Source of the DNA: Euglena gracilis
Taxonomy: Eukaryota
Length of the DNA stretch: 64,000 bases
Assembly (NCBI GenBank): GCA_039621445.1
Contig: CP154954.1
Span: forward strand, 41,595,572 to 41,659,571
Reading direction: 5' to 3'
Shown here: piece after piece, positions 1 to 64,000 of the stretch
Position numbering within the stretch: the first letter of the stretch is position 1
Layout: every line of letters starts with the position of its first letter
The notes under the pieces: generated by a model
The model's input: the letters and a program-made list of their open reading frames with translations, nothing else
Databases searched by the model: none
Told to the model about the DNA's origin: nothing
Made by a program: the position numbers and the translations under genes

Positions 1-1631
1 ATTTAAGCCCCCCCCTGAAAAAAAACTTTTGTCCAAATCACCCCAACACCAGTCAAAACCCACCCAAATGGCTCCAGAACCCCCCAATCGGGGGTGGATA
101 TGCAAAAACTTGGGGGGGATATGCCCATTTTGGGCCACTTTTGGCAAAAGAACACCTCTCCCCATTGGATTTTCAATATAATGGCAAAATTTTGCACAAA
201 AAGGACTTAGCACTCAAGTATGCTGATGGCGTTTTCCTGTGTCCAAAGAGAATTTATGAGGTTATTTGAAGGAGTAGGGTTAGGGTTACGATTCTTATCC
301 AAACAGCAGAACATTTCCCGCTCAACGTTGTTAGATTGGTCTCTACAAGGTACCCAGCGAACCCAAAGAGCCGCCCAACTAGGGTTAAAAACATGGGGGG
401 ACCCGAGCGAGTCGCCGAAGGCGCTCCCCCATGTGTATTAACCCTAGTTGGGCGGCTCTTTGGGGTAGCTGGTACCTTGTAGGGCCCAATTTATCACGTT
501 TCTGAACAGCCGGCCTGTTGTCCTCTAACTTGAAATTCTTCAAGCCGGTCAATGAAGGAGTAGGAGGAGGTAGGGTTAAGTTATGGTCGGCCCGACCTCC
601 ACGATGGCGACCACCAGAAATCCGCACGGAACCGGGGGGGGGGGGGGTAGTGCAAAAAAATGGTGGTCGGCCCGACCTCCACAGGTCGGGCCGACCATGG
701 TCGGCCCGACCTAAATTGGTCGGCCCGACCATGGTCGGCCCGACCTCCACGATGACGACCACCGGAAATCCGCACGGAGCCGCCTTCCAGCTGTAATTAT
801 GTTTTAAAACTGCCTTTTTGACCTATTTGTATTCACAGATATGTATTCACAGATAGATATCGTTGGAGACAAGGCAGTACGGTTGGTCAAACCTTGGGAC
901 CCCCCCCTCCCCCCCCCCCCCTGTACCGTTCCAAACCCCCCTACTGGGGAGCTCCCTCCCCCCCCCTCCAACCCCCCAAGAAAAACAAAAAACAATCAAA
1001 AATGCAACAGCATTGGTCATCTTCCCGCAAGATGCAATCTGAACTCTGAACTGCACAAAATGCTTGTACAACGAAGGCAACCTCAATTGGACGAAAAATG
1101 TCGCAACTGTCTCGGGGGTAGGCAGTACAGTTGTGATTTTCTGGGGACCCCCCCCCCCTGTACAGCTTCCAACCCCCCCGGACCCCCCCCCCGGGCCTTG
1201 TCTCCGATCTAATGCATCATGGATCCATGGACCGTCTGACCAGTCAGACGGTCCATGTCAAGCAATCCAAACACAAACAGAAAAAGGCTGTGGTCTGTGA
1301 GCTCATTGGGTGAAAACAGATTTGGGCACAATTGAACAACACCACACCATTCGGAAATGCATCAAATTTGAAACTTTTTCTTCTTTTTCGACACGCAAAA
1401 ATGGTGTTTAAAATGTCACAATGTGCAATGTGAGTGTGTACATTCTGTGGAACATTGTGGAACATTCTGTGCAGACATTTCAACTGAAAGATGGCGGGAG
1501 AATGTTTTTGGAGGTGGCAAAAATTTGGAGGACAGAGGCAAAAATTCGAGGTTTTTGGGGCAAAATAGAATGGACAGGGGGCAGCATTTTTTGGACGGGG
1601 GGCAAAAATTTTGAAACGAGTGTGCAAAATA

Positions 1632-1836
1632 CCATGCCCCCCCCATTGTGTACCCCCCCCATTGTGTACCCCCTGGGGGGGGGGGGGAGGTACATAATGG
1701 GGGGGGTAGCACCACCTTCTCCCATGTCCCGCCAAAGAAAAACTTGCCCCCCCCATTGTGTACCTCCCCCCCATTATGTACCTCCTGCCCGGTTTTGGCC
1801 TCCCGGGGGGAGGTACATAAAGGGGGGGGGGCATGG
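1632..1836. mobile_element. TA-TSD MITE (Tc1/mariner-like), present in array copies 1-3
   Basis: TA|CCATGCCCC...GGGGCATGG|TA; the empty site GCAAAA-TA-TTTTGGG is seen in copy 4 at ~13294-13308; related element at ~31644-31792. Confidence 0.88.
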
Positions 1837-3724
1837 TATTTTGGGACGGGAGGCAGAAAAAAGGAGAGACCGGGCAAAATATAGTGAGTGTTAGCTATAA
1901 GGCCATTTTAGGCCATTTTAGGCCGTTTTAGGCCATTTTTAGCTATAGGTGCTTGGACGCAGGGGAGACACCCCCCATGGGTGACCATTGGCACCCATGA
2001 CCAATCATGTGTGCCCAATGCCAAAAATGGCAAGGGTGGTCTACTCAGGTTCAACCCCCCCCCCGATCCAGTGCAGATGATCGGAGGTGCGGGACCCCCC
2101 CCTTCCCAGGAGCCATTTTTGACCCGAAAATGACCTCACCCCCAAATTCCAAAAAAACCCTCCAAATGCTCAAAATATCAATAAATTTGATGTTTTAGAA
2201 TCCAATTCTCCAAAACAATTGTCAAAAAAAGCCCAAATTCGCATTTTGAGGGCAAAACCAATCCACTGCCAAAAAGTGCCAAAGAGGCAAAAGGTAGCGC
2301 ATTGGTGAAACATTTGGAAAAGCTTTGGAACGGGGGGCAACATGGACCCTCAAAAAACACGATGCAAAAAAAGGATTTCATTTTGTGTAAAAAAAGGAAT
2401 TTTGTCACCAAAAAAATGCAAAAAAAAAAAAAGCAAAAATTCTGGTCTCGGGGGGAAATCGGGGCCCCTTCAAACCTTGGCCCAAAAACACTTGTCTCGA
2501 AATCGGCCCAAACACGGCTTCAGGGGGTGGGCCTGGGTCACGGGGGGGGGGGGGGTCACGGGGGATACACCCTCCATTTCACACAAAATTTGAGCCTTTT
2601 TTGTCCATTATCAGGTAAGTTTTGCCAGTCCATTGAAAATGGGACACCCGTTGAGCAATTTTAGTTATTCGATTAATTTGTGAACAAAAATCCACACAAT
2701 GACAAGAGAATGACCCAAAAATAGGCCAAAAAGGTCAAAATTGGTCAAAAAAATTCCAAAATTGGCAAAATTGACAAAAATTGGCGAAAAATGACTTCAA
2801 ATGGACAAAAATGCAGCCTCCACCAACGATGAACATGATCTTGAAGGGAGATTAACGGCGAACTTCTGAATTGGCTCGGGTCATTTTCCTGTGAGTCACA
2901 CGGCTGTCCGACGGCTGGCCGACGGCTGGCCGACGGCGTGCTCCCCCTATTAGTTGGGATATATATAAAAAAGGGCCTTGTGGGGCTGTGCTCCTCCACC
3001 AAATCCACTGTTCACCGTCCACATTGACAAAAGACACCAAAAGTCATTACCTGAATGGCTACAGTTGTTACAAAAAAAATTGTTGTGCAACAAAAAATTT
3101 TACATTTATAGCTAACCCCTCCAAATTCTGCCCCCCCGTCCCAAAATATGGTGCCTCCTGGACCCCTCACTTTTGCCAGGGTTCCAAGAAATATTTGCCA
3201 CCCGGGTAAAATTTTTTGCCACAAATCCCATCACTTTTGCCCTTGAGACCCGAAACTTTTGCCAACTGCAAAAAAAAATTTCCGTTAATGTGAAAAGGAA
3301 ACGTCCAGCAGAATCAGCATAAATTAACAGAAATACGCCAAATAAATGTGATCATCAATCCAAATAATAACAATTGAAATTTCACAGGATGTTGCAGACA
3401 GCTCTCCAAAAGGAAATTTGTTTGATACCCTACAAAAAAAACTGTGTTTGGGGAAAGAATGAGAGGTGCGGATGAATGCCTAAACAGTAAAAATCAACAG
3501 CAACGTAATGGTTGTGATTCACACGAGAGAGTTTGGGGTGCAGGTTGAGGGAAACGGTGAACACAACGCACAGCGTGTTTGGCAATGAGGGGTGAAGGCA
3601 CTTTTGGTCCATGTGTGAGGGTCATTCCACACAAAAATGTGTTCAAAGAGGCACAGCAAAAATATTCCGAGCCTTTGTAAAGAGAGGGACGGGTAACAAA
3701 AGAACCAATCCCACTGCCTTCCAG

Positions 3725-4659
3725 GGCCCCGAGCGGATTTCCGGTGGTGGTCGCTGTGGAGGTCGGGCCGACCATGGTCGGCCCGACCATGGTCGGCCCG
3801 ACCATGACCCCCTGTGGAGGTCGGCCCGACCTGGTCGGCCCGACCACCATTTTTTTGCACTACCCCCCCCCTTTCTGGAGATTTAAGCCCCCCCCCTGAA
3901 AAAAAACTTTTGTCCAAATCACCCCAACACCAGTCAAAACCCACCCAAATGGCTCCAGAACCCCCCAATCGGGGGTGGATATGCAAAAACTTGGGGGGGA
4001 TATGCCCATTTTGGGCCACTTTTGGCAAAAGAACACCTCTCCCCATTGGATTTTCAATATAATGGCAAAATTTTGCACAAAAAGGACTTAGCACTCAAGT
4101 ATGCTGATGGCGTTTTCCTGTGTCCAAAGAGAATTTATGAGGTTATTTGAAGGAGTAGGGTTAGGGTTACGATTCTTATCCAAACAGCAGAACATTTCCC
4201 GCTCAACGTTGTTAGATTGGTCTCTACAAGGTACCCAGCGAACCCAAAGAGCCGCCCAACTAGGGTTAAAAACATGGGGGGACCCGAGCGAGTCGCCGAA
4301 GGCGCTCCCCCATGTGTATTAACCCTAGTTGGGCGGCTCTTTGGGGTAGCTGGTACCTTGTAGGGCCCAATTTATCACGTTTCTGAACAGCCGGCCTGTT
4401 GTCCTCTAACTTGAAATTCTTCAAGCCGGTCAATGAAGGAGTAGGAGGAGGTAGGGTTAAGTTATGGTCGGCCCGACCTCCACGATGGCGACCACCAGAA
4501 ATCCGCACGGAACCGGGGGGGGGGGTAGTGCAAAAAAATGGTGGTCGGCCCGACCTCCACAGGTCGGGCCGACCATGGTCGGCCCGACCTAAATTGGTCG
4601 GCCCGACCATGGTCGGCCCGACCTCCACGATGACGACCACCGGAAATCCGCACGGAGCC
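3725..4659. mobile_element. Mutator-like foldback element with 9-bp TSD (repeated in each array unit)
   Basis: Long imperfect TIRs GGCCCCGAGCGGATTTCCGGTGG.../...CCGGAAATCCGCACGGAGCC rich in GGTCGG(G/C)CCGACC motifs; TSD GCCTTCCAG at 3716-3724 and 4660-4668. Confidence 0.8.
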
Positions 4660-7600
4660 GCCTTCCAGCTGTAATTATGTTTTAAAACTGCCTTTTTGAC
4701 CTATTTGTATTCACAGATATGTATTCACAGATAGATATCGTTGGAGACAAGGCAGTACGGTTGGTCAAACCTTGGGACCCCCCCTCCCCCCCCCCTCCTG
4801 TACAGTTCCAACCCCCCCTCCTGGGAACCCCCCTCCCCCCACTTCCAACCCCCCAAGAAAAACAAAAAAACAATCAAAAATGCAACAGCATTGGTCATCT
4901 TCCCGCAAGATGCAATCTGAACTCTGAACTGCACAAAATGCTTGTACAACGAAGGCAACCTCAATTGGACGAAAAATGTCGCAACTGTCTCGGGGGTAGG
5001 CAGTACAGTTGTGATTTTCTGGGGACCCCCCCCCCTGTACAGCTTCCAACCCCCCCGGACCCCCCCCCCCGGGCCTTGTCTCCGATCTAATGCATCATGG
5101 ATCCATGGACCGTCTGACCAGTCAGACGGTCCATGTCAAGCAATCCAAACACAAACAGAAAAAGGCTGTGGTCTGTGAGCTCATTGGGTGAAAACAGATT
5201 TGGGCACAATTGAACAACACCACACCATTCGGAAATGCATCAAATTTGAAACTTTTTCTTCTTTTTCGACACGCAAAAATGGTGTTTAAAATGTCACAAT
5301 GTGCAATGTGAGTGTGTACATTCTGTGGAACATTGTGGAACATTCTGTGCAGACATTTCAACTGAAAATGGCGGGAGAATGTTTTTGGAGGTGGCAAAAA
5401 TTTGGAGGACAGAGGCAAAAATTCGAGGTTTTTGGGGCAAAATAGAATGGACAGGGGGCAGCATTTTTTGGACGGGGGGCAAAAATTTTGAAACGAGTGT
5501 GCAAAATACCATGCCCCCCCCCATTGTGTACCCCCCCCATTGTGTACCCCCTGGGGGGGGGGGGAGGTACATAATGGGGGGGGGTAGCACCACCTTCTCC
5601 CATGTCCCGCCAAAGAAAAACTTGCCCCCCCCATTGTGTACCTCCCCCCCATTATGTACCTCCTGCCCGGTTTTGGCCTCCCGGGGGGAGGTACATAAAG
5701 GGGGGGGGGCATGGTATTTTGGGACGGGAGGCAGAAAAAAGGAGAGACCGGGCAAAATATAGTGAGTGTTAGCTATAAGGCCATTTTAGGCCATTTTAGG
5801 CCGTTTTAGGCCATTTTTAGCTATAGGTGCTTGGACGCAGGGGAGACACCCCCCATGGGTGACCATTGGCACCCATGACCAATCATGTGTGCCCAATGCC
5901 AAAAATGGCAAGGGTGGTCTACTCAGGTTCAACCCCCCCCCCCCGATCCAGTGCAGATGATCGGAGGTGCGGGACCCCCCCCTTCCCAGGAGCCATTTTT
6001 GACCCGAAAATGACCTCACCCCCAAATTCCAAAAAAACCCTCCAAATGCTCAAAATATCAATAAATTTGATGTTTTAGAATCCAATTCTCCAAAACAATT
6101 GTCAAAAAAAGCCCAAATTCGCATTTTGAGGGCAAAACCAATCCACTGCCAAAAAGTGCCAAAGAGGCAAAAGGTAGCGCATTGGTGAAACATTTGGAAA
6201 AGCTTTGGAACGGGGGGCAACATGGACCCTCAAAAAACACGATGCAAAAAAAGGATTTCATTTTGTGTAAAAAAAGGAATTTTGTCACCAAAAAAAAATG
6301 CAAAAAGGGGGAAAAAATTGCAAAAATTCTGGTCTCGGGGGGAAATCGGGGCCCCTTCAAACCTTGGCCCAAAAACACTTGTCTCGAAATCGGCCCAAAC
6401 ACGGCTTCAGGGGGTGGGCCTGGGTCACGGGGGGGGGGGGGGGGCACGGGGGATACACCCTCCATTTCACACAAAATTTGAGCCTTTTTTGTCCATTATC
6501 AGGTAAGTTTTGCCAGTCCATTGAAAATGGGACACCCGTTGAGCAATTTTAGTTATTCGATTAATTTGTGAACAAAAATCCACACAATGACAAGAGAATG
6601 ACCCAAAAATAGGCCAAAAAGGTCAAAATTGGTCAAAAAAATTCCAAAATTGGCAAAATTGACAAAAATTGGCGAAAAATGACTTCAAATGGACAAAAAT
6701 GCAGCCTCCACCAACGATGAACATGATCTTGAAGGGAGATTAACGGCGAACTTCTGAATTGGCTCGGGTCATTTTCCTGTGAGTCACACGGCTGTCCGAC
6801 GGCTGGCCGACGGCTGGCCGACGGCGTGCTCCCCCTATTAGTTGGGATATATATAAAAAAGGGCCTTGTGGGGCTGTGCTCCTCCACCAAATCCACTGTT
6901 CACCGTCCACATTGACAAAAGACACCAAAAGTCATTACCTGAATGGCTACAGTTGTTACAAAAAAAATTGTTGTGCAACAAAAAATTTTCCATTTATAGC
7001 TAACCCCTCCAAATTCTGCCCCCCCGTCCCAAAATATGGTGCCTCCTGGACCCCTCACTTTTGCCAGGGTTCCAAGAAATATTTGCCACCCGGGTAAAAT
7101 TTTTTGCCACAAATCCCATCACTTTTGCCCTTGAGACCCGAAACTTTTGCCAACTGCAAAAAAAAATTTCCGTTAATGTGAAAAGGAAACGTCCAGCAGA
7201 ATCAGCATAAATTAACAGAAATACGCCAAATAAATGTGATCATCAATCCAAATAATAACAATTGAAATTTCACAGGATGTTGCAGACAGCTCTCCAAAAG
7301 GAAATTTGTTTGATACCCTACAAAAAAAACTTCAACTGTGTTTGGGGAAAGAATGAGAGGTGCGGATGAATGCCTAAACAGTAAAAATCAACAGCAACGT
7401 AATGGTTGTGATTCACACGAGAGAGTTTGGGGTGCAGGTTGAGGGAAACGGTGAACACAACGCACAGCGTGTTTGGCAATGAGGGGTGAAGGCACTTTTG
7501 GTCCATGTGTGAGGGTCATTCCACACAAAAATGTGTTCAAAGAGGCACAGCAAAAATATTCCGAGCCTTTGTAAAGAGAGGGACGGGTAACAAAAGAACC

Positions 7601-10600
7601 AATCCCACTGCCTTCCAGGGCCCCGAGCGGATTTCCGGTGGTGGTCGCTGTGGAGGTCGGGCCGACCATGGTCGGCCCGACCATGACCCCCTGTGGAGGT
7701 CGGCCCGACCTGGTCGGCCCGACCACCATTTTTTTGCACTACCCCCCCCCTTTCTGGAGATTTAAGCCCCCCCCCCTGAAAAAAACTTTTGTCCAAATCA
7801 CCCCAACACCAGTCAAAACCCACCCAAATGGCTCCAGAACCCCCCAATCGGGGGTGGATATGCAAAAACTTGGGGGGGATATGCCCATTTTGGGCCACTT
7901 TTGGCAAAAGAACACCTCTCCCCATTGGATTTTCAATATAATGGCAAAATTTTGCACAAAAAGGACTTAGCACTCAAGTATGCTGATGGCGTTTTCCTGT
8001 GTCCAAAGAGAATTTATGAGGTTATTTGAAGGAGTAGGGTTAGGGTTACGATTATTATCCAAACAGCAGAACATTTCCCGCTCAACGTTGTTAGATTGGT
8101 CTCTACAAGGTACCCAGCGAACCCAAAGAGCCGCCCAACTAGGGTTAAAAACATGGGGGGACCCGAGCGAGTCGCCGAAGGCGCCGAGCGAGGGTTCCCC
8201 CATGTGTATTAACCCTAGTTGGGCGGCTCTTTGGGGTAGCTGGTACCTTGTAGGGCCCAATTTATCACGTTTCTGAACAGCCGGCCTGTTGTCCTCTAAC
8301 TTGAAATTCTTCAAGCCGGTCAATGAAGGAGTAGGAGGAGGTAGGGTTAAGTTATGGTCGGCCCGACCTCCACGATGGCGACCACCAGAAATCCGCACGG
8401 AACCGGGGGGGGGGGGTAGTGCAAAAAAATGGTGGTCGGCCCGACCTCCACAGGTCGGGCCGACCATGGTCGGCCCGACCTAAATTGGTCGGCCCGACCA
8501 TGGTCGGCCCGACCTCCACGATGACGACCACCGGAAATCCGCACGGAGCCGCCTTCCAGCTGTAATTATGTTTTAAAACTGCCTTTTTGACCTATTTGTA
8601 TTCACAGATATGTATTCACAGATAGATATCGTTGGAGACAAGGCAGTACGGTTGGTCAAACCTTGGGACCCCCCCTCCCCCCCCCCTCCTGTACAGTTCC
8701 AACCCCCCCTCCTGGGAACCCCCCTCCCCCCACTTCCAACCCCCCAAGAAAAACAAAAAACAATCAAAAATGCAACAGCATTGGTCATCTTCCCGCAAGA
8801 TGCAATCTGAACTCTGAACTGCACAAAATGCTTGTACAACGAAGGCAACCTCAATTGGACGAAAAATGTCGCAACTGTCTCGGGGGTAGGCAGTACAGTT
8901 GTGATTTTCTGGGGACCCCCCCCCCTGTACAGCCTCCAACCCCCCCCCGCGCCCCCCCCGCGCCTTGTCTCCGATCTAATGCATCATGGATCCATGGACC
9001 GTCTGACCAGTCAGACGGTCCATGTCAAGCAATCCAAACACAAACAGAAAAAGGCTGTGGTCTGTGAGCTCATTGGGTGAAAACAGATTTGGGCACAATT
9101 GAACAACACCACACCATTCGGAAATGCATCAAATTTGAAACTTTTTCTTCTTTTTCGACACGCAAAAATGGTGTTTAAAATGTCACAATGTGCAATGTGA
9201 GTGTGTACATTCTGTGGAACATTGTGGAACATTCTGTGCAGACATTTCAACTGAAAATGGCGGGAGAATGTTTTTGGAGGTGGCAAAAATTTGGAGGACA
9301 GAGGCAAAAATTCGAGGTTTTTGGGGCAAAATAGAATGGACAGGGGGCAGCATTTTTTGGACGGGGGGCAAAAATTTTGAAACGAGTGTGCAAAATACCA
9401 TGCCCCCCCCCATTGTGTACCCCCCCCTGGGGGGGGGGGGAGGTACATAATGGGGGGGGTAGCACCACCTTCTCCCATGTCCCGCCAAAGAAAAACTTGC
9501 CCCCCCCATTGTGTACCTCCCCCCCATTATGTACCTCCTGCCCGGTTTTGGCCTCCCGGGGGGAGGTACATAAAGGGGGGGGGGGCATGGTATTTTGGGA
9601 CGGGAGGCAGAAAAAAGGAGAGACCGGGCAAAATATAGTGAGTGTTAGCTATAAGGCCATTTTAGGCCATTTTAGGCCGTTTTAGGCCATTTTTAGCTAT
9701 AGGTGCTTGGACGCAGGGGAGACACCCCCCATGGGTGACCATTGGCACCCATGACCAATCATGTGTGCCCAATGCCAAAAATGGCAAGGGTGGTCTACTC
9801 AGGTTCAACCCCCCCCCCGATCCAGTGCAGATGATCGGAGGTGCGGGACCCCCCCCTTCCCAGGAGCCATTTTTGACCCGAAAATGACCTCACCCCCAAA
9901 TTCCAAAAAAAACCCTCCAAATGCTCAAAATATCAATAAATTTGATGTTTTAGAATCCAATTCTCCAAAACAATTGTCAAAAAAAGCCCAAATTCGCATT
10001 TTGAGGGCAAAACCAATCCACTGCCAAAAAGTGCCAAAGAGGCAAAAGGTAGCGCATTGGTGAAACATTTGGAAAAGCTTTGGAACGGGGGGCAACATGG
10101 ACCCTCAAAAAACACGATGCAAAAAAAGGATTTCATTTTGTGTAAAAAAAGGAATTTTGTCACCAAAAAAAAATGCAAAAAGGGGGAAAAAATTGCAAAA
10201 ATTCTGGTCTCGGGGGGAAATCGGGGCCCCTTCAAACCTTGGCCCAAAAACACTTGTCTCGAAATCGGCCCAAACACGGCTTCAGGGGGTGGGCCTGGGT
10301 CGTGGGGGGGGGGGGGGGGGGGTCACGGGGGATACACCCTCCATTTCACACAAAATTTGAGCCTTTTTTGTCCATTATCAGGTAAGTTTTGCCAGTCCAT
10401 TGAAAATGGGACACCCGTTGAGCAATTTTAGTTATTCGATTAATTTGTGAACAAAAATCCACACAATGACAAGAGAATGACCCAAAAATAGGCCAAAAAG
10501 GTCAAAATTGGTCAAAAAAATTCCAAAATTGGCAAAATTAACAAAAATTGGCGAAAAATGACTTCAAATGGACAAAAATGCAGCCTCCACCAACGATGAA

Positions 10601-13600
10601 CATGATCTTGAAGGGAGATTAACGGCGAACTTCTGAATTGGCTCGGGTCATTTTCCTGTGAGTCACACGGCTGTCCGACGGCTGGCCGACGGCTGGCCGA
10701 CGGCGTGCTCCCCCTATTAGTTGGGATATATAAAAAAGGGCCTTGTGGGGCTGTGCTCCTCCACCAAATCCACTGTTCACCGTCCACATTGACAAAAGAC
10801 ACCAAAAGTCATTACCTGAATGGCTACAGTTGTTACAAAAAAAATTGTTGTGCAACAAAAAATTTTCCATTTATAGCTAACCCCTCCAAATTCTGCCCCC
10901 CCGTCCCAAAATATGGTGCCTCCTGGACCCCTCACTTTTGCCAGGGTTCCAAGAAATATTTGCCACCCGGGTAAAATTTTTTTCTACAAATTCTATCACT
11001 TTTGCCCTTGAGACCCGAAACTTTTGCCAACTGCAAAAAAAAATTTCCGTTAATGTGAAAAGGAAACGTCCAGCAGAATCAGCATAAATTAACAGAAATA
11101 CACCAAATAAATGTGATCATCAATCCAAATAATAACAATTGAAATTTCACAGGATGTTGCAGACAGCTCTCCAAAAGGAAATTTGTTTGATACCCTACAA
11201 AAAAAACTTCAACTGTGTTTGGGGAAAGAATGAGAGGTGCGGATGAATGCCTAAACAGTAAAAATCAACAGCAACGTAATGGTTGTGATTCACACGAGAG
11301 AGTTTGGGGTGCAGGTTGAGGGAAACGGTGAACACAACGCACAGCGTGTTTGGCAATGAGGGGTGAAGGCACTTTTGGTCCATGTGTGAGGGTCATTCCA
11401 CACAAAAATGTGTTCAAAGAGGCACAGCAAAAATATTCCGAGCCTTTGTAAAGAGAGGGACGGGTAACAAAAGAACCAATCCCACTGCCTTCCAGGGCCC
11501 CGAGCGGATTTCCGGTGGTGGTCGCTGTGGAGGTCGGGCCGACCATGGTCGGCCCGACCATGGTCGGCCCGACCATGACCCCCTGTGGAGGTCGGCCCGA
11601 CCTGGTCGGCCCGACCACCATTTTTTTGCACTACCCCCCCCCTTTCTGGAGATTTAAGCCCCCCCCCCTGAAAAAAACTTTTGTCCAAATCACCCCAACA
11701 CCAGTCAAAACCCACCCAAATGGCTCCAGAACCCCCCAATCGGGGGTGGATATGCAAAAACTTGGGGGGGATATGCCCATTTTGGGCCACTTTTGGCAAA
11801 AGAACACCTCTCCCCATTGGATTTTCAATATAATGGCAAATTTTGCACAAAAAGGACTTAGCACTCAAGTATGCTGATGGCGTTTTCCTGTGTCCAAAGA
11901 GAATTTATGAGGTTATTTGAAGGAGTAGGGTTAGGGTTACGATTCTTATCCAAACAGCAGAACATTTCCCGCTCAACGTTGTTAGATTGGTCTCTACAAG
12001 GTACCCAGCGAACCCAAAGAGCCGCCCAACTAGGGTTAAAAACATGGGGGGACCCGAGCGAGTCGCCGAAGGCGCCGAGCGAGGGTTCCCCCATGTGTAT
12101 TAACCCTAGTTGGGCGGCTCTTTGGGGTAGCTGGTACCTTGTAGGGCCCAATTTATCACGTTTCTGAACAGCCGGCCTGTTGTCCTCTAACTTGAAATTC
12201 TTCAAGCCGGTCAATGAAGGAGGAGGAGGAGGTAGGGTAGGGTTAGGTTATGGTCGGCCCGACCTCCACGATGGGGACCACCAGAAATCCGCCCGGAACC
12301 GGGGGGGGGGGGTAGTGCAAAAAAATGGTGGTCGGCCCGACCTCCACAGGTCGGGCCGACCATGGTCGGCCCGACCTAAATTGGTCGGCCCGACCATGGT
12401 CGGCCCGACCTCCACGATGACGACCACCGGAAATCCGCACGGAGCCGCCTTCCAGCTGTAATTATGTTTTAAAACTGCCTTTTTGACCTATTTGTATTCA
12501 CAGATATGTATATATTCCACCAGATAGGTATCGTTGGAGACAAGGCAGTACGGTTGGTCAAACCTTGGGACCCCCCCCTCCCCCCCCCCTCCTGTGCAGT
12601 TCCCACCCCCCCTACTGGGAACCTCCCTCCCCCACTTCCAACCCCCCAAGAAAAACAAAAAAACAATCAAAAATGCAACAGCATTGGTCATCTTCCCGCA
12701 AGATGCAATCTGAACTCTGAACTGCACAAAATGCTTGTACAACGAAGGCAACCTCAATTGGACGAAAAATGTCGCAACTGTCTCGGGGGTAGGCAGTACA
12801 GTTGTGATTTTCTGGGGACCCCCCCCCGTTACAGCTTCCAAACCCCCCTTGCCCCCCCCCCCCGGGCCTTGACTCCGATTTAATGCATCATGGAACGATG
12901 GACCTTCTGCTCAGTCACACGGAAAATGTTAAGCAATCCAAACACAACCCGAAAAAGGCTGTAGTCTGTGAGATCATTGGTTGAAAACAGATTTGAGCAA
13001 AGTTGAACAAAACCACACCAAACGTAAATGCATCAAAATTTGAAACTTTTTTCGTCTTTTCGACACGCAAAATGGTGTTTAAAATGTCACAATGTGCAAT
13101 GTGAGTGTGTACATTCTGTGGAACATTGTGGAACATTCTGTGCAGACATTTCAACTGAAAATGGCGGGAGAATGTTTTTGGAGGTGGCAAAAATTTGGAG
13201 GACAGAGGCAAAAATTCGAGGTTTTTGAGGCAAAATAGAATGGACAGGGGGCAGCATTTTTTGGACGGGGGGCAAAAATTTTGAAACGAGTGTGCAAAAT
13301 ATTTTGGGACGGGAGGCAGAAAAAAGGAGAGACCGGGCAAAATATAGTGAGTGTTAGCTATAAGGCCATTTTAGGCCATTTTAGGCCGTTTTAGGCTATT
13401 TTTAGCTATAGGTGCTTGGACGCAGGGGAGACACCCCCCATGGGTGACCATTGGCACCCATGACCAATCATGTGTGCCCAATGCCAAAAATGGCAAGGGT
13501 GGTCTACTCAGGTTCAACCCCCCCCCCCGATCCAGTGCAGATGATCGGAGGTGCGGGACCCCCCCCTTCCCAGGAGCCATTTTTGACCCGAAAATGACCT

Positions 13601-14635
13601 CACCCCCAAATTCCAAAAAAAACCCTCCAAATGCTCAAAATATCAATAAATTTGATGTTTTAGAATCCAATTCTCCAAAACAATTGTCAAAAAAAGCCCA
13701 AATTCGCATTTTGAGGGCAAAACCAATCCACTGCCAAAAAGTGCCAAAGAGGCAAAAGGTAGCGCATTGGTGAAACATTTGGAAAAGCTTTGGAACGGGG
13801 GGCAACATGGACCCTCAAAAAACACGATGCAAAAAAAGGATTTCATTTTGTGTAAAAAAAGGAATTTTGTCACCAAAAAAAAATGCAAAATGGGGGAAAA
13901 AATTGCAAAAATTCTGGTCTCGGGGGGAAATCGGGGCCCCTTCAAACCTTGGCCCAAAAACACTTGTCTCGAAATCGGCCCAAACACGGCTTCAGGGGGT
14001 GGGCCTGGGTCACGGGGGGGGGGGGGGCACGGGCAGGGCAGAACGGGAAGGCCTGGTGGGGGGGGGGGGGGGGTCGACCACCCCCCACCAACCACAGCAT
14101 TTTCACCGATTTCGGGAAAACGGGGATTTTGGCCAGAAAAATTCTTGAAATTTTTTTTTTGAAAAATGAACCCAAAACACATGATTTTTTGATGGAAAAC
14201 CACATTCTTTTCACAAAAAATCTCAAAAAATTCAGGGTTAAAAAAAATTGGTAGTTTTCAGGAGGGGGTGGAAAATAACGAAGGTCAAAAAAAGTGGACC
14301 AAATTTTGGCACAGTCAAACTTTACTGCCATTTTTTCTTTGAAATTTTTTGGACTTTCAATGGCATTTTTTGCTTCAAAAACCTCTCAAAATCAAAAATT
14401 TGAGAAAATGTTGAATTGTTGGAAGGTGAGAAAAAAAAACAGGATTTTGGGGCTTTTTGAGACCCCCTATATGGGTCCCAAAATGGTCAAAAAAACACCC
14501 GGCACCGAAGGCACCGGAAAATTTTTTTTCGGGTCCAAAAATTGGTGCTCCCGGAAATACGGGAAGAGGTGGGGTGGGGGGCGGGGGGCGGGGGGGGGGG
14601 GGGGGGGGGTCAGGGGGGGTTTGGGGGGGGGGTGT

Positions 14636-16560
14636 AAGCTTCGCTCTTACTCTAAAAAGATAAGAGCTCAGCGACCAGGGTGTGACGTAGAGCTGAGCTC
14701 TTTGGGAGACCACCCCAGCCCGGCCCGGCCCGCGAAAAACGCTCATTTTCGGCTCAAAAACAGTTTTTCCGGGTCAGGGAGGCCAAAAAACATCATTTTG
14801 GGAAACAGAAAAGTTTCGATTTTTTTCGACTTTTTCGACCCGGTTTTGACCCAAAATCAATGGGTTTGCGACCCAAAACGTGGCGCTGGCGGTAGAAAAA
14901 CGCTCATTTTCGACCCAAAAATGCCTTTGATGGGTCCGGGAGGTCAAAAAACATGGTTTTATGCAAAAAAAAATTTTCGATTTTTTTTGACTTTTTTGGC
15001 CCGGTTTTGACCCAAAGTCAAAGGGTTGGCAGCATAAAAACGGGGCGCTGGAGGGTCGAAAAACGCTCATTTTTGGCTCAAAAACGGGTTTTCCGGTTCC
15101 GGGAGGTCAAAAATCATGATTTTGGGCAAAAAAAAATTTTTTGAATTTTTTTGACTTTTTGACCCAAAAATGGCTAAGTCCACCGGCCAGTGGGGCGGGC
15201 CCCAACCAGGGGGGGCATGGGGGGGGGGGGTCCGGGTCGGAAAAATTTTTTCGCCCAAAAACACTTTTTTTGATGTTCTGAAGTGAAAAAAAGTGTTTTT
15301 GAGCGAAAAAATTTTTTTCAAAATTTTGGGTCCCGACCTGCCACCCGACCTCGCCCTGCCGCCCTCGGACCCCTCGCAGGGGTCCCCGAACACCCAAAAC
15401 TGGCCCAAAATCGCACAACCAGACCCCGGGAACCCCAAAAAACGGTCAAAACCCCCCCCTAAACCTAATGATTGACCCCCTGGTTTGGGTCCCAACTCCT
15501 CGTCTAGCCCGGGATACAGGCAATTCACGGTTTCGGGCCCAAACAGGCCCGAAATGGCCAAAACTGGCCCAAAACCCCAAAATGGCCGTATCTCGGGCTA
15601 GGCGGGGAGTTGGCCCAAACCGCGGATACCGATCGATCGGGCGTCCCAAAGTTGTGGAAGGACGTCCTCTTTACTTTTCCGCAACTCCACAGCGTTTTCG
15701 AGATATTTTGAATTTTTCGATTTTTTGACCCCAAAATGACCCTGCAATTTCCCCGGAAAAAAAAAACGGTAGACAACTTTTTTGCTCGGGCCATATCTCC
15801 GGACTGGCGGGGAGTTACGGGTAACTGAAGGGCTCTGGAGAAACTAGGGACCCTCTCCTAACCTATAGGCTATTCACTTTGGGGGCCCGGAAATCCAATC
15901 ACATCGATAATCCTCGGGTGTCCCGACCTACCCAGGGGGGGGGCGGGGGGGGGGGCGGGGGGTCCGACCCCCCCTCCGGCTCCGGTGGTAAGCTTCGCTC
16001 TTACTCTAAAGAGATAAGAGCTCAGCGATAAGAGCTCAGCGACCAGGGTGTGACGTAGAGCTGAGCTCTTTGGGAGACCACCCCAGCCCGGCCCGGCCCG
16101 CGAAAAACGCTCATTTTCGGCTCAAAAACAGTTTTTCCGGGTCAGGGAGGCCAAAAAACATCATTTTGGGAAACAGAAAAGTTTCGATTTTTTTCGACTT
16201 TTTCGACCCGGTTTTGACCCAAAATCAATGGGTTTGCGACCCAAAACGTGGCGCTGGCGGTAGAAAAACACTCATTTTCGACCCAAAAATGCCTTTGATG
16301 GGTCCGGGAGGTCAAAAAACATGGTTTTATGCAAAAAAAAAATTTCGATTTTTTTCGACTTTTTTGGCCCGGTTTTGACCCAAAGTCAAAGGGTTGGCAG
16401 CATAAAAACGGGGCGCTGGAGGGTCGAAAAACGCTCATTTTTGGCTCAAAAACGGGTTTTCCGGTTCCGGGAGGTCAAAAATCATGATTTTGGGCAAAAA
16501 AAATTTTTGAATTTTTTTGACTTTTTGACCCAAAAATGGCTAAGTCCACCGGCCAGTGGG
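14636..16560. repeat. Direct duplication of ~560 bp (14636-15193 and ~15989-16560)
   Basis: Near-identical blocks beginning with the element-end motif AAGCTTCGCTCTTACTCTAAA...GATAAGAGCTCAGCGACC. Confidence 0.9.
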
Positions 16561-16868
16561 GCCCCAATATTTAGACTGGGGGGGGGGGGTACTGGCTAGT
16601 CGACCGACTAGTCGGTCGACTAGCCAGTACCCCTACCGACTAGTCGACCGACTAGTCGGTGGCCTAGTCGGTTCCAGGGGGGGGGGACTGGCTATGGGAG
16701 CAACTGGCTAGTCGGTCGACTAGTCGGTCGACTAGTCGACCGACTAGCCACTCTAATGTACCAAAAGGGGGGGTCACCGACCTTTTAAGCCCCCCCCCCC
16801 AACATTGATTTGCCTTGTTTTGAACTAGAATTTCAAAGAAAACACGTCTAAAGCCTTCAAAGTTGTCA

Positions 16869-18261
16869 ACACAAAGGATTTTGTTATTTTGGGGCCCCGG
16901 GACAGTTGAGCAACAAAAGGGATTGGCTTCCAAAACGGTTCGGCAACACAAGGGATTTTGTTATTTTGGGGCCCTGGGACAGTTGAGCAACAAAAGGGAT
17001 TGGCTTCCAAAACGGTTCGGCAACACAAGGGATTTTGTTATTTTGGGGCCCTGGGACAGTTGAGCAACAAAAGGGATTGGCTTCCAAAACGGTTCGGCAA
17101 CACAAGGGATTTTGTTATTTTGGGGCCCTGGGACAGTTGAGCAACAAAAGGGATTGGCTTCCAAAACGGTTCGGCAACACAAGGGATTTTGTTATTTTGG
17201 GGCCCTGGAACAGTTGAGCAACAAAAGGGATTGGCTTCCAAAACGGTTCGGCAACACAAGGGATTTTGTTATTTTGGGGCCCTGCAACAGTTGAGCAACA
17301 AAAGGGATTGGCTTCCAAAACGGTTCGGCAACACAAGGGATTTTGTTATTTTGGGGCCCTGGGGCAGTTGAGCAACAAAAGGAATTGGCTTCCAAAACGG
17401 TTCGGCAACACAAGGGATTTTGTTATTTTGGGGCCCCGGAACATTTGAGCAACAAAAGGGATTGGCTTCCAAAACGGTTCGGCAACACAAAGGATTTTGT
17501 TATTTTGGGGCCCTGGGACAGTTGAGCAACAAAAGGAATTGGCTTCCAAAACGGTTCGGCAACACAAGGGATTTTGTTATTTTGGGGCCCCGGAACAATT
17601 GAGCAACAAAAGGGATTGGCTTCCAAAACGGTTCGGCAACACAAGGGATTTTGTTATTTTGGGGCCCCGGGACAGTTGAGCAACAAAAGGGATTGGCTTC
17701 CAAAACGGTTCGGCAACACAAGGGATTTTGTTATTTTGGGGCCCCGGGACAGTTGAGCAACAAAAGGGATTGGCTTCCAAAACGGTTCGGCAACACAAGG
17801 GATTTTGTTATTTTGGAGCCCCGGGACAGTTGAGCAACAAAAGGGATTGGCTTCCAAAACGGTTCGGCAACACAAGGGATTTTGTTATTTTGGGGCCCCG
17901 GGACAGTTGAGCAACAAAAGGAATTGGCTTCCAAAACGGTTCGGCAACACAAGGGATTTTGTTATTTTGGGGCCCCGGAACAATTGAGCAACAAAAGGGA
18001 TTGGCTTCCAAAACGGTTCGGCAACACAAGGGATTTTGTTATTTTGGGGCCCTGGAACAGTTGAGCAACAAAAGGGATTGGCTTCCAAAACGGTTCGGCA
18101 ACACAAGGGATTTTGTTATTTTGGGGCCCCGGGACAGTTGAGCAACAAAAGGGATTGGCTTCCAAAACGGTTCGGCAACACAAGGGATTTTGTTATTTTG
18201 GAGCCCCGGGACAGTTGAGCAACAAAAGGGATTGGCTTCCAAAACGGTTCGGCAACACAAG
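16869..18261. repeat. Tandem satellite, 18 x 77 bp
   Basis: Unit GGGATTTTGTTATTTTGGGGCCCTGGGACAGTTGAGCAACAAAAGGGATTGGCTTCCAAAACGGTTCGGCAACACAA; no unique spacers. Confidence 0.97.
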
Positions 18262-21200
18262 TGGGGGGGGTGGTCGACCCCCCCCACCATGCAGAGGGTG
18301 GGGTGGGGGGTGGTCGACCTCCCCCACCCACAACCCTGGCTGTTCGGTCGACTCCTGTTCTGCCCTGGTCACTTTGGATGGATGATTTTGCAAAAAGAAT
18401 TTCATTGCAATTCCAATTCATTACGGCTTTCTGAAAATGAGAGGGAAATGATGGCTCCGTGCAGAACATTGGCCATGCTACTTCTGGTGGTCGGGCCGAC
18501 CTTGGTCGGGGGGGGGGGGTTGTATGGGACGCGGGGGGGGACGGTGGGGGGGGGGACGTGGGGGGGGGGATGTGGGGGAGATGCCCCTCCAGAAGCCGAA
18601 TTTTTTCCATTGTTAACGGCGCCCCCCCCCCTTAGCCCCGATGTGCCTGGCTGTCCCAACAAAAAATTCACTCAAAATAGCGATTTTTTTTCAGGGTCAA
18701 AAAGGGATCCCAAATGGTCGTTTTTTGACAAAAAAAAAGCAAAAATGGGCCGCGCGCATAGCGCGCGGCCGGTTTCATCGAATTTTGACCAAAAAAACCC
18801 ACAAAAATAACCAAAAAAGGACTTTTTGGGGACTCCAGGCGCCCGCAGCACTTCTATCTTCTTTCATTGGCCACTAGAAATCAAGAATTTGAGCACTCAA
18901 AGTCTCGACTAGGGACTCTCTCATCAACATTTGGAAACAACAATAAGGAAATCAGGCATTTGCCACCCAGAATTAGAAATTAGCAAACACAAAAAGTTTG
19001 CACTCATGAATTTGGCATTTACTCCAAAAATTAGGAGTTTGCAAAAGAAATTGGCACCCAAAATTAGGCATTTGCTTCCAAATTTCGGAGTTTGCAGCTC
19101 AAATTAGGCATTTGCCTCCGAAACTTTGGAGTTGACACCCAAAATTTCGGCACCACCCAAAAATTATGATTTTACCCCAAAAATTAGGCATTTGCAGTTT
19201 GCACCTAAAAATTAGGTAGACCAAAAAATTGGATATCACACCCAATATTTGGAATTTCCCTTAAAATTAGGAATCCGCATCCCAAATTAGGCATTACTCA
19301 CTCAAAGCTAGGAATTGGCCCACCAAATTAGGTATTTGACAATCAAAATTGCCGTCAGCCAGCCGTCGGCCAGCCGTGTCCAAGATGGAGAACAAATGCT
19401 TCAATTGGTCCTTGGACAACTTGCATTTTTCTTCTTCCTTTCTTTTCCCTTCTCTCTCTTCGGTACTTGTTCGCTAAGCGACCCCCACCGAAATTTTTCT
19501 AAGTCGGAATTCTTAGGGTTATTGAAGGAGTATGTTCTGAACAGCCGGCTGCAGCCCAACCCAAAAATTTCAAGGCTTCAAAAATACTTGTTACTATCCG
19601 GCCGAACCGCTACTGAAATTTTTCTAAGTCGGTTAATGAAGGAGTTGGGTTAGGGTCAGGGTTAGGGTTTGATTTGGCTGTTTTTCACCATTTTTTTTTG
19701 AATTTGGGATGTTTTTTTGACGTTTTTCGGGATATTTGAATGTGTTTCCGTTCATTTTGAACTGAAATAAGAGAATCGAATTTTTGAGGGGGGGGCTGAA
19801 ATTTCCAAAAAGCGGGGGTATTGCAGTACAGTGGTGGTCGGGCCGACCAGGTCGGCCCGACCACCATAGGTCGATAAGCCATGGCCAATGGGGGTGTCTC
19901 CCCCGCGTCCCCCCCGCGTCCCCCCCCCCCGCGTCCCCCCCAGGTTACGATTTCGGCCAGAAGTTAGGCCAAAGTGCTGCCCTAACTTTGGTCCCAAAGT
20001 TAGTCCAGAAGTTAGGCCTAAATTGGTTTTTTTGGTGATTTTGGTTTAATTTGGGGCTCATTGTTGGAAATTTTTCTCAGTCCTTTTTCCCTTAGGAATG
20101 TACAGACTCAGCGCATTTTTTGCGCATTTTTTTGCGCATTTTTGCGCATTTTTGCGCATTTTTTCCGAGGGCCGCCCAGCGCATTCCCCCCCCTGCACCT
20201 CAGGTGTGGGATTTTGCAAATTAAGATGTCAAATTTTGGAATACACGATCGCTGAAAATAAGCGCTGTGTGCATCATGGCTGAATCCTGTGGCCATCTGT
20301 CAAAAGCCCTTGGGAAGAGCTTTCGATTGATGGGTAACATGGCACCAGACCTGTGAAAACTTCAATGGGCCGATCGACATGGCTATGCGCCCAAAGGAGC
20401 CCAAAAGGTGCTCCAAAATGTTCAGAAACTGGGTATTTGGGGCGAAATTGGCCGTGATTCCTTGAACGCCGGTTTGGGCGTGAAGCCAGAGAGAGCCCCT
20501 AATCCACGGTTTCAACAACTGTGTCCAGAACACGGTTCGGGCGTGAAGCCGTGTTTCAGAACGCCGGTTCGGGTTTGGAGTTTGATGGGATTGAGAGCAC
20601 CTAAAACCAACCCAAAAATTCCTTATTTCTCTCTTTGTCCCAAGAATCCTTTACAAATAGTGCCATGACACTGTACTGAAACCGTGTATTGGGGCTCTGG
20701 CTTCACGCCCGAACCGGCGTTCCGGAGTCTGGGGGACCCAAAATAAAAAGTGCCAAAAAGTGTCCAAAAGGGTTTGTAGACATGTGGCAATCATATCTGA
20801 GCAGTTTTTTGGGGGGTATTTGGCCAGAAATTGGGGTATTTTGTGGAACAATTTCCATTTGGCCAAATTTGGGGAATTTCTGAAATAGAGTGCCATGCAG
20901 CACGGCTGAAATCTAAGGCCATCTGCTGAAAGTCCTTGAGAAGGGCTATCGATCAAGAGGCAACATGGCAGGTGGACAGTGGATTTTAGAATTTGCGAAA
21001 AGGGTCGGAATATGCGATTGGCGATTTTCAGGGCGCTATGCAGTGTGGTCTGAGGCTACCAAGCGAAGTCTTGGGGAGAGCTTTCGATTGATATGCTGCA
21101 CCCTGAGGTGTGGGATTTCACAAAATTAAGATGTCAAATTTTGGAATACACGATCGCTGAAAATAAGCGCTGTGTGCATCATGGCTGAATCCTGTGGCCA

Positions 21201-21420
21201 TCTGTCAAAAGCCCTTGGGAAGAGCTTTCGATTGATGGGTAACATGGCACCAGACGCATGAAAACTTCAGTTGGCCAATCGGCATGGCCATGAGCCCAAA
21301 GGAGCCCAAAAGGTGCTCCAAAATGTTCAGAAACTGGGTATTTGGGGCGAAATTGGCCGTGATTCCTTGGACGCCGGTTCGGGCGTGAAGCCAGAGAGAG
21401 CCCCTAATCCACGGTTTCTA

Positions 21421-21530
21421 TACAAAAATCGACCGACACTAACAGATTCAGCAGGGGCGCCGGGCGCGAGCGAGCGAAGCGAGCCGCCCGGCGCCCCTGC
21501 TGAATCTGTTAGTGTCGGTCGATTTTTGTA
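21421..21530. repeat. Perfect hairpin (46-bp arms, 18-nt loop CGAGCGAGCGAAGCGAGC)
   Basis: Arms 21421-21466 and 21485-21530 are exact reverse complements. Confidence 0.95.
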
Positions 21531-21628
21531 AAACCTATTTTGTCTGGGCCCGACGCCTGTTTTGAAATTCATTCGACCGAACTGCCTGGACGGAAATATG
21601 GCCAAAAAAGTGGTTTTTGGCCCATTAA

Positions 21629-21783
21629 CGGGCGCCTGAATGGAAATCGACTGACATAAACGGGCGCCTGAATGGAAATCGACCGACATAAACGGGCGCC
21701 TGAATGGAAATCGACCGACATAAACGGGCTCCTGAATGGAAATCGACTGACATAAACGGATTCCGATGTCATGGAAATCGACC
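21629..21783. repeat. 32-bp tandem repeat (about 4.5 copies; more at ~22455-22542)
   Basis: CGGGCGCCTGAATGGAAATCGAC(C/T)GACATAAA; shares AAATCGACCGACA with the adjacent hairpin arm. Confidence 0.9.
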
Positions 21784-24309
21784 AACCTTTTGTGTCCTTT
21801 TCTGAATGCCTTTTTGTTCCGTTTTGGGACATTGTCAATTTCAACCTGAAATCCGTTATGTCGACCAACCTTTTTTCTCATTTTTCTGAATGCTTTTTGC
21901 TTCCATTTTGACAGAACAGAATAATAACAATAGAAATTCCAATACAGGCGTCGAGCCCAGAAAACAGGTTTTAACAGTTGCCACCCCTCACCAGAAAGCT
22001 TTTCTTTCAGACGACCAGCGATGACAACTGAATCGGGCCAAAACATTATAATCGAAAGTTCCGTCCTTCCGTCCGTTCCATCCAAAATTCAGCCAGCTGT
22101 GATCACCTGACCCCCTCCCCCTCCCACCCCCTCCAAAAAAAATTCATCCAAATATGAACGAAAATGATTCGAAACCCACCCAAATGCCTTCTAAAACCCC
22201 CAACCCGACCACCAATGGTCAGTGGCCATGGTCGCCAGCGACTAGTCGCTAGCGACCATGGTCGCTAGGGACCAGTCGCTAGCGACCACCAAAAAAATCT
22301 ATCACCAGTTTCCCGCAATGAGCCGCAAAATTTGTTTTTTTGTCTGGTCCATAACGCCTCCAGAACCCCACAGGGCCAAAAATGTCGAAAAAAAAAGGAA
22401 ATCCAAAATGTCCAAAAGTCACTAAAAATTCCCAATCTGACCAGCAACAGATTTCAATGGAATGGAAATCGACCGACATAAACGGGCGCCTGAATGGAAA
22501 TTGACCGACATAAACGGGCGCCTGAATGGAAATCGACTGACACAAACAATTTCAGGCTGAAATCCGTTAATGTCAGTAGAATTTCAAGACAGGCGTCGGG
22601 CCCAGAAAATAGGTTTTAACAATTGTGCCAAAACGCCGCGCCGGTTCGGGCGTGAAACAAGAACGCCGGTTTGGGCGGCCGCCCGAACCGGCGGTCTGGT
22701 TCTGGAACATTTCACGCCCAAACCGGCGTTCTGGACACAGTTTTCGTATCAGTTCCCATCCCCCCTATGGGAACAGTAAGGGGGGGAACAGTAAAGGGGG
22801 GGGGCATGGTAAGCTGGGGCGACTTGGTGGCAATACGACGCATGGCCGTCCTTGCCTTGCTCACACAAGGGGATTTCTTTATTGGGGGGGCGGGGGCGGG
22901 GGCGGGAGCATCCCCGCCAGTCGAAGGCACCTTGCAAAAAAAAATGCTTGCTGATGGCGGATGGATGCCTTGCTGATGGCGTTTTCCTGTTGCCAAAAAG
23001 TTTTTTTGACGTTATTCGAAGGAGCAGGGTTAGGGTTACGATTCTTATCCAAACAGCAGAACATTTCCCACTCAACGTTGTTAGATTGGTCTCTACAAAG
23101 CACCCAGCGAACCCAAAGAGCCGCCCAACAAGGGTTAAAAACATGGGGGGACCCTCGCTCGGTGCTTTCTGCGCCTCGCTCGGGTCCCCCCATGTGTATT
23201 AACCCTAGTTTGGCGGTTCTTTGGGGTAGCTGGTACCTTGCAGGGGCCAATTTACCATGCCCCCCCCCGAGCGGCTCCGTGCGGATGATGACGATCCCCG
23301 ATCCTTTACAAATAGTGCCATGACACTGTACTGAAAGCGTGTATTGGGGCTCTGGCTTCACGCCCGTACCGGCGTTCTGGACGCCAGTTCACCGCAGAAA
23401 TTTTTGTGCCGAACCGGCGTTCTGGACGGGCGGGAAGATGGCGTCCAGGGGACCGAAAATAAAAAGTGCAAAAAACCGTTCAAAATGGTTAGTAGACACG
23501 TGGCAATCACATCTGAGTAGCTTTTGGGGGGTATTTGGCCAGATATATGGGGTATTTTGTGCAATAATTTCCATTTGGCCAAATTTGGGGAATTTTTGAA
23601 ATAGAATACCATGCAGCAGGGCTGGAATCTAAGGCCATCTGCTGAAAGCCCTTGAGAAGAGCTTTCGATCGATGGGCAACATGGCTGGTGAAACATAGGA
23701 ATTTCGACTTTGCAAACAGGGTTGAAAAATGCGATCGCCGATTTTCAGAGTGCTCTGCAGTGTAGCTGAGTTCTGAGGGTACCAAGCGAAAGGTCTTGGG
23801 GAGAGCTTTCGATTGATGGCACCTGCAGGGGGGGAAATGCGCTTCGCATTTTTTCGCATTTTTTGCGCATTTTTTGCGCATTTTCCGGATTTTTGGGAAA
23901 ATGCGCATTTTTGCGCTTTTTTTTCGATTTTTTTCGCGCATTTTTTGCATCTTAAGAATTTACGGCTTTTTTTATATGTTGCAGTTTCATTTTGGTTTTT
24001 TTAATTTTGATTGTATATTATCAAATTGCTCCTTGACCAATGTTGCATTGACGCTGAGTTATGTTGTTTGATTTGTGCTCTATTCTGCCCCTTTTTGAAA
24101 GAATTTTTTCGCATTTTTTGCGCTTTTTTCCATTTCCCCACCTTTTTTTACACTTTTTGGAGGCATTTTGTCCATATTCAAGAAAAAACCTTTGGGTGAT
24201 GAGGTGTGGGTACTCATCCAATGATGATGGGGACACTAGGTTTTCAGAGACCCCGCATCGAATCCTTCTCCCCTGGTCACAAGTACGGGGCACCATGGCT
24301 GATACGGCC

Positions 24310-24717
24310 ATAGTTGGCTTTTTTTGTTCTTTAAAAAAAAAACAACGTGTTTTTTTTGAAAAAAACGCCAAAAAAAAACATCAAAAAAAAACAAAACGAA
24401 AATTTCATTGAAAAAACTCGTTATGAAACACCCAAACCATACTTCGAATCCTACTGAGCTCAAAAATTGCCAAAAAAAATGGTCAAAAACATGCGAAAAA
24501 ATGCAAAAAAAAAATTGCAACTTTATGACTTTTTCATTTTTTTGTGCAAGGAAATTTTTGGCAGAAATGACCCAAAGCTTGCCAAAAATGATTGAAAATA
24601 TGCATTCAAAATTTTTTTCCGACCAAAACCTTGTTAGCGTTTATTTTTTTAAAAACATTGTTAAAATTAAAAAAAAACAAAAAAACAGCGTCCAAAAAAA
24701 ACAAGCTGTCAACTATG
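24310..24717. mobile_element. AT-rich MITE (CATAGTTG...CAACTATG), homologous to ~33450-33848
   Basis: Short TIRs and ~350 bp of clear similarity between the two copies; TSD degenerate. Confidence 0.6.
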
Positions 24718-26301
24718 AGGTCGGCCCGACCTCCAATGGTCGATAAGCCATAGCCAATGGTCGGCCCGACCATGGTCGGCACCACCTGACATTGTTGGTT
24801 ATGGTGAACAGAGAGTGACGCCTTGCTCGTGCATTTTTTTGGCCAAAAATGCCTTCATTTCAGCTCCCCCGGGGAACAGCTCGAGGGGGGACCTTGGTCC
24901 CCCCCCCCCCCGAGCTATTCCCATACCCTCGGACCGCCCAAAGGGGTCATTTTTGGCAACTTTTTTTGGATGTTCGCAAAAAATGGGGGGGGTGTTCCCC
25001 CTGGCGTTAATCCGTAGCCAAAAAGAATTTCTGACGTTATTTGAAGGAGTAGGGTTAGGTTTACGATTATTATGCAAACAGCAGAACATTTCCCGCTCAA
25101 TGTTGTTAGATTGGTCTCTACAAAGCACCCAGCGAACCCAAAGAGCCGCCTAACTGGGGTTAAAAGCATGGGGGGACCCGAGCGAGTCGCCGAAGGCGCC
25201 GAGCGAGGGTTCCCCCATGTGTATTAACCCTAGTTGGGCGGCTCTTTGGGGTAGCTGGTACCTTGTAGGGGCCAATTTATCACGTTTGTGAACAACCGGC
25301 TGCAGCCCCCAAAATTTTTCGGGCTTCAAAACGTTGCTGGGGCGGGCTGCTCTTAGGGGTACGTGTTAGTATGCGACCGCCACTGAAAATTATGTCGTTG
25401 ATTGGAGGTTGGGCCGACAAAAAAAGGAAAAACCCTCCTCCTACAGCCTCCTACGGGGGGGCACGAGCTCCCCGCCCCTTTCTGTTCCCATGGGCCATGG
25501 GCTGACCAACCAAGTTAGACCCAAAAGGCCACCTAAAATTCCAAAAATGAAGTTTTTTGGTTCACATGCTTGAAATTGCACCTCCACAACATCGATTGGC
25601 GTTGGTTTGGAGTTTGACGGGATTGAGAGCACCTAAAACCGACCCAAAAATTCCTTATTTCTCTCTTTGCCCCAGAGGGCCACAGGACGGGAACAGCAAG
25701 GGGGGGCATGGTATAGGTAAATGCTAAAACAGCACTTCTTCATGTTCCATAGGGTTTGGCAAGGGTTTGGATGCTTCCAAAATGGAAAACTATAGAGGTC
25801 GTTTCTACCGACCACATGGTCGGCAAGAACATCAGGTCGGGCCGACCAGGTCGGACCGACCTACAGTCAAAAGTCCTTTGAAAATCCTTTGGGGGATGTT
25901 GTGGTACAGTGGCCATTTCTGTCGACCACCAGAGGTCGATTACAGATGGTCGGGCCAACCTAGGTCGGCCCGACCACCAGAAGTAGCAAGGCCAATATTC
26001 CACCTGGGGCTGGAAATGATGACGTATGCCTCCTGTGATCACAAATGGCGGTAAGATGAACGGGTTTCATTTGCAACCTGCACAAATTCAAAACATTCAT
26101 AAAATAACCAAAAATGTAGCAGAGGGCAAATCTTGGGGGGGAGCAAGAAAAACAAGTAATATGCCCAAAAGCCACTTGAAATACCTCTTTCCATTATTTT
26201 TTCATAAATGGATTTGGAATTGAACCCCCCAAAAAAACTGGCAGTGCACCGGCATTGCCAACCCCCTCAGGAGCTCAGACAGGATACACGCGACCTTGCT
26301 T

Positions 26302-28277
26302 GGCCCCGAGCGGATTTCCGGTGGTCGTCCTTGTGGTCGGGCCGACCATGACCCCCTGTGGAGGTCGGCCCGACCACCATTTTTTTGCACTACCCCCCCC
26401 CCTTTCTGGAGATTTAAGCCCCCCCCTGAAAAAAACTTTTGTCCAAATCACCCAACACCAGTCAAAACCCACTTAAATGGCTCCAGAACCCCCCAATCGG
26501 GGGTGAATATGCAAAAACTTGGAGGGAAAATGCCCATTTTGGGCCACTTTTGGCAAAAGAACACCTCTCCCCATCAGATTTTCAATATAATGGCAAAATT
26601 TTGCACAAAAAGGACTTAGCACTCAAGTATGTTACCAACATAGAGGAGATTTTGTTATTTGAGGGGGGGGTACGGGGGGGGGCTGCCCCCCCCCCCCCCG
26701 CCAATGCAAAAGTGAGCCACAAAAACAACTTAGCCCCCGAGTATGTTGCCAACTTAGAAGGGATTTTGTTATTTGAAGTTCGGATGGGATTTATCTGGGG
26801 GTGTTTACTTATTTGGACCCATCCGGACCATTTCCGGGTGATTTGGGCCCGCCACGGACCATTTTTATGACCACCGACTCGTTTGCATAGGATTTTCTTC
26901 ATGGGGGGGACTTAAACGTCGGCGGTACTGACCCGTTAGTACATTAGAGTGGGTGGTTGGCCGATTACCCAATACCCCCCCACCCCGTCTCGCCGACCAG
27001 CTACCGACCATTAACGTGACCCCCCCCCCCTATATGACACCCCCCCCTAATAGTCGCCCCCCCCTTGGGGGGGCGACAATTAGGGGGGGGGTTCCCATGG
27101 ACCCAAAGGAAATGTGGGGTAATTGAGTAACCCCCCCCTAATTGTCACCCCCCCCTAATAGTCGCCAGGGGGGGTCAAAACGCTCCCGGGGGGGTGCCAT
27201 TTAGGGGGGGGGTCACGTTAGTCGGCCGACTACCCCCCCCCCCGGTCTGCCGCCATGCGCCCCGAAGCCGCCTGGCCGAAGGCCGAAGGCCGCTGCAATT
27301 CAGAACCTGAAAAGTTGATGATGTTATTTAAAGGCGTACGGTTAGGGTCAAATTTCGATTTCTAACTGTCCCATCCCATCCCCTCAACGTCGTTAAATTG
27401 GTGTCTGCAGGGGACCCAGCGAACCCAAAGAGGCGCCCAACTAGGGTCCCCGAATGTGTATTACCACCCCCCCCCCCATATTGTCCCCCCCCCATATTGT
27501 CCCTCGGCCCGGCCGACGAGGGGTTTTTTTGGCTCGGTCAATGAAATTTCCTTTGGTACCCCCATATTGTCCCCCCCCCCCATATTGTCCCTTCGGGCCT
27601 CCTGGGGAGAGGTCGGTGGGACAATATGGGGGGGGGGGTGGTAACCCTAGTTGGGCGCCTCTTTGGGGTAGCTGGTCCCCTGCAGGCACCAATTCATCAC
27701 GCATCAGTCACCGACCCTTCAACTGGTCGATCGACCCTTCAACTAGTTGGTGGTAGGCTGCAGGGGGGGGGGGGGTCCTGGCCAATTGGTCGGTCGACCA
27801 GGCCTAGTCGGCAGCTAGTCGGCGAGACAGGGGGGGGGGGGCAGTTGGCCGACTATTCGGTGAAATACCCACTTTAATGTATTAATGAGTCAACCGCCGA
27901 CTTTTAAGCCCCCCCCTGAAAAAAACTTTGGATGGGGGTGGACGGGGGAGTTTTCTGCCTCTCGTGAGAGTCATGGCCAGTTTCCCCCCCCCAGGACCCC
28001 CCCCCAGGACCCCCCCAGGACAGAGTCCTGGGGGGGGGGGGACTGGCCAAAACTGCATTTCCGGGTGATTTGGGCCCGCCACAGACCATATTTATGACCA
28101 CCGACTAGCCACCAACGAGGGGGGGGGGGGCTTAAAAGTTCAAAAAAGGGGGGGGGTATTGCGGGAAAATGGTGGTCGGCCCGACCACCACAGGTCGGTT
28201 GACCACCACCACAGGTCGGCCCGACCATGGTCGGCCCGACCACCACGACGGCGACCACCGGAAATCCGCTCGGAGCC
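26302..28277. mobile_element. Independent insertion of the same Mutator-like foldback family, enlarged by nested MITEs
   Basis: Same TIRs; flanks ACCTTGCTT and ACCTTGATC (7/9 match); contains TA-flanked MITEs at ~27014-27217 and 27464-27641. Confidence 0.75.
27464..27641. mobile_element. TA-TSD MITE inserted in a hairpin repeat
   Basis: TA|CCACCCC...GGGGTGG|TA; other copies of the host hairpin show the empty site GTAT-TA-ACCCTAG. Confidence 0.8.
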
Positions 28278-28404
28278 ACCTTGATCTTCACACATGAGCA
28301 GTGCCAGACGGTATACTGGGGGGGGGGGGTCCTGGGTGGTCGGCCGACTAGGCCTGGTCGGCAGCTAGTCGGCGAGACGGGGGGGGGGGGGGGGGGGGTA
28401 GTGG

Positions 28405-28490
28405 GAAACTGGCCCGTAACTACATTAGAGTGGGTGGTCGGCCGACTAGTCGGCCGACCACCCACTCTAATGTAGTTACGGGCCAGTTTC
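28405..28490. repeat. Perfect 86-bp palindrome without spacer
   Basis: GAAACTGGCCCGTAAC...GCCGACT|AGTCGGC...GTTACGGGCCAGTTTC, centre 28447/28448. Confidence 0.95.
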
Positions 28491-28699
28491 GCCGACTTTT
28501 AAGCCCCCCCCCTGAGAAAAAACTTTTGTCCAAATCACCTCAACACCAGTCTAAACCCACCCAAATGGCTCCAGAACCCCCCAATCAGGGGTGAATATGC
28601 AAAAAAATTGGGGGAAAATGTCCATTTTGGGCCACTTTTGACAAAAGAACACCTCTCCCCGTTGTATATAAGTCAATATAAATCAAATTTTGCACAAAA

Positions 28700-29335
28700 A
28701 GGACTTGGCCCTCCAAGTATATTGCCAACATAGTAGGGATTTTGTTATTTGAGGGGGGGGGGTGCGGGGGGGCGGAGCCCCCCCCCCCGCCTATGCCAAA
28801 GTGAGCCACAAAAACGACTTAACCACAGAGTATGTTGCCAACATAGAAGGGATTTTGTTATTTGAGGGGGGGGGGTGCGGGGGGCGGAGCCCCCCCCCCC
28901 CGCGTATGCCAAAGTGAGCCACAAAAACGACTTAGCCCTGGAGTATGTTGCCAACATAGAAGGGATTTTGTTATTTGAGGGGGGGGGTGCGGGGGGGGGG
29001 GGGCGGAGCCCCCCTGTGTGCACTGTGGCTGTTTTTTTGGTGCCTTTTATCCCTTCTTCTGGCCTGGCGCTGTTGTTCGCCTCTGGCTCATTTTGTCTGT
29101 GTATGTGGAGGTGGCCGGAGCCTGGCGGGACTTACCTTGTTTACGACGCCGGCCACCAAGCGCCCGCCAGGCACATACTCCACTTTGGTTAGGGGGGGTC
29201 TCCTTCACCGTGACGACGCACCGGTTACTCCAGTCCGGGGGGGGCGGAGCCCCCCCCGCCTATGCCAAAGTGAGCCACAAAAACGACTTAGCCCCCGAGT
29301 ATGTTGCCAACACAGAAGGGATTTTGTCATCTGAG
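28700..29335. repeat. Degenerate ~115-120-bp repeats
   Basis: Recurrent GCCAAAGTGAGCCACAAAAACGACTTA...GTTGCCAACATAGAAGGGATTTTGTTATTTGAGG; also at 26600-26780. Confidence 0.8.
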
Positions 29336-30202
29336 GCTCGGATGGGGTGGAGGGGGGAGTTTTCAGCCTGTCGTGATGCAGAATGCTTGCATTTCTAAAG
29401 GATTTCCATGTAATCCCTGTTTCGTCATTGGTTTTTTACCCCTCCGGACCCCATCAAGGGCCCACCGACCCCCCACCGACCAAATATTTCCATCTGAGGG
29501 TGTTCCTGTTGGTGTAAGGCACTTATTTGGACCCATCCGGACCATTTCCGGGTGGTTTGGGCCCGCCACAGACCATTTTTATGACCACCGACTAGCCACC
29601 GACTGGTTTGCATACAATTTTCTTCATAAAAAGTCGGCAAGACTGGCCCGTAATTACATTAGAGTGGGTGGTCAGCCGACTAATCCGCCAACCACCCACT
29701 ACCCCCCCCCCCCGTCTCGCCGACTAGCTGCCGACCAGGCCTAGTCAGCCGACCAGTTGGGTGGTCGGCCGACTAGTCGGCCGACCACCAAGGACCCCCC
29801 CCCCAGTCTACCGCCTAGAGCCCACATGAGCACATGAGTGCAATAATAAAACCCAAACAGGTGGGCATTCTAGATAAAGGGACTTGTTGTTCAGGGGGGG
29901 GGGAACATGTGCACCTTGTCCAATTCTTGCAACACCTCGTCATGGTGTGTCTCATCATCGAAATAAGGCTTCTTCTCAACACCCTAGAAACCATCTTCCA
30001 CAAGCTCAAAACCGCAAAAGAAGCCTGGTCTGGATTTCCTGGACTTCCAGCAAAGGAGCTTCGCTTGTGGCGGTTTTTCAAAAAATGAGACATTACTTCA
30101 TTCTATGATGAAGAAAAGATGGCAATTGTAAAAACCTTCAAATATTTTTGGGCTGAGGGGGGGGGGTCTGTACCGACCCATATAGAAAATCGGGTCCCAA
30201 AA

Positions 30203-31587
30203 CAGGGCGGGATAGAGGCAGAGGTAGAGGTCAAAATCCTCTACCTCTATCTGACCCACCTCTACCTCTACCTCTACCTCTATGTCACCTCTATGTCCAT
30301 AAAATGTCATAAACTGGCACCAATAAGGGCCACAAAAGGCTCCAAATGCCTCAAATTTGGCAAAGTAGCATCTCAACGCATCTTATTTAGGTTAGGAATG
30401 AGAAAAAATATCCGGATGGGTGGTATCAAGAATTGCCATAGGAGGCCAAACCGCGGTTATCACCGCGGTTACACCGCGGTTACATCGCGGTTACGTGGGC
30501 AAGGTGCCTTGCAAGGTAGTGGAGGCAGAGTTTCGGGGGGCGTCGGCAAAATGGGAAATCCCCCCAAAGTAAGACCACCCGAAAAAACGGTAACCCTCCC
30601 AAATAACACCCCCCCCCCGGTGTGTTATTTGGGCACATGAACTGGAGCCCCAGGGAGGTGGGGTGGTGACACTTGTGAAAAGTGGTCGGAAAGATAAATA
30701 AAAAATTGTGAAATTTGGTGAAATTTCAGGTGCCGGAAATTTCATTCACCACCCTAAAGGAGGGGGGGGAGGTGTTATTTGGGTGTGTGCTATTTGACAC
30801 ATGGAAAACCAAAGGAAAACAGGGGGGTTGTTATTTTGGCGCTCGAAATCGGCCCCAGAGGGGGGGGTGGCATTTGGGGGTGTTATTTGGGGGGGGGTGT
30901 TATTTGGGGGGGTTTACTCCTTCGCTAAATGACCCCCACATCTAAAATGACAAGTCAGTTCTCTTGAGGCCAGAAACGGGTCATTATGAGGTTATTTGAA
31001 GGAGAAGAGTTAGGGTTGAGGTTCTTGCAAACAGTTTAACCCTTCTCGCTGAACGTCGCGGGGGGGGGTCGCGGGGGGAATGTGGCAGTTTTGATGGGTC
31101 ACACGTGACCAGTGTGACCTCACACACAACGTCACATGTGACCTACTTTTTGAACTTTTGTGTCCAAAAAGAGATCCAATTGGGAGTTTATCACACATTT
31201 TTGGCAATTTTGATTCCTAATTTGGGTGCTAATTCCTAATTAGGTGCCATTTTTTGGCACCCACTGGGATGCAGAAACCCTCCATGTGTGGGTCGCGGGG
31301 GGGGGGGGTCGTGGGGGTCGCGAGCGGTACACCCCCCTTGTTCTTTTTCTCACCGCGGTTACACCGCGGTTACACCGCGGTTATCTGGGCTCCTCCACAA
31401 GAGATTTGTGACAAGAATGGCCAATTTCTGATTTTTTCCATAAAATTGCCTTCGTTCGGCATAAATTTTCTTTGATAAGCCACTTTCTTCAAAAGTTTGA
31501 CATTGAGGTGACATAGAGCGATAGGTTAGGTAGAGGTGACCTCTACCTCTACCTCTATCTCTCTCCCTCTACCTCAATCCAGCCCTG
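30203..31587. mobile_element. CAG...CTG-ended element with (AGAGGT)n subterminal repeats
   Basis: CAGGGCGGGATAGAGG.../...CCTCAATCCAGCCCTG; degenerate 8-bp flanks; internal CCGCGGTTACA repeats and a nested TA-flanked MITE at ~30593-30913. Confidence 0.6.
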
Positions 31588-32169
31588 CCCGAAAGCACCA
31601 TCTGCGCCAAAATTTCCATCCAATGTGCCCCCCTCCCAAACTACCATGCCCCCCTCATATGAGACCCCCCCTGGCCGGCCGAAGGCCGGCCCTTTGGCCG
31701 GGACCGACCCCCCCCCCATATTAGACCCCCCCATGTAAGATCCCCCCCCTAGGATTTTGGCTCCCGGGGGGGGGTCTTATATGGGGGGCATGGTAATGGG
31801 TACCCTCACCCCCCCCCTCAAAGTGGCCACCCTCCAGGCACCGTGGGACCCCAAAATGGCCACTCTGGGAGGGGGGACACTTTGAGGGGTCAAATCTTGG
31901 CCTTCGGCGCCAAAAGCGCCGAAGGAAAATGGCCACTTTGAGGGGGGCCCGCAATTTGGTCACCCGCGATTTTCCGACCGGGGCCCCTTTGGGGGGTCCT
32001 GAAGCAACATTAATACTATACCTTTCCGATTATTTTCCCTGGTCGATTATTTCCCCCCCACTTTCGTCCCCGGGCGATTATTTCCCCCCCCAAAATTTTT
32101 TGGACTTTCTGGGTGACAAACGCAAAGGAAAGTGCTCATGATGCTGATGCGCTTGATGCTGTGCTCAAC

Positions 32170-32311
32170 TCACTTACGACGAGGGCGCAGATTGTTTATT
32201 TGTGCATGCAGTTCTGCTGCAAGCTGCGCGTCAAGCTGGGCAGCGATGGCATCGACATCGGCAGCCGGAGCATCGTCACGACACTCGGCATAACGGGCAT
32301 AACAAAAGTAC
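32170..32311 (-). pseudogene. Exon-like coding fragment
   Basis: TGCAG acceptor then YFCYARYAECRDDAPAADVDAIAAQLDAQLAAELHAQINNLRPRRK-stop; unique, protein-like sequence among repeats; family not recognised. Confidence 0.4.
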
Positions 32312-32415
32312 CTGCAGCGGGGGACCCGGGCGATTATTCCCCCCCCTGGTTTCCAGCTCCGTGGGGGGGGAATAAGGGTAGTTGCCTTTTTATTTTTTTA
32401 AAAACGTGTTCAGCC

Positions 32416-32845
32416 CAGGCATTTGCATAAGGGATTGCAGTACCCCCCCGGGGGGGGGCTGGACTGCAGCTAGTCCAAATTTGGCTAGTGGGTTTTCTAG
32501 CAGACCCCCCCCCCGGGGGGGGGTCTGCTAGCAGGGCTAGCTAGTGGAAAAATTTTTTCCAGTGACCGGCGCGAAGCGCCGAAAATTTTTTTTGGGACCC
32601 CCCAAAATGGCCAAAAATGCCCGTTTTTGGCCATTTTTGGAAATTTTTGGAACAAAATCAGCCAAAAACCTATTAAAAACCTCAATTTTCCTCCGGCGCT
32701 GTGCGCCGGAGGAAAATTTTTTTTCCACCCCCCCCCCCCCGCCTCCCGGGGGGGGGAGGGGGGGTTGAGCTAGGCCTCTTTTTCCAGTGTCTAGCCGATT
32801 GGCTAGCCAGTACCCCCCCCCCGGGGGTCCTTAAGCAAAAGCCTG
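32416..32845. mobile_element. hAT-like MITE, 430 bp
   Basis: TIR CAGGCATTTGCATAAGG / CCTTAAGCAAAAGCCTG; perfect TSD GTTCAGCC at 32408-32415 and 32846-32853. Confidence 0.9.
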
Positions 32846-33144
32846 GTTCAGCCCGCCAAATGCCTGCCCTGAAATTTGTGGTCATGAACACGTTTTCAAT
32901 GAGGGCATTTGTGGCAATGACACGTTTTCAGTGAAGGCATCTGTGTTTAGTCACGTTTTCAGTGAGGGCATCTGTGGCAACCCCCAGCAAGAAACGAAAA
33001 TCGCCATCAGGAAAAATCGGCGTGCAGTTGAGAGGCCGGGTGGTCCTCAACGGGTGAGGCGGGTCAGGGGCACTCTACAACACAAAGAAGACGACAACAA
33101 GAAGGCTAGGTTGCCTTGGCAAAACGACAAGGAAGGGGCGAAAA

Positions 33145-33312
33145 TCACGGCACACGACAGGCTTTACACAAAAAAGAGCCATACTTTGGTGGCCGCCGCA
33201 AATCTTGGCAATGAAAATGATATGCCAAACCGCAGGCGTCACACACAACTTTGTTCAGCTCCACACAATTTGGATTTTTCGGAATGGCAACACCACAAAA
33301 ACCACATTTCTC
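33145..33312 (-). pseudogene. Exon-like fragment encoding a PHD finger (orphan gene or transposon remnant)
   Basis: After a CAG acceptor: EKCGFCG...VCDACGLAYHFHCQDLRRPPKYGSFLCKAC, a C4HC3 PHD pattern; partner exons not established. Confidence 0.65.
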
Positions 33313-34187
33313 CTGTTTTATAGGCAGTCGGGACACAACACGAGGCACAGGGGGTTGGTCAGGGGAGGGAACAGAGCTGACCCTTCGGGGGCCCCCTGGC
33401 TGAACATGTTTTCAGGCTGAAATCTGGGCTCAGCCACAATTTGTGTATTAAAAAAAAACAAAAAAAATGTGTTTTTTGAAAAAAACGCCAAAAAAACATC
33501 AAAAAAAAACAAAAGGAAAATTTCATTGAAAAAACTCGTTATGAAACACCCAAACCATACTTCATACTTCAAATCCTACTAAGTTCAAAAATTGCCAAAA
33601 AATGGTCAAACATCCAAAAAATGCAAAAAATTCAACTTTATGACTTTTTTCATTTTTTTTGTGAGGAAATTCTTGGCAGAAATGACCTAAAGCTTGCCAA
33701 AAATGATTGAAAATATGCATTCAAAATTTTTTTCTGAGCAAAACCTTGTTGGCGTTTTTTTGTTTTTTTTTAAAAAAACATTGTTAAAATTAAAAAAAAC
33801 AAAAAAACAAAAAAGCAGCGTCCAAAAAAAAACAAGCTGCCAACTATGCCTGCGGCTCCTACGGCCTCCTCCGGGGGGGGGGCTATGCCCCCCCCGCCCA
33901 AAATAACAAAATCCCCCTCGTATGTGCAAGGCAAGATGGCCAAAACGCACCCCCTAACAAAATTAGTCAGCCTACGGCCTCTTCCGTGGGGAGGGCTGCC
34001 CCCCCGGACCCGCCCAAAAAAACAAAATCCCCTGACCAAATCGCGCACCTTAATGAACTTAGTCGGCCTTCAAACTTTGGTGCTTGGTGGGCAAAATAGC
34101 CCCTCTGTATGTTCCACAGGGTTGGGCCAAGAGTTTGTATGCTTCTGAAATGGAAAACCATGGAGGTTGTTTCTACTGACCACATGG

Positions 34188-34815
34188 CAGGGTTGACGTT
34201 TTTTTGTTTTTTTAAAAAAAACAAAAAAACATGTTTTTTTTAAAAAAAACGCAAAAAAACATGTTTCCTTGAAAAAGCAAAAATTGACGTTTTTCCTTGC
34301 GAAATGACCATTTTTTGAAGAAAATTTTTCGCGGGTGGTTCGGGTCACGAGGGGGGGGGTCACAGGGGGGGGTCACGAGGGGGGGGGGGTCACATTTTCG
34401 CCAGATTAGAAATCACCAAAAACGAATTTTTGGGAAAAAATTCTTTTTAGGCTCCAAAATAGGAATCCCCCAAACGAAAATCAGGAAACCTACCGGAATA
34501 TTTTGCCAAATTAGGCATCACCGGCCAATTTTTTCAGAAAAAATGGCCGAAACGGGTGTTAGGTCGGGTTGGGGGAGGGGGGTCATGGGGGAAACACCCC
34601 CTGTGAAGTTTTTTTTTTCAAATGTGTGAAAGTATTTCCAAATCTGTGTTTTCTGGTGCGAAAAATCATGCTTTCAACCCAAAAAAAATGAATGTTGTGG
34701 AGATAAAAAATGCACTTTTTCCCAAAAAAAACATTGCAAAAAATTTTTCCCCAAACCCTCCATGGCGTTTTTTTTGTTTTTTTTTGTTTCAAAAAAAAAC
34801 AAGCCGTCAACCTTG
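34188..34815. mobile_element. hAT-like MITE, 628 bp
   Basis: TIR CAGGGTTGACG / CGTCAACCTTG; perfect TSD CCACATGG; homologous empty site at ~25801-25825. Confidence 0.9.
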
Positions 34816-35544
34816 CCACATGGTCGGCCTAACCTACAGTCAAAAGTCCTTTGAAAAAAGGGGGGGGGGTGATGCGGTTCATTGGCTATTCTTATCGACC
34901 TCCAGAGGTCGGGCCGACCATGGGTAGTGCAATGAAATTTGCCATCTGGGGACAGGGGTGTAGAAAGCGGGGGTCGGGGGGCGGGATTTTGGAAAGAAAT
35001 TTTTTTTGGCATGAGTATGATATTTTCCTTTGCAATGACATGATCAATGGTTTGAAGGGCGTTACCATCTCGGCTGCCTTCGGCAGCCACCTTACCAGTT
35101 AAAAATCGCATTTCTGGAAAATGAAATTGCAAAATCCATTACCGTCTCGGCCGCCTTTGGCGGCCGAAATAAAGCCGTTGAGGCTCCTCCTTTAATACTA
35201 ATTTTTTTTGGGGATTCTACCCATGATTTCGCTTTCTAGTTTGATTTTTTGGCATTGGAGGCTAGGTAGTCCACTTCGGGACCCCGGACTCCCCCTCCCC
35301 CCCTCCCCCCCTGTTCAGTTCACTTCGGAAGTGCACCTGGGGGTCCCGAGACCCCCCACCCCCGTGAACCTGAACGTGCTACCAGCGAAAAGGGTATTTT
35401 TCAAAAAATTTCGGCGCCTTTAGCGCCGGACCCCTCCTCCGAGAAGTCAACATGTCCAGTTCAGTTCGGAAGTGAATAGGGGAGGTGCGGACCCCCCCCT
35501 GTACCCGGGCTCCTTGGACTTCAAAGAGACGTTAGCGTCTCGGC

Positions 35545-35846
35545 CAGGGGTTTTTTTAAGACCAGGGGGGAGGGGGTCGGCACCCACCCAACCACCCCCC
35601 TGGGGTGGGCCCCCCCGGGGGGGAGGGGGGGGTCCTGGAGGACCCACCCACTTTTGCCCGAAAATGGCCAAAAAGTGCCAAAAATAACACCCTTTTCAAA
35701 ATTTTCGGCGCCTTTGGCGCCAAAAAAGATATACCCACCAGCCCCAACCCCCCCCCCCCCCGGGGGGGAGGGGGGGCCAAGGGACCCACCCACTACCCCC
35801 CCCCCCCAGGGGAGGGGGAGGGGGTCCAAGACTAAAAAAACCCATG
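35545..35846. mobile_element. hAT-like MITE, 302 bp
   Basis: TIR CAGGGGTTTTTTTA / TAAAAAAACCCATG; perfect TSD GTCTCGGC. Confidence 0.88.
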
Positions 35847-35854
35847 GTCTCGGC

Positions 35855-36279
35855 CATAGCTGGCACTTCGTTTAAAACGAAGTCAAAAAAAACACGTTTT
35901 TTTAAAAAAAAACATGTTTTTTTAAAAAAAAACAAAAAAACGCCATTGAGGGCCCAGGGCAAAAAATTTTTTTGCCTTTAATTTTAGCTTTTTTTTGCCC
36001 ATCAGGAAGAGAAAGACACCAAATTTGGGATGTTTCAAGTTGAAACATCCCAAAATGGCAGAAAAATGCCCTATTTTGACCATTCTTGTTGAAGACCTCC
36101 AAAAGTATTGGTTTTCAAGTCATTTGAGCTAAGATTGGTTCACCGTTGCGATCAAAGGCAAAATTTGGACCATCATTTTCCCCTTTGTTTTTTTTGCCGT
36201 TTTTTTGCCTGTTTTTTTTAATAAAAAACAAAAAAAAAAACGTTTTTTTAAAAAAACAAAAAAAAAAACGCCAGCTATG
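35855..36279. mobile_element. hAT-like MITE, 425 bp, adjacent to the previous one
   Basis: TIR CATAGCTGGC / GCCAGCTATG; TSD GTCTCGGC at 35847-35854 and 36280-36287. Confidence 0.88.
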
Positions 36280-37093
36280 GTCTCGGCCCCTTCAGGGCCA
36301 GGAGGACAGAAAAAAATACATTCGTTGTGCCAAGAACATTTTTTTTGGCTCGCCTCCCCCGGGAAAAAATTGTTCCTACACCTATGTCTGGGGACCATTG
36401 GGTTGGGTGTTGTTTTGAGATAAAAGTACTGTGAAGTGTGGAAAAATCTCATGGCCACCGCTGGTGAGTCAGCTGGTTTGACGCATGGACAAGATCGGGT
36501 GGGGGAGAGCATTTTTGGCCATTTGACCCCTAGGGTCAAAAAATTTTTTGGTCCTTTGCGCCAAAAATTTGTTCGGTCCAACCCGGCTTCACCAGGCTGC
36601 AAAAACTATATCACCACTTGACCATTGGGATGCTGTTCAAACTTTTTACTCATCGCAACTCTTTTGTGTTGGTGATGAGTAAAATGTCCATTTTCTTTCT
36701 GTCCACCCAGGAGTTACGGCCAAAATTAGACATGGTGTCTTAAACTAAGACTGCTTCCCCAATAAAGACATTTCACATGAAGATTCTTGTCATCACACGC
36801 GTCACACGGCAGGCACAGGATATATTTTTTAAAACTTTCATGGGCGGCGCCTTTCCTTTTGTGCTCCCATTGTCCCCCCCCACTCGTCATTAGTTAAAGG
36901 GAATTTCCGAAGCTTGAGTATCATGTGTTGCTTTGTTCAGCAGCAGTGGTGCTAATTCAGTTGAGCTTTAGTTTTAGTTTAGTTTTATTTGCTATTGGCA
37001 GAAATTGAGATTGAAAAAGAAGCCCATTGCTCCAAAATGTAGTCCCTGTGGTGACGCCCGCGATTCCGAATTAGGGTCTCCACCCGTTTGTGG

Positions 37094-38140
37094 ATGGAGC
37101 AATCTGGTTGTGAGGCCGAGAAGGCAAAGTATTTCTCTTTCCTCCCCCTAATATTTAATTAAATTTTTTTAGGTTTCCAGGAGTTTTTGTTCGCCATAAG
37201 GGACACAAGGAAGCCGCAGCTGTCACGTCGTTGACTAAGAAATTCGAAAATCTTAGGCGGCCAGCCAAAGTTGAATCTGAGCTGGATTCCCCCAAGTCCA
37301 ACCAAAGTGAGGTTAGTCTGTCTTTCTGGATCGTTGCCGATTTGAACGTTTTAGGATTTCGCAGTGTCGTCCTGCACATCAACAACTTCCAGTGTGGCCC
37401 AGGTTTTTGTTTTCAATAATCTTCATTTTTCTTTTTTATTCCGCGAAGGCCCCAGTTTGCAATGGCCCACCAGATGGAGTGTTAACAACACCAGAGATCG
37501 AAGTTGTTGCAGTTGACATGGTGGATGGTGGAAAATCAGACTTTGGGAAATTGAGGAGATCGAAGCGAAAGAAGAGCAAGGATAAGAGCTCAGAGGTTGG
37601 CTGCTTTCTGTCAACATTTTTTTCAACGCTCGCATACCAGGACAACACTGCCCTTGACCCCGTTCGATATAAGACAAAGTTGTGCAAGAATTGGCAGCAG
37701 CAAGAGAAGTGTCCCTATGGTCCACGGTGCTTATTTGCACATGGCACCAAAGAAATGCGAACTTATTCCGTTAACAGCAGTGCGATTAATACCGCGTGCA
37801 ACAGCTCGTGTGTTTTGCTCCTTGTGTGGCTCCTTCCCTCTTTACACTCAAACTTTGCAGGTCTCCTGAGCGCCAGTTTTATGCACTGGGGCACTTCCCC
37901 AACTTCATGCCAGTCCCATTCGACAACGAGGACCAGAAGGAAGCAGTGCAACCCGAGGAGCCCGAAAAAGCCCTCGAATCGACGACCAAAACTGAGACCA
38001 CAACAGGTCAATATACTCACTCCCCGTACTCTTCTACTTCGGCCCCTTATGTGTTGGAATCATGCCCAGCACAGCAGTCTCAATATCAAGCACAAGAATG
38101 CAGCACAATGTGGTTCTTGGAAGTACCTTTTTTCACCTGA
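37094..38140 (+). CDS. Single CCCH (C-x8-C-x5-C-x3-H) zinc-finger RNA-binding protein, TIS11/kinetoplastid ZC3H11-12-like, 6 exons, ~271 aa
   Basis: Exons 37094-37128, 37173-37311, 37355-37402, 37449-37595, 37641-37807, 37861-38140 join in frame via GT-AG introns of 44, 43, 46, 45, 53 nt. Finger RYKTKLCKNWQQQEKCPYGPRCLFAHGTKEMR; C-terminal YTHSPY. The start codon is the least certain part. Confidence 0.85.
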
Positions 38141-40955
38141 AATTTCTGTTGTTGGTTTTTTTTTTTGGCTTCTTATCAAGGCCTGGTGGGAATCTTTATT
38201 TTTATTTGTGGACCTCAGTCCAGCAATTTATACTCCTACCAGTTGAAAATTTCAAAATATCACAACCATGTTAATAACGTTGTTTATGACGTCCAGAGTT
38301 TTGTTCTGATTTCTGATTTGCTAATTCTGAAACCCAAAGAAATCCCATGTCGAAAACTTGGTTGAATGGGGAATGAGTTCAGGCAGAATTGCCATGCATA
38401 CTCATCTGCAGGCAGTCAAATTGTTCGAATTTTGCAAGGCATAAGCATTTGAATAAATCTTAAAAAAAAAGGTTCCAAGCATCATCTTGCCAGAGGCCTC
38501 CTCCTCCATCCATTCTGGGTCCCCTTCATTACCAGGCTGAACCGGTCTTTCTGATAATTCCAAGGATAGACCCTCCCCTCGACCCTGTTCAAAAATGACC
38601 AAAAATGGTTTTGGGGCTCTTGAGGGGTTTGTCAGCTGCTCATTTTGCAACGCCATGCAGGTCATTTTTTTGGGCAACTGTCCCAGCTCAGGTGCAGCCA
38701 GTCCAACCCCCAAGGTCTTCAAAGAGATCCAACGAATGTTTTTTTTTGAACCGAACTCACAAAGGCCTTTTTTGTGCAAGGCCAATTTTTCCCCAATTTT
38801 GCTGCAGTCGGAAAGTATGGCCTTTTTCCTGCATTTCCTGTGTCAAAGGGTGTTTGAACATCTGGAGGGTTCACGTGGGGGTTGTTCCTGGTTTGAAGTG
38901 GATGTGCTCCTGCACAAGTTGCCGTCACCAAAAGTGGCATTCAGCCTGTCCAGGACCCTTACTTTTTTGGTCACCGCGCATATCCTCAACCTCAAACACG
39001 GCTGAATGAGAACCCCCAACGTTGGTGGTGGGTGGATCCCACCCCTTGTACCAATTTTCAGGTGAAAATTTCCTTGCTGATCGAACCATCTCATACAGCC
39101 CTGACCTCAATGCCCAGTGTTTCCACAAATGCCTTATCCTCCTGAGTGCGGTCTCTACTCCCCTCAGTATCCACCATATATGGCCCCTGAGATGTACACG
39201 ATGCCCTTCTACCATTCGGTTCGTTAATTGCCAACTTGACCTTTGTCTAGACCTGTTGTTTGTTGACCTCTTCACCTGACTTGTAAATTGCGAACCTCGG
39301 AAGCCTTCATGCAACAGCATCAGTGGAAAAGGTCTCCTCACCCTCAACTGCTCAGGTTGGTTGGCCATCACCCAGTGGACCACAACCTCCTTGTCAATAA
39401 TTCCCACCTTGCTCCTACTCCCCAACCAAGAAGGAATTTTATTTATTTATTTGTGCCATTGTCCAAAAAGAAGTTGGTCACCTGGAGGAGGGTTTGGGTG
39501 AGTCCGGGGAGGGGTTGGTTTCCACTGTTTTTGGGGACCAAAGTTTTTTGTCCCCCTAAATTGAACCCCCCAATATCCTGCCCCATGATATCCCCACCTA
39601 ACCCCCCCCCCCAAATAATAAACCCCCCCAGTTTATTATTTGGACACCCGAAGTCGGGGTCCAGGGGGGGTTTATTATTTGGGCAAAAATTTCGAAGTCA
39701 AATTTCGACCAGAAAACCCCTCCACAGGCTCCAATGGTCACTTCTTTGGCATTTTTGGGCTTTTCTGAAAATTGGGTGCTTTTTTTGGCATATTTTCTGC
39801 ACCAATTTGATCCATTTTCGTGATTTTTAGTTGAGAAAATGGCCCCGCGAAAAGAATCCTGACCAGGTCAGCCGGGGGGGGGGGGCGTTCTTTTATTCTT
39901 TTGGAACTGGACAAACATGGCTCAAAAAAAAGCCGAAAATGGGGCAATTTTTGAACAAATTCAGAAAAATAATGGATTTCACCACCTTTCCCAATTTGCC
40001 ATTTTTTTGCATGATTGGGCCCCCCACCAAATCACAACTAATGGTCAAATTTGTCATTTTTTCATGATTGACCCCCCAATCTTCACCGACCTTCTTCGAC
40101 CTCCTCCCCCTGATTGCCTGACCGCCTTCCTGAAACCCCCTCCAATTTTTTTTTAAAAAGGGGGCCATTTGGGGGGGTTTCTGAAATCAAAGATGAAAGG
40201 AGCTTGGTTGTTTCCTTGGATGGGATTAATGAACAGTCGCTCTGCATTGTGCAGTGCAAATTCCGCTTGGGCACAGGAGCACAAAGAATAACTCGTTTTG
40301 TCGCATCCCGAAGCTGGCTTCGTGCCTAGTGCTCATCAGCACTCCAGTGGGCATGAACTTTGCAGCTCTGGTCAATGTGGGACAACTTGAATTTCATTCA
40401 ATTCAACTCCAACCCCGAGGAGGTTTTAGAGTTGATTTGGCTGCGGTGTTTTCTGCATCCAAGAATGTTAGCAAATTTGACCCCATTCGGCCTTTAGTTT
40501 TGTCCCTTGCTTTCTCACGTTGTCCCACTTCTCTGTTTTCACAACCCTCATGGCCAGCGTGTCCACATGGATTGCACTCTGTGAGCAGATTTTGGGTTTG
40601 TATTTTGAGCCTGTCTTGCGTTCAAATGTGCAATTGCAACCAGGGTACAGGCAAAGGATTTTTCTTGGGGAAGGGATCATATTCACTTGACACCTGTGTG
40701 ACCCCCTCCCCCCTCACCCTGGGACCCCTCCCCCAGGCCCTCCCCCAGGGGGGTGCACCATTGCTGAACCTTTCTTCATCCCAAAATCCAAACCACAAAA
40801 TTGGCCAAAAACCTTCGTCTGTCAACCTACTTTGGCCCATATTTTCACCTCTGAATGCAAAAAAATACAACATCCAATTGGGCAGCTGGAAAAGAATTAA
40901 CTCGTGGGGTGGGGTTGGAAGGAAGGTTGGCTGGATCCCGGAAGGCTGGCTGGAT

Positions 40956-41075
40956 CAGGGGTTTTTTTAAGACCGGGGGGGGGGAGGGGGGGGTCCCCCC
41001 ACCCACCCACCCCCCTGGGGGGGGCCACCCACCCTTCCCCCCCCCCCCGGGGGTCCAAACTTAAAAAAATCCCTG
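40956..41075. mobile_element. hAT-like MITE, 120 bp, same family as 35545-35846
   Basis: CAGGGGTTTTTTTAAG / CTTAAAAAAATCCCTG; flanks GGCTGGAT and GGCTGGAC. Confidence 0.85.
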
Positions 41076-41639
41076 GGCTGGACCCCTCCCTTCCTGACAC
41101 CCGGGGCGTGGGGGGTCACTTTTTCCCAGGCCCAAACCCACCCACCACATTTTTTTTGAAAACCCACCAACCACCCGCAACCCCAAAACCCAAAATCCAG
41201 CTAAAATCGGCCAAAAAACGCAGAAAAAATTTTCCGGTCCGGCCTTTGGCCGACCAAAAAATGATCCAGTGAAAATATTTTTTTCGTGCACAATTAATTC
41301 ATTGGGAAGTTGAAAAATGATGATTTACCCCCTCTGTCCTTGCTTTTTTTCCTTGCCCTTTTCTTCTGCCAATTGCTTTTATTGTTATTATTATCATTAT
41401 TCCAGTTTGCAACACTTTTATTTAAATAAAAAGCACCAGACCCAGGAGCGCACCAAACTCCAGGGGAAAAGGGAGAGAAAGTGACAGATTCCTCCCTGCT
41501 GTGCAGAGTGTCGGCGAAAGTCTTTTCGGCAAGGACGGACTTTTTTTTTTGCTGCGCACAGTGCGAAACCACCGAGGGCCAGCCAACTTGAAAGAAAGAC
41601 AAAAAAAAGCGGTCTAAAACACAAGCGGCCCGCGCCGCC

Positions 41640-41940
41640 CAAGCCCACCCCGCGTCAATTTCCGCCTCGTCTCTTCTTCTTGAGGTGGCGTTCCCCCTCT
41701 TTTCGGCAAAGTCGTGGTTTCTCGCCTCGGCTGGCCAAGCCACAGAGCAGCAGGAAGTATGCAACAGGCAAATGCGCTGCGCCTCTTCTTCTGCTGCTCC
41801 CGCAAGATCCCCGGAGAGGCTGCCGCTTTTTTCTGTCTTGTCCCTTTTCATAGGCAACATCGGCCGACCCTGGCGGAAACGCTGCCACCCTCCGCCGCAC
41901 TTCAGGATGGTGCCGCCTTTCTTCCGCTTCCGCCTCAAAG
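41640..41940 (-). CDS. Possible coding exon (OMA1 3' end or a separate gene)
   Basis: Unique GC-richer stretch with two open minus-strand frames; splice partners and frame not determined. Confidence 0.25.
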
Positions 41941-43250
41941 ATTCTTTGTCTCGTCGGGTGCATTTGGCTGCTTTTTTGTCCCTCGAATATGGGGTCCCGA
42001 AATAAAACGCGTAAAACCGCCCGAGAGCAACATTTTATATATAAAAACTGAGTAAAAATCTAAAAAAAAAACGTCAAATAAAACGCCCAATGTGCCAAAA
42101 GATTGAAGCCTCCCCATCGTCACCAATTTCCCAGTAGGGCCCCAGTTTCTGCAATACCTCTTGCTTTTGATGTGCTTCTGTCCATTCTGTGCAGTTCTTT
42201 TCCCATGTTTTGAGTTGATGGAGTTCACTGTTCCGATCGTGCAGTTGCTGAATTTTTTCTTAAAAAATTGCATTTTTGGTGCTTTTTTTGGGTTGAGGAA
42301 TTTCGCCCAAACAACCCTCCCAAATAATCAAATAATGAATCCCTTGAATCCCGACGTCGAATGTCCAAACAACATACCAGCACAGTAGTTTGGGGGGTAA
42401 GTCAACTACAGTCGACGTGGTATTTTAATTTAATAAAGAAGCCAACTTAAATTGAATGGGATGTTACAATTTCAAACTTACATGTTTTGCAAAGCTCAAG
42501 GTGAATCATAACAGCGGACCCCGCCTTGTATTTCGTCCCTTGCTTTGTGGTGTGACACCCCGCCATTTATTTCGTCCATGGGTTGTTTTTTTTTCGGGGG
42601 GTGCATGAAATGACATGGGTGATGATATGATGTGGGTGTGGTGGTTGATTGCTTGAAAAAACTCCTCTGCCCAAAAAAAAGGGAAAAAATAGAACTAATT
42701 TTTAAGTGGTTGTCAGGTGGAAGCATAATTATGGTATTTTATCATGATATGTTTGTCACCTGTTTCTTTTGGCTTTGCGAATTGCGACACAATACAAATG
42801 ATTTTTTATCGGAAAGTATCCATCGTACAAGCTTTGGGTTAAATGCAAAGCCCGGAGCAACTGTTGAGCACTTTGGTGGCCCTTTTTGAGTCCAGCCAAA
42901 CCAGAAAATTTGGCATGCTGGAAAAATGCTGCTGCCACCCCTCCCCCCTTTTAGGGGTATCAAACTGATGGTCCAACCAGGTGGCAAAGAATCGAAACCT
43001 CAAATATGAAAAAAAAACTGCCAATTGTGCAACAAGTCAATGTTTTGACCCGAAATTTGCACTGGCCAATCCTTTTCCGAGCCATTTTTGCCCATTTTTT
43101 TGGCCCATTTTTGTACCCCCGAAAACCAAAAATCCGCCCTTTGGGGGGCTGGAAAATGAACGAAACTCATTGAGTGGGGTCCGATGCCACCAACTGGAAA
43201 AGAGCTGCTGGTTGGCCCCCTTCAAATGCTCTTGAGCTACGCCCTGACAC

Positions 43251-43632
43251 TTGCGCGCGCACGTGCGCACGCGTGCACATGCACACCCACACCCACACAA
43301 CACACACACACACACACGCCCACACCCACATACGCACACCCACATACACACACACATACAACACACACACACAACACACTGACACACACACAACACACAC
43401 ACACACTCACACACACACACACATGCAGGCACGCACACGCACGCGCGCACACACACGCACGCACACACACACACCACAGACACACACACAGACAACACAC
43501 CACACAAACACACCCACACTCCACACACATACACCACACACACACACACACACACACCCAACACTCCCTCCACACACACATGTGCACGCGCACAGGGACA
43601 AGCGCGCGGACGGAGACAGCACGCACGCACAC
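43251..43632. repeat. Degenerate (CA)n microsatellite; similar tracts at 52395-52470, 55530-55578, 58310-58450, 60592-60690, 60901-61005, 63525-63700
   Basis: Seen directly; mostly intronic; source of spurious His/Thr- and Cys/Val-rich ORFs. Confidence 0.95.
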
Positions 43633-43678
43633 GATGCAAAGAGGGGTGGACGCTGGTTGTTCCGGGGGTGGGGGTGAC

Positions 43679-45996
43679 GGGGGGCCAGGCGGGCCAGGCA
43701 GGCAGGCGGCGGGCCAGCCACGCTGGCAGGAAGCCCCACAGCCAGGTGGGGCGGTGCCGGGCGAGAGCGGCCGCCTCCTCGGCCCATGCGGACTGCAGGG
43801 CGCTGCGCTCCGTCAGGGCGAGCTGCAGGAGGGCCTGGCGGGCGACGGCGACACCAGGGCTGAGAGGAGCATTGTGGGGGGCGGGGTGCTTCACTTCCAC
43901 GTTGAGGCGGGGCCCATTCAGACCGCGACCCCGCTGACTCCCGGCCTGGTGCGGCGGAACGGGAGTGCCCGTTCTGCCGCTTTTCTTTTCCTTTCTTGTT
44001 TCCTTTTCTGGCTTTGGCTCCGGACCCCCCCCCCCCCCACGGGGGGTCAACCAGGACTAGCTGAAAATGCCCCTCCCCCCCCTGCTGGAACTTGTCTGGA
44101 ATCTTTGCAAAAAAACACTTTGATTTTGGGACAAGTGCCAGAGCGGCCGACGGGCGACTGGTTTTTGAAAAATGTCCCACCCATAAAAAGGTCGAAACAT
44201 TCGCAAACCTGGAGCACCATTTGCAGACATCAACACCACAAACCCACACGTGGGCACCATCACAGGCTCTGGGTGTGTTCTTGGACGATGCGCAGCTCCG
44301 GTAAATACTGCTCGATGCGATTTCTGTGGCAACGCCTTGGCTCCATCATAATCCCCCCCCTGACCAAGGTTGCCACCAACATGCAAGATTGTACGCTCCC
44401 CCTAACAACCATCCAAAAATGTCTCCCTCCAATGCCCCTCTTTGACCAATTGATGACCAAAGAAGCAGATTGTAAATTGGAATAACTCTCCCCAAGGTGT
44501 CTTGTAACAAAAAAAACAGGAAAGCGCGCCTCTGTTTAACCAATTTTCAAACACATTTTTGCCAAGTTCAAGGTGAATGACGGACAAGACACAGATAAGG
44601 GAAACAAGAAGAGGAAGAAGAAGACTAATGACGGCATATTCCATCATTGCAGTTGGATATATGATGACCCCATATAAACGACACCGCATTTCTTGCCGGT
44701 GATCCCCCATCGGTATCCGGCGGGTCTTTGACCAGAACCATCTGGAGTCGTGGGCCCCCCCTAAAACGGCCCAAAATTGTCCAGATTCACGAAATTTATT
44801 GGGGTGTTTGGGCGAAATGCTCGAACTCAAAAAAAGCACCCAAAATGCAATTTAAATAAAAAACACAACTTCTGTAGTTTTGGCACTTTTGACGTTTTAT
44901 TTGACGTTGAATTTGCCTCAATTTTGTTGTAGCGATGTGTCCCTTTCTGAGAGGGAAATTGATGATTTTCCACCCTGCTTGATTCCTTCACAGGCATGTG
45001 GCAGGGGGATGTGTATAGATATATATATATATATATACACACACACATACATACATACATACATACATACATACATACATACATACATACATACATACAT
45101 ACATACATACATACATACATACATACATACATACATACATGCATACAAACATACATACACAGAAATGGCAGCAGGATGCGTAATGGCCTCCCTCGGGGGG
45201 GGGGGGCATTACGCATTTCTGGGGGGGGGCATGGCAGCTCCCAGGTTCGACTTTTCGGATTTTCAGTCCCGCGGTGCTGACAGGTAATCCCCGGAGATAA
45301 GGCCGAGATTTAGTCCCAAATTAAAACCCCCAAATAAGAACCCCCCCCCCCCAAAAATGTGACCCCTCCTGGGCCGATCGAGCGAAAATACAAAAACAAG
45401 ACCCCCCCAAAAAACAATATCAAAAACTCCAATGTGATACACAAAAAGATGATAAAATTTCAAAAATTTTCAAATTTTGAAGCTCAAAAAAAACATGCCA
45501 AATGTCAACTTACACCAATTTACACATGGCGCGAAGCGTAGAAGGAAAAAAATGTTTCAATGTTTTTGGGAACCTGTAAAATTATGGGGTTTTCGGGCCC
45601 GGGTCAGTCAAGAAAAAAATCAAAATACGACCACGCAACGGACCTGAAAATGAGACCCGGTTTTAATTTGGGGGGGGGTGAGGCCTAAATTCAGGCTTTC
45701 GTTTGACCTAAATCACACCTAACTGCCAAAAAAAGAACCGCAACCCTGACCCTAGCCAGAATCTTGTCCCATCTCAGAAAAAAAAATCCAAGGCTTCACA
45801 ATAGCCGAAGGGAAAAGCATGGGGGTCCTAGAAAACCACCTCCCAAATTATTTACCCCCCTCCGGAATATCCTGGTATTTTGGATGCCGTTATAAATTTA
45901 TGCACACACATAAAACACACACACACACATACATACATACATACATACATACATACATACATACATACACATATATATATACATACATACATACAT

Positions 45997-46028
<32 letters not shown>

Positions 46029-49000
46029 TACATGGCAGCTGGTGTTCAATGGCCCCCCGGGGGCATTAAACATCTCCATGGGGGGGAGTATGGCGGCCTG
46101 CGGGTCCGACTTCGGGGGCAGTCGGGGTTATTGGTTGGGATAGGGTCAGGGTTCCGACCGCGCTCCTGGCTGATCCTATTTTACGGACTTAGGGATAGTT
46201 AGGTCCCGATTCGGACCGAGTTGGGCAGAATTTCGGTTGGATTTTGGTAAAATTCTGAAGAACTACGACCCCAAAATCTTTCAAATGGGGATTAACGTCC
46301 TACCTAACTTGGTTCCTAAATTTGGCCAATTTCTGTTTCGCCAATCCTAACATTATTCCGAAAAGTAAACAAAATCCTCCCCAAATACAACGAAATTCGC
46401 CCAGATTCGCCTTGGTTCCCCCCCGATTCTCATTTTTCGTGATTTTCGGTGCACGGAAAAACAATTTGGTTTGGCCCCCTTGCATATTTTGCAACGTTTT
46501 TACTGCAAAGGGCTTCATCATCTGGTCCCCCATGGCATCTGAGTTTCGGCACAACGGATCGTCGTACCAAAAAAGCAACACTGGGGGAGCCCAGGTGCGG
46601 GCGCGATGGGTCCAGTTGGGGTGGGTCTGGAGGTACTCCGCCCAGCGCGAAGCAGTCGCCTCCCCGTCCACCTCTGCTCGTCGCTCGCACAGTGCCAGCA
46701 TGGCCTCAGGGTCGTACCCAAAGGCAGGACCAACAGCTTCAGCTTGTGGGGGGGGGGTCCAGACAAGAGCGTCGTGGGATGGGGTCCAGCAAAGGCTGGA
46801 AACAGCCAGGGAAGAGCTGGCTGACTCCCCGCCACACTCAATGCCCCCCCAATCAAATCGGACGCAGAAAAATCGAAACTGCAAAATCCTGAAAACCCAG
46901 CAAGCCCATGCAAAAAACCTCACTGTGAGTCCCCCCCCCAAAACCTGGGTAGCCCAAATTCCAACCCAATTTTGGCCAATTTGGAGCCTAAGGTTAAAAA
47001 AAAAGGATGAAAAATTGATGTTTGGGCGGAAACTGCTGGCTGGCTGGTTGGATCCTCATCCGCATCCATCCTCATTGGGGGTGAGGTGAAAAATGTTCAG
47101 CTCAACTGACTTGCAGTTCAGTCCGGGGGGGGGGGGCAATTAACCTTACTGTTCGGTCATGGTCAGCCCGTGCAGCAAACAATGCCCCGATGTAATCTGC
47201 CTCATACTCCCTCGCAGCTCCCGTGCATGAAGGAGGGGGGTCTCTGGCGAGAGTGCAGAGGATGCAAACAACCATTGCATTCCCACCACCAACACAAGCA
47301 CAAAACGCAAAGAAGCAGCCTAAACGCACACACGCACAGACACACAAAACACAAACAGAAATTCGACTTCATGCATTTTGGGGAGCCTGGGAGTAACAAA
47401 AAAATATAAAATAAAAAAATAAAAACATGATTCTCATGATTTTTTTGAAGGGTACTCACCAATGACGAAAAACTGATGTAAAATATGGTCTCTGGAAATC
47501 GGGTCGAAAATGCAGATCGAAATATTCTTTGTATCAAAATATTCTCCAGGAAAAACCCAGGAAAAAATCACAACACGGGAAAAAACATGGTTTGTTGCGA
47601 TGGGGCGGCCAGGGCCTGGTAGTGGTGCCGCTCGAATGGCAATTCTGTCATGAAGTTCCGCAGCAGCCGAGGCATCGCCACCTCCGTGAAGAACAACATC
47701 TGGGGGGGGGGGGCAATGGAGGGGCTCACGATGCGAATGATTTTTGCTGGAAGAAATTTTGAAAAGCATCATCACAGATTTGCCACACCTTGATGATGGG
47801 TTCGACGCATTTTGTACAACATTTTGGTCTGCCTTGAAATTTTCAAACCAGCGAGTGAGCCCATCCATCAGGAATTTCTTCATTTCGAATTTCTGCGGCA
47901 GAGTTTGGAAAAAATGGTTGGCAAAAATGGAAGGCTGTTTAACGTTCTTGCAACAATTCAAAACATGCTGCCGATTTGGCTTCACCTATTTCTCTGGAGC
48001 ATATCTCCACACTCCCAGTGCTTTTCATAACATGCATTAACACATTTCAAATTTAATGTGAGTTTCAACAATTTTTTGTTCAATCCAATGAATTTTTTGT
48101 TTCACGGCTGCCCCCCCTATCGGCAGGACAGATTTAGCAAAAAAAAAAAACCATGCAAATGTGAGATTCCCATTGAACGACTTGAACCACTTGACGTTTA
48201 GAAGGAGACTAGGTGCAGCTGTCCACCACCACTGCTCTGAACCTGCACCCCTGCTCCAACTCTAAATACCCCCTACCTTTTGAAACACCACAGGATAAAT
48301 AAGGTTTGGTTTGGTTGGTCAGCCCGAAGGGGGACTATATCTCAAGGAGATGCTACAAAACTCGACCTCCAACATGACCCAAAATACCACCCCAAGGTGT
48401 TATTTGGAAGCGAAATTGCACTTCTTGAGTACGCTTGGGGCACATTCAATATGCAAAAAAATACGAAAATCAGGATTACTTTTCTTCTATTCTTCGCTGG
48501 GGGGGAACAGTTATCCTTTGGTTTGGTTGGCACTCAGGGGGGTCTGGAGGTTCAGGGGGAACCTTTGTGGTCATGAACACCTGTTTCCCCCCAATCGGTT
48601 CAGACCTGATAGCTCGATGTGATGTCGGGGACGACGAGGGCCATCGTCCAGAAGAAGAGGTTGACGGCGGCCTGCGTCACGTTGGCGAGCGTCCACCGCT
48701 CGTACGTGTGCCGCGCCACGACGTGCGCCATCTCGTGGCCCACCACGCACGCCAGCTCGGACTGGCTCTCCACGGCGTGGCACAGGCCCGTCGTGACGAA
48801 CAGCGCCCCGTTCTGCAACGCCAGGGAAGAGGAGGAGTGGGAGGACGAGGAAGAGCGGGAAGAGGACCAGTGTGCGGTTGGGGACGGAGGCAGGGAAATC
48901 CACCGCTGCTTGGGACGGAGGGAATGTGCATAACCGCTCCCCGTCTTCCCACAGAATACCCTGCCCCCAGGGTTGCATGGGAAGCTCTGCAGACATGAGG

Positions 49001-52000
49001 TAGTTGGTAGGGGGGGGGGTCGCTGAGCTCTTATCTCTTTAGAGAAAGAGCGAAGCTTACCCCTGGGGAAAGGGGGGTCGGACCCCCCTTGCCCTCCCCC
49101 CCCCCCGGGTCAGGGCCACCTTGGGAACCGGCGGATTATCACCATGATCCTGGCTCCGTTCCCGATTTTTTTTTCTTCAGTCGCGAGCGACTGGATTTCT
49201 AGTTTCCAAATCACCTCCGTTTGAGCCCCAACTCCCCGCCAGGCCCGAGATATTCAACCGCGAAGCGGTCCAAATTGGGTAGGATTGGCCCCCCCTCTTC
49301 CGACTCTGCCATTTCGCTGGTGCCCAAAAATCGGTCAAAAAAATCGATTTCTCGAAAATATCTCGAGAAAACGTACATTATTTCCGGAAATGTCGGTCTG
49401 ACGAAATGTACCCATGGAGGCCCTCTGTCGCCCCCCGTTCGCCGTTTTGCCGTTTCGCCGACACGCCTGGCCCGTGTTCCAGCGCGCTTTTGCGGCCCAA
49501 ACCGGCCATTTTGGGTGTTTTTTTTGACCTTTTTTTGGTCTAAAAATCGATTTTTCCAAAATATCAAAATCAAAGGAAAAGTCCGGATGAAGCCCTTGGA
49601 ATGCCATACCCAACCATGGTTTACTTCCCCCCCCCCCCAAACTCTTCGTGTAGCCCGAGGCAAACCCCCCCCTTAATAAGTGCGCAGTGCCGCAAATTGT
49701 GCGCAGTGCCCTAATAAATGCGCACCTCCCAAGGGTCCGAAACTACCTCCCTAAAAAAGTGCACATCCCCCCAAATGGAGAAATCACTGTCACATCTCAG
49801 GTCGGAAAGCACATACAATTGTCAGAACCGTCCTCCTCAGACCAAATATTTCTATCATCCAAGCCTAAATTTGACACGTAATCACTTGACTCATAGCTTG
49901 AAATCACAAAATAGGGGGAAATTGAAAAAGAGTGGGGGAAATATAAGTATTTTCGGCTTTATCCTAAAAAGTGCCCACTGCCCTAATAAGTGCGCACCCC
50001 TTGGGGTCCGAAACAACGTCATCAAAATGCGCGCCCCCGTGCACTTATTACGGGGGGTTACGACCATTTTCCGGCCAATTTGGCCCATTTCAGGGACCAT
50101 TTTGGCCGTTTTTGGGGTCAAACAATCGATGTTTCCAAAATATCTCGGAAATGAAGCAAAATCAAAGGAAATGTCCGGAGACCTAATTTGAAGCCCTTAA
50201 AAGCCCTATCTAACGAAACTTTGATTTCCCCGCAACTCCCCGCCTCGCCCGAAATATGGTCGATTTACGGCCCAAAACAGCCGGCAGGCTTGTGACTTAG
50301 TCGTTTTCGGCCTCTTTTCGGGGGTCAAAAAATCAATTTTCTAAAATTGCTCAAAAAAGGTGGGGAATCAAAGGAAATGTCTGGAGACCTATTTTGAAGC
50401 CCTTAAAATCCTCTATCTAACGGTGCTTTGATTTCCCCGCAACCACCTGCCCAGCCCGAGTTACGGCCATTCTTTGGCCAATTCTGGTTATTTTGTACAG
50501 TTTTGGCCTGTTTTGACTTTGCCATTTTCGGCCATTTTCGGGTGAAAAAGTCGAAAAAATCGAATTTTTTTTTGCCGGAAACGATGTTTTTTTGGCCTCC
50601 CGGACCCGAAAAACCTATTTCTCGATTTTTTTCGACTTTTTTGACCCGGGTTTGACCCAAAGTCAATGGCCCAAAACGGGGCGCTGGCGGATCGAAAAAC
50701 GCCCATTTTCGGCTCAAAAACGGTTTTTCCGGGTCCAGGAGGCCAAAAGACATCGTTTCGGGCATTTTTTTTTCGATTTTTTTTTCGACTTTTTGGGCCG
50801 AAAACGGCTAAGTCGAACAGTGGAAAAAGTGTACAAAATAGCCTAAATTGACCGAAAAACGGCCGTATCTCGGGCTGGGCGGTGAGCTGCGGGGAAACCA
50901 AAATCCCAGTACATAGACCGTTCCAAGGGCTTCAATTTAGGTCTCCCTCCGGACATTTCTTTTGATTTTGCATCATTTTCGAGAAATTTTGAAAACATCG
51001 ATTTTTTGACCCCCCACCCCCCCGAAAACGGCCAAGTCGGACAGTGGGAAAAGTGTACAAAACGACCATCTGGGCCGAAAACGGCCGTATCTCGGGCTAG
51101 GCGGGGAGTTGCGGGGAAATCAAAATACCGGTAGATGGGGCGCTCCAAAGGCTTCAAATTAGGTCTCCGGACATTTCCTTTGATTTGGCTTCATTTTGGA
51201 AATATTTTGAAAAACTGGTTTTTTTGGCCAGGGGTCGCCAGGGGTCAGCTTCGCTCTTACCCAAAAAGGGATAAGAGGTCAGCGACCCCCCCCCCAATAC
51301 ACCCCATACTCATTTTGTTGGATTTTTTCAACATTTTGACCCAGTGTTGACCCAAATTCCATGGGTTTCGAGCCAAAACCGAGGCGCTGGTGGGTCGAAA
51401 AATGCTCATTATCGGGTCAAAATCAGGTTTTCCGGGTCCGGTGTGTAATTAGTAGTAAATTAAAAATTACGCGAAATTTGCAATGCTAGTCTTTCGGCCT
51501 TCCATTACATGCAAGTCCCGTTATGAGCTCAGCACTATTCAAAACCTGGTCACCCCCTCCAGGGGGGTAAGGTGGGGGGGGTCACCCCCCCTAGTTTCGG
51601 AAGGGGGTCCCCCCCACTCCCTCCCCCTCCTCTGCAGGGGCAAAAAAAAATTTCCGGCGCTTCACGCCGGGTGTGTATTTTAGGACCCTCTTGAGATTCA
51701 GCATGAAATTTTGGCAAAATGGCCAAAAATGGCCGTAACTCGGGCAGGCGGGGAGTTGTGTGGAAATCAAAATACTGTTGGATAAGGCATTTTAAGGGCT
51801 TCAATTTGGTTCTCCTGACATTTCCTTTGATTCCTGACCATTTTTGACCCAAAAAACAGCCGAAATTTTCGGCGACTGAAAACTGGAGGTAGGAGGGGGG
51901 GTCCCCCCACACCCCCCTGGTTTTGGAGGGGGGTCCTCCCCCAGAGATTCCCATACAACCCTGCCCGTCCCCACAAAACAATGCCATAATCCAAACGGTG

Positions 52001-55000
52001 CAGACAAAAGAAGAAATATACAAACAAATTAAACAAAATACCACAAAAATACAAAAGAATGCCCAGACAGAAGAGCTGCCCAGAAGCAGTCTTCACCATG
52101 GGATCACGGGCCTTGACCAGAGGGGGGCACCTGAAACGAGCACGCGTTGAACGCCTCGTCACGGATGAAATGGCAAGACCAGCTCCGGGACCGCAGTTCG
52201 GGGGACCCGGCCACCAGCCCATCCAGGATGGTCCGCAGCGCCGCGGAGGAGGCCTGCGGAGGGTCCACCACCTCCTGCAGCGACGTCTCGTACGCCTCCT
52301 GGACGATCTCGTCCACTGCCCCGAAGGGGGCACTTTGATGCAAAAACAGATCTTAAAGGAGAAAACAAAAGGCATTGTTGTGGATATACGTCGTAGTGTT
52401 TGTGTGTGTGTGTGTGTATGTTTTGTGGTGCGTGAGTGTGTGTGTGTGCGCGCGCGTGTGTGCATGCGAGTGAGCACATATACAAATATCTACAAATGCA
52501 CATTTCTGTACCCGCATGTTTCGGAATATCCACCGATGTGTTCTCAAAGAGGTGGGAAGGCACTGGGAGGCTTCGGCTTCAAAGGGGTCCCCCGGCGCAA
52601 TCTCCCAGCTGGCCAGCCACGTCATCTGCCAGCGGCCGGTGACCGGGACCAGGCATTATTATTTTTTAAGGCGCCTTAAAAAACCTTAAAAAACCTTAAA
52701 AAACCTTAAAATTTTTTTTGCCAAAATGCCTTAAAAAACCTTAAAAAACCTTAAAAAACCTTAAAAAAATCACCCCGGGGAAGTTTTTCTTCCCCGTGAT
52801 GACCTTAAAAAACCTTAAAAATTTTCCCTGGGAAATTTCTTCTTGCAACAAACAAATAATGGCATATCTGAAACCCCGCATAAAGCCAGTCCCCAAGGCA
52901 GAAAGAACGAAGCGGTTTTTCAGTTTTTTTTTACCTTCTTCCATTTCTCAATGCTGTCTTTTGGCTGAGTTTTATCTTAGTTCTTTGCGAACAAAATTAC
53001 ATTGAAAAATGAACCCAAAATGTATGGTGGTTGGTTTTTTGATGGAAAATCACATTTTCCCAAAAAAAATCACCAAAATTTTAGGGATGAAAATTGTTAG
53101 TTTTTAGGAGGGGGGCCAAAAAATGCAGGTCAAAAAAATGGGACCAAATTTTGGAACAGTCAAATTTTACTGACATTTTTTCCCTTGTAAATTTTTTGGT
53201 TTTTAGTGGCATTTTTTTGCTTCCAAAATCTCTCAAAATTAAAAGTTTGAGAAATGTTGATTTTGAGAAAAAATCAAAGATTTCAGGGTTAAATTTGGTA
53301 GTTTTAGGGGGGGGGTGGAAAATAACGAAGGTCAAAAAAGGTGGACCAAATTTTGGCACAGTCAAATTTTACTGACACTTTTCCTCTGTCAAATTTGTTG
53401 GATTTTCAATGGCATTTTTCTTGCTTCAAAACCCTCTCAAATTCAAAATTTTGAGAAAATGTTGATTTTTTGGAAGATGTGAAAAATGGGGTTTTGAGGG
53501 AGTTTAATGGCCATTTTTGAGGAAAAAGTTCTAAAGTAATTTTTTGTCATCAAAAAGTGACGTTTTTAAGTTTTTCCAGGCTTTTTTTGTTGCGTTTTTT
53601 TAAAAAAAAACATATTTTTAAAAAAATTGTTTTCTTTCTAAAAAATTTATTTGTAAAAAACTTGTTTCTTTAAAAAAACGTTTTTTTTTAAAAAAAAACA
53701 CATGCTTTTTTAAAAAAAATTGTTTCAAAAAAAACAAGCAGTCAACCTTGGCAAGAACCTATGGTCAAGCCCCAACCACCCCGCACTTACCTTCCTTCCC
53801 TTGTGTCCTTCCCGTCGGCTCAGTCACACCACACCCATACCCCCCGGACCTTCCTCCCTACACATCAACAAACAGCCCCAAAACACCACATCAAGGCGCC
53901 GCAAGCAACGCAATCCGGCAAACACCCAGGACGCACACCGCCGGCAGCTCGGACACATCCGGGGACACAGCCGAAAGGAGCAACAGGGGCAGTAAAGGTC
54001 CCGTTCCTATGGTGCTTTTTTGTGTTTTTTTCAGGGTGGGCCGGCAGGGTCCCGTAGGTTTGGGCCCACAAAGTCCTTCCCGACACACCCCAAAATCACT
54101 GTTTTCCGCCAAAGTCCCGGGGGTCTCCCAGCCAAAATCAGAATTTTGCTCATTTTTTGCACTCTCTTGTTCACGTGTTTTCAAACCCCCCGGACCTTCA
54201 CAGCCGAAACAGAGCACAATCAAAAAAATCGTAAATTTGCGCAAATGCGCGCATCAAACGAAAAAAGCTTAAGTGCGAATTCGGCCGCCTAAGTTCGGGT
54301 TTTGGACCCGAAATAATGTTTCTGGCGTCTTCGGCGCCGGGTGTTTTTTTTTTGACCCATTTTGGGACCCATATGCAGGAACCCATAGCCAAAATGGCCT
54401 AAAATTCCTAAAATGCCTTGAATGGACTAAAATTCCTAAAATGTCTAAAATGGCAATAACTGTCCCTCATGGACCGCCCTGATCCCATGCTTCGCCCGAG
54501 GCTTCTTCCTTGGGCGTTCCGAAGCCACAGAAGTCTGAAGCCATCGGGCCATCTTCGGGGTCTGAGATTTTACCTGAGGAAAAAAATGCCTTAAAAAAAC
54601 CTTAAAATTTTTTAAAATTCCTCAAAAACCTTAAAAAACCTTAAAAAACCTTAAAAACCGCCTTAAAATTTTTGAGAAATCTCGCCTTAAAAAAAATAAT
54701 GCCTGACCGGGACCTGGTCCACGTGGGTGTACGCGAAGGCGCCGCCCCCCCCGACGAGCAACGCCCCCCGGAGCCGCTGCGGCCAGCCTTGCCCCCGGTC
54801 GTATCTCTGCCCCGTATGGGCCGACGTGGATCGAGAGAGTCTGGCTGAACGGCAGCAGTCAGCCAACCGAACAACGACTGCTGTGAACCGGGGCCAAATG
54901 GTCGTTGACACGCGCACCAGTCTATTTGTATGCAGTGTGTGACTATGCCTGCAAATGTGTGTGCTGCTGTGCGGGATGTGTTTGTGCGGGACATGAATTG

Positions 55001-55810
55001 GAGCAACCTGTGTAAGTGAAACGCTCATGCCCGAAACGAGAAATGTACGCCTCGGAAAGGGAAGCAAGAGGAGGAGAAATGGAAGGGAAAAGCTGGTTGC
55101 TTTCCCAGCCGACTGTGGATGAGTTCGGACAGTTGCCGCTGTCTTTCTCTGCAGGCACCATCCTGTCTGGCTCGAGGCCCCAGAAGACGAAAAAAATGGA
55201 GGGCTGCCGGGACCATTCCCCCCTCCAGCACCGCACTCCACCTTCTAGGAAACAATACATATGAAACAAGTGCCAGGAACTGAGGGAGAATATAATAAAC
55301 TACTCTAAAGACCAGCCAAAAAAAACCACCAGCTGTCAAAGCGACTGCGAACATTTCCTGGTGGTCAACCCACCCCAACTCTGGACTCCTGTTTCTTTGG
55401 TGAATTTGGGCTTGGCAGCAGCTGTGAATCACAAACTGGTGTTGGCCGACGGCCAACCTGTTGGAAAATGTTTGGTTTGTAGAGCACAGCAGACCACACC
55501 CACCCACCCCACCCACCCACCAGCCGCCCACACATGCACACGCACACACAACACACACATGCACACACATGCACACACCAGGGCTGCAAGCGGGAGGGCG
55601 ACCCCCCCAAAAACCACGGCAGGGGGTGGTAGTCGCCTGCCTGGGGGGAGGAAAAAAGAAAATCGACGAGGGAAATCAACCACCGGGGGTTGACAAAGGA
55701 GGGGGTGTATCCGCAGGAGGGGGGGATGGGGTAACAGGATGTTGGGCCCCCGCCACAAACCACGCCCAGCGGCTCACCTTGAGCAGGCCGAAGAAAATGG
55801 GCGGCGGCAT
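43679..55810 (-). CDS. OMA1: OMA1-like peptidase family M48 zinc metalloprotease, at least 9 exons; 3' end unresolved
   Basis: Exons 55810-55778, 54806-54709, 52644-52564, 52332-52131, 48812-48606, 47699-47622, 47209-47165, 46719-46597, 43849-~43679. Translation contains YTHVDQVPVTGR, NACSFQNGALFVTTGL, ELACVVGHEMAH (HExxH), LPFERHHEYEADYIG, ARAGYDP, YLQTHP, which are M48/OMA1 motifs. Introns 2, 6, 7, 8 are non-GT-AG. Exon 1 and the exon 3/4 and 8/9 junctions are less certain; no stop codon located. Confidence 0.85.
43850..46596 (-). other. Probable non-conventional intron 8 of OMA1-like gene
   Basis: C|ACCTGGGCT...AGCCCTG-GTGTC|G; complementary ends, Y|R junctions, in-frame join HRAR-AVARQA; pairing register is less clean than in the other introns. 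Confidence 0.65.
45016..45160. repeat. (TA)n(CA)n(CATA)n compound microsatellite; second one at 45905-46028
   Basis: Seen directly. Confidence 0.95.
46720..47164 (-). other. Non-conventional intron 7 of OMA1-like gene
   Basis: T|GAC-CATGACCGAACAG...CTGTTGGTCCTG-CCTTT|G; paired ends; restores ARA-GYDP. Confidence 0.88.
47210..47621 (-). other. Non-conventional intron 6 of OMA1-like gene
   Basis: C|TAC-CAG...CTG-CGAGG|G; gives LPFERHH-EYEAD with the usual M48 R-x-x-E-x-E-A-D spacing. Confidence 0.82.
49018..51287. mobile_element. Non-autonomous TIR element (~2.3 kb) in OMA1 intron 4
   Basis: ~40-bp imperfect TIR GGTCGCTGAGCTCTTATC...GAGCGAAGCT at both ends; body related to 14676-16043 and 57400-57620; TSD obscured by G/C runs. 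Confidence 0.7.
52650..54705. mobile_element. hAT-like non-autonomous element (2056 bp) forming OMA1 non-conventional intron 2
   Basis: Ends CAGGCATTATT...TTAAGGCG and CGCCTTAA...AATAATGCCTG; perfect 8-bp TSD ACCGGGAC at 52642-52649 and 54706-54713; subterminal (CCTTAAAAAA)n arrays at ~52674-52770 and ~54589-54668; interrupts the conserved VP|VTGR coding stretch. Confidence 0.92.
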
Positions 55811-55867
55811 GGCTCAGGGGTCGGCCGCGGGCCCCCCGCCAACCGGGGTCTGCCGCACCGCCGATGC

Positions 55868-55915
55868 CTGCCGGGGGCGGGGGAAACCTGGGGAGGAGTG
55901 GCAGGAGAAAAGACG
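55868..55915 (-). promoter_or_regulatory. Polypyrimidine tract plus AG, candidate trans-splice or 5'UTR acceptor for the OMA1-like gene
   Basis: Minus strand TCTTTTCTCCTGCCACTCCTCCCCAG and CCCCGGCAG, about 60-80 nt upstream of the ATG at 55810. Confidence 0.4.
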
Positions 55916-56693
55916 CAGACCGCGGACCAGGTCCCCGTCCACCGCAGCCCTTTTGGGTTTTGTTGGACCAACGCCGGATCTGTTTCTGAAACCCATTTTC
56001 GTTGTGTTCCACTTTTTCTGTGCCAAGCTATTCTAATTTTGTATTGTTTTGCGGTGTGGCGTATTGCGATGCCAACCTTCGAAACCTGTAACCCCCCCCC
56101 CCCCGCGGTCGGCCGAAAGGGGGGGGGTAATAAATCAAGGAATTGTTGGTGAAAATCTGACCCTCGGAATGACCACAAACACCCCCAAATCCTTGTCAAA
56201 GTTGGTCAAAGATGGCATTTTGGTGATGGACGACGATTTGGGTGGCTTGGGGGCGAGAAAAGCCTTGCATTTCCAGTTTCTGATTTTGGTTTTTGGGGGG
56301 AACTGGGTGACACACCAACAGTGGGCAGCAGAGGTGCTCCTTCACAGACTCACAGGGAACCCTATGAAGGGGGTGCCTGGACCATTAATGCAAGACAATG
56401 CGACGCAGTCCCTGGACACCAACAGAGTGATGGATATGGGACACAGCGCAGCCAGACCGCAAAGCAAATGAAGCCCCCCGCAGCCCCCTCAACGAAGGGA
56501 ATGAATGACGTGTCGCCACTATGGGCCGGTGCTGTGCAACAAGCCCCACCGATCACGGCGCTTGCGTCCGGTTGGGGAGTCCCGGCGGGCCGCAGGGCTG
56601 CACAGGCGCGCGATGCGTCCCCCCTGCCCAGCCCTGCCCTGCCTCCCCCTCTCTCTCCGGGCTGTCTCACGGGCCACGCGACCCGCCCCGGGG

Positions 56694-59600
56694 TCAGGCG
56701 CTGCCGCCCCCCGCGGCAGGGCCCGGCGGGGGCGGCGGCCCGCGGCGCTGGATGCTGAGGAGGACGTTGGCGATGACGGCGTGCAGCGCCGACGCGGAGG
56801 GGCTGCCGCCGAACGCCTGGATGAAGCCGCCCCCAGGGGAGGGGGGGAGGGGGGTCGACCCCCCCCTGCCTGCTGGGGTGCCAGGGGAACGCGAAGCGCC
56901 GAAAAAAAATGACGGGGTTTCAAAACCTGCCCCACACCCACATTGTTGGTCATTGTTTTCAACACGTTGGCAAAAACATATGAGAAATGCACTCCGGTTT
57001 TTGGCGCGAAGCCCGGACCGCCCCGCGGGGAGGGGGAGGTGATCCGAACCTCTGACGTGGGAGGGGGAAGGGAGGAGGGGGGCAATGCGATGAGGGAAAG
57101 GCACAGAGAGGGGTGCGTGGGTTGGGGCCCGCCCTCCGCTGGCCGCGGCCGTCGTCCTCGCACTCTGCCAGGTTGGGGTCGATGGGCACCTGTGGGGGGG
57201 GGGGACGATGGAGACCGCACGGGGTGTGGGCCCGGAGGGGGGGGGGGGGGGGGGGGGGGAGGGGGGGGCCGACCCGGCCGAGGAAGGGCACGCCCTCCGC
57301 CGCCGCGAGGCGCTCCCCGCCGCCATGGGAGAAGATGGCGGTGCACTCCGCGCAGTGCGGGCGGGGCCAGCGGGGCCACTGTCCCACCCGTGGGGGACGT
57401 TGGCCCGGGGGGGGGGGGTCCGAAAAGAGGCCGTTTTGGAACGTAAATCGGCGATATCTCGGCCTTGGCGGGGAGTTGCGGGGAAATCAAAATACCGTTG
57501 GATAAAGCATTGTTCGGGCTTCAATTTAGGTCTCCGGACATTTCCTTTGATTTTGCTTCATTTCCGAGATATTTTGGAAACATCGATTTTTTGACCCCCC
57601 AAAAAACAGCCCAAAATGTCCCCAGAAATGAGCGGCACCCGGTGACGGGGGGACCGGTGGCGACCAACCGACGCGACAAAGCCGGATGGGCGGAGCCCGG
57701 GGCCCGCTGCGCAGACGAAGCCGGACATGTTCTCCACGATGCCGAGGACGGGGAGCGACGCGACGCGGCAGAAGTCCAGCTCCTTGCGCACGTCGTCCAC
57801 GGAGACCTGCAGCCACACGCGCATCGCTTCTGAGCCGTCGGTATATTTAACAACACATCCAATGCTGCAGCCAACGTTGCGTGGAAACGCTGAACTACAC
57901 GTACAATATTTGCCAGCTCCACTTCCCTCGCTGGCCCGCGTGGAAACCGATAACCACAATCACCATTTGTCCAGGCTGCAGTCGTCACAGAGTCGGTCAC
58001 ATACATTTTTTTTTACCGACCCCGGGGGGGGGGTCACTTCCATTTTCCAAAAACCAGTCACTCACCTTTTTCTGGAAGACCAATCAATCACTACCCATCA
58101 GGGGGAGGGTTGCTACTCTGAAATCCAAAGAAAATTTGACCACAACCGTGAAAAAAACGGAAATTTTTTTTGGGGATGACTGGTTTTTCACTCTGAAAAA
58201 CCAGTCATACCCCCCGGGGGGGGCAGCCAGCGATTGAGTGATTGTATGGTCGTTCATCAGTCCAGCAACCACAGCTGCGTGGCCCAACCCCATGAGATGC
58301 GTGTGCGGCCACACAACACACAACACACACAACACACAACACAACACAACACACACACACACACGCACACACACACAGAGGCACACACACATACACAACA
58401 CACACACACACAAACACACAAATCCAAACACAACTACAACTACACAAACACCGACAGAACTGTCAGCCCACCTCTTGGGGAGTCGTCACAATCACCGCAC
58501 CAGAGGGGTTGTAAGGCTGTGAAAAGAAAAAAGAAGCAGCAGAGGAGATTATGTGCGCTTTCGAGCACCCCCAGAGACAGCAGGCAACCTGCGCGAACAC
58601 ACCTTTGGTTCACTACCCCCCCCCTGGGCGCTTGGCCCAGGCCATAATTAAAAAAAAAAGAAAAAAAGGTAAGGCCAGGGGGCCAACCTTAGGGGGAAAG
58701 TTTGCATGTAAAGAATTTTGGCCTCCATGTGCAAAAAGCCGAAGGCCAACTTTAGGGAGGCCAAGTTTTCATGTAAGGAGGAGGGCGGGCCAAGCGCCTG
58801 GGGGGTACCTGGATAATGCCGGCCCTTTACAATCCGCAATGTGGTTTGGGCTTCCCTCCCCCTCCTCTCCAACGGATGTGTCAGCCACCAGCCCCACAGC
58901 AGTCAAAAGACGAATGTGTGGTGGTATGTGCATATGTTGCCGGCGGCATACAATCAGGTTGGCGCACGTGGCGATGTGTTCGTCGCTGGTCCCCGGGGGT
59001 GTGTCGATGATGAGGTAGTCCAGCGGCCCCCAGTTGACGTCGGTGAAGAACTGCGGCACGAAACACCCAGGGCGATGGGCAGCCCCAACTGCTTCACTTC
59101 ACACGCCAGAACGCGAATCCCAGCCAGGTCCAAAAATATGACGTTTTTGTACGCGACTTTTCGGGCTGAATTTTCTTAATCCAAACTCTGTGAATCAAAA
59201 AGGTGGACTTTGTTTCCAAATTGGAACAGAAGGGAATCCGGGTTGCAAGAATTTCCAAAAAACCCTCCACTGTTCGAGACGACTTCGGCCAGGGTTCTTT
59301 CCTACGATGTTGCCAAGAGCAGGCACTACCCCCTGCCTCCCCCCAGGTTGACTTCAGGTCATAACGGGTCCGACCCAAAAAAACTTTCCTTGAAAACCTC
59401 CCACCCCCAAAATCAGACCCCAGGCCGAAAAAATCCAACCCCTGGTCGGAAAAAAAAACCACTTTCCCTCTCAACCAATAGCACCCCCCCCCCCCTGGTT
59501 GCACTAAAGCTTCTTGTTTGTTTATGGCCGGCGCTAACTTCGCTTCTGGCCCAGTTTGCTGTGTGGTGGCCAGGTACCCTTACACCAGTGCTCTTTTGTT

Positions 59601-60948
59601 GCTCCACCTGGCCGGGTGAGCAACTCTGGTGTAATTCCAGCACCCCCCCCCCCGGAGAGCGGAGAGGGTCTGCATTTTCTTTGAACAAAAACCTGATCTT
59701 CTTGGCAAATCTCAAAAGTATGATGAGCGTCATTTTTTTGGGTAAAAAATGCCTTTTCTTCTGTGCCACATGTGCAAAGACTTGCAGCTTGTATTGCGGA
59801 CATTTTTGATGATGTGTAACCTGGCTGTCTGATTTTTCTCGACGCCAGGCAATTTTTCATTCACCAATTCTGTCCACCCCAGTTCCCGCAGTTCTTGCAT
59901 GGTGCTCAAGAGACTCCTCTCTTGAGCTGGAGTGTTCTCTGCAGCAGCTTCAGTTCCAGTGAATGAAATGACATGCATTCAATCGATCAATCAACTGTTC
60001 GCAATGAACGTGTGAAAATACTCCGGCGTTCACAACAAAAACGGAGCGCTGGGACCTGTTTGATCATGGCGTTCTTGCGGGGCCCCCGCCACACGATCGC
60101 GTCGTCGGGGCCCACCATGAAGCCGATGGAGATGGCCCGGGGGCAGGCGGCGGACCGCTGGCCGCCGTCGGGGCTCCGATGTCACAAAGCAATGGTGGCT
60201 GCTGCCTGGCTTCCTGCCTGGCCATCCCGTTGCAACAGATTGCGTCGGCCAAAGCATCAAACAGCCGCAATAGATATAAAGAGAAGAAGGCATGCAATAT
60301 TGACATGGGTTTTGGGGGGGGGGTATTTCAACGTAGGTTTGAAGGTGGGATGAGCACGCCCTCAGCTACTCAGCCTCATGGTCGAAACTTCATTTATGGC
60401 CATTTATGGCCAAGGGTTCATTTATGTGCTTCAGTGCATGGAAAGCACCGAAAACATACTCATTCACTCCTTTATTTACTTGTGCTCATGCAATAAAAAA
60501 CAAAAAAAGGAATACAGCGTCTTTGCCATGAATGCACACTGCACCTGCATTTCTCCCACTCATACAAAAACACACGATCAGTGATGCTCAGCACACACAC
60601 ACACACACAATACACACATACACACAACACAACGCAACACAACACACACGCACACGCACACACACACACACACAAGAACGCGCACACAAGAAGAAAGACC
60701 AGATCCAGCGGCCTGGGGATAATTGTCCTGCCTGCTCCCCACTGACTGGCACGGCGATCGGTGTCCACCCCTCGGGTCTGCCGGGAATGAGAAACGTTAC
60801 ATTTCAACTTATTCGATGACGCGCTGGTTCAAGAGAAAAAATTATGAAAAAAGGAGATGCCACGGATAACCGCCATCCCAAGCCCAAATTCCTGAAACTG
60901 GCACACACACACATACACACACATACATGCACACACACACACACACGC

Positions 60949-61009
<61 letters not shown>

Positions 61010-62314
61010 AACGACGTGCCACGACGGCAGCGCGCACACACCCCTGAGCGACGTCGCGGCCCTCCACGCCCAGGATCTTCGGCACGCTCGGCCCGCAGAT
61101 GTCGACGTCCAGGATGCCCACGCGGTGCCCCTCCAGCGCGAGGGTGAGGGCCATCTGGCACGCCACGGTGCTCTTCCCCACGCCCCCTGTGCCCCGCGGG
61201 AACCCCACGGATGGCCCCGACACCAGTCAATGCCGGGTTGGGTGAGCGGGCGACACACAAAGCGTCGCGACGGAGGGGGAACGACACGCAAGGCACTTTG
61301 CTTGGTGAACACCCGAAGGTGCACTTGCTGGGCCCTGGGAAACTGTCACCAGACAAGTCAGGGAGTACAGCGGTTGGTGACAGGTCCCTCCCTGTGTGGA
61401 CAGATCAGCGAGTATGGGACCGGAGGACAGTTTCCCGGGGGGGGGGGTTGGATCAGAGGGAAAAACTGACATTTGACCCCCCCCAACCGACACAAAAACC
61501 CGAGAATTCGGGGTTTCACATATTTGTGGTCAGAAGCCAGATGAAAATGGAGGAATTTTTTTTCAACTCAGGAAACATGCTTTTTTCAACAAAAAAAGGT
61601 GAAAATTCTCAAAAAAATATGGTCAGTGGGTGCAAAGGTTGGTGACAGGCTCCTATGAGGATGGGTTCGTGGGTACAGAGGGTAGAGGACAGTTTCCTGG
61701 TGGGGAGAGTTTCCCCGAAGGGGAAGGGGTGGGTATCATAATGTCATGAACGACTATGAATGCATTTGTTAATATGTCAATTACCACAAAAAAACCAAAA
61801 AGACCCCATAATTGTTAGAAAATCTTCATTCCTTCCTTGGTGCGTTCAGAACATAAAGAAAATTAACTGCACACCCTCCTTATCTCATCCCGCCTCACCC
61901 CACTTCACACTATTCCCTTCTACATTCATCCAATATCCCGTACGGAAAAATCTGTTCCACTTTTTTTTGGGTCAGCAGGATGTTTGGAAGCAATGGAGCC
62001 TTCTGACGGAAAGCGGTTGGTGGGGGGGGGGCGGGTTCTGGTTAGCGGTTTCGCAGAACAAACCAGCAGAGAAAACGAGAATCCATCCCTGCCGGGGGGC
62101 GGCGGGCACGGCACACCAGGGTTCGATATAAGGAGAGGGGGGGGGGGGGTACGGACCCCCCCCCCCTGCGGGCCAGGAGGGGGGGGGTGGGGACACCCCC
62201 CCCCCACCTAAACCATGTACGCCCTCCTTATATCGAACCCTGCGGCACACCCTTGCCGCTCAGCACCAGGACCACGTGCTGGATGAGGGCCATCCGGGCG
62301 GCCAACTCGTCCAT
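56694..62314 (-). CDS. NUBP2: Cytosolic Fe-S cluster assembly factor CFD1/NUBP2-like P-loop NTPase (Mrp/NBP35 family), 10 coding exons, ~285 aa
   Basis: Exons 62314-62251, 61186-61042, 60777-60719, 60138-60056, 59050-58952, 58516-58472, 57806-57713, 57362-57274, 57189-57145, 56828-56694 join in frame (858 nt). Motifs: [14 protein letters not shown] (Walker A), [15 protein letters not shown]...[59 protein letters not shown]. No N-terminal Cys-rich NBP35 extension, so CFD1 type. Six GT-AG introns and three non-GT-AG introns (60139-60718, 57363-57712, 56829-57144). Confidence 0.93.
56829..57144 (-). other. Non-conventional intron 9 of NUBP2
   Basis: C|GGC-CAGCGGAGGG...CCCTCCCCTG-GGGGC|G; restores DDGR-GFIQAF; junction 8-mers GCCGCGGC and GGGGCGGC match at 6/8. 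Confidence 0.88.
57363..57712 (-). other. Non-conventional (non-GT-AG) intron 7 of NUBP2
   Basis: Minus strand T|GCG-CAGCGGG...CCCGCTG-GCCCC|G; CAG at +4, CTG at -8; removal restores FVC-PHC. Confidence 0.9.
60139..60718 (-). other. Probable non-conventional intron 3 of NUBP2
   Basis: T|CCC-CAGGCCGCTGG...CCAGCGG(7-nt bulge)CCTG-CCCCC|G gives GQL-W-AISIGF. An in-frame GT-AG alternative exists but gives a poorer protein. Confidence 0.7.
62117..62242. mobile_element. hAT-like MITE, 126 bp, at the donor end of NUBP2 intron 1
   Basis: TIR CAGGGTTCGATATAAGGAG / CTCCTTATATCGAACCCTG; perfect TSD CGGCACAC at 62109-62116 and 62243-62250. Confidence 0.92.
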
Positions 62315-63233
62315 CGGAAGGGGAGAGCGCCTGCCAGCGGAGCAAGCCACCCCCAGGCGGTGGGTGACCTGGGGGGGGGGGTTCGGGCCGCTCCCCTGTT
62401 TTCGCCCCAATTGTTCTGGAATCCGCAGGTGTGTTCGTTGGGGGGGGGGGTGTTGATTGTGCGGTCACAAAATAATGGGAATTGTGGGAGTATGGGAAGC
62501 CACTGGACTTTCCGTCGTTTTTTTTTGTGTTCCATTTTCCTCGCACCGTTCCCAAGCCCTGAAGAGGAGTCATTTGCAGGGGTAATCAAATTCCAGACAA
62601 AAAAATGACAGGGAGTAATGAAATATATCACTTTTTTGGATCCAGATCGGCACAGAGCCTTGATACTGCTACTCTTCTTCGAGAATGCTATCAGCGCCTG
62701 ACTTTGGGCATTTTTTTTTTAAACATAATGAACAACTACTGCCATTTTCTGCACTTTTTTAATTTTCAATTTAATTCATTTTCCATTTTTGAGTTTTTTT
62801 GCGTCGAGTTTTTTGAGGGTCCATATTGTGTTCCCCCCATCATATCTCCCATCGGTTTTTTTTTTATCTTTTTTATTTCCCCCAGTTCCCGTCGACTGTA
62901 GCATATTTGGACATTGTGTGTATCCTTGCGGATGGTTTTTCACTGCCCGAGGACAGCCGTGGTTGTTGACGTCCCCAGAGCGTTTCTCCCGCTCAAACTC
63001 AAGTGACACTCCCCTCCAAGCAGGTTTCCACCACCTCACGTGTCTCCCGTGGGGGGATGGAAAGCCGCGTGGCTGGATTTGGGCCAACACCGACCGCCCT
63101 CCATCACCGCGCACCGAGTCCTGGCCTCACTCTGCAGCCCTCCGATGGGAAGCCCGCCAGAACTGGGCTGGAGGGAAAACCCTGCGCATTGTCAGAAAAA
63201 AGCCCCCCCAGGCAGCCAGGTACCACGAGCACT

Positions 63234-63319
63234 ACTTGAACGTGACTTGAACGTGACTTGAACGTGACTTGAACGTGACTTGAACGTGACTTGAACGTGA
63301 CTTGAACGTGACTTGAACG
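63234..63319. repeat. 11-bp tandem repeat (ACTTGAACGTG) x ~7.8
   Basis: Perfect copies seen directly. Confidence 0.97.
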
Positions 63320-64000
63320 AACCTCTGTTTGTTGGACGGACACTGGAATGCAAAGGTTCAGGGGACCTTCATTCTCTCCCACCGGGGCTGCACTAAGTGG
63401 GCAGACATTCTCTTCTGGCGCGGCATCAAATGGAATTGGAGGCAGAAGACACGGGGGGTGGTTCCCCTGCCGTGGCGCAGTCCCATAACAGGACTGATGG
63501 TAACGCCAGTGGGGCGCGTCGTCACGTGTGTGTTGCATGTGTTGAGGATGTGTTGTTTGTGTTGTGTGTGTGTTGTGTCTGTTGTGTGTGTGTGGTGTGT
63601 GTGTGTGTGTGTTGTGTGTGTGTGTGTTGTGTATGGTGTGTTGTGTGTGTGTGTTGTGTGTGTGTTGTGTGTGTTGTCTGTTGTGTGTTGTGCGTTGTGC
63701 AGTGGTGGCAGGGGAAGATGTCGCGCTGTGGCTCACCGGCAGCGCGCTGAGCGGCACTAGGCAGCGGCAGTCCCAAGCCCCGGCGGACCGTGTGGGACGG
63801 GACTTGGGGAGGGGGACTGGAGGAGGCGGGAGGGGCGAACACCTCTCTTTGGGCCCTTTGGAGGGGGCAGCGCCGGGATCGGGTGGGTTCAGGGCGACCG
63901 ACAGCGCGGTTCCCCGAACTGGACGTTCGAAACAAGTTCCAGTTCGAAACCACTGGGGGGGGGTGGGCGTTGCAGAACTTTGGGGGTCGCTAACCCTAAA

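What the first reader, a model, noticed from the sequence alone, without database searches (positions are those of the whole stretch)
43850..60718. Seven non-GT-AG, end-paired introns mixed with spliceosomal introns in two housekeeping genes
Seen: OMA1 introns 2, 6, 7, 8 and NUBP2 introns 3, 7, 9 give the best restoration of conserved protein motifs when cut with CTG at -8..-6 and a complementary triplet (CAG in five, CAT or TGG in two) at +4..+6, followed by further stem pairing. They alternate with ordinary GT-AG introns. Established: this dual system characterises euglenids and, to my knowledge, its excision machinery has not been identified. Inference: the window shows an age series from perfect TIR plus TSD (OMA1 intron 2), through a 6/8 TSD remnant (NUBP2 intron 9), to stem only.
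Basis: partly seen in the sequence, partly recalled or inferred. Interest (0 to 1): 0.8.

Follow-up and report, generated by a model that had tools for sequence, protein, structure and literature searches.

The report
Euglena nonconventional introns, one a transposon
Two Euglena housekeeping genes mix ordinary introns with the already well-described "nonconventional" euglenid introns, and one of these is an intact small transposon-like insertion, which supports the old idea that such introns began as mobile DNA.

Summary
The window is Euglena gracilis nuclear DNA: eight exons match EukProt E. gracilis transcript protein P0005 at 100%. Both genes lie on the minus strand: a NUBP2/Cfd1-type ATPase and an M48 (OMA1-like) peptidase. 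I reproduced all seven proposed introns exactly.

- Two (NUBP2 introns 3 and 7) are fixed by the transcript-derived protein. Neither has a GT-AG option.
- Four more (NUBP2 intron 9; OMA1 introns 2, 6, 7) give the best homologue-restoring junction.
- OMA1 intron 8 is not supported. In-frame GT-AG junctions score as well or better, and its ends barely pair.

Five of seven fit the published Euglena splicing code N3-CDG...CH'G-N5-6|R (PMC12501133). This intron class is known genome-wide, so the finding is ordinary for the organism.

OMA1 intron 2 adds something: a 2,056-bp element with a 17-24-nt terminal inverted repeat and a perfect 8-bp (extendable to 10) target-site duplication. At least four further elements with similar CAGG-type ends and 8-bp duplications lie elsewhere in the window; one is shown to be intronic, three are not shown to be exonic. 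The code's 3 + 5 spacer bases equal the 8-bp duplication.

The parts
56742..62314 (-). NUBP2/Cfd1-type P-loop ATPase gene. Ten exons are mapped, with ATG at 62314. The 3' end is not defined beyond about 56742.
   Evidence: Pfam ParA/NUBPL hits. P0005 maps at 100% to exons 2-9. Exons 1 and 10 are placed by homologues P0001/P0002.
60139..60718 (-). NUBP2 intron 3, nonconventional, 580 nt. It has CAG at +4..+6, CTG at -8..-6, and the next exon starts with G.
   Evidence: It is the only junction that reproduces P0005. Motifs. In-register stem 5+2. Flank 8-mers match 0 of 8 (my count).
57363..57712 (-). NUBP2 intron 7, nonconventional, 350 nt. Its centre, 57429-57633, is a copy of a roughly 200-bp interspersed repeat.
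   Evidence: Three sliding junctions reproduce P0005 and none is GT-AG; one fits CAG/CTG. Stem 7+2, and the terminal stem is kept in the full-length fold. Repeat copies.
56829..57144 (-). NUBP2 intron 9, nonconventional, 316 nt, CAG/CTG. The flank 8-mers match 6 of 8.
   Evidence: The best homologue-restoring junction set (score 128) includes the code position; the best GC-AG alternative scores 112. Stem 3+6+3. P0005 does not cover this intron.
52645..54708 (-). OMA1-like intron 2, nonconventional by the code, 2,064 nt. It equals element C plus 3 + 5 nt of the duplicated target.
   Evidence: Best homologue score 101, against 59 for the best GT-AG option. Stem 11+5, duplex z = -7.3.
52650..54705 (.). 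Element C, a MITE-like insertion of 2,056 bp. Its TIR starts CAGGCATTATT (17 nt at 94%, about 22 of 23 with one indel). The TSD is ACCGGGAC on the + strand, 8/8, and extends to 10.
   Evidence: the repeat finder I16 and D12. Ends aligned. Flank test.
47210..47621 (-). OMA1-like intron 6, nonconventional, 412 nt, CAG/CTG.
   Evidence: It is the best of 27 signal-bearing in-frame junctions (128 against 116 for a GC-AG option) and restores the homologues' spacing. Only 3 contiguous pairs, then 4 of the next 6.
46720..47164 (-). OMA1-like intron 7, non-GT-AG, 445 nt, CAT/CTG. The exact borders are uncertain.
   Evidence: It is the best unrestricted junction (141, three sliding positions, none GT-AG). 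The best GT-AG option scores 118, and a code-fitting N6 CAG/CTG alternative (47154..46719) scores 121. In-register pairing is 8 of 9.
43850..46572 (-). It is probably a GT-AG intron instead, 46579..43860 or 46567..43860.
Evidence: The ends pair only as two wobbles plus one pair.
43631..55810 (-). M48 (OMA1-like) peptidase gene with nine exons placed by homology. Introns 4 and 5 are GT-AG. Intron 3 is unresolved (GT-AG or GC-AG options). Intron 1 was not examined in detail.
   Evidence: Pfam Peptidase_M48. tblastn of P0088/P0089. Boundary views. Junction tests.
62117..62242 (.). Element D, 126 bp. It has a 19-nt perfect TIR starting CAGGG and the TSD CGGCACAC (8/8). It sits inside GT-AG intron 1 of NUBP2, so the left TSD copy is the intron's first 8 bases.
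   Evidence: Hairpin fold -107 kcal/mol, z = -7.5. Intron 1 model.
32416..32845 (.). Element A, 430 bp. The TIR starts CAGGCATT (15 of the first 17 positions match) and the TSD is GTTCAGCC (8/8).
   Evidence: No protein-like frame crosses the restored site (by eye only).
40956..41075 (.). Element B, 120 bp. The TIR starts CAGGG followed by a T-run and TAAG (15 of 16 match). The TSD is GGCTGGAT / GGCTGGAC (7/8).
   Evidence: The fold is not better than shuffles (z = -0.9).
35545..35846 (.). Element F, 302 bp. Its left end is identical to B's. Its right end has CATG instead of CCTG. The TSD is GTCTCGGC (8/8).
   Evidence: It is partly similar to B (67% over 105 nt).
35855..36279 (.). Element G, 425 bp, directly after F. 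Its TIR starts CATAGCTGGC, and it is flanked by the same 8-mer, so the site holds three copies of GTCTCGGC.
   Evidence: (I21).

Best explanation
Six of the seven introns are ordinary members of the euglenid nonconventional intron class: NUBP2 introns 3, 7 and 9, and OMA1-like introns 2, 6 and 7. They are interleaved with spliceosomal GT-AG introns.

Established elsewhere:
- The two intron ends pair, with CAG at +4..+6 against CTG at -8..-6 and further pairs inward.
- A still unidentified, apparently spliceosome-independent activity cuts 3 nt upstream of the helix on the 5' side and 5 (or 6) nt downstream on the 3' side, before a purine.
- The intron is released as a circle, after the GT-AG introns have been removed.

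Shown here:
- The junctions, the motifs and the in-register pairing.
- OMA1-like intron 2 is an essentially intact MITE-like DNA insertion (TIR plus 8-bp TSD) in a conserved coding motif.
- Similar elements with CAGG-type ends and 8-bp TSDs lie at other sites in the window, one of them shown to be intronic.

Inferred:
- Nonconventional introns start as insertions of such elements.
- The 3 + 5 = 8 spacer bases of the code are parts of the two TSD copies, both cut between TSD positions 5 and 6. Excision therefore removes the element plus exactly one TSD copy and restores the pre-insertion reading frame.
- The TSD and the TIR then decay.
For: - Species and exons: P0005 (Euglena gracilis EukProt entry) is 100% identical to eight exons.
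- NUBP2 I3 has 1 possible junction and I7 has 3; none is GT-AG, and both carry CAG/CTG in register. The chance per position pair is 2.6e-4.
- For NUBP2 I9 and OMA1 I2 and I6, the top homologue-restoring junction coincides with the code position. The best GT/GC-AG alternatives score 112 against 128, 59 against 101, and 116 against 128.
- OMA1 I7: the best junction of all in-frame options is non-GT-AG (141 against 118).
- All 7 proposed introns are followed by G, as the code requires (PMC12501133, section 11).
- In-register stems are present in the six and absent from the GT-AG introns, apart from a partial one in NUBP2 I1.
- TIR and TSD of OMA1 I2.
- Flank test: of 1,116 CAG...CTG pairs with at least 9 of 12 in-register pairs, 3 have 8/8 and 1 has 7/8 identical flanking 8-mers. 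With the flanks displaced by 10 nt, 0 of 1,116 reach 7/8; the binomial expectation is 0.52.
- Element F has another perfect 8-mer duplication.
- The published E. gracilis consensus, CCAGG at +3..+7 and CCTG at -9..-6 (PMC11170887, section 10), equals the element termini.
- The published paired rules fall on the same TSD positions (5, 6, 8) in both copies. [quoted passage not shown]
- A recently gained E. agilis gapC nonconventional intron has 8-nt direct repeats (PMC4770533 passages).
Against: - No RNA evidence could be obtained for this locus.
- Only NUBP2 introns 2-8 are tied to an E. gracilis transcript product. All OMA1 junctions rest on homologues of 41-66% identity.
- OMA1 I7 has T at +6. 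In the knock-in assay, substitutions inside the CAG or CTG abolished splicing (PMC12501133, section 7).
- End-duplex energies beat shuffles clearly only for OMA1 I2. The full-length fold of NUBP2 I7 is no better than shuffles (z = 0.05).
- Five of the six introns show no convincing TSD (0-3 of 8, and one at 6 of 8).
- The elements share ends but almost no interior sequence.
- A loose terminal motif is not enriched in the window (17 matches against 20.4 +/- 4.7 in shuffles).
- My first TIR+TSD scan had dirty controls: 11 hits on the reversed sequence and many for other trinucleotides, caused by the 3.88-kb tandem repeat and low complexity.
- No transposase, no empty site and no second genome were examined, so mobility is inferred from structure only.
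Confidence: 0.85

Rival explanations
1. All junctions are really canonical: nearby GT-AG sites or extra micro-exons would remove the need for a second intron type.
For: In-frame GT-AG or GC-AG options exist for OMA1 I8 (scores 136 and 122 against 124) and for OMA1 I3, and weaker ones exist for I6, I7 and NUBP2 I9.
Against: NUBP2 I3 and I7 have no GT-AG option that reproduces the transcript-derived protein. For I9, O_I2, O_I6 and O_I7 the canonical options lose 12-42 score units and delete or add conserved residues. The class is documented genome-wide in this species (PMC11170887).
Confidence: 0.03
2. The direct repeats at the borders of OMA1 intron 2 come from double-strand-break repair with fill-in, not from transposition. 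This was proposed for the E. agilis gapC intron, and on this view the inverted ends are only what the splicing system selects for.
For: PMC4770533 (abstract and gapC passages) offers this reading for an 8-nt repeat. The elements here share little interior sequence. No transposase was seen.
Against: The same repeat length (8) recurs at five different sites with five different sequences, next to ends that share a common start. That includes sites where no splicing selection should act: element D inside a GT-AG intron, and A, B and F with no protein-like frame.
Confidence: 0.12
3. OMA1 intron 8 is nonconventional, as the reader proposed (TGG at +4..+6, CTG at -8..-6).
For: CTG sits at -8..-6 and G starts the next exon. 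38.8% of E. agilis nonconventional introns lack the strict signature (PMC12501133, section 11).
Against: TGG fails the N3-CDG rule. The ends pair only as two wobbles plus one pair, and the duplex is no better than shuffles (z = +0.9). GT-AG junctions sharing a C-rich acceptor tract score equal or higher.
Confidence: 0.2

Closest known systems
Euglenid nonconventional introns (Tessier/Muchhal-Schwartzbach 1990s, recalled; Milanowski 2014 PMC3935182 and 2016 PMC4770533; Gao 2024 PMC11170887; Nomura 2025 PMC12501133)
   Same: They share non-GT-AG borders, CAG/CTG at +4..+6/-8..-6, terminal pairing and a purine at the start of the downstream exon. They also share sliding borders caused by direct repeats, and they coexist with GT-AG introns in one gene.
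   Different: Nothing essential differs for five of them. OMA1 I7 deviates at +6. OMA1 I2 is unusual in keeping a long TIR and a perfect 8-bp (to 10-bp) duplication.
Recently gained nonconventional intron 4 of gapC in E. agilis ACOI 323 (PMC4770533)
   Same: It is a nonconventional intron with eight-nucleotide direct repeats at the junctions, taken as a sign of recent gain.
   Different: That case was attributed to double-strand-break repair. Here a long TIR and sister elements at non-exonic sites point to transposition. Presence/absence among strains is not known here.
Introners / MITE-derived spliceosomal introns (Micromonas, Aureococcus, dinoflagellates; reviewed in PMC11282704)
   Same: A DNA element with a TIR and a TSD lands in an exon and is removed from the RNA, and the TSD contributes to the cut sites.
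   Different: Those are removed by the spliceosome at GT-AG-like sites. Here the removal follows the helix-measured euglenid code, and the product is reported to be a circle.
hAT-superfamily non-autonomous elements (for example maize Ds acting as an intron; Giroux 1994, cited in PMC3935182)
   Same: They share an 8-bp TSD and short TIRs. From memory, their TIRs begin with a similar few bases.
   Different: No transposase was seen. Other superfamilies also make 8-bp duplications, so superfamily membership is open.

Membership tests
Euglenid nonconventional intron | No GT/GC-AG pair at any junction compatible with the mRNA | tested here: met
   Met strictly for NUBP2 I3 (1 option) and I7 (3 options) against P0005. 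Met by homology scoring for NUBP2 I9 and OMA1 I2, I6 and I7. Not met for OMA1 I8, which has GT-AG options of equal or better score.
Euglenid nonconventional intron | 5'-N3-CDG ... CH'G-N5-6 | R(exon), with the middle bases complementary (PMC12501133) | tested here: met
   5 of the 7 proposed introns fit, all with CAG/CTG and N5. OMA1 I7 (CAT) and I8 (TGG) do not. All 7 are followed by G.
Euglenid nonconventional intron | Intron ends base-pair and bring the splice sites together | tested here: met
   In-register stems start with runs of 5, 7, 3 (then 6 and 3), 11, 3 and 2 (8 of 9 overall) pairs in the six introns. Nine of the ten GT-AG junctions start with runs of 0-2 and show little further pairing; NUBP2 I1 is a partial exception. 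Energy z-scores are modest except for OMA1 I2.
Euglenid nonconventional intron | Removed from the RNA, after the conventional introns, as a circular molecule | not testable with these tools
   No reads could be laid on the locus. Known from PMC6221363 (abstract) and Guminska 2021, as cited in PMC11282704.
MITE-like DNA transposon with 8-bp TSD (hAT-like) | Terminal inverted repeats at the exact ends | tested here: met
   Element C has 17 nt at 94%. D has 19 of 19, A has 15 of the first 17 positions, B has 15 of 16, and F matches with a changed third base.
MITE-like DNA transposon with 8-bp TSD (hAT-like) | Target-site duplication of fixed length directly outside the TIRs | tested here: met
   8/8 in A, C, D and F; 7/8 in B. 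4 of 1,116 structured pairs reach at least 7/8, against 0 of 1,116 with displaced flanks.
MITE-like DNA transposon with 8-bp TSD (hAT-like) | Multiple related copies, or evidence of mobility (empty sites, polymorphism) | tested here: inconclusive
   Five or six elements share end motifs, but their interiors are unrelated except B/F at 67% over 105 nt. No whole genome was available.
MITE-like DNA transposon with 8-bp TSD (hAT-like) | A cognate transposase (hAT DDE / dimerisation domain) in the genome | not tested
   No genome is held for this window. Ten long frames of the window gave only a CCCH zinc finger in Pfam.
NUBP2/Cfd1 (cytosolic Fe-S assembly ATPase) | Mrp/NBP35 P-loop ATPase domain with a CPxC motif and without the N-terminal four-cysteine cluster of NUBP1/Nbp35 | tested here: met
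   Pfam ParA/NUBPL. The P-loop and CPHC are seen in the translation, and the N-terminus starts 20 residues before the P-loop without cysteines. That the cysteine cluster separates NUBP1 from NUBP2 is recalled.
OMA1 (M48 peptidase) | Peptidase_M48 domain with HExxH | tested here: met
   Pfam PF01435, E = 2e-11, and HEMAH in exon 5. Orthology to OMA1 itself was not tested, so I call it 'OMA1-like'.

The most novel reading that the evidence does not exclude
The Euglena noncanonical splicing code may be a molecular fossil of one transposon type. On this reading:

- The conserved CAGG...CCTG are the element's inverted termini.
- The 3-nt and 5-nt spacers are the inner part of the left copy and the outer part of the right copy of an 8-bp target-site duplication.
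- The unknown excision activity cuts both copies between positions 5 and 6 (pyrimidine|purine), so any new insertion of such an element into an exon is erased from the mRNA at once and exactly.

This would explain the published paired consensus positions at the two junctions. It predicts that intact elements outside exons (A, B, D and F here) are competent introns. I found no paper stating the 3 + 5 = 8 relation or an 8-bp-TSD element family in euglenids (searches; passages of six papers). Supplements and non-open papers were not seen.
Probability: 0.5. Interest if true: 0.6.

Novelty: new member of a known kind. Interest (0 to 1): 0.38.

Why it matters
As intron annotation the finding is routine for Euglena. 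Its value is as a clean, locus-level example for an open question: where nonconventional introns come from, and why they are cut 3 and 5 nt from the terminal helix. One exonic element has an intact TIR and TSD, and sister elements sit at other sites in the same 64 kb. This turns the long-standing 'MITE-like origin' hypothesis into concrete tests: genome-wide TSD register counts, strain polymorphism, and knock-in of the non-exonic elements in the published GSL2 assay. It also narrows what the unknown excision enzyme must measure.

Tried and rejected
- **RNA evidence.** The look-up of sequencing runs listed 24 runs, but no RNA holder is listed (no listed holder is on record as RNA).
- **Whole genome.** None is held for this window, so I could not do copy counts, a transposase search or an empty-site search.
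- **Protein searches.** One search used a wrong reading frame and found nothing. One search, in the right frame, found only one longer homologue (P0088) and no E. gracilis OMA1 protein.
- **First TIR+TSD scan.** Its controls failed: 11 hits on the reversed sequence, and many for other trinucleotides.
- **Generic 10-mer-seed scan.** It was dominated by the 3.88-kb tandem repeat and a recurring palindrome, giving a false peak at 7. I replaced both scans with the flank test.
- **Loose terminal motif.** It is not enriched.
- **Element E (27807-29735).** It looked like a TIR plus 8-bp TSD, but its flanks are themselves inverted repeats. I rejected it as a TSD case.
- **Rfam.** It gave no match in the window.
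- **Earlier findings of this scan.** They held nothing relevant.
- **Coding status of A, B, F and G.** I judged it only by eye from frames across the restored sites. It is not settled.
Full report
**What the locus is.** Region 43.6-62.3 kb carries two minus-strand genes. One is a Mrp/NBP35-type ATPase without an N-terminal cysteine cluster (NUBP2/Cfd1-like). The other is an M48 HExxH peptidase (OMA1-like) (Pfam; ORFs). A word-indexed protein search with one NUBP2 exon returned P0005, a 208-aa protein labelled EP00667_Euglena_gracilis_P025811 / EG_transcript_30546. It maps at 100% identity to eight separate exons. The window is therefore Euglena gracilis nuclear DNA, or a near-identical strain. 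For the peptidase only homologues were available: P0088 (66% identity in the core exon) and P0089 (41% overall).

**Checking the seven introns.** I enumerated every donor/acceptor pair that reproduces P0005 exactly.
- NUBP2 introns 2, 4, 5, 6 and 8 each have a GT-AG solution.
- Intron 3 has a single possible junction (60718..60139), and it is not GT-AG.
- Intron 7 has three sliding junctions, none GT-AG. One of them (57712..57363) puts CAG at +4..+6 and CTG at -8..-6.
- Intron 1 is GT-AG by homology.

CAG/CTG in register occurs in 5 of 7, CAT/CTG in OMA1 intron 7 and TGG/CTG in OMA1 intron 8. All seven are followed by G. The chance of CAG and CTG in register at a random position pair in this region is 2.6e-4 (2 million samples). 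The two transcript-fixed introns alone therefore exclude coincidence.

**Junctions not covered by P0005.** I scored all in-frame, stop-free junctions against the homologues.

| Intron | Best junction | Best GT/GC-AG alternative | Comment |
|---|---|---|---|
| NUBP2 I9 | 128, a sliding set of at least six positions that includes the code position 57144..56829 | 112 | |
| OMA1 I2 | 101, an 8-to-10-position sliding set that includes 54708..52645 | 59 | One junction inside the element scores 102 |
| OMA1 I6 | 128, the code junction 47621..47210, best of 27 signal-bearing candidates | 116 | |

For OMA1 I7 the intron is non-canonical either way, but its exact borders are open. For OMA1 I8 I regard a GT-AG intron as more likely.

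**End pairing.** I paired +4 with -6 and read inward.

| Intron | In-register pairing |
|---|---|
| NUBP2 I3 | 5 + 2 |
| NUBP2 I7 | 7 + 2 |
| NUBP2 I9 | 3 + 6 + 3 |
| OMA1 I2 | 11 + 5 |
| OMA1 I6 | 3, then 4 of the next 6 |
| OMA1 I7 | 8 of 9 |
| OMA1 I8 | two wobbles and one pair |

The ten GT-AG junctions tested start with runs of 0-2. NUBP2 I1 shows a partial stem (run of 1, then 4 + 2 pairs and a wobble; duplex z = -2.8). Against the structure claim, duplex energies of the 35-nt ends are far beyond shuffles only for OMA1 I2 (z = -7.3). The other z-scores are -1.95, -1.72, -1.08, -0.73 and -1.37. The whole NUBP2 I7 folds no better than shuffles, although the terminal stem is in the MFE structure.

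**What is known.** This is the euglenid nonconventional intron class.
- PMC12501133 (abstract; sections 5, 7, 8, 11; Discussion passages) reports 71.8% nonconventional introns in E. agilis.
- By knock-in in E. gracilis it defines the code 5'-N3CDG.../...CH'GN5-6|R. It shows that the 3-nt donor spacer is fixed and that the acceptor spacer is 5, or less well 6.
- It notes that many genes mix both intron types, and it states that the trans-acting factors are unknown.
- PMC11170887 (abstract, section 10) tabulates 4,498 + 11,653 nonconventional and 11,527 GT-AG introns in E. gracilis. The consensus is CCAGG at +3..+7 and CCTG at -9..-6.
- The MITE-origin idea dates from PMC3935182 (passages). It is repeated as a hypothesis in PMC11282704 and PMC12501133.

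Five of the seven introns here fit the code. Nothing about the mixture is unusual for the organism.

**OMA1 intron 2 as a mobile element.** The sequence around exon 2 and exon 3 shows the conserved coding motif (VDQVPV|TGRW; homologues have VPV/VPI followed by xGR) interrupted by 2,056 bp.
- The ends of the insert are inverted repeats: the repeat finder I16, 17 nt at 94%, and about 22 of 23 positions with one indel by eye.
- The insert is flanked by a perfect direct repeat of 8 nt, extendable to 10 (D12).
- In the code register, the intron consists of the last 3 nt of the left repeat, the element, and the first 5 nt of the right repeat.

**Sister elements.** I asked whether the same architecture occurs elsewhere in the window. 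Among all CAG...CTG pairs 40-6,000 nt apart with at least 9 of 12 in-register Watson-Crick pairs (n = 1,116), the flanking 8-mers are identical at 8/8 in three and 7/8 in one. With the flanks displaced 10 nt outward, none of the 1,116 reaches 7/8, and the binomial expectation for at least 7/8 is 0.52. The four are:
- element C (OMA1 I2);
- A (32416-32845);
- B (40956-41075);
- D (62117-62242).

All start CAGG, then run T-rich into TAAG, often followed by G/C runs. D has a 19-nt perfect TIR and folds as a hairpin (z = -7.5). D lies inside GT-AG intron 1 of NUBP2, with its left duplication being the first eight bases of that intron. A fifth element, F (35545-35846), has B's left end, a right end with one changed base, and a perfect 8-mer duplication. 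It is followed directly by a sixth element, G, with different ends and a third copy of the same 8-mer.

**Caveats on the elements.**
- My first scan had contaminated controls.
- The interiors of the elements are unrelated, except B and F at 67% over 105 nt.
- The loose end motif is not enriched.
- B's fold is not exceptional.
- Whether A, B, F and G are outside exons was judged only from the lack of protein-like frames.

**Reading of the geometry (inference).** The 3 + 5 spacer bases of the experimentally defined code sum to the 8-bp duplication. Both RNA cuts then fall between duplication positions 5 and 6. Removal of the element plus one copy restores the target.

The published pairwise rules fall on the same duplication positions (5, 6 and 8) in both copies:
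- a pyrimidine at the end of both the upstream exon and the intron;
- C at exon +3 (PMC4770533) and C at intron +3 (PMC11170887).

The one intron reported as recently gained within a species has eight-nucleotide direct repeats (PMC4770533). The authors explained these by break repair.

I found no paper stating this relation or describing an 8-bp-TSD element family in euglenids. The searches were, together with passages of six papers. From memory only, an 8-bp duplication and similar first bases of the TIR recall hAT elements. No transposase was seen, so superfamily membership is untested.

**The 'age series'.** In the 8-nt register, flank identity is 8/8 for OMA1 I2, 6/8 for NUBP2 I9, 3/8 for NUBP2 I7, 2/8 for OMA1 I7, 1/8 for OMA1 I6 and 0/8 for NUBP2 I3 (my counts from the output). 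About 1% of control flank pairs reach 6/8 (11 of 1,116). One such value among five introns has a probability of roughly 0.05. The series is compatible with decay but is not demonstrated. The intact non-exonic elements are the better argument for a transposon origin.

**Verdict.** The classification is right and already well known. The transposon-like state of OMA1 intron 2 is real. Together with the sister elements it gives a useful, testable refinement of an existing hypothesis.

Noticed in passing
1-14033: A tandem array of a unit of about 3.88 kb, with at least 3.5 copies at 95-99% identity. It contains a recurring palindromic GC-rich motif that produces spurious TIR/TSD signals. Shorter related pieces lie at about 22971-23254, 25002-25300 and 26363-26526.
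   Followed up: partly
62109-62250: MITE-like element D is inserted exactly 8 nt into GT-AG intron 1 of NUBP2, so the duplicated 8-mer is the 5' splice-site sequence itself. A second copy of the donor-like sequence follows the element.
   Followed up: partly
35537-36287: Two different TIR elements (F and G) sit head to tail at one site with three copies of the same 8-mer. This suggests repeated insertion into the same target or into a previous duplication. A fourth copy of the 8-mer lies at 35144.
   Followed up: partly
57429-57633; 49226-51832; 15580-15759: An interspersed repeat of about 200 bp, in copies of 75-89% identity on both strands. It forms the centre of nonconventional NUBP2 intron 7 and occurs at least six times in the 3.3-kb GT-AG intron 4 of the OMA1-like gene.
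   Followed up: partly
27807-29735: A 1.9-kb segment bounded by 34-nt near-perfect inverted repeats. The inverted similarity continues at least 20 nt further out, so the apparent 8-bp duplication is part of a longer palindromic structure. Its nature is unknown.
   Followed up: partly
62250-61187 (minus): NUBP2 intron 1 has GT-AG ends, but its ends also pair in roughly the nonconventional register (duplex z = -2.8). This resembles the 'intermediate' introns discussed in PMC4770533.
   Followed up: no
43250-43600, 52400-52480, 55529-55583, 58300-58460, 60590-60700, 60900-61015, 63510-63680: Imperfect CA/TG-rich microsatellite-like tracts recur inside or next to introns of both genes and match each other at 77-90%.
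   Followed up: no
37317-38243 (+): A 309-codon open frame with a CCCH zinc finger (Pfam PF00642, E = 1.5e-8). It is probably an exon of a third gene. Nine other long frames tested had no Pfam match.
   Followed up: partly
53002-53486 and 14159-14540: The interior of OMA1 intron 2 holds two tandem units of about 204 bp, 80-86% identical to a segment in the 14-kb region that is flanked by long G runs. The element may carry nested or shared repeat modules.
   Followed up: partly
47154-47120 (minus): Thirteen nt inside OMA1 intron 7 there is a CAG followed by TAAGG and a C-run, resembling the element termini. The original element end may lie there, and the functional border may have shifted.
   Followed up: no

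Follow-up and report, generated by a model that had tools for sequence, protein, structure and literature searches.

The DNA analysed here (64 kb of Euglena gracilis, hereafter the window) carries on its minus strand an OMA1-like gene of the M48 family, one exon of which is interrupted by an AT-rich inserted element of 2056 bp (element B, 52650..54705), and a neighbouring NBP35-like gene. The M48 gene is recognized by an exon with a HEMAH zinc motif (48603..48821, minus strand), which matches Pfam Peptidase_M48 (E 7e-12) and shows 60-66% identity with its orthologues. Its closest relatives among 1.84 billion representatives are two proteins, P0089 (66% identity) and P0090 (60%); their source contigs barely exceed the length of the coding sequence and therefore fit transcripts. 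The gene fragments that align to these proteins extend from 55798 to 43736 and contain no stop. The exon upstream of element B (54709..54825, minus strand, placed by orthologue alignment, with an approximate upstream limit) ends with ..AFAYTHVDQVP(V), and the exon part downstream of it, placed in the same way, reads (V)TGRWQMTWLASWEI (52597..52644, minus strand, the 3' end given here not being a fixed boundary). Both orthologues run uninterrupted through the insertion point (..IDRVPVNGRW.. and ..VDYVPVSGRW..), which confirms that the insertion lies inside a conserved OMA1 motif, as an earlier note on this DNA had claimed. For another intron of the gene, the one after exon 2, the orthologues alone leave many candidate boundaries. 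Protein searches with the HEMAH exon and with the upstream exon gave no OMA1 protein derived from E. gracilis transcripts.

The NBP35-like gene corresponds to the E. gracilis transcript protein P0006 (EG_transcript_30546, EukProt), to which it is 100% identical over all eight mapped exon segments, which identifies the window as nuclear DNA of E. gracilis. Exon joins in this protein allowed seven of the eight introns to be classed, five as GT-AG and two as nonconventional; the eighth, intron 1, is a GT-AG intron placed from orthologues and from the P-loop motif. The two nonconventional introns, intron 3 (60139..60718, minus strand, CCC-CAG..CTG-CCCCC|G) and intron 7 (57363..57712, minus strand, GCG-CAG..CTG-GCCCC|G), are supported by the transcript and have exactly the form N3-CAG..CTG-N5|G. 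The nonconventional code is in use 3-8 kb from element B, and the 3/5 geometry invoked in the earlier note is that of real introns next door.

Element B and other CAG..CTG elements

Element B is bounded by terminal inverted repeats (TIRs) of 23 nt at its 5' end (54683..54705, minus strand, starting with CAG) and 24 nt at its 3' end (52650..52673, minus strand, finishing with CTG on the coding strand). A single 1-nt indel is their sole difference, the minus-strand start being CAGGCATTA-T8-AAGGCG and the reverse-complemented 3' end CAGGCATTATTATTTTTTAAGGCG. The element is flanked by two copies of a target site duplication (TSD), GTCCCGGT, at 54706..54713 and 52642..52649 (both minus strand); this 8-mer occurs nowhere else in the window. 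Across the site the minus strand reads ..GAC CAG GTC CCG GT|CAGGCATTATTTTTTTTAAGGCG ... CGCCTTAAAAAATAATAATGCCTG|GTCCCGGT CACC.., and the TIR pattern had no chance match in 100 shuffles; the minus-strand sequence and the shuffles together confirm the initial description of a 2056-bp element with CAG..CTG TIRs and an exact 8-bp TSD. Internal to the TIRs lie subterminal 10-bp repeats, CCTTAAAAAA, in about nine copies at 52674..52768 and about seven copies at 54589..54657. Inside the element the GC content is 0.36 over 53001-54000, and part of the interior is 80-86% identical to positions 14159-14435 of the window, a likeness which indicates that element B contains dispersed repeat DNA. The perfect TSD marks the insertion as recent. 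The label MITE, used initially, has to be abandoned: with 2056 bp the element exceeds miniature size (under about 800 bp), and it is a non-autonomous TIR element, not a MITE.

Neither the paralogous copies nor the autonomous hAT transposase that had been sought were found in the window: no second copy of the element B TIR occurs in these 64 kb, and no transposase family was detected by Pfam among the 148 window ORFs of at least 111 aa, the ORFs of element B included. An Rfam scan of the window returned nothing. The TIR had a single metagenome match, in an AT-rich, bacterial-looking contig, which we took as chance.

The association of CAG..CTG ends with 8-nt repeats extends beyond element B. 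The window was scanned for CAG..CTG pairs with arms complementary at 8/10 positions or more and lying 30-8000 nt apart. Exact repeats flanking these 1745 pairs were found three times at a length of 6 nt, not at 7 nt, three times at 8 nt (about 0.03 expected) and not at 9-13 nt, and all three 6-nt cases belong to a tandem repeat that occupies 1-12.4 kb. After masking of this tandem region and of low-complexity repeats, the 8-nt class still comprised 3 of 1471 pairs (about 0.02 expected), and control counts for repeats offset by 1-5 nt from the ends were 0, 0, 0, 0 and 1. The three exact cases are elements A, B and C, and a fourth, element D, appears if one mismatch is allowed. A 7.6-kb pair, also added at one mismatch, was taken as chance. 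Element A (430 bp, 32416..32845) has the TIR CAGGC(A/T)TTTGC(A/T)TAAGG and the exact 8-bp TSD GTTCAGCC. Element C (126 bp, 62117..62242) has a perfect TIR of 19 nt, CAGGGTTCGATATAAGGAG, and an exact 8-bp TSD. Element D (120 bp, 40956..41075) has the TIR CAGGG(G/A)TTTTTTTAAG and a TSD with 7/8 matches, GGCTGGAT/GGCTGGAC. By size, these three would qualify as MITEs. Thus the 8-nt junction rule, originally drawn from one case, holds for three further elements of the window, exactly in A and C and at 7/8 in D. Elements A, B and C share the terminal layout CAGG-N(7-12)-TAAGG, D having TAAG at that place; this layout has eight matches in the window for 2.46 expected, a number reached in 0/100 shuffles, and no convincing partner end was seen for the additional matches at 18649, 23617 and 52830.

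Only one of the four elements, B, lies in an exon. Element C is inside the conventional GT-AG intron 1 of the NBP35-like gene, its TSD making up the initial 8 nt of the intron, and joining the flanks of A or of D gives no clear continuous ORF. Elements A to D are therefore ordinary mobile insertions, of which B alone needs splicing.

The superfamily of these elements can be approached from their ends. The marks of hAT transposons are an 8-bp TSD, a short TIR starting with CAG(G/A) and short subterminal repeats, which are typical of hAT; the TIR consensus is YARNG, maize Ac starts with CAGGG, and the consensus of the 8-bp target is nTnnnnAn. Element B resembles the non-autonomous hAT elements (Ac/Ds, hobo, Hermes) in its 8-bp TSD, its CAG(G/A) start and its subterminal repeats. 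The TSD length is that of hAT in all four elements (exact in A, B and C, 7/8 in D), and the CAGGG start of C and D fits the TIR consensus, whereas the CAGGC start of A and B departs from it at the fifth base; the target consensus agrees with the TSD by half and no transposase is linked to the element. On these sequence characters 'hAT-like' appears to be a reasonable label for element B: the part of the original assignment that stands is the TSD, the CAG start and the subterminal repeats, and what weakens it is the fifth base of the TIR and the lack of a transposase among the window ORFs. An origin in another superfamily with 8-bp TSDs (P, Merlin, Mutator-like or undescribed) is a serious possibility, although not the one that we favour, and it would leave the splicing reading unaffected. 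An 8-bp TSD is not unique to hAT, the CAGGC start of A and B is off the consensus, no hAT domain was found among the window ORFs scanned, and a passage in a study of Merlin elements reports that families F1 and F2, with 8-bp TSDs, occur in E. gracilis itself (PMC8101967). However, according to the same passage, all Merlin TIRs start with GG and the elements encode DDE_Tnp_IS1595 (PMC8101967), whereas the repeats here abut CAG and CTG exactly, and no direct repeat is left if GG is taken as the terminus of element B, which speaks against Merlin. The CAGGG start of C and D, which is that of maize Ac, and the subterminal repeats also speak against a superfamily other than hAT.

Cut geometry and predicted excision of element B

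The sequence requirements of nonconventional splicing in euglenids have been defined by knock-in experiments as 5'-N3CDG-/-CH'GN5-6|R (Nomura et al., 2025, PMC12501133). The donor spacer is 3 nt and changes in its length are not tolerated, the acceptor spacer is 5 nt with 6 nt tolerated, CAG/CTG or more generally CDG/CH'G are required, the exon base that follows the acceptor spacer must be a purine, and the regions adjoining CAG and CTG must pair; five introns of 50 bp, fully synthetic and designed on this code, were spliced after knock-in (PMC12501133). At element B the junction repeat is actually 10 nt long, GTCCCGGTCA, because the two target bases past the TSD happen to match the first two bases of the element, and there are consequently 11 equivalent cut positions. 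GT/GC-AG is found at 0/11 of them, in agreement with the initial observation that no GT-AG pair removes the element cleanly, and N3-CAG..CTG-N5 followed by G is found at a single one, 54708..52645 (slide position 5 of 0-10). The intron predicted in this way (52645..54708, minus strand, 2064 nt, GGT-CAG...CTG-GTCCC with G as the exon base that follows) has GGT-CAG at its 5' end (54708-54703), as expected from the 3-nt spacer and CDG, CTG-GTCCC at its 3' end (52652-52645), as expected from CH'G and the spacer of 5-6 nt, and a purine, the G at 52644, at the start of the downstream exon. The ends of element B also pair: the cofold of the two TIRs has an energy of -49.2 kcal/mol, compared with a mean of -22.2 (sd 2.9) and a best value of -33.3 for 200 shuffled arms. 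Judged on its sequence, the predicted intron thus fits every requirement of the code, and the +4/-8 geometry put forward in the earlier note agrees with the one established by experiment (PMC12501133).

Removal of the 2064 nt takes away element B together with exactly one TSD copy (2056 + 8 = 2064), so that the arithmetic of a cut 3 nt before CAG and 5 nt after CTG is correct, and gives the translation ..AFAYTHVDQVPVTGRWQMTWLASWEI, whose alignment to the two orthologues is gapless. The claim that the frame is restored is supported by both alignments: the spliced translation matches P0089 over 39 aa with a score of 110 and P0090 over 23 aa with a score of 83, compared with 64 and 38, respectively, for the unspliced sequence. 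If element B is retained, translation continues as ..VDQVPVRHYFF and meets a stop six codons into the element.

The explanation that we consider probable is that element B is a recent cut-and-paste transposon insertion in the OMA1-like exon, excised together with one TSD copy by the nonconventional machinery. A non-autonomous cut-and-paste DNA transposon would have inserted into the exon of the OMA1-like (M48) gene, leaving an 8-bp TSD. In the pre-mRNA the two TIRs would pair in a long helix starting with CAG:CTG, and the nonconventional-intron machinery, described in the literature as non-spliceosomal and as giving a circular intron product, would cut at a distance of 3 nt upstream from CAG and of 5 nt downstream from CTG. 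The element and exactly one TSD copy would be lost, since 3 + 5 equals the 8 bp of the TSD, and the pre-insertion reading frame would come back. Excision of this particular copy is what we infer from the geometry of its ends, and the equality of the spacer sum and the TSD length suggests that the 3/5 rule is causally linked to the 8-bp TSD. The proposal that such splicing would be scarless in either orientation and in any phase is kept with one limit, which comes from the code: the first downstream exon base, for which the code prefers a purine, is position 6 of the TSD, so that this position has to be a purine on the sense strand.

Another reading is that of a null allele, in which element B is a fresh transposon knock-out, unexcised or poorly excised, while another allele or a paralogue free of the insertion supplies the function. 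The failure of both exon searches to find an E. gracilis OMA1 transcript protein is in line with this reading, as is the early stop that retention would cause. The perfect TSD and near-perfect TIR mean that there was no time for decay, which makes the integrity of the exons uninformative; the insertion is so young that an intact-looking gene is compatible with a null allele, and this counts against our explanation. The length of the predicted intron also counts against it, 2064 nt being far more than the 50 bp of the synthetic introns tested (PMC12501133). However, nonconventional introns reach several thousand nt according to part of a 2024 review in Mob DNA (PMC11282704), all sequence requirements of the knock-in-defined code are present in element B, and the same code operates 3-8 kb away. 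We regard a null allele as a rather unlikely but real rival.

The 8-nt junction repeat could also be the fingerprint of double-strand-break repair instead of a TSD made by a transposase, as Milanowski et al. (2016) proposed, in the section of their paper that deals with it, for the 8-nt repeat of gapC intron 4 (PMC4770533). For element B we hold this to be very unlikely: filler DNA would give neither a fixed length nor inverted termini, whereas the window has four elements with the architecture CAGG-N(7-12)-TAAG(G), in which 8-nt repeats abut the TIRs (three exactly, one at 7/8), and at least one of the four is outside coding sequence. Finally, conventional splicing at cryptic sites has a precedent in maize Ds, which can be removed in this way (reportedly in Giroux 1994), but it is almost certainly not the explanation for element B, as none of the 11 frame-restoring cuts has GT/GC-AG and other pairs would add or delete residues in a motif that is gapless in two orthologues.

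Transposon ends and a possible origin of nonconventional introns

Returning to the proposed excision of a recent transposon insertion with one TSD copy, several systems offer points of comparison. Introner elements are those of Micromonas and Aureococcus, reportedly described by Huff et al. in 2016. As presented in part of the 2024 review, TIR and TSD supply the splice signals of these introners and the insertion is removed with one TSD copy, which is how element B would behave; the introners are spliceosomal, taking GT/GC from the element and AG from a 3-nt TSD, and form large near-identical families, whereas element B has a non-spliceosomal code, an 8-bp TSD and no second TIR copy in 64 kb (PMC11282704). 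The introner system put forward in the earlier note is a putative one, with a single exonic element among the four of the window. With the known euglenid nonconventional introns (PMC12501133; Milanowski et al., 2014, 2016) element B shares the absence of GT-AG, CAG at +4..+6, CTG at -8..-6, the terminal helix, the downstream purine and direct repeats at the junctions; it differs from them in being an intact transposon with TIRs of 23/24 nt and an unmutated 8-bp TSD, and in that its excision is predicted. The closest published case is described in section 7 of PMC4770533: gapC intron 4 of E. agilis ACOI 323 is a recent, strain-specific nonconventional intron which, like B, has 8-nt direct repeats at its junctions, although it belongs to another species and another gene, and its authors attributed the repeat to break repair and did not interpret it as a TSD.

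A MITE-like origin of nonconventional introns was proposed in 2014, in a passage of PMC3935182 which adds that no transposable elements had then been identified in euglenid genomes, and the proposal was repeated in 2018 and 2025. The portion of the 2024 review that treats these introns calls the CAG/CTG ends TIRs and speaks of 'TSD-like' junction repeats, there without a length or a superfamily (PMC11282704). In 2025, direct repeats were reported at 84.4% of introns, which were excluded as 'slidable' (PMC12501133). Our literature search, made on main-text passages, found nothing that equates N3 + N5 with an 8-bp TSD or connects these introns with hAT. What appears to be new here is that the 3 + 5 spacer sum equals the length of an 8-bp TSD; the MITE origin, the TSD-like repeats and one 8-nt case were already published.

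A broader proposal is that nonconventional splicing is an eraser of transposon footprints, with a 3 + 5 ruler that corresponds to the 8-bp TSD made by hAT-like transposons ending in CAG, and that the whole intron class descends from such elements; on this we find the arguments evenly balanced. The tolerance of the code for N6 (PMC12501133) counts against our explanation of element B, N6 being incompatible with an 8-bp TSD. So does the absence of a junction repeat at the two nonconventional introns of the NBP35-like gene (0/8 and 3/8 matches); as these older introns have none, any TSD signal would be confined to young insertions, and the TSD link visible in young elements only. The exonic position of a single element out of four, together with the missing transposase and second element B TIR in the window, also counts against this explanation. 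Overall, the reading given in the earlier note is partly supported: its geometric argument is sound and is strengthened by the three further elements of the window and by one published case.

Nonconventional introns account for about 70% of the introns of Euglena agilis. How such introns of euglenids arose and how they are excised has been in question since the 1990s, and the earlier MITE-like proposal was based on inverted repeats alone. The window shows intact CAG..CTG elements with 8-bp TSDs, one of which interrupts a conserved exon, and the equality of the 3 + 5 nt spacers with the TSD length gives the origin hypothesis a quantitative form, in which it is checkable on the existing assemblies and RNA-seq data of E. 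gracilis and E. agilis. A TSD origin would explain the direct repeats seen at most junctions in the 2025 study, in the very introns that it set aside (PMC12501133). If splicing does act as an eraser of footprints, exonic insertions of such elements would be removed without a scar whatever their orientation and phase, provided that position 6 of the TSD is a purine. The TSD would then have several by-products: the asymmetry of +4/-8, a Y|R preference that is the same at the two junctions, and the high number of 'slidable' introns.

Element C and the NBP35-like gene

The gene neighbouring the OMA1-like gene encodes an NBP35/NUBP-like P-loop ATPase (57148–62290, minus strand) and contains eight introns, six of them GT-AG and two nonconventional. 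Seven of its eight joins are confirmed, at 100% identity, by an E. gracilis transcript-derived protein. Element C, a 126-bp terminal inverted repeat (TIR) element, lies in the conventional intron 1 of this gene (62109–62250 with its flanks), and its target site duplication (TSD), GTGTGCCG, consists of the first 8 nt of that intron, so that the GT 5' splice site is duplicated and flanks the element on each side. The predicted N5 cut, 5 nt after CTG, is followed by a C; because this is a pyrimidine, independent removal of element C may not be possible.

Other inverted repeats with 8-bp flanking repeats

A 425-bp element (35855–36279) has a 10-nt TIR, CATAGCTGGC..GCCAGCTATG, and is flanked by an exact 8-bp repeat, GTCTCGGC. 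Despite this 8-bp TSD, its CAT/ATG ends place it outside the CDG/CH'G splicing code, the published code for nonconventional introns. At 27807–29735, a perfect 16-nt inverted repeat, GTCGGCAGCTAGTCGG, is flanked by an 8-bp repeat, CAGGCCTA. The region is crowded with GACTAGTCGGCCGAC palindromes, and this structure may be satellite DNA instead of a transposon.

Tandem and dispersed repeats in the window

The start of the window (1–12400) is a tandem array of at least three copies of a unit of ~3.87–3.89 kb, in which palindromic GGTCGGGCCGACC-type motifs are abundant. The array has no match in Rfam, and a Pfam search with the ORFs of one unit gave none either. Among the ORFs of the whole window, one encodes CCCH zinc fingers (zf-CCCH, E 1.5e-08). 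A dispersed repeat at 14159–14540, which lacks CAG termini, shares 80–86% identity with internal parts (positions 353–837 and 1651–1725) of element B, the 2056-bp TIR element inserted in the OMA1-like gene. Repeated units fill the OMA1-like gene's long intron (49200–51900), and several of their frames give recurring translated motifs, such as ..KSKEMSGDL..; these units look like another dispersed repeat family.
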